A stretch of 63,112 nucleotides of DNA from Macrostomum lignano (lineage: Eukaryota), in contig NIVC01004043.1 in assembly GCA_002269645.1 (NCBI GenBank), positions 1 through 63,112 on the forward strand, in the 5' to 3' direction. Below the pieces are notes generated by a model. It searched no databases and was not told the DNA's origin. It saw nothing but the letters and a program-made list of their open reading frames with translations. Positions 1-63,112 of the stretch are shown here, in pieces (position 1 is the first letter of the stretch; every line of letters begins with the position of its first letter). A program made the position numbers and the translations under genes.

Positions 1-1459
1 TTAAATTTCGTTCATAGTGTGCTATACTAAGGAAAAAGTAGCATGTCAAAGAGGAATTTGGAGCCTTTCCGCGGACCCAACTGTACACGTACCTCCTAGA
101 TCCTCAGGATCCTCAGAAGAACCCACGCAACTGTCCTTTCCTTCCCCATAATTTGAGACTTTAATTCCTAACACCCACCCCAATCCAAGACTTCCGGATC
201 GTCCGTGACTGCCGTGACCATCCGACGTCCATCGCGCCAAACAGCCCCGCCGTCGGCCGCGTCTGTTAAGATATTTTTCCTTTGTTGCGGTCTCCCCCAT
301 TGCTCCCCCATTTCCTAATATTTCAACCTTAACCTATTCCGTTTTAAAAATTAACCCAACTGTTAGGGCCAAGTTTAGAGGCAGCAATTCAGGGCATAGC
401 TATTCCACTCTTTGTTGCTTCCATATCTGTTTATTTATTTTCCATGAAGTGTGAGTATATGTGAGTGCGCCTGTCGCAGGGCATGGAATAGAAGCTGGGA
501 TCAGAGTGGAAGGTAACGAGTATGAACTGAATTCAATAAAATAATCATAGCAGTAACAATACCTCTAAATACAGTTTAAGTCCACCTGCACATCCCAATC
601 CCCTGCCGCATCGAATCCATCTACCAGGAGAGACTAAAATGGCGTTATCTATTATCCACCCTTGGAATCCTGGGGCTTAGAGGAATTATAGTCTAAATCG
701 CTACCTGCACTGACTGACTGTGCTTGTATGGCTCGCATAGAGAGGCCTTTAATCGGCCATTTCCTGCACAGTTGGGGTTACGCCAGGTGCAACAATTACA
801 CCCTACAATCTTTAATAGTTCCAGTCTCAGCAGAAGCCCTACTCCGGAAATCATTTCTTGTGAAGCTGTTGAATCTGTGGTAAACAAATCTTTAGCTGAG
901 CAGCCCTCAGCTGGCTATAACAGCTGTGCTGAAAAAATAATTTCCACTCGAGGGCGACTCGACCCTTGATCCGCTTTTAAAAACAATTTTTTCTCCTCGT
1001 GACTGAATTTCTGACACAGCTAGTAGGTTGCAGCTAGGATATCGGATTTGCATTAATCTGCAGCGCTTATCGACTTACAAGAAAGAATTCATTACGGAGA
1101 ACTTCGAAAGCGCCCTCATTGAGCAGGCGGTGATTTTAGACCCTCTAATTAATCGTACCTCTTTATCAAGGATTATTTGATGAGTATCGATAAATTCGAC
1201 TTTAAAGTCCAGTTCGTGATCTCACACAAACTAGCCCCTCATTTAATGCGGCTGAACTGCAGTACGTCGCTGATGCTCAGGTTGTTAATTCAATTATAGT
1301 TCCATATTACAAAATGCTTATGGCAATGATATGTTAGACTTTGACTTTGTAGTTTTTGTAGGATCAAAACCATCTAGCGGTTCACAGGGAGACAGCAGAA
1401 TCCAGGTTTTGTCGGAGAAAATTGTAAATTTGTCTTAAATATATTAAATAAGAATATCA

Positions 1460-2160
1460 GATGAGCCAGCAGGGTGTCAGATGAGACAGCGGAGTGTCAG
1501 ATGAGACAGCGGAGTGTCAGATGAGACAGCAGGGTGTCAGATGAGACAGCAGGGTGTCATATGAGACATCAGGGTGTCAGATGAGACCACAGGGTGTCAG
1601 ATGAGACCGCAGGGTGTCAGATGAGACAGCGAAGTGTCAGATGAGACAGCGAAGTGTCGGAAGAGACAGCAGGGTGTCAGATGAGACAGCAGGGTGTCAG
1701 ATGAGACCACAGGGTGTCAGATGAGACAGCAGGGCGTCAGATGAGACCACAGGGTGTCAGATGAGACCACAGGGTGTCAAATGAGACCACAGGGTGTCAG
1801 ATGAGACATCAGGGTGTCAGATGAGACCACAGGGTGTCAGATGAGACAGCAGGGTGTCATATGAGACATCAGGGTGTCAGATGAGACCACAGGGTGTCAG
1901 ATGAAACCGCAGGGTGTCAGATGAGACAGCGAAGTGTCAGATGAGACAGCGAAGTGTCGGAAGAGACAGCAGGGTGTCGAATGAGACAGCAGGGTGTCAG
2001 ATGAAACAGCAGGGTGTCAGATGAGACAGCGGAGTGTCAGATGAGACAGCAGGGTGTCAGATGAAACAGCAGGGTGTCAGATGAGACAGCGGAGTGTCAG
2101 ATGAGACATCAGGGTGTCAGATGAGACGGCAGGGTGTCAGACGCGACAGCGGGGTTTCAG
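1460..2160. repeat. Minisatellite, 20-bp unit GTCAGATGAGACAGCAGGGT, about 35 copies
   Basis: Direct tandem repetition visible in the sequence; boundaries approximate. Confidence 0.95.
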
Positions 2161-2602
2161 AGAAGACGATAGGGAGTCGGAGACGAGAGCATGCAAAATC
2201 GATAGATATGCTCCAACAACGTAATTTACAATCTGTTTGGCGGTCTCACAAAACTATTGATATAATTTCTGAAACAAATTATTCCCGAATTCGCCTTTCA
2301 CAATCACTGAATAGGATTTTGAAAGAACTGCCTTGCATCGCAGGCATGATAAACTCAGCCTCTTGGCACCCCGCTCTCTGCAGGGAGTCCCAGCTGGCTG
2401 CTTCGCCTGATCTTAACAAAAAGGCAGACGTCGTTTTGTTAGACGTCATTTGAAGCCGTCAACATCACGTGACTTTGATTTTATCTCAAAGAGCAATCCG
2501 ATATCTGCTCTTTGCGAATGGCTCTTGTTCCGCAATCAGCCATGCGAAACTAAGGATTCCTTGTTGCTGGGATGATTGCTGTGGTGAAAGTGTAGCGTGA
2601 CT

Positions 2603-3060
2603 ACCTGCAAGCCTGGGGCATCAGAGCTGCAAGACTGGGGCGTCAGAGCTGCAAGCCTGGGCGCCAGAGCTGCAAGACTGGGGCATCAGAGCTGCAAGAC
2701 TGGGGCGTCAGAGCTGCAAGACTGGGGCGCCAGAGCTGCAAGACTGGGGCGCAAGAGCTGCAAGACTGGGGCGTCAGAGCTGCAAGACTGGGGCATCAGA
2801 GCTGCAAGACTGGGGCGTCCGAGCTGCAAGACTGGGGCGTCCGAGCTGCAAGACTGGGGCATCAGAGCTGCAAGACTGGGGCGTCAGAGCTGCAAGACTG
2901 GGGCGTCAGAGCTGCAAGACTGGGGCGTCCGAGCTGCAAGACTGGGGCGTCCGAGCTGCAAGACTGGGGCATCAGAGCTGCAAGACTGGGGCGTCAGAGC
3001 TGCAAGACTGGGGCGTCAGAGCTGCAAGACTGGGGCATCAGAGCTGCAAGACTGGGGCGC
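2603..3060. repeat. Minisatellite, 22-bp unit AGAGCTGCAAGACTGGGGCGTC
   Basis: Tandem repeats; the 22-aa periodicity of ORF 2597..3166 equals three units. Confidence 0.95.
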
Positions 3061-3367
3061 AAAAAACTTAGCGAAAATTCTGAAAGGTGCATCAAAGGTT
3101 TTTTTAAGCCTAATAACCTCTTATTTACAAATGCATCTTTTAGCCCAGATTTTCTTCTGGCATTAGTTGTAGAAATTTTCTTAATTGCAGGAAAATGACT
3201 AAGGAAGCTGAAGCTTCTACCGAAGTAATTTTATAAAGCCTTCGATTTATTTTGAGTCGATGTTGAGTTGCTCTTAAAACGCGAACATAATTCCGTTTGA
3301 AGCTGTGCCTCCCGACAGTAAACGCTTCAGTGAACAACTTTACAAGGATGCAAGATGTTGGCTTGAT

Positions 3368-4090
3368 CTACTCACAAAATGACAGCACTTGTAGGATAAC
3401 CTACTCACAAATGACAGCACTTGGTGGATAACCTACTCACAAATAACAGCACTTGTAGGATGACCTACTCACAAATGACAGCACTTGGTGGATAACCTAC
3501 TCACAAATAACAGCACTTGTAGGATGACCTACTCACAAATGACAAAACATGTAGGATAACCTACTCACAAATGACAGCACAATTGTAGGATAACCTACTC
3601 ACAAATGACATCACTTGTAGGATAACCTACTCACAAATGACATCACTTGTAAAATGACCTACTCACAAATGACATCACTTGTAGGATGACCTACTCACAA
3701 ATGACATCACTTGTAGGATAACCTACTCACAAATGACATCACTTGTAAAATGACCTACTCACAAATGACATCACTTGTAGGATGACCTACTCACAAATGA
3801 CATCACTTGTAGGATGACCTACTCACAAATGACTGCACTTGTAGGTTAACCTACTCACAAATGACATCACTTGTAGGATGACCTACTCACAAATGACTGC
3901 ACTTGTAGGTTAACCTACTCACAAATGACAGCACTTGTAGGATGACCTACTCACAAATGACTGCACTTGTAGGATGACCTACTCACAAATGACTGCACTT
4001 GTAGGATGACCTACTCACAAATTACTGCAATTGTAGGTTAACCTACTCACAAATGACAGCACTTGTAGGATAACCTACTCACAAAGACAG
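3368..4090. repeat. Minisatellite, about 32-bp unit ACCTACTCACAAATGACAGCACTTGTAGGATG
   Basis: Tandem repeats seen directly. Confidence 0.95.
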
Positions 4091-4652
4091 CTCCTGTATG
4101 ATAAAAGGCATGAACACAAATGAATATTTTAAAACGGCATTATTTATTATCATCTCCATTTGTAAAAGTGGTTTGTAATCACTGATTTTGGTTAAAATTT
4201 TCTTTCTTTCAATTCTTCATTAAAATCACCAGCAACAAAACAGAATAATTAATCACTGAACAAACAAAGAAACAAATAAAAATTTAATTTGTTTTCTCTT
4301 ACAGGTGATTAACAAAAACTCATTTATGCTGCAGACGCATGGGGATTCAGTAGAACTTAGCTGCTCCTAAGTCACTCATAACCCTTTGAATATCTCTTAG
4401 CCTCTCGAGAGTAGCTCATCCCCTACCCAGCCTCTCCACCTCATCCTCCGCGATTCAGCCTCAGCAACCGCCTTCTCCGAATCCAATTTTGCAACCGGAT
4501 TGGCTGCTCTCGCTCCCTGGGTTTTAAGCCGCTTCAGCACATACGCATGCACGGATGAAGAACGGTAGCTCTCTCTATATATTTACCTATGTAGGCACAA
4601 AACAAAGAAGTCTTTACTTGCACGAAATCTTTTAGCTGGCCTAGAGCACAAT

Positions 4653-6295
4653 ATGGATTGGCAACGACGAGCTTGCAGCTGCTTTGACGTCAAACTACAA
4701 CAGAATCGGCGGCGGCGTCAGCAACTTCAGCAATATCAGCAGCCCAGTGAAACGGTTCGCTCACCCACTGGAGCCGTACTTCTACCTGCCATTGTCCAGC
4801 GTGAATTGCTGCCTGTCTGTACTGGCGTTTGCCCATTTTCTCGCCGAGGTCGCAGCGTGCACCCAGTGCTGCGCCGCCTGGTCGCCATGTCCCTGTTCGA
4901 GCTGCTGTTTCACAGCTGCGTGATCGCCTCCTACCTGCCTGCCGCCATGTTGCCCGCCTCGGCTGACCAATCTGCGGAGACTCCGGCGCCAATTTTGGTG
5001 CTGCTGTGCGCGCTTCGCGCCGCACTGTGCATGCGCAATTGGACGATGTGCCTCGTGTCCTGGTCGCGCGTAGAAGCGGTCTTTCGTCCGTTGACGTCGC
5101 AGCGAGGCACAGCGTTTCGTCTGGCTTACCTGGTTGTCATGGAAACCGGTATCGGCTGTGTAGCTATGACGCTTAGCGTTGCCATGGTGATGGCGCAGGA
5201 TGGGCAGCTGAAAAGTCAGTATTTAAGTTTGAGTCAGGCACGGGCGATCGAATTTGCATTCTACGCTTTCCAGGTGAGGTCAGGTGATGCCTAATGCGCA
5301 TTTTTAGGGGAAGGGTTTAGCTCGAAATTATAGTGCTAATGCTGAGACACACGCTGATGTAAACTGCAGCCATCTGTCATCCCCTTCTAACCTTTTAACC
5401 TTTTTAACCCTACTATGGGATCCATAGTAATAGGATGGGATGGGATCCATATAGTATGTTATAGGATCCAAAGTACAGATGGGATCTATAGTATGTTATA
5501 TGATCCATAGTAATAGGATGGGATGCATAGTATGGGAAAGCAGGATCAACAATATCTGCTGAGATCAATTATACCCAGAGGGGGGCCGAAAACCGCTAGT
5601 CTAATATACTAAACCTTATCACCCACCCAACCGGTGCTGCAGGGCCTGCTCCCGATCGTGTCAATATTCGTGGCACCTGCATCACGGTGCGGGTGCTGCG
5701 CCAGGCCTCCGCGGCTCGAAGCCGCTTGGCTCCGGCCAGGCGAACCCGGCCACCCGCCGACATGCGGCACTGCCGCCGACAGAGCCGGCGAGAACGGCAA
5801 GCGATTCGCATTATCGTGGCCCTGTCAGTCAGCTGTTTAATCCTGGAGAGTCCCACCGATCTCTGCGGCTTTGTTGAGGACAAAGCGCCGCTCACGGAAC
5901 TGGTAGTGAACACACTGGTTGAGTTGGACTCGCTGTTCAACTTCCTACTGCTGGCCTGCACCACGGATTTCGGTCGCCGGCTGGTCTGTCGTTGCCGCGA
6001 AGGCCTGGCCAACTTCTGCTGCTGGCATCGGCGTCGCCAATGGCGTCAGCGGCCTCGGCTGGTCCGGTTCAGCGAGCCGCTCAGTCAGGACTGCGAGGAG
6101 CAGCCGCGGAGAGACAAGAAGTCGGCTGGTCTTATACCGGTTTTCAGCAGAGACGGCAATCAGCAGCAGCATGTGCGCCTGCTGCCACCAGGAGGCCGTG
6201 GCTGCCTTCAGGGGACCCGCAGTGCCAGTCCCAGCCCTAGCCCGACTCCCATGCTGGTCGAGGCTGTCTGCCTGGTGTACGAGACCTCCGTGTGA
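4653..6295 (+). pseudogene. Divergent class A (rhodopsin-like, peptide-receptor-like orphan) GPCR. Two exons (about 4653-5273 and 5643-6295) with at least two 1-nt frameshifts; pseudogene or assembly indels
   Basis: Seven hydrophobic segments when frames are joined: TM1 YFYLPLSSVNCCLSVLAF; TM2 LVAMSLFELLFHSCVI; TM3 CMRNWTMCLVSWSRVEAVFRPL; TM5 AIEFAFYAFQ|GLLPIVSIFV..TCITVRVLR; TM6 AIRIIVALSVSCLILESP; TM7 LVELDSLFNFLLLACTTDF. Phase-0 intron CAG|GTGAGG (5274) to CTGCAG (5642). Frame switches near 4836-4839 and 5672-5674. Confidence 0.7.
5415..5540. repeat. Short degenerate repeat (GGGATCCATAGT-like) inside the GPCR intron
   Basis: Several imperfect GATCCATAGTA/GGATGGGAT copies. Confidence 0.6.
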
Positions 6296-7152
6296 GGGAC
6301 AGTCGATGATTGATGAAAAAGACATTTGTTAAAAATCAATTTCCGGGCTTTTAAAGCCATAAAGCAAATATGAACAGAGCAGCTTAGCGTCCAAGCCTCG
6401 CGACGTCTGAGGAAATTCTGCCCATTTCCTCTGACTGCTGAGCACATGCAAGCTCAGGCACGGCACTCAAACACGCGCTCACTCAGGGTGCACAGCGGGC
6501 CTGACTTTCTAATCGTCTGCATGTACATTCTCTGTGTTTTGTGGGTTGGTTCTCCTGGGTGCGAATCGCACGGTACAACCCACAAGACAATTTTAAGCCC
6601 AAAAGCTCCCTTTGGCTCCAGTGTCCTCAACATTTTTAGAGCAAATCAAGAAATTTTCAATTCAATCAGTTATGAAGTCATTTTTCAACAAAAAAACACG
6701 AGCTACGACTTAGATCACGAATTTTAAAAAGTGAAATACGAGCACGAGCGAACGTCACGTCACGAAGAACGTTTTCGTGCCCGGAATCGGTTTAGTCCAG
6801 TATTTAATACGCAGTTTTTATCTCAAATATCGCAGCGGTAATAGGAGTTGCCGATGATAGTTAACATTCGATTGACCTTTCGTCTCAAGGTATATAGCAT
6901 CTCTTAGATGTCTCGTTCAGCTAATTGGAACAGATAATATTTTAGTTATTAGCTGAATTTCAAATTTTTACCGGTACATTGCATTCTGTTTGATTTTTGC
7001 TACTTTACTGGTTAACACAAGCCTTGATTCACTTTTTTACGTTTCTGCTCATCCCATAGGTTGAGGCTTGATTCGAGAGTCTGTCAAGTAAGCTTTAGAG
7101 AGAGCTGGCAATTCTAGCCGCGTTGGGGGTAATTAAGGATGCAGCAAAAACA

Positions 7153-8700
7153 GCTACCCCATGAGCCTCGGCACCTTAGCAATTCCCCCATGAGCCTCGG
7201 CACCTCAGCAATTCCCCCATGAGCCTCGGCACCTCAGCAATTCCCCCATGAGCCTCGACATCCCAGCAATTCCCCCCTGAGCCTTGACATCCCAGCAATT
7301 CCCCATGAGCCTCGGCACCTCAGCAATTCCCCATGAGCCTCGGCACCTCAGCAATTCCCCATGAGCCTCGACATCCCAGCAATTCCCCCATGAGCCTTGG
7401 CACCTCAGCAATTCCCCCCCCCCTGAGCCTTGACATCCCAGCAATTCCGCCATGAGCCTCGGCACCTCAGCAATTCCCCCATGAGCCTCGGTACCTCAGC
7501 AATTCCCCCATGAGCCTCGGCACCTCAGCAATTCCCCCATGAGCCTCGCACCTCAGCAATTCCCCCATGAGCCTCGGCACCTCAGCAATTCCCCCATGAG
7601 CCTCGGCACCTCAGCAATTCCCCCATGAGCCTCGGCACCTCAGCAATTCCCCATGAGCCTCGGCACCTCAGCAATTCCCCCATGAGCCTCGGCACCTCAG
7701 CAATTCCCCATGAGCCTCGGCACCTCAGCAATTCCCCCATGAGCCTCGGCACCTCAGCAATTCCCCAATGAGCCTCGGCACCTCAGCAATTCCCCCATGA
7801 GCCTCGGCACCTCAGCAATTCCCCATGAGCCTCGGCACCTCAGCAATTCCCCCATGAGCCTCGGCACCTCAGCAATTCCCCCATGAGCCTCGGCACCTCA
7901 GCAATTCCCCCATGAGCCTCGGCACCTCAGCAATTCCCCATGAGCCTCGGCACCTCAGCAATTCCCCAATGAGTCTTGACATCCCAGCAATTCCCCATGA
8001 GTCTTGACATCCCAGCAATTCCCCATGAGCCTGGACATCCCAGCAATTCCCCATGAGCCTCGACATCCCAGCAATTCCCCATGAGCCTCAGCACTTCAGC
8101 AATTCCCCCATGAGCCCTGACATCCCAGCAATTCCCCCTGAGCCTTGACATCCCAGCAATTCCCCCTGAGCCTTGACATCCAAGCAATTCCCCATGAGCC
8201 TCGGCACCTCAGCAATTCCCCATGAGCCTCGGCACCTCAGCAATTCCCCCATGAGCCTCGACATCCCAGCAATTCCCCCATGAGCCTTGGTACCTCAGCA
8301 ATTCCCCCCCCCCTGAGCCTTGACATCCCAGCAATTCCTTCCTGAGCCTTAACATCCCAGCAATTCCCCCATGAGCCTCGGCACCTCAGCAATTCCCCCA
8401 TGAGCCTCGGCACCTCAGCAATTCCCCCATGAGCCTCGGCACCTCAGCAATTCCCCATGAGCCTCGGCACCTCAGCAATTCCCCCATGAGCCTCGGCACC
8501 TCAGCAATTCCCCCATGAGCCTCGGCACCTCAGCAATTCCCCCATGAGCCTCGGCACCTCAGCAATTCCCCAATGAGTCTTGACATCCCAGCAATTCCCC
8601 ATGAGCCTTGACATCCCAGCAATTCCCCATGAGCCTTGACATCCCAGCAATTCCCCATGAGCCTTGACATCCCAGCAATTTCCCATGAGCCTGGACATCT
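7153..8700. repeat. Minisatellite, 29-30 bp unit CCATGAGCCTCGGCACCTCAGCAATTCCC with a TTGACATCCC variant
   Basis: Tandem repeats with two interleaved unit variants. Confidence 0.95.
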
Positions 8701-9245
8701 CAGAAATTGCTTTCTCTCTTGAGCCAAGTCATCTCACAATTTGAAAGCACATTTAGCTGTGATTATATCAAATCTACTGTCTGTTTGTATCCTCAACGCG
8801 CGTACTCTAATAAGCAAAAGCCGGCTCCAAAGGAACCGTTCGAACGTCGAGCTGCAGTGACTAATTTTGAGTATTGTACTAGGAAAAATCTAAAAAAAAC
8901 GAAATTTCAACAACTGATTTAAACAAATATCGCGAGCCAATCAAGCATAGGATTACGACAAAGTAGATTGTTTCTCCGCCCGTTTCTCTAGAAAAATAGA
9001 TATATTTTTTCAGAGTTGCTCTATAGAAGCTTATTGTTTTATCTTTGCTGTATTTCTGTATTCGTTTTTTCCAGCTCCCTTTTCTGTCCGATGAAGCATG
9101 TCATATCCGTTTAACTGTTTATTTTCTTACAGATGAGCGAAATTTTAACGGTGAATTGTTCGTTGCAACTCGTACAGTAAATGCAATGTTTACCCATTTC
9201 AAGCGCAGTGCAGTGAATGTCAATTATGTAGTAAACTTATTTTTC

Positions 9246-9510
9246 ATCATCGGGAATCTTAAAAGGAATCATCGGGAATCTTAAAAGGAATCATCGGGAA
9301 TCTTAAAAGGAATCATCGGGAATCTTAACAGGAATCATCGGGAATCTTAAAAGGAATCATCGGGAATCTTAACAGGAATCATCTGGAATCTTAAAAGGAA
9401 TCATCGGGAATCTTAACAGGAATCATCGGGAATCTTAACAGGAATCATCGGGAATCTTAACAGGAATCATCGGGAATCTTAACAGGAATCATCGGGAATA
9501 TTAACAGGAA
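9246..9510. repeat. Minisatellite, 22-bp unit AGGAATCATCGGGAATCTTAA(A/C)
   Basis: About 12 tandem copies. Confidence 0.95.
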
Positions 9511-9814
9511 CCATTGAGAAATCTAAAGGAAACGATTTTGAAATTGTCGCGAGCCATTAACCATCATGCATTAACACAGTGATACTAACACTGATTATTC
9601 ATAAATCAATTCCATTTGCATCTTTTCAGTTGACCGCCATCTTATTAGACAGAGCCCATTTGTATTTCCCGGTCAAAAGAGACCATCTTAGCAAGCCAGA
9701 AAGACAGCGAAAAAGAATTTACAAAACCTATTAAACAAAAGGTCTCACTTATACGCTCGTAGTTGCATTGATTCTCAACTATCAAAGAGGCACTGACCTA
9801 AAATATCATTTCAT

Positions 9815-12800
9815 ACAGGTGACACTATCAGATGGTGCCCTACTCAATCCTACAGGTGACACTAACAGGTGCCCTACTCAATCCTACAGGTGATACTAAC
9901 AGGTACCCTACTCAATCCTATAGGTGGTGCCCTACTCAGTCCTATAGGTGACACTAACAGGTACCCTACGCAATCCTACAGGTGACACTAACAGATGGTG
10001 CCCTACTCTATCCTACAGGTGACACTAACAGGTGGTGCCCTACTCAATCCTACAGGTGGTGCCCTATTCAATCCTACAGGTGACACTAACAGGTGCCCTA
10101 CTCAATCCTACAGGTGGTGCCCTACTCAATCCTACAGGTGACACTAACAGGTGCCCTACTCAATCCTACAGGTGACACTAACAGGTACCCTACTCAATTC
10201 TACAGGTGACACTAACAGGTGCCCTACTCAATCCTACAGGTGACACTAACAGATGGTGCCCTACTCAATCCTACAGGTGACACTAACAGGTGGTGCCCTA
10301 CTCAATCCTACAGGTGACACTAGCAGGTGGTGCCCTACTCAATCCTACAGGTTATACTAACAGGTACCCTACTCAATCCTACAGGTGACACTAACAGGTA
10401 CCCTACTCAATTATACAGGTGACACTAACAGGTGCCCTACTCAATCCTACAGGTGACACTAACAGGTGGTGCCCTACTCAATCCTACAGGTGACACTAAC
10501 AGGTACCCTACTCAATCCTACAGGTGACACTAACAGGTGGTGCCCTACTCAATCCTACAGGTGGTGCCCTACTCAATCCTACAGGTGACAATAACAGGTA
10601 CCCTACTCAATCCTACAGGTGACACTAACAGGTACCCTACTCAATTATACAGGTGACACTAACAGATGGTGCCCTACTCAATCCTACAAGTGACACTAAC
10701 AGGTGCCCTACTCAATCCTACAGGTGACACTAACAGGTACCCTACTCAATCCTACAGGTGACACTAACAGATGGTGCCCTACTCAATCCTACAGGTGACA
10801 CTAACAGGTACCCTACTCAATTCTACAGGTGACACTAACAGGTGCCCTACTCAATCCTACAGGTGACACTAACAGGTGGTGCCCTACTCAATCCTACAGG
10901 TGACACTAACAGGTACCCTACTCAATCCTACAGGTGACACTAACAGATGGTGCCCTACTCAATCCTACAGGTGAAACTAACAGGTGGTGCCCTACTCAAT
11001 CCTACAGGTGATACTAACAGGTGCCCTACTCAATCCTACAGGTGACACTAACAGGTACCCTACTCAATCCTACAGGTGACACTAACAGGTACCCTACTCA
11101 ATCCTACAGGTGACACTAACAGATGGTGCCCTACTCAATCCTACAGGTGACACTAACAGGTGGTGCCCTACTCAATCCTACAGGTGGTGCCCTATTCAAT
11201 CCTACAGGTGACACTAAGGTGGTGCCCTACTCAATCCTACAGGTGACACTAAGAGGTGCCCTACTCAATCCTATAGGTGACACTAACAGGTACCCTACTC
11301 AATCCTACAGGTGACACTAACAGGTGCCCTACTCAATCCTACAGGTAGTGCCCTACTCAATACTACAGGTGACACTAATAGGTACCCTACTCAGTCCTAC
11401 AGGTGACACTAACAGGTACCCTACTCAATCCTACAGGTGACACTAACAGGTACCCTACTCAATCCTACAGGTAGTGCCCTACTCAATACTACAGGTGACA
11501 CTAATAGGTACCCTACTCAATCCTACAGGTGACACTAACAAATGGTGCCCTACTCAATCCTACAGGTGACACTAACAGGTGCCCTACTCAATCCTACAGG
11601 TGACACTAACAGGTGCCCTACTCAATCCTACAGGTGGTGCCCTACTCAATCCTACAGGTGACACTAACAGGTACCCTACTCAATCCTATTGGTGGTGCCC
11701 TACTCAATCCTATAGGTGACACTAACAGGTACCCTACTCAATCCTACAGGTGACACTAACAGATGGTGCCCTACTCAATCCTACAGGTGACACTAACAAA
11801 TGGTGCCCTACTCAATCCTACAGGTGACACTAACAGGTGCCCTACTCAATCCTACAGGTGACACTAACAGGTGCCCTACTCAATCCTACAGGTGGTGCCC
11901 TACTCAATCCTACAGGTGACACTAACAGGTACCCTACTCAATCCTATTGGTGGTGCCCTACTCAATCCTATAGGTGACAGTAACAGGTACCCTACTCAAT
12001 CCTACAGGTGACACTAACAGATGGTGCCCTACTCAATCCTACAGGTGACACTAACAGGTGCCCTACTCAATCCTACAGGTGACACTAACAGGTGCCCTAC
12101 TCAATCCTACAGGTGACACTAACAGGTACCCTACTCAATCCTACAGGTGACACTAACAGATGGTGCCCTACTCAATCCTACAGGTGACACTAACAGGTGC
12201 CCTACTCAATCCTACAGGTGACACTAACAGGTGCCCTACTCAATCCTATAGGTGACACTAACAGGTACCCTACTCAATCCTACAGGTGACACTAACAGAT
12301 GGTGCCCTACTCAATCCTACAGGTGACACTAACAGGTACCCTACTCAATCCTACAGGTGACACTAACAGGTGCCCTACTCAATCCTACAGGTGGTGCCCT
12401 ACTCAATCCTACAGGTGACACTAACAGGTACCCTACTCAATCCTATTGGTGGTGCCCTACTCAATCCTATAGGTGACACTAACAGGTACCCTACTCAATC
12501 CTATAGGTGACACTAACAGGTACCCTACTCAATCCTACAGGTGACACTAACAGATGGTGCCCTACTCAATCCTACAGGTGACACTAACAGGTGCCCTACT
12601 CAATCCTACAGGTGACACTAACAGGTGGTGCCCTACTCAATCCTACAGGTGACACTAACAGGTACCCTACTCAATCCTATTGGTGGTGCCCTACTCAATC
12701 CTATAGGTGACACTAACAGGTACCCTACTCAATCCTACAGGTGACACTAACAGATGGTGCCCTACTCAATCCTACAGGTGACACTAACAGGTGCCCTACT

Positions 12801-14580
12801 CAATCCTACAGGTGACACTAACAGGTGGTGCCCTACTCAATCCTACAGGTGACACTAACAAATGGTGCCCTACTCAATCCTACAGGTGACACTAACAGGT
12901 ACCCTACTCAATCCTACAGGTGACACTAACAGGTGCCCTACTCAATCCTACAGGTGGTGCCCTACTCAATCCTACAGGTGACACTAACAGGTACCCTACT
13001 CAATCCTATTGGTGGTGCCCTACTCAATCCTATAGGTGACACTAACAGGTACCCTACTCAATCCTACAGGTGACACTAACGGATGGTGCCCTACTCAATC
13101 CTACAGGTGACACTAACAGGTGCCCTACTCAATCCTACAGGTGACACTAACAGGTACCCTACTCAATCCTACAGGTGACACTAACAGATGGTGCCCTACT
13201 CAATCCTAGAGGTGACACTAACAGGTGCCCTACTCAATCCTACAGGTGACACTAACAGGTGCCCTACTCAATCCTATAGGTGACACTAACAGGTACCCTA
13301 CTCAATCCTACAGGTGACACTAACAGATGGTGCCCTACTCAATCCTACAGGTGACACTAACAGGTACCCTACTCAATCCTACAGGTGACACTAACAGGTA
13401 CCCTACTCAATTCTACAGGTGACACTAACAGATGGTGCCCTACTCAATCCTACAGGTGACACTAACAGGTGGTGCCCTACTCAATCCTACAGGTGACACT
13501 AACAGGTGCCCTACTCAATCCTACAGGTGACACTAACGGATGGTGCCCTACTCAATCCTACTGGTGACACTAACAGGTGATGCCCTACTCAATCCTACAG
13601 GTGACACTAACAGGCGCCCTACTCAATCCTACAGGTGACACTAACAGCTGGTACCCTACTCAATCCTACAGGTGACACTAACAGGTACCCTACTCAATCC
13701 TACAGGTGACACTAACAGGTACCCTACTCAATCCTACACGTGACACTAACAGCTGGTACCCTACTCAATCCTACAGGTGATACTAACAGGTGCCCTACTC
13801 AATCCTACAGGTGACACTAACAGTTGCCCTACTCAATCCTACAGGTGACACTAACAGGTGCCCTACTCAATCCTACAGGTGACTCTAACAGGTGCCCTAC
13901 TCAATCCTACAGGTGACACTAACAGTTGCCCTACTCAATCCTACAGGTGACACTAACAGTTGCCCTACTCAATCCTACAGGTGACACTAACAGGTGCCCT
14001 ACTCAATCCTACAGGTGACACTAACAGGTACCCTACTCAATCCTACAGGTGACACTAACAGGTACCCTACTCAATCCTACAGGTGACACTAACAGATGGT
14101 GCCCTACTCAATCCTACAGGTGACACTAACAGGTGGTGCCCTACTCAATCCTACAGGTGACACTAACAGGTGCCCTACTCAATCCTACAGGTGACACTAA
14201 CGGATGGTGCCCTACTCAATCCTACTGGTGACACTAACAGGTGATGCCCTACTCAATCCTACAGGTGACACTAACAGGCGCCCTACTCAATCCTACAGGT
14301 GACACTAACAGCTGGTACCCTACTCAATCCTACAGGTGACACTAACAGGTACCCTACTCAATCCTACAGGTGACACTAACAGGTACCCTACTCAATCCTA
14401 CACGTGACACTAACAGCTGGTACCCTACTCAATCCTACAGGTGATACTAACAGGTGCCCTACTCAATCCTACAGGTGACACTAACAGTTGCCCTACTCAA
14501 TCCTACAGGTGACACTAACAGGTGCCCTACTCAATCCTGCAGGTGACTCTAACAGGTGCCCTACTCAATCCTACATGTGA
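9815..14580. repeat. 4.8-kb minisatellite. Core 34-bp unit CAGGTGACACTAACAGGTRCCCTACTCAATCCTA with 24-bp and 37-bp variants
   Basis: Continuous tandem array seen directly. Confidence 0.97.
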
Positions 14581-15049
14581 TACACCGTCAGTCTAGCAGA
14601 TACTCTAGTGTTAAAAGTGGAAAAGTACAAGCCCGAACCCAATCGCATTAGCTGTACTAATTCTAGGTAGGAGTATTTTCAGTCTGTTGCCCGGCACAGA
14701 AATAAGATTTAGCGTGCTCTCATGCATCCTATCAGAGCTAAAGGCGGAACGCATTAGCGACGACTGAGATGAAGCTACAGCCTCCGCCGTTACCAGGGAG
14801 AGTCGAATCGTTAAATAATTTACCACCGAATGTCCTTTGATTCGATTTTGCAATCATTTTACTCGTACTTGGTCATAGAAATGCGCAAACACTGACAACT
14901 ATGAAACGAAACTATAAGATATAAAATGTTGTGAATGCATGTATAGGTTGGCAAGGGCCACATGAGACTCGCTTCAAGATTAAAAAACTTGACACTTTGG
15001 GTTGTACCAACAAAACTTTACTTTTATTACGCTCGTAAGTCTCATTTTT

Positions 15050-16390
15050 TATCTGACAGAGTGCCATTTTAACTTTGATAAAGTGCCACTTTCACTTAGA
15101 TAAAGTGCCACTTTTACTTAGATGAAGTGCCATTTTAACTTTGATAAAGTGCCACTTTTATTTTGACAAAGTGCCACTTTTGATCTGACAGAGTGCCATT
15201 TTAACTTTGATAAAGTGCCACTTTTACTTTGATAAAAGTGCCACTTTTACTTTGACAAAGTGCCACTTTCACATTGATAAAGAGCCACTTTCACTTAGAT
15301 AAGGAGCCGCTTTTGATCTGACAGAATGCCACTTTTGATCTGACAGAATGCCACTTTTACTTTGACAAAGTGCCACTTTTACTTTGATAAAGTGCCACTT
15401 TTACTTTGACAAAGTGCTAATTTTACTTAGATGAAGTGCCATTTTAACTTTGATAAAGTGCCAGTTTTACTTTGATAAAGTGCCAGTTTTACTTTGATAA
15501 AGTGCCAGTTTTATTTTGTTAAAGTGCCACTTTTACTTAGATGAAGTGCCATTTTAACTTTGATAAAGTGCCACTTTTACTTTGATAAAAGTGCTACTTT
15601 TACTTTGACAAAGTGCCAATTTTACTTTGACAAAGTTCCAATTTTACTTTGATAAAGTGCCACTTTTACTTCGATAAAGTGCCACTTTCACTTTGATAAA
15701 GTGCCACTTTCACATTGATAAAGTGCCACTTTCACTTAGATAAGGTGCCACTTTTGATCTGACAGAATGCCACTTTTGATCTGACAGAATGCCACTTTTG
15801 ATCTGACAGAATGCCACTTTTACTTTGATAAAGTGCCACTTTTACTTTGACAAAGTGCCACTTTTATTTAGATGAAGTGCCATTTTAACTTTGATAAAGC
15901 ATCACTTTTACTTAGATGAAGTGCCATTTTATATTTGATAAAGTGCCACTGTTACTTTGATAAAGTACCACTTTTACTTTAATAAAGTGCCACTTTTACT
16001 TAGATGAAGTGCCATTTTAACTTTAATAAAGTGCCACTTTTACTTTGACAAAGCACCACTTTTACTTTGATAAAGTGCCACTTCTACTTCGATAAAGTGC
16101 CACTTTCACTTTGATAAAGTGCCACTTTTACTTAGATAAGGTGCCACTTTTGATCTGACAGAGTGCCACTTTTACTTTGATAAAGTGCCACTTTTACTTT
16201 GACAAAGTGCTAATTTTACTTTGATAAAGCGCCACTTTTGATCTGACAGAGTGCCACTTTTACTTTGATAAAGTGCCACTTTTACTTTGACAAAGTGCCA
16301 CTTTTACTTTGACAAAGTGCTAATTTTACTTTGATAAAGCGCCACTTTTAATCTGACAGAGTGCCAGTTTTACTTGGATAAAAGTGCCTC
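15050..16390. repeat. Minisatellite, 22-bp unit AAAGTGCCACTTTTACTTTGAT
   Basis: Tandem repeats with variants. Confidence 0.95.
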
Positions 16391-16849
16391 ATCAGATCTA
16401 ATAAGAGTGCCACATTGTACTTACAAGCTCGACATACCCATCTACCTATCTGCTGACTGACAGACTGTAATTACACGGGATATCGATGCACGGTTCCGAA
16501 TTGATTTTTTCATTTAGAAATATTTTAGCTCAGATTCGGTTAGCTGACAGTGTTCGACAGAGCGCTAGGTCGATTATAATACAATAACGACATAGACAGA
16601 TTCTTTAACGGCAGCAATTGCATAAGCAATAGCAAATCCGTATATATAGTTACATTGTCATCTTTCTGCCTAAATTAGAGTCTCAGATAACACCAGTTTG
16701 CTTAGCCTAAAAAAGGAATGAAATGATTTGATTTAGATATTTTATCTATTTTTTTGCCTTTCATATGGGAACCGACTGCCGCATCCATGATACTAATCTA
16801 CCGTGCAATGCCGCTTGTCAAAGCGCAGATGATTGAAATCTGGAATATA

Positions 16850-17172
16850 GGGCGATTCTCAATGGGGATCAGAGGGCGATTCTCAATGGGGATCAGAGGG
16901 CGATTCTCAATGGAGATCAGAGGGCGATTCTCAATGGAGATCAGAGGGCGATTCTCAATGGAGATCAGAGGGCGATTCTCAATGGGGATCAGAGGGCGAT
17001 TCTCAATGGGGATCAGAGGGCGATTCTCAATGGAGATCAGAGGGCGATTCTCAATGGAGATCAGAGGGCGATTCTCAATGGGGATCAGAGGGCGATTCTC
17101 AATGGGGATCAGAGGGCGATTCTCAATGGAGATCAGAGGGCGATTCTCAATGGAGATCAGAGGGCGATTTTC
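16850..17172. repeat. Minisatellite, 24-bp unit AGAGGGCGATTCTCAATGG(G/A)GATC
   Basis: About 13 near-perfect copies. Confidence 0.95.
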
Positions 17173-17675
17173 AGAAGGGGTACTGAGGCTAAGCCCACAA
17201 AGCAGAGTTTTTGGTCTGCAATCCAGATTAATATGCAAATTGTAATATACGAATACTCGTATAATATTTATATCAGATTTAAATCGATCAAATCAATGAA
17301 CCCAATATCAATATACATTTCACAGTTTACCGTGTGTTGCAGTACTCCCAGCGGAATAGGTATGCACGTCTAACACGTAGAAACGGTAGCACATATGTAT
17401 ATATATATAAAACGCACAAATTATAATCATACAAGCGGCATTTACTCAGTAATTAAAATAACAGATAAAGAAGAATTATGAGCTGACACATTCAAAAGTG
17501 CATACAATAGAACAATGACAGCTAAAGAACAAAGTAGTCAAGGTTATTGTGCGCTTTAAATCAACCCAACCAATTTTTCAAGCGCTGCACTGACAAAAAA
17601 ATCAAAGCCTGTTCCATATTCACTCTTTCATTTCGATATAGGCAAAGGGCACGAAAATTTTAATTTTTATTCAAA

Positions 17676-18008
17676 GGGAGCGGAGATGCAGGATTAAGAA
17701 AGCTGAGGGAGCGGAGATGCAGGATCAAGGATTCTGAGTGAGCGGAGATACAGGATCAAGGATTCTGAGGAAGTGGAGATGCAGGATCAATGAAGCTGAG
17801 GGAGCGGAGATGCAGGATTAAGGATTATGAGGAAGTGGAGATGCAGGATTAAGGAAGCTGAGGGAGCGGAGATGCAGGATCAAGGGTTCTGAGGAAGTGG
17901 AGATGCAGGATCAAGGATTCTGAGGGAGCGGCAATGCAGGATCAAGGAAGCTGAGGGAGCGGAGATGCAGGATTAAGGAAGCTGAGGGAGCGGAGATGTA
18001 GGATCAAG
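17676..18008. repeat. Minisatellite, about 31-bp unit GAGGGAGCGGAGATGCAGGATCAAGGATTCT
   Basis: Tandem repeats. Confidence 0.9.
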
Positions 18009-18176
18009 CTTACATCATCTATAACCCTAGAATGTCCTCAATCGCAAAAAAAATGTCCCAGCAAATTATTACATTTACACCCGCTACCTGCTACTAAAAT
18101 TCGCGGATACAACAGTAGTAGAATCAGATAATAAACGCAAACGTCAATGCAAATAGCGCGGAGATAAGCAACAGTT

Positions 18177-21100
18177 CTACTTTCTGTAGCGATTCCTACG
18201 AAAATGAAAGTGCAACTGGAACGTATTATTAACAAACTGGCAGCGGAACCCGTGCCTAAACGATGTGTCCCATTCGTTGCGTACAATTTTGAAAGCAACG
18301 TCTTCATAAGGCGGCCCAGCAGTGAAGCGCAGGATGGCAAATTGCGGATCGTCTTTGCATGGCTCGGTGCTGTAGCTGGGCGCCTTGGACTTGTCCAGCA
18401 GATCCGGGTAGAATATGTTGAACTTGTAGCCCTGAGCGATTAACAGGCGAGGTTTGGCTTTTGAACTCGAGCCTAGGTACCTGTCCATTATCAGCCCCTC
18501 TACCTGTCCTAAAATATCTCACTAACCTGTCCACCAGCAGTCTGTCTACCCTGTGCTTAATATAACTATCTACCTGTATAAATAATAACAATATTAACAA
18601 TTGATTACATTTGCCCCAATTGGGCCAGATGTGCAACCGACAGCTCAGCCGCAGCTATTGCGCGGCGCATCTGAAGGCTGCGTACGGCTGTTCAGTCCAA
18701 GGACTGGGGGGTCGCCACACACAGCCTCAATCACCCCAGCTAATGCTGGCACCCATTTTACAGCTGGGTGAACCGAAGCAATGCAGAGGCCTCTCTATCC
18801 GGCCTTCGGGTCCATTGAAGCTTTACAACAGTAATCTGGCCCGCTCAAGGCTTTTGCCTCTTCTCTCTCTCTCCTATCCCCACTCCCCTCTCTCCCCTCT
18901 CTCTGAGATCGTCTCCCCCCTTTTTCACCCTGTCTTGTTTCTTATCTCTTCTATTCCCTTTCCTTTCCTGGATTCTGCATTCTGAGCTGGATTCTGTATT
19001 CTGAGCTGGATTCTGCATTCTGAGCTGGATTCTGTATTCTGAGCTGGATTCTGCATACTGAGCTGGATTCTGCATTCTGAGCTGGATTCTGCATACTGAG
19101 CTGGATTCTGCATACTGAGCTGGATTCTGCATACTGAGCTGGATTCTGCATTCTGAGCTGGATTTTGCATACTGAGCTGGATTCTGCATTCTGAGCTGGA
19201 CTCTGCATTCTGAGCTGGATTCTGCATTCTGAGCTGGATTCTGCATTCTGAGCTGGACTCTGCATTCTGAGCTGGATTCTGCATACTGAGCTGGATTCTG
19301 CATTCTGCGCTGGATTCTGCATACTGAGCTGGATTCTGCATTCTGAGCTGGATTCTGCATACTGAGCTGGATTCTGCATTCTGAGCTGGACTCTGCATTC
19401 TGAGCTGGATTCTGTATTCTGAGCTGGACTCTGCATACTGAGCTGGATTCTGCATACTGAGCTGGATTCTGCATTCTGAGCTGGATTCTGCATACTGAGC
19501 TGGATTCTGCATTCTGAGCTGGATTCTGCATTCTGAGCTGGATTCTGTATTCTGAGCTGGATTCTGCATTCTGAGCTGGATTCTGCATTCTCAGCTGGAT
19601 TCTGCATTCTGAGCTGGACTCTGCATTCTGAGCTGGATTCTGTATTCTGAGCTGGACTCTTGCATACTGAGCTGGATTCTGCATACTGAGCTGGATTCTG
19701 CATTCTGCGCTGGATTCTGCATACTGAGCTGGATTCTGCATTCTGAGCTGGATTCTGCATTCTGAGCTGGACTCTGCATTCTGAGCTGGATTCTCCTTGA
19801 GGTAAATTTGCCAACCAGTAGATTTTAATCAAAACGAAAATAAACACAAATTTACATTAGTTTCCGCTCTCACCTGCACAATCTTCGGCGGCGGATTGTC
19901 CGAATCGAAATGCGTCCGATTATAAGCGCCCCAGTTGTAGCCGGTATTAACCCGATTAAAATACCGCGGCTTCTTTGGCTTCAGCCGGTCTGACCAGGCC
20001 GCCAGACCGGGAGTTTTCACCGCAATCTCTTCGGTTTTCTCTTCCGGCTCGGGCGCTGCCGCGTCGCCAGCCTGACGCCGGAGATGCTCCAGCCTGACCG
20101 ACTCTTCGCTCCAGTTGATCACTATCTGACCGGCGACCGTGTCCGGGTCGAGTTTTGCCGGCGAATATCGACCAGAATCGTACGCATCAAGAGCCTGCTG
20201 CTGCTGCTGCTGTTGCTTTTGCTGTTGCTGCCTCTGCTGCTCGGCCTCGTCGTCATCGGCTGACTCGGCGGTGTCGCCGCCGCCTTCCTCGGAGGCGGCG
20301 CTGCTGGTCGCAGTCGCTGCCGTGGCCGACGCCGCTGCCACTTCCGGGTCGTCGACTTCCGCTCCCTGGTCGGCCGACTGACGCTCCTAGAGTGTTTTGA
20401 CGGCGGGAATTGGTATAGAGGGGTGCTCCTGGACTGGGGTTAGGGGTATTTTTTAGATTTTATAATCAAAGTGAGGGGTATTTTAGATAGGGATTAGCGG
20501 GGCATTTCCGGTTGGACATTAAGGGGGAATTTTTGGATGGGATTATCTGGGTATTTCCTGATGAGGATCAGCGGGGCATTTCCTGATGAGGATCAGTGGG
20601 GTATTTCCTGATGAGGATCAGGGGGGTATTTCCTGATGAGGATCAGCGGGGTATTTCCTGATGAGGATCAGGGGGTATTTCCAGTTGAAAACGATCTACC
20701 ATAAAAATAAGCGCTAGAATCGCCAGAGCGCTAGAGTTTTCATCGGGTTTCCGGGTATGGATTAGCGGGGTACTTCCGATTGGGGATTAGCTCTAGTTAA
20801 GGTATTAAATGAAGATTCTATCAAACCTACTAACCTGCAGTCTCTGCATTCGCCTACGCAGCAGCACTTTATGCAACTCCTGCAGCGTAGCCTTCGCCTT
20901 GGCCACTTTAACTTTGTCCAGCATCTCCTCCCAGTAGGCCAGATCGGTGCCCGGTCCGGCTGCGCAGATTCTGGCGGACACCGAGTCTTCCAGAGCGGCC
21001 AACTGACTGGCCGACTTGCCCCTGATGACGGCGTCGATTCTGTCAGCAACGGCAGCCGTGGCGGAGCTGGCGGCCGGTGCACTCTTGCTATCCAGAGCGT

Positions 21101-23045
21101 GCTGAACTAGCAGAGCTACGCAGCTCCAGAAAGTCTCGCTGTCCCGACAGGCGCCTTCGGTTAAGCCGCTCTGCCGTTCCAATTTCTGATAGACGCCGAT
21201 ATCGACTTTTAAATCCTCGAGATCGTCAACGCTCAAGCCGGTGAGCAGGGCGTCCGGCGAATGGGCGTCTAAGAAAGCCAGACTTTCGTCTTCATCAAAT
21301 TCGTCATCATTGTCGTCCGCCCCGTCATCGCGTTTAATTTTAATACCAGAGATTCTTTGCAAAGCCTCGGCATACCTGCCCAGCAGGTCGATGGGCTTGG
21401 CGCGGCCTTCGGCTATGCGGATGGCCGATCTGGCCCGCGCCTGCTTCAAGTGGAACGCGTCCTCCTGCTGCCACCACTGGCGAAAGTTCTCAGACTCGCG
21501 ATCGCGCTGCTCCTGCTCCTGCTCCTTCAGCCGGGCCTCGCGTTCCAGCTCGTTCTGACGGCAACGCTCGCGGACCTGCGGTTTGTTTGGGGAATAGGAT
21601 AAGGCTATAGCAATGATCCTAATGAGCATGTGATGACACACCAGTGACCGATCTATGACTTCAATGACTGATCAATGACTGATCTATGACTTCAATGACT
21701 GATCAATGACTGATCTATGACTTCAATGACTGATCAATGACTGATCTATGACTTCAATGACTGATCAATGACTGATCTATGACTTCAATGACTGATCAAT
21801 GACTTCAATGACTGATCAATGACTGATCTATGACTTCAATGACTGATCAATGACTGATCTATGACTTCAATGACTGATCAATGACTTCAATGACTGATCA
21901 ATGACTGATCTATGACTTCAATGACTGATCAATGACTGATCTATGACTTCAATGACTGATCAATGACTGATCTATGACTTCAATGACTGATCAATGACTG
22001 ATCAATGATTTCAATGACTGATCAATGACTGATCTATGACTTCAATCACTGATCAATGACTGATCTATGACTTCAATGACTGATCAATGACTGATCAATG
22101 ACTGATCTATGACTTCAATGACTGATCAATGACTGATCTATGACTTCAATGACTGATCAATGACTGATCAATGACTTCAATGATTGATCTATGACGTCAA
22201 TGACTGATCAATGACTGATCTATGATTTCAATGACTGATCAATGACTGATCTATGACTTCAATGACTGATCAATGACTGATCAATGACTTCAATGATTGA
22301 TCTATGACGTCAATGACTGATCAATGACTGATCTATGATTTCAATGACTGATCAATGACTGATCTATGACTTCAATCACTGATCAATGACTGATCTATGA
22401 CTTCAATGACTGATCAATGACTTCAATGACTGATCTATGACGTCAATGACTAGAATTTTGAATTAGAATTATGACTCAGATAACCAAACAATAACTTAAA
22501 CAATGAACCCAAAACAAAACCTTTTCGAGCTCAGCCCGATTCTCAGCCGCTTTTCTCTCCACGTCGGCCATAGTGCCGCCCTCGCGTTGCAGTTTCTTAT
22601 GCCAAACGAAAGTCTGCGTGAGCTTCTCGTCGCCAAACGGATTATCTATATCCGTGTAGTCGCCCTCCCAGCCCAGTTCCCGACGCCGTCGTTCCGACTT
22701 AGCCGCCTTCTTAGCTAACCGACGGGCCCGCTTCTGCTCGGGCGTCTCGGCAGCTTTGAGCAGCGCTTTCACCCGACGACGCTCTTCAATAGAGGCGCCG
22801 CTAGACTGCTTTTCAGATTTCTGTCTGGCTGGAGAATCATCTGACGAGGACGAACTGCTGCTGCTGCTGCTGGAGGACTTCCGTCTGTGTCTCGATTTTC
22901 TGTGCTTCTCTACCTCATCGCCATGGCGGTGATGCTTTCGATCTTCGCGACGCCTGCCACTTTGTCTGTCACGATCTCTGTCTCTAGTTTTATCCCTGTC
23001 TCTGTCTCTGTCCACGCGATCTCTGTCGCGATAATGCTGATGATG
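18177..23045 (-). CDS. CACTIN: Cactin (spliceosome-associated factor). Exons about 23045-22521, 21575-20835, 20386-19874, 18431-18177; initiator codon not located
   Basis: Hallmark motifs ETPEQKRARRLAKK..DNPFGD..TFVWHKK; EDAFHLKQARARSAIRIAEGRAKPIDLL; KPKKPRYFNRVNTGYNWGAYNRTHFDSDNPPPKIVQ|GYKFNIFYPDL..AGPPYEDVAFKIV..HGFRCQF..FQLHFHFRRNRYRK. All three introns are GT-AG, phase 0. Confidence 0.95.
18966..19796. repeat. Minisatellite, 19-bp unit CTGAGCTGGATTCTGCATT, in the last cactin intron
   Basis: Tandem repeats; explains the 19-aa periodic ORFs in all three minus frames. Confidence 0.95.
20540..20685. repeat. Short minisatellite (GGGGTATTTCCTGATGAGGATCA-like) in cactin intron 2
   Basis: About 5 copies. 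Confidence 0.8.
21648..22452. repeat. Minisatellite built from TGATCAATGAC / TGATCTATGAC / TTCAATGAC subunits (about 31-bp period) in cactin intron 1
   Basis: Tandem repeats. Confidence 0.95.
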
Positions 23046-23124
23046 CTTTGATTTCGTTTCCAGAAAGTGTTAAAAGTTGGTTACAGTTTTTTATTTAAAA
23101 AATCGCTTTGTCTTTATAATAGAT

Positions 23125-24560
23125 CTGCTTTTAAAGGCCGATTTTCGAGGGGTCTGGATTTGAAGGCCGATTCTTAAGGGGGGTGGATTTGAAGGCCGAT
23201 TCTTACGGGGGTCTGGATTTGAAGGCCGATTCTTAAGGGGGGTGGATTTGAAGGCCGATTCTTACGGGGGTCTGGATTTGAAGGCCGATTGTTAAGGGGG
23301 CTGGATTTGAAGGCCGATTGTTAGGGGGGGCTGGATTTGAAGGCCGATTATTAGGGGGGGGGTCTGGATTTGAAGGCCGATTCTTAGGGGGAGGGGTTGA
23401 TTTGAAGGCCGATTTTTGAGGGGGTCTGGATTTGAAGGCCGATTCTTAGGGGGGGGGGGTCTGGATTTGAAGGCCGATTCTTAAGGGTCAGTATTAAAAG
23501 GCTGATTCTCAAGGGATCTGGATTTGAAGGCCAATTCTTAAGGGGTCTGGATTTGAAGGCCGATTCTTAATGGTCTGGATTTGAAGGCCGATTGTTAGGG
23601 GGGCTGGGTTTGAAGGCCGATTCTTAAGGGTCAGTATTAAAAGGCCGATTCTTAATGGTCTGGATTTGAAGGCCGATTTTTGAGGGGGGGCTGGATTTGA
23701 AGGCCGATTCTTAGGGGGGGGTCTGGATTTGAAGGCCGATTCTTAAGGGTCAGTATTAAAAGGCTGATTCTCAAGGGATCTGGATTTGAAGGCCAATTCT
23801 TAAGGGGTCTGGATTTGAAGGCCGATTCTTAATGGTCTGGATTTGAAGGCCGATTGTTAGGGGGGCTGGGTTTGAAGGCCGATTCTCAAGGGGTCTGGAT
23901 TTGAAGGCCGATTCTTAATGGTCTGGATTTGAAGGCCGATTGTTAGGGGGGCTGGGTTTGAAGGCCGATTCTTAAGGGTCAGTATTAAAAGGCCGATTCT
24001 TAATGGTCTGGATTTGAAGGCCGATTTTTGAGGGGGGGCTGGATTTGAAGGCCGATTCTTAAGGGGTCTGGATTTGAAGGCCGATTCTTAATGGTCTGGA
24101 TTTGAAGGCCGATTGTTAGGGGGGCTGGGTTTGAAGGCCGATTATTAGAGGGGCTGGATTTGAAGGCCGATTATTAGGGGGGCTGGATTTGAAGGCCGAT
24201 TCTTAGGGGGGGCTGGATTTGAAGGCCGATTTTTGAGGGGTCTGGATTTGAAGGCTGATTCTTAAGGTGGTCTGGATTTGAAGGCTGATTCTTAAGGTGG
24301 TCTGGATTTGAAGGCCGATTCTCAATGGTTTGGATTTGAAGGTCGATTCTTAAGGTGGTCTGGATTTGACGGCCGATTTTTGAGGGGGTCTGGATTTGAA
24401 GGCCGATTCTTAGGGGGGCTGGATTTGAAGGCCGATTCTCAATGGTCTGGATTTGAAGGCCGATTCTCAAGGGGTCTCGATTGGAAGACTGAATTTTAAG
24501 GGGGTCTTGATATGAAGGCCGATTTTCATTGGCTACGGATTTGAAGGCCGATTTTTTATA
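23125..24560. repeat. Minisatellite, about 29-31 bp unit TCTGGATTTGAAGGCCGATTCTTAAGGGG
   Basis: Tandem repeats with variable G-runs. Confidence 0.95.
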
Positions 24561-25139
24561 GAAACGGGCTTGAAGACTAATTCTAAAGTGCACAGTATAA
24601 ATGGACAATTTTGGTATGATTCAAAATTTTTGTTAAATAAATTTTAGGGGCCAATTTTTAAAGTTAACTTTTAAATAAAATGATCAAATAACTTACTAGG
24701 AAAATCAAATGATACAGCAATACAATTATTTTAGGTACATTCTGTATATTTATATTAGTGATGATGCCCTAACAATTTTTTCTTCTAATCAATCACATAG
24801 ACACAGACAGACCATTTTTAGTATATGGATTGATCAATGAAAAATAGAAACGGTTACAAGCAAAAAAACAAAAGGATGAGACTCGCAAATGGCATAACAA
24901 TAAAAAACTTAAAAAAATATCACTCATGAAAAATTAGGAGGGTGCTAAATAATAAATCATCAACGGACCGCGCATGGGATATTGAAAATGACAACTGTGC
25001 CAATTATCAATGAAGTATTTTACAAGTTGAGGGAATGTAAAGAATGAGCATGAAAAAATTATGAACTAAGCTTTGAAGAGTCGCAAATCGAATCGATGCT
25101 TTTTCCGAGCTTTTGTAGAAAGGCAACTCTAGGCAGAAT

Positions 25140-25485
25140 TACAGGGCGATTCAAGACATGATTGTAGGGCGATTCCAGACATTATTGTAGGGCGATTCCA
25201 GACATGATTGTAGGGCGATTCCAGACATGATTGTAGGGCGATTCCAGACATTATTGTAGGGCGATTCCAGACATGATTGTAGGGCGATTCCAGACATGAT
25301 TGTAGGGTGATTCCAGACATGATTGTAGGGTGATTCCAGACATGATTGTAGGGCGATTCCAGACATGATTGTAGGGCGATTCAAGACATGATTGTAGGGC
25401 GATTCCAGACATGATTGTAGGGCGATTCCAGACATGATTGTAGGGCGATTCCAGACATGATTGTAGGGCAATTTTAGACATTATT
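25140..25485. repeat. Minisatellite, 23-bp unit TTCCAGACATGATTGTAGGGCGA
   Basis: About 15 copies. Confidence 0.95.
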
Positions 25486-25725
25486 GGATGTTGATGGTTT
25501 AAATCCTACAGATTATTGAAGAAAAGAAGTGGTTACCGTTAAAAAGTTTGGCGCCAATATAATATTCTTAATTGCGGAACTCATAATCTGAAAGTTTGGT
25601 TGGTATCGCATGCAATTAGTGTAACCAGCGCAGTATACTTATTTTGAAAAAGAACAAATTCAAGTATGAAACTAAATTACAAAAAATTAAATACCGCAAA
25701 GCAAAGTGATTATAAAAACTTAATA

Positions 25726-26640
25726 CAGGTGGGATACTTCAGGGCTATTTTGGTGGGACACTTCAGGGCAATTCAGATAGGATAATTCAGGGCTATTCAG
25801 ATGGGATACTTCAGGGCTAGGGATATTTCAGGGCTATTCAGGTGGGATAAGTCAGGGCTATTCAGGTGGGATAAGTCAGGGCTATTCAGATGGGATACTT
25901 CAGGGCTATTCAGGTGGGATACTTCAGGGCTAGGGATATTTCAGGGCTATTCAGGTGGGATACTTCAGGGCTAGGGATATTTCAGGGCTATTCAGATGGG
26001 ATACTTCAGGGCTAGGGATATTTCAGGGCTATTCAGGTGGGATAAGTCAGGGCTATTCAGGTGGGATAAGTCAGGGCTATTCAGGTGGGATAAGTCGGGG
26101 CTATTCAGGTGGGATAAGTCAGGGCTATTCAGGTGGGATAAGTCAGGGCTATTCAGGTGGGATAAGTCAGGGCTATTCAGATGGGATACTTCAGGGCTAT
26201 TCAGGTGGGATAAGTCAGGGCTATTCAGGTGGGATACTTCAGGGCTATTCAGATGGGATACTTCAGGGCTATTTAGGTGGGATAAGTCAGGGCTATTCAG
26301 GTGGGATACTTCAGGGCTATGCAGATGGGATACTTTAGGGCTATTCAGATGGGATACTTCAGGGCTATTCAGATGGGATACTTCAGGGCTATTCAGGTGG
26401 GATAAGTCAGGGCTATTTAGGTGGGATAAGTCAGGGCTATTCAGGTGGGATAAGTCAGGGCTATTCAGGTGGGATACTTCAGGGCTATTCAGATGGGATA
26501 CTTCAGGGCTATTTAGGTGGGATACTTCAGGGCTATTCAGATGGGATACTTCAGGGCTATTCAGATTGGATATTTCAGGGCTATTCAGGTGGGATATTTC
26601 AGGGCTATTCAGGTGGGATATTTCAGGGCTATTCAGGTTA
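25726..26640. repeat. Minisatellite, 24-bp unit CAGGGCTATTCAGGTGGGATA(AGT/CTT)
   Basis: Tandem repeats. Confidence 0.95.
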
Positions 26641-26710
26641 AGTGCCTATCGTGATCAAGCCATGCATAAAAACGAAATAATCACTTTTCTGACTCAAAAA
26701 TAGTCAACGA

Positions 26711-29700
26711 TCAGATAGTCACATAGCCTTGAGCTCGCTGTTTAACTCGCCTACCCAAACAACCGAACAGCACGGCAAATCCCAAGAATGCGGCGAACAT
26801 TATCAACAGAATGATAAACATGGGGAGCGAGAGCGACATCAGAGGCGATTCGGCGGGTATCAGACCGGACTGAAGTATCGTGTAGCCAAGCGACCAGCCC
26901 ACTTTGTTAGCTGACGTGGCCTGACAAAAGATTTGAGAAATTTTAAACACCAAATTAATTTTGTTAAAATTAAACATTATAAAGAAACAATAAAGTCCAC
27001 AAATTATAATTTTTGTGCCAGCCTTACCTGTTCGCCTGCACTTGTAGAATGATTGACAGTAATCTAAAATTAATTATTACAAATAGCAGCATGCATTAAA
27101 TTTTTGTGTAAAAAAGTTAGCTAGAATAGTAATTTAAAGTGCTGGTACCTCAACTACAGAAGCTTAAGGTGGACTCATTATTAAATTACCCGTTCTCCCA
27201 ATTGACTCAAGGTGGACTCATTATTAAATTACCCGTTCTCCCAATTGACTCAAGGTGGACTCATTATTAAAATCCTTATTCTACCAATCGACTTAAGGTG
27301 GACTCATTACTAAAATCCTCATTCTCCCAATCGACTTAAGGTGGACTCATTATTAAAATCCTCATTCTCCCAATCGACTCAAGGTGGACTCATTATTAAA
27401 ATCCTCATAAATTCTCCCAATCGACTCAAGGTGGACTCACTATTAAATTCCCCATTCCCCATTCGACTCAAGGTGGACTCATAATTTAAATCCTCAAATT
27501 CCCATTAGACCCAAGGTGGGCTCATTATTAAAATCCTCATAAATTCTCCTATTCGACTCAAGGTAACCCTATTATTAAAATCCCATTATCCCAGAAAAAA
27601 ATATGTATAAAACCCCCCAAACATACCGAGTCCTCAAACTCAAGCAGACCCCAGTTAGTCTCATTGAATCCATAGGCATTCAATAACGACAGAACGTACA
27701 CTCCATCAAAGCAGTACCATCTCAGGAAGCTATCGCTATAGCCAATGGATGCCACATATCTCTTCTGGCAGAAGGCTCTCACAGCATTAACAAACTGCAT
27801 TCGGTCGGATCCAATATTACTAGCGTTGAAAAATGACGCCACATAGTAGAAGCCGGAGAATGCCACAAACTTGCTAGCGGGCGCCGGTTGGAAAACGTCA
27901 TTAAACGAGCATGTGCTCTGATCGCAACTGGCGTTAAAAAATTTACCAACTAATTTTGAGCAGTTCTCATAGCTGCCAGTGCCCCGAATTGTGAAATTGA
28001 GTCTAGCAAGAACTGATGGCGGAGGCGGCGGAGGCTGCAGCTGCCAGCGATCAGAGCAGGGACGTTGAAATACGTCAGTTGCTCGGACAGTTGCTGTGTA
28101 GTCAGCCTGTGTGGTATGGCGGATTGGTGCAAGATCATCACTTTGATCTGATACTTCAGAGCGCTGAAACCATCTATAATTAAGGGCCATAAAAACTTCT
28201 ATAAACACTTATTGGTTCTGAAACTTCCAATACTTCAGGCTACTGAAACCGCCGATACTTCAGGCTACTGAAACCTGCGATACTTCAGGCTACTGAAACC
28301 GCCGATACTTCAGGCTACTGAAACCACCGATACTTCAGGCTACTGAAACCACCGATACTTCAGGGCTACAAAACCCCCCGATACTTCAGGGCTACAAAAC
28401 CCCCCGATACTTCAGGGCTACAAAACCCCCCGATACTCCAGGGCTATAAAACATCCGATACTCCAGGGCTACAAAACCCCCCGATACTCCAGGGCTATAA
28501 AACATCCGATACTCCAGGGCTACAAAACCCCCCGATACTTCAGGGCTATAAAACATCCGATACTCCAGGGCTACAAAACCCCCCGATACTCCAGGGCTAC
28601 AAAACCCCCCGATACTCCAGGGCTACAAAACCCCCCGATACTTCAGGGCTATAAAACATCCGATACTTCAGGGCTACAAAACCCCCCGATACTCCAGGGC
28701 TACAAAACCCCCCGATACTCCAGGGCTACAAAACCCCCCGATACTCCAGGGCTACAAAACCCCCCGATACTTCAGGGCTATAAAACATCCGATACTTCAG
28801 GGCTACAAAACCCCCCGATACTCCAGGGCTATAAAACATCCGATACTCCAGGGCTACAAAACCCCCCGATACTCCAGGGCTACAAAACCCCCCGATACTC
28901 CAGGGCTACAAAACCCCCCGATACTTCAGGGCTATAAAACATCCGATACTTCAGGGCTACAAAACCCCCCGATACTCCAGGGCTACAAACCCCCCCGATA
29001 CTTCAGGGCTATAAAACATCCGATACTTCAGGGCTACAAAACCCCCCGATACTCCAGGGCTACAAACCCCCCGATACTTCAGGGCTATAAAACATCCGAT
29101 ACTTCAGGGCTACAAAACATTTAATGCTTTAGAAGCAGACCCCTAAAAATGCTCACCTGCCAACAAGGTGTATTTATGACAGCCGAACTATTATAGCCAG
29201 CATTAGCAATAACGCTAGCCAGCATCCTGTTTTCAGCTTCAGCTTTACCGTAGCACAGGAAGCTATAAGCGTACACATTGTACACTTTGCCGTACAAACT
29301 CAACGGTACAATGTGAGTCTTTGATGATACCGAATCAGCTGGAGTGAAATTGGCAGCCGGAACGAATGCAATCTGAGTGCTGGCGCCGCCGAGGTCCAAG
29401 CTGCCAAAGGTGTCAAAATCGTTAGCTAGCTGACGGTAGCCAACAGATCTGGCCACTCGCGAGGTCAGCGAGGAAGAGGCGAAATCTCCGAAACTGTTCT
29501 ACAATTGAGTCAGTAGAAAAGTGATTTTTCGATACATATCGGCAATGAATAGCGATATTGCATACCTTGAGATAATTAACGCTAATCCAGGCGCCAACTG
29601 CTTCTTCTGCTCCGGTGATTATACGAATCTGTCCTGTAGCGTTGGATACTTTGTAAGCGAACTTGCTGGTTAGTACCTGCCGAGCTCCGTTCAATACTAA

Positions 29701-31706
29701 CTCTGCTGCTGTGCTGTTGACGGCGCTGCGGGTTTTTTGTGTGTCAAGTGGAATTCTTAGAATGATGGCGCCATGCGCAGCAACTGAGAATCTGGTATTG
29801 AGGCTGGCCCAGGAACTGAGGATCTGGGATCGAGGCTCAGCAACTGAGGATCTGGGAGGCTGGCCCAGCAACTGAGGATCTTGGGAGGCTGGCCCAGCAA
29901 CTGAGGATCTGGGAGGCTGGCCCAGCAACTGAAGATCTTGGGAGGCTGGCCCAGCAACTGAGGATCTGGGAGGCTGGCCTAGCAACTGAGGATCTTAGGA
30001 GGCTGGCCCAGCAACTGAGGATCTGGAGGCTGGCCCAGCAACTGAGGATCTTGGGAGGCTGGCCCAGCAACTGAGGATCTTGGGAGGCTGGCCCAGCAAC
30101 CGAGGATCTGGGAGGCTGGCCCAGCAACTGAGGATCTTGGGAGGCTGGCCAAGCAACTGAGGATCTTGGGAGGCTGGCCCAGCAACTGAGGATCTGGGAG
30201 GCTGGCCCAGCAACTGAGGATCTTAGGAGGCTGGCCCAGCAACTGAGGATCTAGGAGGCTGGCCCAGCAACTGAGGATCTGGGAGGCTGGCCTAGCAACT
30301 GAGGATCTTAGGAGGCTGGCCCAGCAACTGAGGATCTGGAGGCTGGCCCAGCAACTGAGAATCTGGAGGCTGGCACAGCAACTGAGAATCTGGAGGCTGG
30401 CACAGCAACTGAGAATCTGGAGGCTGGCCCAGTAACTGAGAATTTGGAGGCTGGCCCAGCAACTGAGGATCTGGGAAACAGGCCCAGCAACTGAAGATAT
30501 GGGACACTGACAGGAAACATGTCTAAATTCTACAAGGCTGGCCATAGATATCAAGTATCTAGGGCTCGAACCCATGATGACAGTTGGCAGCGGACAATGC
30601 CATTCACCTGTACATTCGCATGCCGGCAGTGGCGCCAAGGAACAGTTCAGATTTGGCTTTCCGATCCTCTGGCACCACGGAATCCAACGATCTTAGCGAC
30701 CATTCAATCTGGTTAATGCCTTGAGAACTTTCTATTGGAGCAGCTGCAAAAAATAATTCGACAATTTTTAGTATCTAATCTTAACTGGTTTCCAGTTTAT
30801 AAATATTTTATAAACAAAACGTACAAGAATTATTGGCTACTGCGCGTTGAGACACTACGCCATTTCCATTTGTCTTGGACGCTGGCCAGGTGTAGATGTA
30901 CACTTTGGATGAGCTGGACCCGGCGTCGATAATGACTCCGTACTGTGGGTGCGAGCGGTGACGAGATAATTATCCAGTGACAAGTTTAGGATTACAGTAT
31001 CAGTAACATTCTAACAACACGAAGATCTGGAATCAGTGACATTCTAACAACACGAAGATCTGGAATCAGTGACATTCTAAACACAAATATCTGGAATCAG
31101 TGACATTCTAAACACGCAAAGATCTGGAATCAGTGACATTCTAAACACAAATATCTGGAATCAGTGACATTCTAAACACAAATATCTGGAATCAGTGACA
31201 TTTTAAACACAAATATCTGGAATCGGTGACATTCTAAACACGCAAATATCTGGAATCAGTGACATTCTAAACACAAATATCTGGAATCAGTGACATTCTA
31301 AACACAAATATCTGGAATCAGTGACATTTTAAACACAAATATCTGGAATCGGTGACATTCCAAACTGAAGCATCTGAGATCAGTGACATCCCAAATCGAA
31401 GCATCTGGAATCAGTGACATCCCAAACAAAAAGCAGCTGGAATCAGTGACATCCCAAACCGAGTCATCTGGAATCAGACATCCCAAAATGAATCACATGG
31501 AATTAGTGACATTCCAAACCTAAACAGGGGACCAGTGGCCCTGGTTTTTAATCTCACCGCATCAATAGGCTGATTGCCAATGACAAACATTGTAATGATG
31601 GCGGCAGCACCGAACAGGCCAATAGCCAGTGCGGCCGCAGCTAAGATCCACCAATTAGAAGCCGAGTCCCTGGCCAGCACCGGTTCGGGGGGCGGAGGCG
31701 GCGGAT
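26711..31706 (-). CDS. ENTPD: Ectonucleoside triphosphate diphosphohydrolase (GDA1/CD39 family, two-TM cell-surface type). Exons 31706-31558, 30942-30825, 30743-30608, 29725-29566, 29498-29157, 28106-27627, 26920-26711
   Basis: All five apyrase conserved regions: ACR1 YGVIIDAGSSSS, ACR2 FLGATAGMR, ACR3 ITGAEEAVGAWISVNY, ACR4 SLDLGGASTQ, ACR5 GWSLGY. N- and C-terminal TM helices and many N-glycosylation sequons. Every junction is GT-AG with matching phase (0,1,2,0,0,0). Family is certain; the orthologue is not assigned. Confidence 0.93.
27160..27590. repeat. Minisatellite, about 40-45 bp unit TCAAGGTGGACTCATTATTAAAATCCTCATTCTCCCAATCGAC, in the last NTPDase intron
   Basis: About 10 imperfect copies. 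Confidence 0.9.
28225..29120. repeat. Minisatellite, 26-27 bp unit GATACT(T/C)CAGGGCTA(C/T)AAAAC(CCCCC/ATCC), NTPDase intron
   Basis: Tandem repeats. Confidence 0.95.
29795..30500. repeat. Minisatellite, 27-29 bp unit GAGGATCTGGGAGGCTGGCCCAGCAACT, NTPDase intron
   Basis: Tandem repeats. Confidence 0.95.
31020..31520. repeat. Minisatellite, 30-32 bp unit ATCTGGAATCAGTGACATTCTAAACACAAAT, NTPDase intron
   Basis: Tandem repeats, degenerating toward 31500. Confidence 0.9.
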
Positions 31707-32091
31707 CTGCAGTTTAGCAATGAGACGGGATAAACAAAGATGAATCTCGTATGACAGATATTCAGATATTCAGGCGCTAATCAAGACTTCAAGACTAAAT
31801 CGTCTCTAGCCTGTCGTCGCTTGTCGTCACAGTGCCGTCGCTGCAATTTTTTCCCAGCGGGGCTGAAAATTAACGGCCCTGAGGGCCAACCCCCAAGTAC
31901 ATGGCTGACGATAAATAAAGTTAGGGCCGCTGTACACTCCTGTGTGAGTGTGTGCCTGTGCGTATGGCTGCGTACGTATCCGCGCGCACTAGTGTGCATG
32001 CTCAGGGTAGTCGGCGGAATGGGCAGTAATAATGGGCCTCTAACTAAAGCCAAAGTGCTTGAAGCTGCCTGCAAACTAACTGAACCCTCAC

Positions 32092-32347
32092 CAGAGTCGA
32101 AGGCATAGATAACGTCGCCATCAGACAGGCCAGCAGCAGCCAATGTCAAGTCCAATGCCAGCTCGCTATGCAAATCGTTGCGCAGTGACAAAGTTGGCAA
32201 TCTTCGAATTCTCATATGAGAGCAGAATTCGTCAAGAAGAGAGTCGAGAGTTCGATCAACGCCCAGACGCAGGTGCACCCGACCAGCAGCTTGACTGTAG
32301 GCCAAGTCGCACTTAACCGTGATGCTTATCACACCACCGCCTTGCAT
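32092..32347 (-). CDS. Ubiquitin-like (beta-grasp) domain exon, predicted first coding exon of the NTPDase gene
   Basis: MQGGGVISITVKC..GRVHLRLGVDRTLDSLLDEFCSHMRI..LSL..ELALDLTLAAAGLSDGDVIYAF follows the Ubl pattern (strand, strand, T-I/L helix, D-x-T-L..G-L-x-D-G-D-x-I). Ends in a phase-1 donor TCT G|GTGAGG at 32092/32091. Confidence 0.7.
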
Positions 32348-33109
32348 TTCAGTATTAGTTTATCCTGTCTTTTTAACAATACACAATTTCTATGCTTTTA
32401 ATAAGCTAAAGAATCAACTGCAAAAGTTTGTTATTTACAGTGTAAACATCAAATTTAGAAGATAGCTAAGTTTTACATGATATTGCATTATATATTGGTC
32501 TTTATCAATGCAAAATAGGCCACAGCAAACAGTACTCTACCACTGTGTGACTTTGTAGATACTATTTTATGAGCTAAAATTAAGGCATCAACTACATTGT
32601 CTATGCTTGTTTTTGTTTCTAAGAAAAAATATTATTGCCATTCTAACTTTCTAGATTATATTAACTCTAGGGTAATGCAAAGTCTACTGGAGGAATTTGA
32701 ATAGATTCTTCCCAGTGGACTAACCAAAGGAAGAAAAGAAGGTTAGTTGCCCCTCTCCCCTAAGGCTAAGACTTGAGATATGAAACTTTCAAGGTTATTT
32801 AAATCTAGAATGAAATATTCTACTTACACTAAAATTATTTTGATATGATAGTTCTAGATTTTCAACAAACATAGCTATTAGTCAAGAATTTTTTGTTTTA
32901 TATCATGTCCATAAACCATAGGTACTAGAGTTCTATTGTAGCTATGGATACAGCTATAGGATGTTACAGATATCGAGGTTCTTTGGCAAAGCATATTAGC
33001 ATATCGAAGCTATTGATTTGATAGGATCAGGGTAGTAAAAAAGAATGTTGCCAGTTTCAAAGTGAGAAGAACTTATAAGTCCCTGGAATTTAGGACTTAA
33101 GCATCAAAA

Positions 33110-33600
33110 TAGATTGTCAATGCCATGTCCACATTGTGGTTAGGTGGCAGAGGCTAAAGTTAAGATGAATGTTTTCATTTTCCAAGGGGGCTCTAAAGCC
33201 CTTGCATGGATTTAGGGACTTAGCAATAGGTTCAATGCCATATGCATGCTCTGGTTGGGTGGTATGGGACTAATGTTAAGATGAATGTCTTTACTTTCAA
33301 TGTAAAAAGAGCTTTTAAGTTACTAGGGTTGGGCACTTAAATCACAGAGTTTTGCTACCATGTGCATGTTTGGGTTGGGTGGTGGGACTCAAATTAAGAT
33401 AAATGATGTCACTTTCAAGGGAAGCTCTTAAGTCCCTAGGGCCAAGGACAGATGGGGTTAGGATATTGGGGGCTAAATTTAAGATAAATGTTTTCACTTT
33501 CAATGTGAGAGGAGCTTTTAAGTCTTTAGAATTGGGGACTCAGGCAACAAAGACAAAATTTTTTCGATATTACAAGTATATTGAGGTTAAAATAGGGGGA
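33110..33600. repeat. Old degenerate tandem repeat, about 115-120 bp period (GGTTGGGTGGT..GTTAAGATGAATGTTTTCA..TTTCAA)
   Basis: Motif recurs near 33140, 33255, 33375 and 33480. Confidence 0.55.
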
Positions 33601-33959
33601 GGGGAGGTTAAAGCTCAGGGAATCAAAAACATTTTTGACACTATATACACATTGTAGTTAGAATAGTAGGGGCTTAAGTTAAGATGAATTAAGCCAATAG
33701 GGAAGCTGCCTAGCATCTGCTACTATCAAATAAGGCTAGATTGCAAGAGGCTTCTTGGAAACCAACCAATAAGTAGGCCATCTCTGTTGCAAAAAAATCT
33801 TGGCAAGAATTGGCTACTTTTTTTACTTTAGTTACTTAAACAATATAAAAAGAGATAGAAAGGAGAGAAGGGAAACAGGAGAGAAAGAGAAAGTAGTGAG
33901 AAAGGGAAAAAGGGAATGAAAAAAGAGAAAGCATGTCGTCAATGTCGTCAATCAGCAAA

Positions 33960-34260
33960 ATCTGAGCGCAGCATCTCATGAAGGAGAACTTGGCAAGTCA
34001 ATGCTTCTAGGCTCCCACGACAAGCAAAGATTTGTCCATGCAGCAGCTTCTTCCTCTTTGGAAAGAAGGCAAAGTCAGCTGTTGACAAATCTAGAGAATA
34101 GGGTGGCAGTGAGAGCAGCACAAAATTTGCCTGCTCGATTGTCTCCTCTGTTTTCTTGGTCATGTGGGAGGTGCATTGTTGACATGCACAGCCGATGACA
34201 GAAGTGTGCAGCACACCTAGTGGTGACTATGTGGAGAAGCCTTAGGACAATGTTGATTAA
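33960..34260 (-). mobile_element. Degenerate mariner/Tc1 transposase fragment (catalytic-domain C-terminus)
   Basis: SHMTKKTEETIEQANFVLLSLPPYSLDLSTADFAFFPKRKKLLHGQIF matches the mariner pattern PH..T..L....vL.HPPYSPDLAPsDF.LFPKLK..L.G..F. Confidence 0.75.
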
Positions 34261-34606
34261 CTTTTAACTGTTCTTTCCTCAGCTTTTATGTTGCGCATGT
34301 TTTATTGATTTGTTGAATGTTTTGTTTTGTGCATCAGGAAAGCTTTAGTCTATGGAAATTTGTAAAAGTAGCACAAGGGGTGGGGCAGAAAAGTGCTCAT
34401 ATCTCAAGAATGCCAGCAGATACAGAAATAAACAGAAAGTCATTTTAATGGGTAGATAATTCTTTTTTCAACTGCAACAGACTTAATATTTCTGATTGGT
34501 GAGAAAAGGCTGTAGTGAAGAAAGTGCACTGACTTTAGGGACAGCCCTCATAGATAGACTTACTATAAGAATTTTTTAAGATATGGCTATAGATATGGAT
34601 ACAGAA

Positions 34607-34767
34607 TGTTATGTTATGATAGACTCATAGACTCATTCTCTGTGTGTTTGATTTATGTCTATGGACACAACTAATAAACGAGTGTTAAAGAGCACTTATA
34701 ACTACACAGCTGCTCTATATCCATACAAGCATCTAGAAACATAAGACTTCTGTGTCGCAACACAACA
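34607..34767 (+). repeat. Putative 5' LTR (about 160 bp) of the gypsy element
   Basis: Starts TGTTAT, ends ACAACA, contains AATAAA at 34673 and is followed immediately by a PBS. Start position uncertain (34607 or 34612) because there is no second LTR to compare. Confidence 0.6.
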
Positions 34768-34781
34768 TGGTGTCAGAGGTG
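34768..34781 (+). promoter_or_regulatory. Primer-binding site TGGTGTCAGAGGTG (tRNA-Leu-like)
   Basis: TGG start directly after ..CA; resembles the complement of the tRNA-Leu(CAA) 3' end TGGTGTCAGAAGTG. Confidence 0.7.
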
Positions 34782-34848
34782 CACTTGTGAAGAGCTCTGG
34801 ATTTGAATTGTCAAATGCAGTACTGTGCTCAACTGGATCTGGATTCAA

Positions 34849-37800
34849 ATGGATGGCGGGCTCAAACCCCCAAAGCCATTCTGCTTTGATGAGCACAAGG
34901 CGGAAAACTGGAGTAAATGGATTTCTGCGTTTGAGCTCTATATGACTGCAACCAAGCGTGACGAATCACCGGCTAAAGTACAAATAGCGACACTGCTAAC
35001 AGCCATCGGAGAAGAAGGTCGTGAGATTTATTCAACTTTCAAGAAATCGGAAGGAGACGAAGAGCTGTCGAAAGTGACAAAACTGTTCGAAGAATATTGC
35101 AAGCCGAGTGCGAACGAAACTTTCGAGCGCTACAAATTTTGGCAACGCAGGCAGAATGAGCATGAGAGCATTGACTCATTCGTCAGCGGCCTGAAACAAC
35201 TTATCAAGACATGCTCATTCGAGAAGCCAGCCTACGAATTGACGGTGAACGAATCAATAATCAGAGATCAGATTGTCCTCGGAATCAGAGACACAGAGTT
35301 GCGAGAACGGCTTCTACGTGAGCAGGAGTTGATGCTAGATAAGGCTATATCTATCTGCCGTGCAAGTGAATCATCAAAGACCCAAGTGCGGATCATGACG
35401 GGAAACACCTCCGGAGAGATTTCGAAATACATCCAGAAAGAAGTCAATTCTGTTGTGAAGCCTCGCTCAACAGGCAGACCAGATCTCAAGTACAAGGAGA
35501 GACGACCGAACAAAAGGTTTGGGTCCAATGGAAAGCCGATGGTAGGAAAGTCGGAGGGTTGCTCATTCTGTGGTAAGAAACACAAGAAAGGTTCATGCCC
35601 TGCATATGGCAAGACGTGCAAATCTTGCGGAAAGCAAAACCACTTCAGCAACGTTTGTCGGAATAAGACCGTAAGAGCCTTGGATCGAAATACAAATGAA
35701 AGCTCAGAATCTGATCGTCAAGATTCGTGGGTCATGTCAGCATCTCTGCGACCGGGTGGCAACGACAGAGACAGTAGAACAACTGTTGGTATCAAAATCG
35801 AAGGTCAGCTGGTGAATTGCAAATGCGACACAGGAGCGGACGCAAATGTACTCCCTGAACATCTGCTTAGGCGGATTGCACCAAACACGTCGATACAAGC
35901 AACGTCTTGCAGACTCTTTTGCTATAAAAGGTCGCGCCTAACAGTCGCAGGGAAGGTACAATTGAAACTGGAATATGAAGGAGTCAAGCATGAAAATGAA
36001 TTTATTGTGATTAAAGAGAGGCTCATTCCACTCATCGGATGGAAAACTGCAGAAGAGATAGGCCTGGTGAAATTCAACTTCGGAGTTTCTGTTCAACCTA
36101 AAGGGTTTAAGTCCACGTGGACAGATGAAAGATTTCTTCGAGAGTATCCCGATGTCTTTGAAGGAACAGGTTGCTTACCTGGGAGTTATCACATCAGCCT
36201 GCGCGATGACAAAGAATCTTGGATGGATCGCCCTCGAAGAATCCCGTTTGCAGCAATGCAACCTTTGAAGGCTGAATTAGATCACCTGGTTTCGGATGGA
36301 CTCATCACCAAGTGTGATGAGCCCACGAAGTATGTTTCAAATGTGGTCGTCGTCTAGAAGGCAGACAAGACTATACGTCTTTGCCTAGACTCTCAGCATC
36401 TGAATGCCAACATAATGAGAGAGCAGTATCAGATACCGTCTTATGACGAAATTATTGCAGAAATTGGAAACGCTGCTCTGTTCTCAACTTTTGATGCGAC
36501 TGCGAGTTTTCACCAGATTGCATTGGATTATGAAAGTTTGTTGATGACGTGCTTTCACACACCTTTTGGACGATATCGTTGGCTGAGAATGCTCTATGGA
36601 ATTTGTTCCGCATCGGAAGTCTACCAGAAGCGAGTTCGGGAGGAGATCTCGGACAAGATCAGAAACTGCAACAATTTTATTGACGACTTCATTGTTTGGG
36701 GCAAGACTGTTGAAGAACACAATGAAGCTGTGAGGCAGCTTATGGAAATGTGCCATGCAAAGAATTTGCGCCTGAATTATAAAAATCGGAAAGTCGGATT
36801 GAAGGAGTTGAAATTCCTCGGCAACATACTTTCGCACACTGGAATTAAAGTCGACCCAGACAAAGTAAAAGCAATGCGCGATATGCCCCGACCAGATACT
36901 CTATCCGGCAATTTGAGAAAGCAGCAACTTATGCGATTTCTAGGATGTGCAAATTTTTTGTCCAAATTCATTTTGGATCTGTCATCTAAGGCAGCACCGC
37001 TATGCACATTGCTGACGAAGAATGCTCAGTGGAACTGGACAAATGAACACAAAAAAGCGTACGAATCAATTTTGCAGAGTCTTTGCGACGCACCAGTCTT
37101 AGCTCGCTATAACCCGAATGCACCACTTACTCTGTCAGTCGATGCTAGTCAACACAGTCTCGGAGCAACTATCCTGCAAGATGGACACCCGCTGGAATAC
37201 GCTTTGTCATCACTGACGCCATCCCAATGGAAGTATGCTCAGATCGAAAAGGAACTTTTGGCTATTGTGTTTGGCTGCAAGCGATTCCACCAGTACGTCT
37301 GGGGACACAAGGTAACGGTCGAGAGCGACCACAAGCCACTAGAGAACATCTTCCGGAAGCCAATTTCAACTCTTACAGCAAGATTGCAGAGACTGATGCT
37401 ACTAGTTCAGAAGTACAACCTGCACATTATATATGTTCCCGGTAAAGACTTGCACATTCCAGACACTCTAAGCCGCGCTTTCTTAAAGAACGTACATGCC
37501 TCTAAACAACTCGAAGATGACATTGAAGGTCATGTGCTCGGTGTTAGAATGTCGGTTGGATTCCCAGAACTGATGCAGAAACTGGAAAATGAAACGGCAA
37601 AGGACTCAACACTGCAACAACTCGCTGAGATCATCGGTGTTGGTTGGCCTCACCACAGAAGCCAGCTTGTGACTGAGCTTCGTTGCTTCTGGAACGTCAG
37701 ACATGATCTGACTGCGCATGGCAATCTGATCTGGATGAAGAACCGAATAGTCGTTCCAAACTCAATGAGAATGGAAGTGCTACAGAAGCTGCATACTGGA

Positions 37801-38805
37801 CACCCTGGAATTGTGAAGGCAAGCTTAAAGGCGTCAGAGAGCGTCTACTGGCCTGGAATTAGATGTGATATTCAAGAAATGACTTCAGCGTGCATTGCCT
37901 GCCAGGAAAGCCAAAGAAAGCCACAGAAGGAACCGATGGTGGCTCAGTGCCTACCGGACTACCCATTTCAGGAATGTGGCATAGATATTTTCCATATTGA
38001 CGGGAAGAATTTCCTGATATATGTTGATAAATACAGTCGGATGATCGAATACGCTAGGATCAACAATACTTCAGCTGCCTCCGTGATTCCCCAACTAAAG
38101 AAGTATTTCCAGACCTATGGAGTTTGCAAGATTTTAAGATCTGACAATGGACCTCCATTCTCGGGAAGAGAATTTGGTTGTTTCGCGAAAGAGTACGGCT
38201 TCAAGCATGCTACATCATCGCCGAAGTACAGCCAGTCCAACGGATTAGCGGAAAGAGGCGTTCAAACGATCAAGAATATTTTAAAGGCAGTTCTGAAGAG
38301 CAATGAAGGCAAGCACATGGCACTGCTGCATTACAAGAACACTCCTATCGAGCATGGAATGCCATCACCCGCTGAGCTAGTCTTTGGACACAAACTGCGC
38401 TATGATTTGCCGATCCCAAAAGCAGATCTAATTCCTAGACAGGTCATGTCCAGGAAAGTACTGCAGAAGCTAAAGGACCAGCAGAACAAGGCCGAAGAAT
38501 ATTACAACCGTGGATCTAAGGAGAGGAGAGAATTTGGTTGTGGAGAAAAGGTTTGGATGCAAGAATCAACACGACGATGGCAGCCAGCAGAAGTGCACAT
38601 GAGAGTGAATGACCATTCTTATAAAGTTCGCGATGAACAAGGAAAGCTACTACGTTGGAAAAAATCGTTTTTGACTCAACGGACTGGAGCAGCAGAAGAA
38701 ATTGCTGTTCCACAAAGAGAAACCCTTGAAGACGCATATTTATACTACCTGTTTAAACTACAGCTTCTCTTTGCAATAACCTTAGCAATCCCTTGTGAGC
38801 CTTAA
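34849..38805 (+). pseudogene. gag-pol polyprotein with one in-frame TAG at 36355-36357
   Basis: ATG 34849; protease CDTGADANV; RT FDATASFHQI and FIDD; RNase H VDAS / EKELLAI / SDHKPL / DTLSR; integrase H-H-C-C, GIDIF, SDNGPPF, NGLAERGVQTIK. ORFs 34825..36357 and 36415..38805 share a frame. Confidence 0.9.
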
Positions 38806-39045
38806 CATCTTAGCTATTCCTTTTGCAAGCATTAACATCTTAGCTATTCCCCTCGCAAGCATTGACATCTTAGCAATGCCTCTCCATAAACCTTGCAATC
38901 TGAAAAATCCTAACCCTAACTATAACCCTAAGCTTTCACATCTCAGCAATTTTTCTCCCTTAAGCCTTGACATTTTAGTGATTCCTTCCCAAGAATCACA
39001 GCACTATAGCAATTCCCCCCAAGCCTTGACATTGTAGCAATTCCG
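38780..39045. repeat. Decayed minisatellite related to the 7153-8700 family (mirror at about 60330-60595)
   Basis: GAGCCTTAACATCTTAGCTATTCC and AAGCCTTGACATTGTAGCAATTCC resemble GAGCCTTGACATCCCAGCAATTCC. Confidence 0.6.
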
Positions 39046-42000
39046 AAATTAAAAATGAATTTTTTAACTTTGAAATGATTCTTTTTTATGTCTTTTATAT
39101 GACATTTCTTTTGTCTGACATGATGCTTCTTTTATTATTCCTACATCTATTATTATTTTTTATATGATACTTCTTTGAATTTTAACATGACAGTTTTATG
39201 ATTTTTTACATGATGCTTTGTTTTAAAAAGTTTTTTTAGTTTTGACATTAGAAAGCTTTAATTAAAAAATATTCTACTCTCTCAAAATTTGAACTATCAG
39301 TGCTGCATTTAGCAGTTTAGTCTGTTTACCGGCTCTAGGCTAGCCATTTATCATATTATCATTTTGATAACATGAATTTTAGCACTTATAATTCCACACT
39401 TTCAAAACTCCAAGCATAGAGTAAATCACACAAAGCATTTATTATATAATAAATTTCTCAGTTGGTCAGTATCAGTTAACAAAATGATTATGCAATCTGG
39501 TGCTACATTTCTATAGTGCATTTTCAATACTGTAACAAAGTTACAATTCAGTTATGATGCAATCTATTTTAGAATCAGAATTCAACCAGTCAATTTTGTC
39601 TCTAGCATTCTTACAATGCATTTCAAGATGAAAATTTTGCTTGACCTTTGCAAAAAAGCATCTTTTTTAATACTTAATCCCTTTAGCATTGAGCAATTTC
39701 TCATTGAGTAAAGACACATGTACCATCATAGGAAAATTTTTGATCAAACAGTGCAACTGCAAGTCTCATGAAAATCTACTAAGCCATTTTTTTCTAATTG
39801 ATTATATAGATAGATAGATTAACACAGATTGACCATTTTTCGTATATGGGATAGCAAGGCTAGCCTAGCTTAAGTCATTATGAATATGATTCTACTAAAT
39901 AATAATAATAAGTACTAAGTCAATAAATTAAATATCAATAAATGTCAATAAACTAGCTATAGGAACTTATTAATTGTACAAATGGCTAAGTTAGAAAAAC
40001 TTACTAATAGTTCTTATTAGAATAGCATATAAATTTATCATTGATTTTGATTCAACTATCACATGCAAAATATTATCTATCTTCTATGACTATTTTGATA
40101 TTGGAATTAAAAACTCAATTTCTTGCCTATCATACATATATTGGTAATATATAACCTACTTAGGGCATAGGGGCCTATCAAAAATAAATAAATGTGCACT
40201 AATAATATTGCATTAAAGGTCAGTTTAGTAAGTTTAAATAGTTGAATAGGTCTATAGTCTATATAATATATATACTAGGCTTTACTTTTTATTATATTTT
40301 ATTGGCTTTGCATTTTAAATTATCTTTTATACTAGAACTAGAACTAATACTATTTTTAAATGTTTCTCTTCAATTTTTTTAAATATAAAATTCTAAAAGA
40401 CCTATTTTGTCACAGATTGTCTGTTGTCAGTTTAAAAAGATATTTTCTATGAAAAAAACACAAGTTTGTTATTAAGGCATTCCTTTGGTTTACAATCATT
40501 GAAATTAGTGACAATCTTTATTGGAGAGATAGGGAAGATACAAAATTGTTTTTTTATTTCATCAAAATGCAAAAAACAGTAGACAAACACTCTAATCCTT
40601 TTTATTTATCTATCATAATACTAGCTGCATGTTCAAATGAAAAAAGAAGGTAAAGGGGTTACAGTGATCTATTTCACAGTTCCAAGAATCCAAAGATGAT
40701 CCTATATATCTACTTCAGTTTATGATCATCTGAACAAAAGCAATCTATGTAAATAATCGTGAACTGAAGCTAGCATGTGTGTAAGGTGGTTAGTGCATGA
40801 ATTCAATTTCCAAAAATGAATCCAAAAAGATGATCCTATATATCCACTTTAGTTTACGATCATTTAAATGGAAAAGATGCATGTAAATGATTATGAACCA
40901 AAGCTAGAATTGCCTTTTCCTAACAATTTCTAACAATTTGAAGGCAGCCTCCTAGCAGTGTTGATAGACTTAATAGTTGGTTAATGGTCTTACTCTTAGC
41001 AAGAACTAATTAAAACAAAAAGCCAAAATATAAGTCAAAGTGCTTAACTTCCTCTCCCTCTAACCAACTCATCCTTTTGGGCCATAGACATTCTTAATAA
41101 GCATCAGAGCTACATTGGACACTATAGTCCAGAAAACTATGAATACACACTATAGCCAAATAAAATCTCCCATAATTTTTTTTGGTATGCCACTATAGGC
41201 CTATGCCAAACTTTTTCCAACTCAAAATTGTAATCCCAGAAAAAACAAGCCTCATTACAAGCCTTGTTTCTGGTGTTACAATGTACCAATTGACCTTTTT
41301 TTGCTCTTTTGTTTCACTTTTTTGGTTTTTTGCTGATAGGCCTACTCTTTGTAGCAAAACATCAATACATGCCAAGATTTCTTTCATTCTTTCAAAATAA
41401 TTACTTTCCATTTTTATTTACTATTTTTTAAATTTGATTCCGTGGCAGTATGCCACTTTTTCACTATTCATTTTTATATACCAGTGTAGCCAAATAAAAT
41501 GCCAGATTTAAAAAAAAATTGTACACTAAGTGTATACCAAAAGCTATGAGTCTGGATTGCAAAGCCCCTCTTCTAGACTATGGATTAGACAACATGTGTG
41601 GGATTTTTATCTTTTTAAAAAATATGTACTTTTTATTTTGCAATTTAGTCTGAAGTGTACTTTTCAGTTAGCCAACTCTCTTTGTCTACCACACTCCTCC
41701 CTATTAACAATCCTAACCATAAATTTACCACAGATATTTCAGCTAGGCCCTAACCTATTTGCTAGGCCTATGTTAGTATAAATATAAGTTTAATTCACAG
41801 CCTAGGCCTTTCACTTCTTTTTGCCCTAGGCAGTTGTTATTTGTCTAGTGACCGTGACCAGACGTCGGATGAATAGCGATGTGGTTATTTGTCTGGTTAC
41901 TAGATAATGGCCATGCTTTCTCCAAGGACCACTAGGCCTAGAAGACTTCTAGTGGTCCTTGGCTTTCCCATTTATCTAGTTAATACCAGATGAATAGGAT

Positions 42001-42199
42001 TTTTGTTATTTGACTAGTTAAATTGATAATGCTAGTTGAAAATATCTATTTTATAGGAACTATAAAGGTAAATATTCCTAGACTTCAAAGACTTCTTACT
42101 CGTATCTTGATTATTATGTTGTTACACTAATTGTCTAATGTATGTCATTGTCTTTTATACCAAATTATGCTAAATTGAATACACTGCTTTTTTATACGT

Positions 42200-42360
42200 A
42201 TACCTTAGTCGGGAAGGTAGCATAGTGTGCGCCAGAACTATTTTGATGGCTTTTGACCACTGTGCGCCGTGCGCCGTGAAGAAAATATTTTGTGCGCCGC
42301 AGCACGCCATGATAAGGTAAGTCTAAGCCAAGGTAAGGTAAGGTAAGGTAAGGTAAGGTA
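42200..42360 (+). mobile_element. Possible short retroposon remnant ending in an (AGGTA)n tail (mirror at about 57013-57175)
   Basis: GC-rich 130-bp island followed by about 7 AGGTA units in AT-rich DNA; no TSD identified. Confidence 0.3.
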
Positions 42361-42689
42361 ATTAATAATTCACTGGTAAACAAATTTGAATTTATGGTAG
42401 ACAAATTTGAATTTCATTTACGTATTTTACAAGCTGTTGAAACCCGCGGATTTTGAACCCGGGGAATTTCAATCCCTGGAACTATTTTTGCATGTACTCG
42501 TATTCTAAAATCTGAGGTCAAACTCAAACAAAAACTTGTTAATATATAGTTAGGTTAGAATTAAACATAAAATAGAGTACATTCGTGAAAAATTAGGATT
42601 TGAGGCAAACATTTATATTGTTGGCTGGGGTGCTGCGAACAGGCAAACTCTGGCCTCTGCCTCTCCTTATGTCCCTTGGATCCTTAAAA

Positions 42690-43759
42690 ACTTCGACCTT
42701 CTCTTCTGTTTCCTCTCCTCTCTCTCGTCTCTGTCTCTTCTCTCTCTCCTCTATCCCCTATTCTCTCGTCTATTCTCTCTCCCTTCTATTCTTTTATCCC
42801 TCCTCTCCTCCCTCCTCTCTACTCTCTACTCTCTCCTCTCATCTCTTCTCTTCTTTCCGCTCTCCTCTCTCCTCTCTTTTATCGTCTCTTCCCTCACCTC
42901 TCTTCTCTCTCGTCTTTGCTCTCTTATCTATCTCTTCTTTCTCCTCTTTTATCTTTTCTCTCTTCTCATTCTTTCTGCATGTTTTCTCCTCTCTCTTTCC
43001 CTCTCTCTCTCTCCTCTCTCTCCCTCTCTCTCCTCTTATCTCTCTGCTCTCTCCTGTCCTATATCTCTTTCTCCTCTAATCTCTCCCCTGTTTCCTCTCG
43101 TCTCTCGTCCTTTCTCCTCTTTCCCCTGTCTTCTTGGTTCTCTCCCCTCCCCTCCTCTCTCCTCACTCACTTCTCTCTCCCTTTGTCTCACCTCTCATCT
43201 CTTATTTCTATCCTTTTTCTCCCCCTCTCCCATCTCTTATCTGTTCACTCTTGTCTCTGGTCTGTCATCTCTCCTCTCTCATCTGCCATCTTTACTCTCT
43301 TATACTCGTATGTTCTCTCACCTCTCTTATCTGTACTCTTCGATCTTTCCCCTCTTTTGACTCCTCTCTTTCCTTTCTCCTTTTTCCCTTCTTTTCTCTT
43401 CCCTCTTCTATTCTCTCCCTCTCTTGTCTTCTCTCTTCTCTCTTCACTCTCCTCTCTCCTCTCATATATCGCGTTCACTCTCATCTTTGCTCTCTACCCC
43501 CACTCTCTTCTGTCATCTTTACTCTCCACTCTCCTGTGTACTCTTCTCTTTCCCCTCTACTGAATCCTCTCTTCTTACTCCTCTTCTCTTCCCTCTTCTA
43601 TACTCTCTCCCCTCTATTCTCTTCTCTTGTCTCTTTGCACTCTGCCCTCTCTTCCTTCATCTCTCATCTCTACTCTCTCATCTCCACAATCTCATCTCTT
43701 TCCTCTCTCCTCTTCTTCCCTTTACTTTATCATCTCTCCTTTCTCCTCTCTTCTTTCTC

Positions 43760-43807
<48 letters not shown>

Positions 43808-44135
43808 TCTTATTTCCTCTCTTCTCACTCCTCTCTCCCTCTCTCTCCCTTCCTATCTCCTCTCTGTTCTCTATTCTCTATTCTCTTCTCACTCTTCTCT
43901 ACTCTCCTCTCTCATCGATCCTCTGTCTCATCTCTCCCCTCTTCTCTCTTCCTCTTCTTACCTCTACTCTTTCCTCTCCCTCCTGTCTCCCCTCCTCTCG
44001 CTTCCTCCTCCCATATTCTCTGCTCTCTCCTCGTTCTCACCCCACTCGTCTCTCCTGTTATCTTATCTTTTCTCTTACCCCCTCTCGCCCTTCCTCTCTT
44101 TCTAATAGTATATTCCTTTTCTTTTTCACTCTCAT
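42690..44135. repeat. 1.45-kb polypyrimidine low-complexity tract including perfect (CT)n at about 43764-43803
   Basis: Almost exclusively C/T on the + strand. Confidence 0.95.
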
Positions 44136-44479
44136 CTGGCCAGCAGCCATGTGCCCATGACTCCATGAGCTGGATTCTTTATCTGGCCTTTGAGTTAAAA
44201 ATCTACCGATCCCTGCTTCGAAAGCTAGTTTGTGGGATGTAGTACTATCATGGTTATCATTTCTCATGCTTTAATCATGTCACCTTTCTGGCCAATTAGC
44301 AGCCCTGAGAGGAATTTGTGTATCTCCAGCTCCACCACCACAGTCTGCACTCTGCAGCAGTCTAACAACCAAGAAAATACGCATTTCTTAGGAGTCATTT
44401 AAATTTTAAAGTTACCCTATGCGAAACTTTATGTTAAAAGCTTCATGGTGTAACTAATTTAGTAGGATTGCATTGTAAT

Positions 44480-45369
44480 AAGTTATTCATTAATTTTTCG
44501 CTATTTTTACAAACCATCCCGCATCGCCTTGATTTGCCTGTTTGCCATCCACTGTTAAACTGCTGCAGACTTGTCTATACAGAGGACAGTGGATTGAATC
44601 TCTCGCTGAAACTGTCTCTCCTCTCCACGCCTCTCCACTCGCGGGGGTGCAGAGAAGGCTATTAAAAGTTATTCCAAAACACTGTACGTTGCCATGTACA
44701 TTCAGCCCTATCGCCTGACCCTTCGTCTGGGCTGGGGGAATGAGTGAGTGAGTGGCACAAACAACAGAAAAAGCAGACAAACTTCACATGCTTACAGTTT
44801 CCGCCCTGATTGAGATACAGAGTTGAGACTTTACATGTAGGCAGAGAATGAGTCAATAAAGAATTGTGTCAAATTTGAAGTCAATCGCTTCACGTGGAGC
44901 AAAACTATGGCAGCCGAAAGTTAGGCATTTTAAAACCTATTCACACCCTTTGCCCAGATCGGGAAAGAGAGGCAGGCGGGCAGAGGTTGGGGTGGCTGCT
45001 CACTGAAAAAAAACAGCCTAACTTTAAAAGTGCACAGCGGCTTTCAGGATTAACTTTGAGATTTGAAATTTTACACAATTGTGTCAAAATAGTTGAAAAT
45101 TGCCTGTGTCAAATTTGAAGAGAATTGGTAGAAGTGGAGCGGCGCTATGGAGGATTAAGTAAAAAAATCGCGCATTTTGAGCAGTTTTTTGTACTTTTAT
45201 CTAGGAAGACTTGAGTCTAGGAAATTTTAAGGTAGCCTAAGACATTCTCCGTAGTAAGTTTAGGATGGGTGTAAAGTTTGGTGTCATTTGGTTGAGTGGT
45301 TTGGGAGTCCATAGCGATCAAAATTGTCCACACACAGACACACAGAGTTTTGATTTTTATAGTTAGAGA
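44480..45369 (-). mobile_element. Possible non-autonomous Helitron-like segment (mirror at about 53698-54590)
   Basis: Minus strand begins A|TCTCTAACTATAAAAATCAAAACTCTGTGTGTCTGTGTG, resembling Helitron 5' ends; no convincing 3' hairpin-CTRR found, so that boundary is approximate. Confidence 0.3.
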
Positions 45370-45634
45370 TATAGTGATTTATGTAATTTTAGTACTCTTT
45401 GATAGCATAACATTTTATTTTACGAATTATGGAATTAGGCCTGACACTATATATTTTGCAAAGTATAGGCCCCCCTAACAAAGTGTAACTATATATTTTT
45501 TCAGCGCCATGCACCATGTGCGCTGCCAGAGCATTTCCAATTTTTCCTTGTACCCCGTGTGCACCATGTGTGCCAAAAAAGGGCCAATTTGTGCTGGAAA
45601 ATTCACCAAAAACTGCCACCTTCCCAGCTATGGT

Positions 45635-45823
45635 CAGTGGCGCAACCAGGGGGGGGGCGGGGGGGGGGGGTTGCCCCCCTTAGGCGGGGGACCAAAAAAA
45701 AATCAAAGGGGAGACCAAGCAAATTTTTGCTAAAAACAGAGCCACCCGTCCGCCGCCCCCCCCCTCCTAGGACTTTACCCTCAGAATCCGCCCCCCCTTT
45801 AAAAATTTCTGGTTGCGCTACTG
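45635..45823. mobile_element. hAT-type MITE, 189 bp, TIR CAGT(G/A)GCGCAACCAG, 8-bp TSD GCTATGGT
   Basis: TSD at 45627-45634 and 45824-45831; 15-bp TIRs with one mismatch; G/C-run-rich interior. Confidence 0.88.
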
Positions 45824-48047
45824 GCTATGGTATGTATACTAATATATAATAAAATATTAATCAATATACATGATTTATGAAAAGGTCTTAAAAATCTAGA
45901 ATATTCATCACGAAATAAATAGCAATTTATACAGTTAGCAATTTAACTGGACAAATAGTAAAAATGCTATTTGTCTAGTCACCAGATAAATAACAACTGC
46001 CTTTGCCCTACTGGCTACTCTAAAGATAGAAAAAATGCTTCAAAAAACAGTTTTATTGTTTTAATACCTTGGAATATTTCCAAACATGCTAAAATCAGCT
46101 TCTCAAGTGGAGAAAGTGTGAAAAAACATTGAAAAAATAGTTTAACAAACAATTTAAGAGAAGAATGCCAATACCAAATAAGTGATTCAGCATTCAGCAG
46201 GAACTTCATGCATCAATCGATCAATGAAGAAGAATATTGTCAAGTTCTAATCTAGAGGACAACATTTTTAGGCCATAGTCTAAAGCTATACGTATAAAGC
46301 TTCTAATGGGCCAAGGCCTAGCCTAGCTGGGAGCCTGGGGCTAGCCCTAGGCTACCTAGCTCACTAGCTGTAATTTGAACAGGCCTAAGATATAATAGGA
46401 CTTAGCGAAGTTAGCGACTCAACTTCGAAGATTTCGGATCCTGAGAACTCCAAGTGAATGTCTCTAATAAAGCTTTAAGTAATGTCTTAAGAAAAGTAGT
46501 GTTATTTATTCTTCGATATGACCCGACCCCGCCGACCTGTTACGCCTTTAGTAGGCCACCTCATATAACAACAAAAAACGTGTTGAATCTAGTTCAAACT
46601 TGTGCTAAAACTTATTTTTTAAACAAATATTGTTTTTTAAAACTTTTTTGTTTTTCAATTTTGGTTTACTTTTGATTTTAAAAACTAAAAAAAACTTATA
46701 AATATATAAAATTTGCAGGCATCCAAAACTTGTTCATGATTTTTAATAAAGAATTTGAATTTAATAAAATTTTAAAGAACTGGGAAGGCCCGGCCGGGCC
46801 TGACGACGGGTACTAACTACTGAATTCACCGGCACTTGGGTTCACCGGATTTTTAACTTTATTTTTAAGGCTTAAAAATATACATAATCGATAGCGCAAG
46901 TAAAACTAGAGATGCGCCTAGATTTTTGGCTCTGCGCGTTGCCCCTGGACATCAGGAGGGCGATTTTTGTTATTTTTTGGGGGGTGAAACCGGCGGTGAA
47001 CCCAATAAATCCTTCCAGAGAGCTGAAAACCTGTCATGCAATATTTCAAAGCAAAATATAGGCAGATTTCGACGTGCGCATAAAATTTCAGCGTTGCGCG
47101 TTGCTCCTGAACTGCAGGAGAACGTTTTTTTGTTAAATTCCGGTGTTGAATGACTGCCGCTGAACTCCGCGGTGAACGAAATTAAGTGCGTTTCCCGAGT
47201 CGAAAAATAGTAAATTTTCCTATTAAAAAAGTTATCAAATTAAAGTTTTATCACTTTCATCAGCATTTTTGCACTCAATTTTGTGTTGACTGTTAAGCTA
47301 TTTATTTTAATGCAAAGCGAAAACATTAAAAAATATTTCGAACTGCGAGTCTTTATTGCGCAACGTGGCAGCAGGCAGTTACAGCGCACTTGCGCATAAA
47401 AAATACATTATATTTATACGCCGTGTGGTATTTTTGTGGCCATACTTAATAATGAAGCCTTTTATGCTGTTTTACTTCCTATATTTTTAGATTTATTTTT
47501 CAATTACGTCTTGAAACATGCAGTCAAAGTGTTAATATCAGTATAGGCAATAAAATAAAATTGGCATTTCTTGGCTTGATGCTTTTTACAACTTGTTAAA
47601 ACCTCTATTTTAATATTTCTTCTCTTCTAATAAGTCAAATTATAAACATAATATCTATTTAAGATTCCATAGTGCTTTTCCATTAAGTATAAATTCAATT
47701 ATATCAGGCAGGCACTTAGTATACTTTTATAAAATAATAACTACAACATGCAATAAAAATATTGACTATACTAGCCTATTTAATTACTTGTAATTTTATG
47801 TAATATTACTAGCCAATAAATATTTTTATATTTGATTTCATTGTAGTTATAAAAAATTTAAAAAATTCTGTATATTTATAACATTGTTGACTCATAAAAT
47901 TCTTTCTTGTTTTTTCTCCTAACCATAATTAATATTTCAAAAAATATACATCAAGAATTATTAATTTTTCTTGATTTGTAAATAAAAATATTACCCTGCA
48001 ATTTTCAATATTTTTCATGTATTTTATGTAAAATGCGCAATTTCATG

Positions 48048-49065
48048 TGTTTTTTGTGTTTCCATCAGTTTAGCTTGGGCTAACTAGAAACTGCAGACTG
48101 ACAGAATGCATTTCTTACTCCGGGATATTGCTTCTTTCTAAGTTAAAGAGACCAATATGCTCATTAGGAGTAGCTTTATGCCCAGAAGCACAGTACGCAC
48201 AATAAATTGTGTTTTTTGTGTTTCCATCAGTTTAGCCTGTTATTGGGCTATCTAGAAACTGAAGACTGACAGAATGCATTTCTTTCTCCGGGATATTGCT
48301 TCTTTCTAAGTTAAAGAGACCAATATGCTCATTAGGAGTAGCTTTATGCCCAGAAGCACAGTACGCACAATAAATTGTGTTTTTTGTGTTTCCATCAGTT
48401 TAGCCTGTTATTGGGCTATCTAGAAACTGAAGACTGACAGAATGCATTTCTTTCTCCGGGATATTGCTTCTTTCTAAGTTAAAGAGACCAATATGCTCAT
48501 TAGGAGTAGCTTTATGCCCAGAAGCACAGTACGCACAATAAATTGTGTTTTTTGTGTTTCCATCAGTTTAGCCTGTTATTGGGCTATCTAGAAACTGAAG
48601 ACTGACAGAATGCATTTCTTTCTCCGGGATATTGCTTCTTTCTAAGTTAAAGAGACCAATATGCTCATTAGGAGTAGCTTTATGCCCAGAAGCACAGTAC
48701 GCACAATAAATTGTGTTTTTTGTGTTTCCATCAGTTTAGCCTGTTATTGGGCTATCTAGAAACTGAAGACTGACAGAATGCATTTCTTTCTCCGGGATAT
48801 TGCTTCTTTCTAAGTTAAAGAGACCAATATGCTCATTAGGAGTAGCTTTATGCCCAGAAGCACAGTACGCACAATAAATTGTGTTTTTTGTGTTTCCATC
48901 AGTTTAGCCTGTTATTGGGCTATCTAGAAACTGAAGACTGACAGAATGCATATATCCTAAGTTTATGCTCACTTTATGGATATTTGTGTTTTTTGTGTTT
49001 CCATCAGTTTAGCCTGTTATTGGGCTATCTAGAAACTGAAGACTGACAGAATGTATTCCTTTTTA
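48048..49065. repeat. 168-bp tandem satellite, 5 units plus a partial unit
   Basis: TCCATCAG anchors at 48061, 48223, 48391, 48559, 48727, 48895 and 49000. Confidence 0.95.
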
Positions 49066-49347
49066 CGGATATTCCTCGTGTTGCTGATATGTTGACATCA
49101 ATGTTGTCACAAGAAATTTTTTGTCGTGCCATTGTCAAAATTGGCAATGTTGTTGCAACAACATTGATACATCTTTACTACTTTACTATGAGTAGTGCAG
49201 CGAGAGTTGTAAATGAAATAAAGTAAGGCATAAAATTGTTAAACCAGAATTATTTTAGCTCTGAACATACCTGCTATTCTAATTCAAAAGAATGGAAACG
49301 TGTTTTAAAATTTTTAATTAGTAATATATTTGAGGTTTACAATTCGA

Positions 49348-49950
49348 AGTTTTTCTCACGAATCAACCTCAACCAGTCGTATCTACAGCTGCCTCTGCAC
49401 GATGACGCCAAGAATCTGACCTGCTTCTACACCGAATTCGGCCTCTACCGTTTCAGACGCATGCCGTTCGGCATCAGCTCGGATCCGGCGGCCTTCCAGA
49501 AGCTCGTCGGCAAGATCCTCCAAGGCATCAGAGGCGTCGTTCACTATCAAGACGACATCGCCGTTCACGCCGGTACTGAAGCTGAGCACGAAAGTCGCGT
49601 ACTTCAGGTACTGGACAAGCTGCTGCAGCATCGAGTAACCGTCAACCTCAAGAAGTGCAACCTTCAAGGCGTCGGAGATCGAGTTCGTTGGACACCGCGT
49701 CAGCGCAGCGGGAATTCAACCTCTCCAGTCGCACACCGAGTCCGTATCGGGACTTAAGGCACCCACCAATACGGCAAAGTTAGCCTCATTCCTTGGCTTT
49801 GCAAAGTTCTTCCAGTTCTACATCAAGAACCTGTCTCACGTCGCCGAGCCGCTAACAGCGCTCCTGCGCAAGGACACGCCATGGAACTGGGACGCAAAAT
49901 GCGAGATGGCCTTCAGCGAAGCGAAGCGTCTCATCTCATCAGCACCGTGC
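49348..49950 (+). mobile_element. Gypsy RT fragment of a second family, defective
   Basis: FSRINLNQSYLQLPL..GLYRFRRMPFGISS..HYQDD..LKKCN, then a +1 C frameshift near 49661 to FKASEIEFVGH..SFLG..EPLTALLRKD..W.W; first catalytic Asp appears as Asn. Confidence 0.88.
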
Positions 49951-51365
49951 CTCATCTCATCCTTCCCGCTTTCAGCTATGGCGTCATCCGCCTCTTTCAA
50001 CCCCGCTGAAGCCGGGGCCCCGGCAACTCCGGCCGGTGACTCTGGCACGAGCGCCGCCCCACTGGGGGCAGATGGGCTTGCCGCCGGCTCGGCCGGTGAC
50101 ATGCCCGCACGCGCAACCGGGCCCTCCGCTGAAGCCCGACGCGCCCGCAACCAACGCCGCAACGAGCGGCGACGGCGACTGCGGGCCGACTACCGGCGGA
50201 GGGGGAACCTAGGGAGGACGAGGCTGCTGTTGGCCCGAAAGGAGCCACAGCAACCCCTGCCCCCAAGGATACAACCCCCGCTGGTGAGCTGGGAAACCGC
50301 CGCACTAATTACGCCTCAAAGGTCAAGCTCCAACCGGCGGTCATCGTCTTCGGGGAAGAGCAAGACCTCACGGCCGACGAGCTCGACAGTGCCTGGCGCA
50401 CCATCGATGCTGCGCTCATCGACCAGCTCCTGGCGGGCCGCCCTGTGAGCGTGGTCAAGTCCGCCAAGACCGACGGCTGCATCTTCATCTGGTGCAGCTC
50501 GGAGGAGAGCAGCCGCAATCTACGCGAGCTTCTGCCAAAGCTGAACTGGCCCAAGAAGCTCGGCAAGCTCGTCTTCGCCAGCGCTTTCGCGTCTGGATCC
50601 CGGCCGGCAGTGCCATTAAGTCCGGAGATCAGCTTAGGCAAATATTGCTAAAGCTGCACCCTGACCTTGAGGTCAACGGGCTCCTACACCACGCCACTTC
50701 CCGCAAGGAGAAGGGGGCTACGGTGATCCTAGGGCTCTCTAATGACTGGGCTGAGCACTTGCCGCCTAAGTCCACAATCCATATTGAAGGCTCTTCATAT
50801 TGCTTGTTCTGGTTCTAGAACCAGAACCAATTTGTAAAGTATAACTTTTTGTCTCCTAAACTAGAGGGATATTAGTGCTTTAAAATTGTGATTATTAAAT
50901 GGCAATAGCCAAGAAGAAAGTGAAAAATAGTGCGAATTGAGGCTGTTAAGGCAGTCAAACATTCAACAAAGTTAAATAGTTATACTGCTTTTTTTCTTGG
51001 AAATCCGAACCGATTCTGGTTCGAGAATCGATTGCCGTGAAGAGGCTCTTGGTCTGACTCAGCTGACCATCCTCCGTTGCGAGGAGCGGAAAGCTGATGA
51101 AGCCAAGAATGCCAAGGCTTCCGAAACCGGAACTGGGGCCTAGGCTCCTCCGGCAAAGAAGCCGAGGCAAACGGCCGATCCTATGCCTGGTAGGGCAGTT
51201 CGCGCTGCTGAAACCGGAAATCGCAATCGCAGACCCGCCAGGAGCACCCGGAGGTCCGGCCTGATCCAGCGCGCGCTGGACCAGGCCAAGAACCTTCGGG
51301 CGTATCGTGAGCGGGCCCGCGCTTCTCGCGCTTCACCCCAACAGCCAGAAGGACAGGCTGTAAGC
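49951..51365 (+). mobile_element. Fragmented ORF1/gag-like region of a non-LTR retrotransposon (DUF4780-like), interrupted by AT-rich DNA at about 50800-51000
   Basis: NYASKVKLQPAVIV..LTADEL..IDAALID..GCIFIWCSSEESSRNLRELLPKLNW.. then, across a frameshift, FRVWIP..LLKLHPDL..GATVILGL; resemblance to DUF4780 is from memory, not a search. Confidence 0.5.
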
Positions 51366-51369
51366 TATC

Positions 51370-51640
51370 GAAGATATCGAAGATGCTGTTCTTGATCTCG
51401 TCGTTGTCAGGTTTGCTGTAGTTGCAGCGCTTCACGAGCTGGCGTAGAGAACCCATGAACTGGTCGAAGTCCTCCGCTTCTCCTTGCATTCTGGTGCGCA
51501 GCTGATAGCTTTCAAATGTCTCGTTGGAGAGAGGCTGGCAGTAGACATCAAACTTCTTGATCAAATCCTCGTACTTTTTCACTTCCGCAGTAGGAAACGT
51601 GGCATAGACATCTTGTCCATCTGGTCCTAGAGCTATCGCT
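51370..51640 (-). mobile_element. Gypsy (Mag-like) gag N-terminal fragment from a different family
   Basis: ALGPDGQDVYATF..KKFDVYCQPLSNETFESYQLRTRMQGEAEDFDQFMGSLRQLVKRCNY aligns by eye with AIGEEGREIYSTF..KLFEEYCKPSANETFERYKFWQRRQNEHESIDSFVSGLKQLIKTCSF of the 34849 gag. Confidence 0.85.
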
Positions 51641-53238
51641 TCTTGAACATCAACTCAACTCAAACGCCGACAAAAAGCAGCATTCGCAGGTAGAGGACCT
51701 TGCGCTTCGAAAACAGTGTACGCATCGTTAATAAACGCGAGTAAAAAGGGAAAGTGGGTACCGAATTTATTGTGTTACTGTGATTTTAGCGATTAAGACG
51801 TTGGTATGAAGCAGATTCGTCTCTTTAACTTGGAAAGAAACAGTATCCCTAAAAAAGGACTCGGGAAACGCACTTAATTTCGTTCACCGCGGAGTTCAGC
51901 GGCAGTCATTCAACACCGGAATTTAACAAAAAAACGTTCTCCTGCAGTTCAGGAGCAACGCGCAACGCTGAAATTTTATGCGCACGTCGAAATCTGCCTA
52001 TATTTTGCTTTGAAATATTGCATGACAGGTTTTCAGCTCTCTGGAAGGATTTATTGGGTTCACCGCCGGTTTCACCCCCCAAAAAATAACAAAAATCGCC
52101 CTCCTGATGTCCAGGGGCAACGCGCAGAGCCAAAAATCTAGGCGCATCTCTAGTTTTACTTGCGCTATCGATTATGTATATTTTTAAGCCTTAAAAATAA
52201 AGTTAAAAATCCGGTGAACCCAAGTGCCGGTGAATTCAGTAGTTAGTACCCGTCGTCAGGCCCGGCCGGGCCTTCCCAGTTCTTTAAAAATTTATTAAAT
52301 TCAAATTCTTTATTAAAAATCATGAACAAGTTTTGGATGCCTGCAAATTTTATATATTTATAAGTTTTTTTTAGTTTTTAAAATCAAAAGTAAACCAAAA
52401 TTGAAAAACAAAAAAGTTTTAAAAAACAATATTTGTTTAAAAAATAAGTTTTAGCACAAGTTTGAACTAGATTCAACACGTTTTTTGTTGTTATATGAGG
52501 TGGCCTACTAAAGGCGTAACAGGTCGGCGGGGTCGGGTCATATCGAAGAATAAATAACACTACTTTTCTTAAGACATTACTTAAAGCTTTATTAGAGACA
52601 TTCACTTGGAGTTCTCAGGATCCGAAATCTTCGAAGTTGAGTCGCTAACTTCGCTAAGTCCTATTATATCTTAGGCCTGTTCAAATTACAGCTAGTGAGC
52701 TAGGTAGCCTAGGGCTAGCCCCAGGCTCCCAGCTAGGCTAGGCCTTGGCCCATTAGAAGCTTTATACGTATAGCTTTAGACTATGGCCTAAAAATGTTGT
52801 CCTCTAGATTAGAACTTGACAATATTCTTCTTCATTGATCGATTGATGCATGAAGTTCCTGCTGAATGCTGAATCACTTATTTGGTATTGGCATTCTTCT
52901 CTTAAATTGTTTGTTAAACTATTTTTTCAATGTTTTTTCACACTTTCTCCACTTGAGAAGCTGATTTTAGCATGTTTGGAAATATTCCAAGGTATTAAAA
53001 CAATAAAACTGTTTTTTGAAGCATTTTTTCTATCTTTAGAGTAGCCAGTAGGGCAAAGGCAGTTGTTATTTATCTGGTGACCAGACAAATAGCATTTTTA
53101 CTATTTGTCCAGTTAAATTGCTAACTGTATAAATTGCTATTTATTTCGTGATGAATATTCTAGATTTTTAAGACCTTTTCATAAATCATGTATATTGATT
53201 AATATTTTATTATATATTAATAGTATACATACCATAGC

Positions 53239-53426
53239 CAGTAGCGCAACCAGAAATTTTTAAAGGGGGGCGGATTCTGAGGGTAAAGTCCTAGGAGGGG
53301 GGGGGCGGCGGACGGGTGGCTCTGTTTTTAGCAAAAATTTGCTTGGTCTCCCCTTTGATTTTTTTTGGTCCCCCGCCTAAGGGGGGCAACCGCCCCCCCC
53401 CCCGCCCCCCCCTGGTTGCGCCACTG
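53239..53426. mobile_element. Mirror copy of the CAGTGGCG MITE
   Basis: TSD ACCATAGC at 53231-53238 and 53427-53434. Confidence 0.88.
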
Positions 53427-54708
53427 ACCATAGCTGGGAAGGTGGCAGTTTTTGGTGAATTTTCCAGCGCAAATTGGCCCTTTTTTGGCACACATGGTGC
53501 ACACGGTGACACGGGGTACAAGGAAAAATTGGAAATGCTCTGGCAGCGCACATGGTGCATGGCGCTGAAAAAATATATAGTTACACTTTGTTAGGGGGGC
53601 CTATACTTTGCAAAATATATAGTGTCAGGCCTAATTCCATAATTCGTAAAATAAAATGTTATGCTATCAGAGTACTAAAATTACATAAATCACTATATCT
53701 CTAACTATAAAAATCAAAACTCTGTGTGTCTGTGTGTGGACAATTTTGATCGCTATGGACTCCCAAACCACTCAACCAAATGACACCAAACTTTACACCC
53801 ATCCTAAACTTACTACAGAGAATGTCTTAGGCTACCTTAAAATTTCCTAGACTCAAGTCTTCCTAGATAAAAGTACAAAAAACTGCTCAAAATGCGCGAT
53901 TTTTTTATTTAATCCTCCATAGCGCCGCTCCACTTCTACCAATTCTCTTCAAATTTGACACAGGCAATTTTCAACTATTTTGACACAATTGTGTAAAATT
54001 TCAAATCTCAAAGTTAATCCTGAAAGCCGCTGTGCACTTTTAAAGTTAGGCTGTTTTTTTTCAGCGAGCAGCCACCCCAACCTCTGCCCGCCTGCCTCTC
54101 TTTCCCGATCTGGGCAAAGGGTGTGAATAGGTTTTAAAATGCCTAACTTTCGGCTGCCATAGTTTTGCTCCACGTGAAGCGATTGACTTCAAATTTGACA
54201 CAATTCTTTATTGACTCATTCTCTGCCTACATGTAAAGTCTCAACTCTGTATCTCAATCAGGGCGGAAACTGTAAGCATGTGAAGTTTGTCTGCTTTTTC
54301 TGTTGTTTGTGCCACTCACTCACTCATTCCCCCAGCCCAGACGAAGGGTCAGGCGATAGGGCTGAATGTACATGGCAACGTACAGTGTTTTGGAATAACT
54401 TTTAATAGCCTTCTCTGCACCCCCGCGAGTGGAGAGGCGTGGAGAGGAGAGACAGTTTCAGCGAGAGATTCAATCCACTGTCCTCTGTATAGACAAGTCT
54501 GCAGCAGTTTAACAGTGGATGGCAAACAGGCAAATCAAGGCGATGCGGGATGGTTTGTAAAAATAGCGAAAAATTAATGAATAACTTATTACAATGCAAT
54601 CCTACTAAATTAGTTACACCATGAAGCTTTTAACATAAAGTTTCGCATAGGGTAACTTTAAAATTTAAATGACTCCTAAGAAATGCGTATTTTCTTGGTT
54701 GTTAGACT

Positions 54709-55007
54709 CATACATGCGCAACCTCCAAAATTCGGTCGGCCATGCGACTTAGTTTTAACAAAAATGCGACGTAGTTTTTGGCCAAAAATGCGACTTACAT
54801 GTAAAAAAAACCCTAAAGCAAAATAAACGCAACTTTAGGTAAACGGCAGGAGTAACTATAACTGTGTTATTAATCCAAAATGCCTCGTCAGCTTTTTAGT
54901 ACTACTATTTGGTTATTTTTTCGGGTGGGCATTTTTGCGACTTCCTTGGTTGGCTGCCAAATCGGTCGGCCGGATCGGCCGACTCGGCCGACTGTTGCGC
55001 ATATATG
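54709..55007. mobile_element. hAT-type MITE, 299 bp, TIR CATA(C/T)ATGCGCAAC, 8-bp TSD GTTAGACT; right arm only
   Basis: TSD at 54701-54708 and 55008-55015; the empty site with a single GTTAGACT (AGTCTAAC on +) is in the left arm at about 44359-44366. Confidence 0.92.
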
Positions 55008-55239
55008 GTTAGACTGCTGCAGAGTGCAGACTGTGGTGGTGGAGCTGGAGATACACAAATTCCTCTCAGGGCTGCTAATTGGCCAGAAAGGTGACGTGAT
55101 TAAAGCATGAGAAATGATAACCATGATAGTACTACATCCCACAAACTGGCTTTCGAAGCAGGGATCGGTAGATTTTTAACTCAAAGGCCAGATAAAGAAT
55201 CCAGCTCATGGAGTCATGGGCACATGGCTGCTGGCCAGA

Positions 55240-55560
55240 TGAGAGTGAAAAAGAAAAGGAATAGACTATTAGAAAGAGAGGAAGGGCGAGAGGGGGGTAA
55301 GAGAAAAGATAAGATAACAGGAGAGACGAGTGGGGTGAGAACGAGGAGAGAGCAGAGAATATGGGAGGAGGAAGCGAGAGGAGGGGAGACAGGAGGGAGA
55401 GGAAAGAGTAGAGGTAAGAAGAGGAAGAGAGAAGAGGGGAGAGATGAGACAGAGGATCGATGAGAGAGGAGAGTAGAGAAGAGTGAGAAGAGAATAGAGA
55501 ACAGAGAGGAGATAGGAAGGGAGAGAGAGGGAGAGAGGAGTGAGAAGAGAGGAAATAAGA

Positions 55561-55618
<58 letters not shown>

Positions 55619-56680
55619 GAGAAAGAAGAGAGGAGAAAGGAGAGATGATAAAGTAAAGGGAAGAAGAGGAGAGAGGAAAGAGATGAGATTGTGGAGATGA
55701 GAGAGTAGAGATGAGAGATGAAGGAAGAGAGGGCAGAGTGCAAAGAGACAAGAGAAGAGAATAGAGGGGAGAGAGTATAGAAGAGGGAAGAGAAGAGGAG
55801 TAAGAAGAGAGGATTCAGTAGAGGGGAAAGAGAAGAGTACACAGGAGAGTGGAGAGTAAAGATGACAGACGAGAGTGGGGGTAGAGAGCAAAGATGAGAG
55901 TGAACGCGATATATGAGAGGAGAGAGGAGAGTGAAGAGAGAAGAGAGAAGACAAGAGAGGGAGAGAATAGAAGAGGGAAGAGAAAAGAAGGGAAAAAGGA
56001 GAAAGGAAAGAGAGGAGTCAAAAGAGGGGAAAGATCGAAGAGTACAGATAAGAGAGGTGAGAGAACATACGAGTATAAGAGAGTAAAGATGGCAGATGAG
56101 AGAGGAGAGATGACAGACCAGAGACAAGAGTGAACAGATAAGAGATGGGAGAGGGGGAGAAAAAGGATAGAAATAAGAGATGAGAGGTGAGACAAAGGGA
56201 GAGAGAAGTGAGTGAGGAGAGAGGAGGGGAGGGGAAAGAACCAAGAAGACAGGGGAAAGAGGAGAAAGGACGAGAGACGAGAGGAAACAGGGGAGAGATT
56301 AGAGGAGAAAGAGATATGGGACAGGAGAGAGCAGAGAGATAAGAGGAGAGAGAGGGAGAGAGAGGGAAAGAGAGAGGAGAAAACATGCAGAAAGAATGAG
56401 AAGAGAGAAAAGATAAAAGAGGAGAAAGAAGAGATAGATAAGAGAGCAAAGACGAGAGAGAAGAGAGGTGAGGGAAGAGACGATAAAAGAGAGGAGAGAG
56501 GAGAGCGGAAAGAAGAGAAGAGATGAGAGGAGAGAGAGGAGAGAGTAGAGAGTAGAGAGGAGGGAGGAGAGGAGGGATAAAAGAATAGAAGGGAGAGAGA
56601 ATAGACGAGAGAATAGGGGATAGAGGAGAGAGAGAAGAGACAGAGACGAGAGAGAGGAGAGGAAACAGAAGAGAAGGTCG
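55240..56680. repeat. Polypurine (GA-rich) mirror of the 42690-44135 tract
   Basis: Almost exclusively G/A on the + strand, perfect (GA)n at about 55565-55615. Confidence 0.95.
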
Positions 56681-59600
56681 AAGTTTTTAAGGATCCAAGG
56701 GACATAAGGAGAGGCAGAGGCCAGAGTTTGCCTGTTCGCAGCACCCCAGCCAACAATATAAATGTTTGCCTCAAATCCTAATTTTTCACGAATGTACTCT
56801 ATTTTATGTTTAATTCTAACCTAACTATATATTAACGAGTTTTTGTTTGAGTTTGACCTCAGATTTTAGAATACGAGTACATGCAAAAATAGTTCCAGGG
56901 ATTGAAATTCCCCGGGTTCAAAATCCGCGGGTTTCAACAGCTTGTAAAATACGTAAATGAAATTCAAATTTGTCTACCATAAATTCAAATTTGTTTACCA
57001 GTGAATTATTAATTACCTTACCTTACCTTACCTTACCTTACCTTGGCTTAGACTTACCTTATCATGGCGTGCTGCGGCGCACAAAATATTTTCTTCACGG
57101 CGCACGGCGCACAGTGGTCAAAAGCCATCAAAATAGTTCTGGCGCACACTATGCTACCTTCCCGACTAAGGTATACGTATAAAAAAGCAGTGTATTCAAT
57201 TTAGCATAATTTGGTATAAAAGACAATGACATACATTAGACAATTAGTGTAACAACATAATAATCAAGATACGAGTAAGAAGTCTTTGAAGTCTAGGAAT
57301 ATTTACCTTTATAGTTCCTATAAAATAGATATTTTCAACTAGCATTATCAATTTAACTAGTCAAATAACAAAAATCCTATTCATCTGGTATTAACTAGAT
57401 AAATGGGAAAGCCAAGGACCACTAGAAGTCTTCTAGGCCTAGTGGTCCTTGGAGAAAGCATGGCCATTATCTAGTAACCAGACAAATAACCACATCGCTA
57501 TTCATCCGACGTCTGGTCACGGTCACTAGACAAATAACAACTGCCTAGGGCAAAAAGAAGTGAAAGGCCTAGGCTGTGAATTAAACTTATATTTATACTA
57601 ACATAGGCCTAGCAAATAGGTTAGGGCCTAGCTGAAATATCTGTGGTAAATTTATGGTTAGGATTGTTAATAGGGAGGAGTGTGGTAGACAAAGAGAGTT
57701 GGCTAACTGAAAAGTACACTTCAGACTAAATTGCAAAATAAAAAGTACATATTTTTTAAAAAGATAAAAATCCCACACATGTTGTCTAATCCATAGTCTA
57801 GAAGAGGGGCTTTGCAATCCAGACTCATAGCTTTTGGTATACACTTAGTGTACAATTTTTTTTTAAATCTGGCATTTTATTTGGCTACACTGGTATATAA
57901 AAATGAATAGTGAAAAAGTGGCATACTGCCACGGAATCAAATTTAAAAAATAGTAAATAAAAATGGAAAGTAATTATTTTGAAAGAATGAAAGAAATCTT
58001 GGCATGTATTGATGTTTTGCTACAAAGAGTAGGCCTATCAGCAAAAAACCAAAAAAGTGAAACAAAAGAGCAAAAAAAGGTCAATTGGTACATTGTAACA
58101 CCAGAAACAAGGCTTGTAATGAGGCTTGTTTTTTCTGGGATTACAATTTTGAGTTGGAAAAAGTTTGGCATAGGCCTATAGTGGCATACCAAAAAAAATT
58201 ATGGGAGATTTTATTTGGCTATAGTGTGTATTCATAGTTTTCTGGACTATAGTGTCCAATGTAGCTCTGATGCTTATTAAGAATGTCTATGGCCCAAAAG
58301 GATGAGTTGGTTAGAGGGAGAGGAAGTTAAGCACTTTGACTTATATTTTGGCTTTTTGTTTTAATTAGTTCTTGCTAAGAGTAAGACCATTAACCAACTA
58401 TTAAGTCTATCAACACTGCTAGGAGGCTGCCTTCAAATTGTTAGAAATCGTTAGGAAAAGGCAATTCTAGCTTTGGTTCATAATCATTTACATGCATCTT
58501 TTCCATTTAAATGATCGTAAACTAAAGTGGATATATAGGATCATCTTTTTGGATTCATTTTTGGAAATTGAATTCATGCACTAACCACCTTACACACATG
58601 CTAGCTTCAGTTCACGATTATTTACATAGATTGCTTTTGTTCAGATGATCATAAACTGAAGTAGATATATAGGATCATCTTTGGATTCTTGGAACTGTGA
58701 AATAGATCACTGTAACCCCTTTACCTTCTTTTTTCATTTGAACATGCAGCTAGTATTATGATAGATAAATAAAAAGGATTAGAGTGTTTGTCTACTGTTT
58801 TTTGCATTTTGATGAAATAAAAAAACAATTTTGTATCTTCCCTATCTCTCCAATAAAGATTGTCACTAATTTCAATGATTGTAAACCAAAGGAATGCCTT
58901 AATAACAAACTTGTGTTTTTTTCATAGAAAATATCTTTTTAAACTGACAACAGACAATCTGTGACAAAATAGGTCTTTTAGAATTTTATATTTAAAAAAA
59001 TTGAAGAGAAACATTTAAAAATAGTATTAGTTCTAGTTCTAGTATAAAAGATAATTTAAAATGCAAAGCCAATAAAATATAATAAAAAGTAAAGCCTAGT
59101 ATATATATTATATAGACTATAGACCTATTCAACTATTTAAACTTACTAAACTGACCTTTAATGCAATATTATTAGTGCACATTTATTTATTTTTGATAGG
59201 CCCCTATGCCCTAAGTAGGTTATATATTACCAATATATGTATGATAGGCAAGAAATTGAGTTTTTAATTCCAATATCAAAATAGTCATAGAAGATAGATA
59301 ATATTTTGCATGTGATAGTTGAATCAAAATCAATGATAAATTTATATGCTATTCTAATAAGAACTATTAGTAAGTTTTTCTAACTTAGCCATTTGTACAA
59401 TTAATAAGTTCCTATAGCTAGTTTATTGACATTTATTGATATTTAATTTATTGACTTAGTACTTATTATTATTATTTAGTAGAATCATATTCATAATGAC
59501 TTAAGCTAGGCTAGCCTTGCTATCCCATATACGAAAAATGGTCAATCTGTGTTAATCTATCTATCTATATAATCAATTAGAAAAAAATGGCTTAGTAGAT

Positions 59601-60639
59601 TTTCATGAGACTTGCAGTTGCACTGTTTGATCAAAAATTTTCCTATGATGGTACATGTGTCTTTACTCAATGAGAAATTGCTCAATGCTAAAGGGATTAA
59701 GTATTAAAAAAGATGCTTTTTTGCAAAGGTCAAGCAAAATTTTCATCTTGAAATGCATTGTAAGAATGCTAGAGACAAAATTGACTGGTTGAATTCTGAT
59801 TCTAAAATAGATTGCATCATAACTGAATTGTAACTTTGTTACAGTATTGAAAATGCACTATAGAAATGTAGCACCAGATTGCATAATCATTTTGTTAACT
59901 GATACTGACCAACTGAGAAATTTATTATATAATAAATGCTTTGTGTGATTTACTCTATGCTTGGAGTTTTGAAAGTGTGGAATTATAAGTGCTAAAATTC
60001 ATGTTATCAAAATGATAATATGATAAATGGCTAGCCTAGAGCCGGTAAACAGACTAAACTGCTAAATGCAGCACTGATAGTTCAAATTTTGAGAGAGTAG
60101 AATATTTTTTAATTAAAGCTTTCTAATGTCAAAACTAAAAAAACTTTTTAAAACAAAGCATCATGTAAAAAATCATAAAACTGTCATGTTAAAATTCAAA
60201 GAAGTATCATATAAAAAATAATAATAGATGTAGGAATAATAAAAGAAGCATCATGTCAGACAAAAGAAATGTCATATAAAAGACATAAAAAAAGAATCAT
60301 TTCAAAGTTAAAAAATTCATTTTTAATTTCGGAATTGCTACAATGTCAAGGCTTGGGGGGAATTGCTATAGTGCTGTGATTCTTGGGAAGGAATCACTAA
60401 AATGTCAAGGCTTAAGGGAGAAAAATTGCTGAGATGTGAAAGCTTAGGGTTATAGTTAGGGTTAGGATTTTTCAGATTGCAAGGTTTATGGAGAGGCATT
60501 GCTAAGATGTCAATGCTTGCGAGGGGAATAGCTAAGATGTTAATGCTTGCAAAAGGAATAGCTAAGATGTTAAGGCTCACAAGGGATTGCTAAGGTTATT
60601 GCAAAGAGAAGCTGTAGTTTAAACAGGTAGTATAAATAT

Positions 60640-63112
60640 GCGTCTTCAAGGGTTTCTCTTTGTGGAACAGCAATTTCTTCTGCTGCTCCAGTCCGTTGAG
60701 TCAAAAACGATTTTTTCCAACGTAGTAGCTTTCCTTGTTCATCGCGAACTTTATAAGAATGGTCATTCACTCTCATGTGCACTTCTGCTGGCTGCCATCG
60801 TCGTGTTGATTCTTGCATCCAAACCTTTTCTCCACAACCAAATTCTCTCCTCTCCTTAGATCCACGGTTGTAATATTCTTCGGCCTTGTTCTGCTGGTCC
60901 TTTAGCTTCTGCAGTACTTTCCTGGACATGACCTGTCTAGGAATTAGATCTGCTTTTGGATCGGCAAATCATAGCGCAGTTTGTGTCCAAAGACTAGCTC
61001 AGCGGGTGATGGCATTCCATGCTCGATAGGAGTGTTCTTGTAATGCAGCAGTGCCATGTGCTTGCCTTCATTGCTCTTCAGAACTGCCTTTAAAATATTC
61101 TTGATCGTCTGAACGCCTCTTTCCGCTAATCCGTTGGACTGGCTGTACTTCGGCGATGATGTAGCATGCTTGAAGCCGTACTCTTTCGCGAAACAACCAA
61201 ATTCTCTTCCCGAGAATGGAGGTCCATTGTCAGATCTTAAAATCTTGCAAACTCCATAGGTCTGGAAATACTTCTTTAGTTGGGGAATCACGGAGGCAGC
61301 TGAAGTATTGTTGATCCTAGTGTATTCGATCATCCGACTGTATTTATCAACATATATCAGGAAATTCTTCCCGTCAATATGGAAAATATCTATGCCACAT
61401 TCCTGAAATGGGTAGTCCGGTAGGCACTGAGCCACCATCGGTTCCTTCTGTGGCTTTCTTTGGCTTTCCTGGCAGGCAATGCACGCTGAAGTCATTTCTT
61501 GAATATCACATCTAATTCCAGGCCAGTAGACGCTCTCTGACGCCTTTAAGCTTGCCTTCACAATTCCAGGGTGTCCAGTATGCAGCTTCTGTAGCACTTC
61601 CATTCTCATTGAGTTTGGAACGACTATTCGGTTCTTCATCCAGATCAGATTGCCATGCGCAGTCAGATCATGTCTGACGTTCCAGAAGCAACGAAGCTCA
61701 GTCACAAGCTGGCTTCTGTGGTGAGGCCAACCAACACCGATGATCTCAGCGAGTTGTTGCAGTGTTGAGTCCTTTGCCGTTTCATTTTCCAGTTTCTGCA
61801 TCAGTTCTGGGAATCCAACCGACATTCTAACACCGAGCACATGACCTTCAATGTCATCTTCGAGTTGTTTAGAGGCATGTACGTTCTTTAAGAAAGCGCG
61901 GCTTAGAGTGTCTGGAATGTGCAAGTCTTACCGGGAACATATATAATGTGCAGGTTGTACTTCTGAACTAGTAGCATCAGTCTCTGCAATCTTGCTGTAA
62001 GAGTTGAAATTGGCTTCCGGAAGATGTTCTCTAGTGGCTTGTGGTCGCTCTCGACCGTTACCTTGTGTCCCCAGACGTACTGGTGGAATCGCTTGCAGCC
62101 AAACACAATAGCCAAAAGTTCCTTTTCGATCTGAGCATACTTCCGTTGGGATGGCGTCAGTGATGACAAAGCGTATTCCAGCGGGTGTCCATCTTGCAGG
62201 ATAGTTGCTCCGAGACTGTGTTGACTAGCATCGACTGACAGAGTAAGTGGTGCATTCGGGTTATAGCGAGCTAAGACTGGTGCGTCGCAAAGACTCTGCA
62301 AAATTGATTCGTACGCTTTTTTGTGTTCATTTGTCCAGTTCCACTGAGCATTCTTCGTCAGCAATGTGCATAGCGGTGCTGCCTTAGATGACAGATCCAA
62401 AATGAATTTGGACAAAAAATTTGCACATCCTAGAAATCGCATAAGTTGCTGCTTTCTCAAATTGCCGGATAGAGTATCTGGTCGGGGCATATCGCGCATT
62501 GCTTTTACTTTGTCTGGGTCGACTTTAATTCCAGTGTGCGAAAGTATGTTGCCGAGGAATTTCAACTCCTTCAATCCGACTTTCCGATTTTTATAATTCA
62601 GGCGCAAATTCTTTGCATGGCACATTTCCATAAGCTGCCCTCACAGCTTCATTGTGTTCTTCAACAGTCTTGCCCCAAACAATGAAGTCGTCAATAAAAT
62701 TGTTGCAGTTTCTGATCTTGTCGAGATCTCCTCCCGAACTCGCTTCTGGTAGACTTCCGATGCGGAACAAATTCCATAGAGCATTCTCAGCCAACGATAT
62801 CGTCCAAAAGGTGTGTGAAAGCACGTCATCAACAAACTTTCATAATCCAATGCAATCTGGTGAAAACTCGCAGTCGCATCAAAAGTTGAGAACAGAGCAG
62901 CGTTTCCAATTTCTGCAATAATTTCGTCATAAGACGGTATCTGATACTGCTCTCTCATTATGTTGGCATTCAGATGCTGAGAGTCTAGGCAAAGACGTAT
63001 AGTCTTGTCTGCCTTCTAGACGACGACCACATTTGAAACATACTTCGTGGGCTCATCACACTTGGTGATGAGTCCATCCGAAACCAGGTGATCTAATTCA
63101 GCCTTCAAAGGT
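60640..63112 (-). mobile_element. Inverted second copy of the Mag-like gypsy pol (RT-RH-IN), cut by the window edge
   Basis: Same sequence, same TAG (near 63017) and same 3' truncation; four extra 1-bp indels near 60958, 61928, 62639 and 62722. Confidence 0.95.

What the first reader, a model, noticed from the sequence alone, without database searches (positions are those of the whole stretch)
26711..32347. Predicted ubiquitin-like domain fused to the cytoplasmic N-terminus of a CD39-type ecto-NTPDase
The first NTPDase exon (31706-31558) begins after a good acceptor (GCTAAACTGCAG) in phase 1, encodes PPPPPPEP and TM1, and has no Met before the helix. The Ubl exon 385 bp upstream has an ATG and ends in a phase-1 GTGAGG donor, so G+AT gives Asp and the frame is continuous. 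The eight exons total 1851 nt (616 aa): Ubl - polyPro - TM - apyrase ectodomain - TM. Cell-surface NTPDases as I know them have only short cytoplasmic tails, and I know of no Ubl-bearing member. A cytosolic Ubl could couple extracellular nucleotide hydrolysis to trafficking, p97/proteasome adaptors or a signalling scaffold. An SL AUG at this acceptor would be out of frame, which favours the fusion.
Basis: partly seen in the sequence, partly recalled or inferred. Interest (0 to 1): 0.8.

Follow-up and report, generated by a model that had tools for sequence, protein, structure and literature searches.

The report
Ecto-NTPDase with cytosolic ubiquitin-like domain
This flatworm gene really does encode a cell-surface ATP/ADP-hydrolysing enzyme (CD39 type) with a ubiquitin-like domain on its cytoplasmic N-terminus; the gene is already annotated and the same design occurs across invertebrate animals but not vertebrates, yet nobody seems to have studied what the extra domain does.

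Summary
The window is Macrostomum lignano contig NIVC01004043.1.

Residues 1-86 are predicted with high confidence as a beta-grasp (pLDDT 93-96). They superpose on SUMO, Rad60-SLD and ubiquitin. A flexible poly-Pro linker follows, then TM1, an NTPDase1/2-like ectodomain and TM2.

The architecture is not unique. It is found in a 41%-identical Macrostomum paralog and in ~600-aa NTPDases of:
- molluscs, annelids and a brachiopod
- sea spiders, myriapods, a damselfly and a shrimp
- a starfish and an acorn worm

It was absent from all 99 vertebrate ENTPD1/2/3/8 sequences examined. Intron-free RNA-derived contigs carry the fusion in one ORF.

The domain has no di-glycine, so it is a built-in Ubl, not a modifier. 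Its function is untested. My best inference is a cis-acting interaction and sorting module. It may work with a conserved C-terminal YxxPhi motif to control surface residence.

I found no paper describing it. It is a real, ancient, uncharacterised variant of a known enzyme family.

The parts
32092..32347 (-). Exon 1: start codon plus the whole ubiquitin-like (beta-grasp) domain, residues 1-85 and the first base of Asp86. The donor is G|GTGAGG in phase 1.
   Evidence: Searches give the sequence, the frame and the in-frame stop 12 nt upstream of the ATG. AF2 places strands at 6-13, 22-29, 53-56 and 79-84 and a helix at 34-45, with pLDDT 93-96. Foldseek matches SUMO, Rad60-SLD and ubiquitin. The four nucleotide differences from the second genomic copy are all synonymous.
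31707..32091 (-). Intron 1 (385 bp), GT...AG.
   Evidence: The intron contains no alternative ATG-initiated exon with a phase-1 donor. The ORF that reads through the donor (188 aa) is not conserved in the second copy.
31558..31706 (-). Exon 2: poly-Pro linker (DPPPPPPEP) and transmembrane helix 1, residues about 86-135.
   Evidence: In the AF2 model the linker (90-99) has pLDDT <50 and the TM helix spans 103-129.
30825..30942 (-). Exon 3: apyrase conserved region 1 (IDAGSSSSK).
30608..30743 (-). Exon 4: apyrase conserved region 2 (LGATAGMR).
29566..29725 (-). Exon 5: apyrase conserved region 3 (GAEEAVGAWISVNY).
29157..29498 (-). Exon 6: apyrase conserved region 4 (LDLGGASTQI).
27627..28106 (-). 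Exon 7: the C-terminal lobe of the ectodomain, holding six of the eight conserved cysteines.
27028..27063 (-). Micro-exon of 36 nt (ITVNHSTSAGEQ). It may be alternatively spliced.
   Evidence: The insert is unique among 31 family members. It is a low-confidence loop in the AF2 model. The exon and its splice sites are conserved in the second genomic copy. A ParaSite-type model of the other copy skips it (P0124).
26711..26920 (-). Last exon: apyrase conserved region 5 (GWSLGY), TM2, the basic cytosolic tail ending in YVTI (a YxxPhi motif), and the stop codon.

Best explanation
**Shown.** The region is one gene, BOX15_Mlig010970g1 of Macrostomum lignano. It encodes a two-pass, cell-surface-type ecto-nucleoside triphosphate diphosphohydrolase of the NTPDase1/2/3/8 group.

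Its cytoplasmic N-terminus carries an 86-residue ubiquitin-like beta-grasp domain. A flexible proline-rich linker of about 15 residues joins this domain to TM1. The domain has no C-terminal di-glycine, so it is a permanent, non-conjugatable Ubl.

The gene belongs to an old subfamily with this same layout: Ubl at Met1, linker, TM1, GDA1_CD39 ectodomain, TM2, then a tail with YxxPhi. The subfamily is present in spiralians, arthropods, echinoderms and hemichordates. It was not found in vertebrate ENTPD1/2/3/8.

**Inferred, about 0.35 on its own.** The Ubl is a cis-acting protein-interaction module on the cytosolic face. It would act like a built-in mono-ubiquitin-type signal read by ubiquitin- or Ubl-binding trafficking machinery (endocytic adaptors or ESCRT-0-type factors). 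Together with the conserved C-terminal YxxPhi motif, it would set how long the enzyme stays at the surface, and so how fast extracellular ATP/ADP is cleared. Alternative first exons may switch it off in some species.

The confidence value of 0.8 refers to the shown part (identity and architecture).
For: **Gene model**
- All nine exons have GT-AG borders and a continuous frame.
- The model is identical to deposited PAA48824.1 on this very 63,112-bp contig.
- That annotation derives from StringTie/TACO transcript assemblies plus TransDecoder (PMC5730564).
- The second genomic copy keeps every exon and splice site. It differs by 12 synonymous and 6 nonsynonymous codons. Exon 1 differs at 4 synonymous and 0 nonsynonymous sites.
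- No gene is annotated in the 10 kb upstream, and no alternative first exon lies in intron 1.

**Fold**
- AF2 mean pLDDT is 84.9 (N-terminal model) and 87.4 (full length), with a b-b-a-b-b order.
- Foldseek finds 420 PDB hits at E<=1e-3. The top hits are SUMO1/2 and Rad60 SLD2 (TM 0.90, rmsd 1.4 A).
- hhalign against ubiquitin gives probability 92.8%.
- Nearly all Pfam sub-threshold hits belong to ubiquitin-type families (YukD 13/14, Rad60-SLD 10/14, ubiquitin 7/14 members).

**Enzyme**
- GDA1_CD39 scores E 1.4e-76.
- The closest solved structures are rat NTPDase1 and NTPDase2.
- ACR1-5 are intact.
- All 12 N-glycosylation sequons lie between the TM helices.

**Conservation of the architecture**
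- 31 aligned proteins from Macrostomum (2), Owenia, Crassostrea, Mytilus, Solemya, Pinctada, Mercenaria, Patella, Plakobranchus, Lingula, Pycnogonum, Nymphon, Chamberlinius, Ischnura, Penaeus, Asterias and Saccoglossus share it; the rest are unnamed Logan/ENA/JGI sequences. A Strigamia model (not in the alignment) also carries the Ubl.
- Logan contig SRR18178439_38031 (2,367 nt) carries the 613-aa fusion as one uninterrupted ORF.

**Trafficking inference**
- A YxxPhi motif occurs in the C-tail of nearly all members (YVTI here), and most also have a terminal YG[AST]-Phi.
- The position equivalent to ubiquitin I44 is a conserved Leu.
- A Pecten isoform replaces only the Ubl exon.
Against: - I did not see junction-spanning reads for 32092>31706. 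Transcript support is indirect, through the way the deposited annotation was built.
- No experiment bears on function.
- The equivalents of ubiquitin H68 and V70 are variable, so a canonical I44 patch is not established.
- The best sequence-profile hits among solved structures are GTPase-binding beta-grasps (ELMO2 RBD E 1.8e-4, talin F0/F1), not ubiquitin itself.
- YxxPhi is a short motif. It is also present in invertebrate NTPDases that lack the Ubl.
- The window's own N-terminal sequence stays below Pfam thresholds.
Confidence: 0.8

Rival explanations
1. Gene-model artefact. The Ubl exon would belong to a separate short transcript, for example an upstream cistron of an operon. The NTPDase would then start elsewhere, from another first exon or from a spliced leader at 31706.
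For: M. lignano has operons, and transcriptional units can merge genes (PMC5730564; PMC8629364). I saw no junction reads directly. An ORF runs through the exon-1 donor for 188 aa.
Against: - The SL AUG at 31706 is out of frame, and there is no in-frame Met before TM1.
- No compatible alternative first exon lies in intron 1.
- The read-through ORF is not conserved in the second copy.
- The same Ubl-TM-NTPDase order is kept in a 41%-identical paralog and in more than 25 species across several phyla, including intron-free RNA-derived contigs.
Confidence: 0.03
2. The beta-grasp is a Ras-association/RBD-like module. It would bind a membrane-anchored small GTPase (Rap, Ras, Rho or Arl type) and couple intracellular signalling to ecto-nucleotidase activity or clustering. 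This would be inside-out regulation, as talin F0/F1 provides for integrins.
For: The best profile hits among solved structures are the ELMO2 RBD (E 1.8e-4) and talin-1/2 F0/F1 (6e-4 to 3e-3). Weak Pfam hits to RA, RBD and SIN1-RBD appear in a few members. The domain sits about 15-20 residues from the membrane.
Against: These E-values are marginal. Ubiquitin, SUMO and Rad60-type domains score similarly or better by structure. No GTPase-contact residues could be checked.
Confidence: 0.15
3. The Ubl is a proteasome/p97- or ERAD-coupling element, like the UBL of HERPUD1 or TMUB1. It would control biosynthetic quality control or degradation of the enzyme rather than its surface trafficking.
For: Known membrane proteins with a cytosolic N-terminal UBL act in ERAD (general knowledge, not tested here). 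Some profile hits are to proteasome-shuttle UBLs (DSK2, RAD23, DDI2) at E 0.05-0.5.
Against: Those hits are weak. The ectodomain is of the plasma-membrane NTPDase1/2 type, with sequons and disulfide cysteines. The conserved YxxPhi tail points to post-Golgi sorting.
Confidence: 0.12
4. The Ubl mainly mediates homo-oligomerisation, or constrains TM1. It would thereby tune catalysis allosterically; TM-helix mobility is known to regulate CD39.
For: NTPDase activity depends on oligomeric state and TM-helix dynamics (established for vertebrate NTPDase1-3; general knowledge). The Ubl is tethered close to TM1.
Against: The linker is predicted to be flexible (pLDDT <50), and its length and composition vary between taxa. 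That argues against rigid mechanical coupling. There is no evidence of self-association.
Confidence: 0.15

Closest known systems
Vertebrate cell-surface NTPDases (NTPDase1/CD39, NTPDase2, 3, 8)
   Same: GDA1_CD39 ectodomain with ACR1-5. About 32% identity to rat NTPDase1/2, with TM-scores of 0.82-0.87. Two TM helices lie at the N and C termini, and the extracellular domain is glycosylated and disulfide-bonded.
   Different: Vertebrate enzymes have a median of only about 48 residues before ACR1. None of the 99 vertebrate sequences examined matches the Ubl profile. Here an 86-aa Ubl plus linker precedes TM1. The first of the five vertebrate disulfide pairs is missing. The invertebrate YxxPhi tail is absent from the few vertebrate sequences inspected.
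Invertebrate 'ENTPD8-like/ENTPD1-like' RefSeq models (Crassostrea, Mytilus, Lingula, Asterias, Saccoglossus, Ischnura, Penaeus and others)
   Same: The same full architecture, with an N-terminal domain that aligns without internal gaps. The Ubl regions are 14-28% identical to the window's, or 48% for the Macrostomum paralog.
   Different: Most of them have a juxtamembrane Cys (C-N-x-W-W) where Macrostomum has Ser. They have acidic linkers instead of poly-Pro, a second terminal YG[AST]-Phi motif, and no micro-exon insert.
Membrane proteins with an integral cytosolic UBL (HERPUD1, TMUB1/2; lipid-anchored MUB/UBL3)
   Same: A non-cleaved ubiquitin-fold domain held at a membrane surface on the cytosolic side. 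This is a comparison by design, drawn from general knowledge.
   Different: Those proteins are ER/ERAD or vesicle-sorting factors with no catalytic ectodomain. No specific sequence relationship was detected or tested here.
SUMO and Rad60 SUMO-like domain; ubiquitin
   Same: These are the top structural matches (TM 0.76-0.90, rmsd 1.4-2.8 A over about 80 residues). The profile-to-ubiquitin probability is 92.8%.
   Different: Identity is only 16-21%. There is no di-glycine tail. The domain is N-terminal and fused to a membrane enzyme.
Bacterial type VII secretion EccD / YukD
   Same: A cytosolic ubiquitin-like domain directly followed by transmembrane helices. ESX-3 EccD3 is among the Foldseek hits over 131-133 columns, and YukD is the most frequent Pfam sub-threshold hit.
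   Different: It is a bacterial secretion component with 11 TM helices. The rmsd exceeds 10 A over the whole alignment. This is an analogy of layout, not evidence of common descent.
ELMO RBD and talin/kindlin F0-F1 (GTPase-binding beta-grasps)
   Same: The best sequence-profile hits among solved structures (E 1.8e-4 to 3e-3). They act next to the plasma membrane.
   Different: The scores are marginal, and GTPase binding is untested.

Membership tests
Cell-surface E-NTPDase (NTPDase1/2/3/8 group; Pfam PF01150 GDA1_CD39) | GDA1_CD39 domain above the Pfam gathering score | tested here: met
   258.3 bits against a cut-off of 24.9, E 1.4e-76, residues 134-574.
Cell-surface E-NTPDase (NTPDase1/2/3/8 group; Pfam PF01150 GDA1_CD39) | Five apyrase conserved regions with their phosphate-binding and catalytic residues | tested here: met
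   The motifs are DAGSSSS (the consensus Thr is Ser here), LGATAGMR, GAEEAVGAW, DLGGASTQ and GWSLGY. The invariant alignment columns are retained.
Cell-surface E-NTPDase (NTPDase1/2/3/8 group; Pfam PF01150 GDA1_CD39) | One TM helix at each end flanking the ectodomain | tested here: met
   The AF2 model has helices at 103-129 and 591-621. All 12 sequons lie between them, and the C-tail is basic.
Cell-surface E-NTPDase (NTPDase1/2/3/8 group; Pfam PF01150 GDA1_CD39) | Closer to NTPDase1/2 than to the intracellular NTPDase4-7 or to plant and microbial apyrases | tested here: met
   By phmmer, NTPDase1 scores 1.3e-61 and NTPDase2 1.2e-55, against 3.9e-20 for NTPDase4. By Foldseek, the TM-score is 0.82-0.87 against 0.62.
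Cell-surface E-NTPDase (NTPDase1/2/3/8 group; Pfam PF01150 GDA1_CD39) | Ten conserved ectodomain cysteines (five disulfides) | tested here: inconclusive
   Eight are present (C355, 385, 404, 436, 448, 453, 500, 519). The first pair, between ACR1 and ACR2, is absent in Macrostomum but present in other Ubl-NTPDases.
Cell-surface E-NTPDase (NTPDase1/2/3/8 group; Pfam PF01150 GDA1_CD39) | Ca/Mg-dependent hydrolysis of extracellular NTP/NDP | not testable with these tools
   This needs expression and an enzyme assay.
Ubiquitin-like beta-grasp superfamily (integral UBL domain) | Beta-grasp topology (b1-b2-a1-b3-b4-b5) | tested here: met
   The AF2 model has strands at 6-13, 22-29, 53-56 and 79-84 and a helix at 34-45, with pLDDT 93-96. 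The result was reproduced in two independent runs.
Ubiquitin-like beta-grasp superfamily (integral UBL domain) | Structural superposition on solved ubiquitin-fold proteins | tested here: met
   420 PDB matches at E<=1e-3. Matches include SUMO1/2, archaeal ubiquitin and Rad60 SLD2 (TM 0.90, rmsd 1.4 A).
Ubiquitin-like beta-grasp superfamily (integral UBL domain) | Sequence match to a curated ubiquitin-clan family above threshold | tested here: inconclusive
   The window's own sequence scores YukD 19.7 bits (cut-off 27) and Rad60-SLD 14.4 bits (cut-off 23.8). At family level, 7 of 14 members hit PF00240 (best E 1.4e-5). hhalign to ubiquitin gives 92.8%. The profile also finds poly-Ubl repeat proteins.
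Ubiquitin-like modifiers (ubiquitin, SUMO, NEDD8...) | C-terminal di-glycine exposed or processed for conjugation | tested here: not met
   The domain ends ...DVIYAFDSD and runs straight into PPPPPP and TM1. No member of the family alignment has GG there. It is therefore a built-in UBL and not a modifier.
Ubiquitin-like beta-grasp superfamily (integral UBL domain) | Conserved hydrophobic I44-type recognition patch | tested here: inconclusive
   The I44 equivalent (L55) is a conserved Leu, Ile or Met. The H68 and V70 equivalents vary. No coordinates were available for surface mapping.
Invertebrate Ubl-NTPDase subfamily (unnamed; defined here by architecture) | Ubl starting within about 10 residues of Met1, then a linker, TM1, GDA1_CD39 and TM2 | tested here: met
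   The alignment of 31 proteins has no internal gaps in the Ubl. The Ubl HMM scores E 3e-21 to 1.5e-29 in the 15 of the best 120 NTPDase hits that carry it.
Invertebrate Ubl-NTPDase subfamily (unnamed; defined here by architecture) | YxxPhi motif in the cytosolic C-tail | tested here: met
   YVTI here and YKPF in the paralog. Most other members have YERL, YQRL, YEKI and similar.
Invertebrate Ubl-NTPDase subfamily (unnamed; defined here by architecture) | Juxtamembrane Cys (C-N-x-W-W), a candidate acylation site | tested here: not met
   Macrostomum has ASNWW and LSTWW, with Ser in place of Cys.
Ras-association / Ras-binding beta-grasp domains | GTP-dependent binding of a small GTPase | not testable with these tools
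   Only marginal profile similarity is available: ELMO2 RBD 1.8e-4 and talin F0/F1.

The most novel reading that the evidence does not exclude
The ancestral bilaterian CD39-type ecto-nucleotidase carried a cytosolic ubiquitin-fold domain. This domain would let the cell's ubiquitin-reading sorting machinery, or a small GTPase, set how much enzyme sits at the surface. That would be an inside-out control of purinergic signal termination. The vertebrate ENTPD1/2/3/8 paralogues would have lost it and replaced it with short acylated tails. In some invertebrates it would be toggled by alternative first exons.
Probability: 0.3. Interest if true: 0.7.

Novelty: new variant of a known kind. Interest (0 to 1): 0.5.

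Why it matters
Ecto-NTPDases end extracellular ATP/ADP signalling. How cells regulate their surface abundance from the inside is poorly understood, and vertebrate enzymes offer only very short cytoplasmic tails to work with.

A folded ubiquitin-like domain is conserved on the cytosolic side of these enzymes in flatworms, molluscs, annelids, brachiopods, arthropods, echinoderms and hemichordates. That gives a concrete, testable handle for such regulation.

It also marks a clear difference between invertebrate and vertebrate purinergic systems. Macrostomum lignano is transgenic- and RNAi-tractable, and oysters and mussels have abundant expression data, so function can be tested directly.

Tried and rejected
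1. **Word-indexed homolog search with the N-terminal 175 aa.** It returned nothing, although an identical N-terminus is in the database. I treat this as a limit of candidate selection, not as evidence of absence.

2. **Third homolog search with the Ubl-only alignment.** It gave only four short unnamed fragments and was uninformative.

3. **Neighbour-joining tree of the catalytic domain, 134 sequences.**
   - All Ubl-bearing proteins fall on the invertebrate side of a split from 99 vertebrate ENTPD1/2/3/8 sequences.
   - The Ubl-bearing proteins do not form a clean clade. Five Ubl-less invertebrate sequences are interspersed, and at least one of them is an alternative-first-exon isoform.
   - The tree therefore cannot say whether there was one gain with many losses or isoform differences.

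4. **Read-through ORF past the exon-1 donor (188 aa).** I considered it as a possible soluble-Ubl isoform. I rejected it as coding because the second copy has three nonsynonymous changes and an indel that truncates it.

5. **Alternative first exons within 6 kb upstream.** The nearest compatible candidate is the Ubl exon itself.

6. **Rfam scan of the window.** No hits.

7. **Literature searches for Ubl plus NTPDase, ENTPD or apyrase.** No paper describes the architecture. Subscription-only literature was not searched.

Full report
**What is in the sequence.**

On the minus strand between 32347 and 26711 lies a multi-exon gene.

- Exon 1 (32347-32092, 256 nt) opens with ATG. A stop lies 12 nt upstream in the same frame. 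The exon ends in phase 1 at G|GTGAGG.
- After a 385-bp intron, exon 2 (31706-31558) follows GCTAAACTGCAG and begins AT, so the junction codon is GAT (Asp).
- Exon 2 encodes DPPPPPPEP and a hydrophobic helix. Its first Met is inside that helix.
- The M. lignano spliced leader ends ...TTGCATG (PMC8629364). Placed at 31706, its AUG reads another frame that stops after 22 codons.
- A scan of 6 kb upstream found no closer ATG-initiated exon with a phase-1 donor.

**Identity of the locus and transcript support.**

The window is the whole contig NIVC01004043.1 (63,112 bp) of the Macrostomum lignano Mlig_3_7 assembly. Its deposited CDS, BOX15_Mlig010970g1 / PAA48824.1 (628 aa), spans exactly 26711-32347.

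The GenBank annotation of this assembly was not made ab initio. It comes from genome-guided StringTie/TACO assemblies of RNA-seq plus a de novo transcriptome, with boundaries set by trans-splicing and poly(A) reads, and ORFs called by TransDecoder (PMC5730564). The Ubl-to-TM1 junction is therefore supported by transcript data, although I could not inspect the reads myself.

A second genomic copy (NIVC01000523.1) gives further support:
- It keeps all nine exons and splice sites.
- Across exons 1-8 the two copies differ at 12 synonymous and 6 nonsynonymous codons.
- Exon 1 has four differences, all synonymous.
- The ORF that runs through the exon-1 donor (188 aa here) is broken differently in that copy, with three nonsynonymous changes. 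It is therefore intron, not coding.
- No other gene is annotated within 10 kb upstream.

**The N-terminal domain is a beta-grasp.**

The window's own 86 residues give only sub-threshold Pfam hits, and both are to ubiquitin-clan families: YukD E 0.0015 and Rad60-SLD E 0.034.

With a 14-sequence family alignment, the evidence is stronger:
- Nearly all weak hits are ubiquitin-type families: YukD in 13/14 members, Rad60-SLD in 10/14, ubiquitin in 7/14, TUG-UBL1 in 6/14.
- A profile search of solved-structure sequences returns almost only ubiquitin-fold domains: ELMO2 RBD, talin F0/F1, cordon-bleu, Rad60, DSK2 and RAD23.
- hhalign of a 31-sequence profile against ubiquitin gives probability 92.8%.

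AlphaFold2 predicts strands at 6-13, 22-29, 53-56 and 79-84 and a helix at 34-45, with pLDDT 93-96. This held both for residues 1-145 and for the full-length protein.

Foldseek finds 420 PDB matches at E<=1e-3, led by SUMO1/2, an archaeal ubiquitin and Rad60 SLD2 (TM 0.90, rmsd 1.4 A).

The domain ends ...IYAFDSD and continues directly into the linker. It has no di-glycine, so it is a built-in Ubl and not a conjugatable modifier.

**The rest of the protein is a cell-surface NTPDase.**

- GDA1_CD39 scores E 1.4e-76.
- The nearest solved structures are rat NTPDase1 (1.3e-61) and NTPDase2 (1.2e-55), far ahead of NTPDase4.
- ACR1-5 are intact.
- The full-length model (pLDDT 87.4, pTM 0.77) has a flexible poly-Pro linker (residues 90-99, pLDDT <50), TM1 at 103-129 and TM2 at 591-621.
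- All 12 N-X-S/T sequons and the eight conserved cysteines lie between the two helices, and the C-tail is basic.

By the family's known topology, the Ubl is therefore cytosolic. This is inferred from the layout and was not tested.

**The architecture is old and widespread.**

Among the best 120 NTPDase homologs, 15 carry the domain (Ubl HMM E 3e-21 to 1.5e-29). The other 105 do not, and 99 of those are vertebrate ENTPD1/2/3/8. The Ubl-less sequences have a median of about 48 residues before ACR1.

An exhaustive profile search of 1.84 billion representative proteins found 216 hits at E<=1e-3. They fall into three kinds:
- About 600-aa proteins matched at their extreme N-terminus.
- Short first-exon fragments.
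- Generic poly-Ubl repeat proteins (a diatom protein, for example).

Named members with the full Ubl-TM-NTPDase layout come from:
- Flatworm and annelid: Macrostomum (two paralogs, 41% identical) and Owenia.
- Molluscs: Crassostrea, Mytilus, Solemya, Pinctada, Mercenaria, Patella and Plakobranchus.
- Brachiopod: Lingula.
- Arthropods: Pycnogonum, Nymphon, Chamberlinius, Strigamia, Ischnura and Penaeus.
- Deuterostomes: Asterias and Saccoglossus.

A 2,367-nt Logan contig (SRR18178439) carries a 613-aa oyster-like member as one uninterrupted ORF. This is what an mRNA-derived contig looks like.

One Macrostomum paralog is already auto-named 'Ubiquitin-like domain-containing protein' in UniRef. 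However, six full-text searches found no paper that describes the architecture.

**Clues to function.**

- The C-terminal cytosolic tail of almost every family member carries a YxxPhi motif (YERL, YQRL, YEKI; YVTI here and YKPF in the paralog). Most members also end in YG[AST]-Phi. YxxPhi is the classical adaptor-complex sorting signal (general knowledge).
- Under the ubiquitin alignment, the I44-equivalent position is a conserved Leu (L55). The H68 and V70 equivalents vary.
- Most taxa have a juxtamembrane Cys (C-N-x-W-W), reminiscent of the palmitoylated Cys of CD39 (general knowledge). Macrostomum has Ser at that position.
- A Pecten isoform replaces only the Ubl exon with a short alternative first exon and rejoins at that Cys. 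An Octopus homolog starts MGCCGS. This suggests the Ubl is an exchangeable membrane-proximal module.

From these clues I infer, without experimental support, that the Ubl is a cis-acting interaction and sorting module that controls surface residence. I put about 0.35 on this.

Three alternatives remain open: a GTPase-binding RA-like role (0.15), proteasome/ERAD coupling (0.12), and oligomerisation or allosteric control (0.15).

**Verdict.**

The gene is already annotated as a hypothetical protein. It is one member of a pan-bilaterian invertebrate subfamily, so it is not a Macrostomum oddity.

Its novelty lies in the apparent absence of any description or functional study of the Ubl-NTPDase design. 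Interest is moderate.

Noticed in passing
window 27028-27063 (minus strand): A 36-nt micro-exon (ITVNHSTSAGEQ, containing an N-H-S sequon) is included in the deposited CDS. It is conserved with its splice sites in the second genomic copy. However, it adds a 12-residue insert just before ACR5 that none of 30 other family members has, and a ParaSite-type model skips it. It may be a lineage-specific alternative exon.
   Followed up: partly
window 25726-31477; also 1457-25486: Introns 2, 4, 6 and 7 and the 3' flank of the gene are each filled by a different minisatellite, with units of 24-43 bp and 10-39 copies. The intron-6 array (28230-29118) and the 3'-flank array (25726-26638) share the 14-nt core ATACTTCAGGGCTA. 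At least a dozen further arrays with unrelated 19-34-bp units occupy the first 25 kb of the window. One of them, with a 34-bp unit, spans 4.8 kb at 9814-14580.
   Followed up: partly
L003 (NIVC01000523.1) 9964-10172, homologous to window 26920-26711: The second genomic copy of the gene (about 99% identical in exons) has a 1-nt indel in the last exon. The indel truncates its annotated protein (P0001, 597 aa) before TM2. This is either a decaying duplicate or a long-read assembly error.
   Followed up: partly
window 31784-32347 (minus strand): The exon-1 reading frame stays open for 102 codons beyond the donor site, giving a 188-aa read-through ORF. The extension is not conserved in the second copy, so it is probably a chance open frame in the intron.
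   Followed up: yes
P0121 residues 87-99 and 412-423 (window exon 2 and exon 7): The peptide pattern PPPPPP-x(1,2)-VLAR occurs twice in the protein. One copy is in the cytosolic linker (PPPPPPEPVLARD) and one is in the ectodomain (PPPPPPSVLARL). The DNA of the two copies is not identical, and I have no explanation.
   Followed up: no
C-terminal tails of family members (window 26711-26760 for this gene): Conserved cytosolic tyrosine motifs are present in invertebrate NTPDase1/2/3/8-like proteins, with or without the Ubl. One is a YxxPhi about 10-15 residues after TM2. The other is a terminal YG[AST][IVLF]. Neither appears in the few vertebrate sequences inspected.
   Followed up: partly
P0041 (Pecten maximus ENTPD2-like isoform X2) and P0022 (Octopus): A scallop isoform lacks the Ubl but rejoins the family sequence exactly at the juxtamembrane C-N-I-W-W. 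This implies an alternative first exon. The Octopus homolog instead starts MGCCGS, a likely acylation motif.
   Followed up: no
P0171 (Strigamia maritima T1IIW9, 1697 aa): This gene model strings a Ubl-NTPDase together with two further Ubl-less NTPDase units. It is probably a tandem gene cluster merged by annotation.
   Followed up: no
window 18177-23054 (minus strand): The downstream neighbour is an annotated 680-aa protein with no Pfam hit. A 682-aa counterpart lies in the same position next to the second NTPDase copy, so the duplication covers both genes.
   Followed up: no
window 42001-44000 and 48046-48951: One 2-kb block has extreme strand composition bias (GC skew -0.58, AT skew -0.47). 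Separately, there is a 168-bp unit repeated 5.4 times at 98% identity.
   Followed up: no
tool behaviour: The word-indexed protein search with the N-terminal 175 aa returned no hit. Yet proteins with an identical N-terminus are in the same database and were found with the full-length query.
   Followed up: partly
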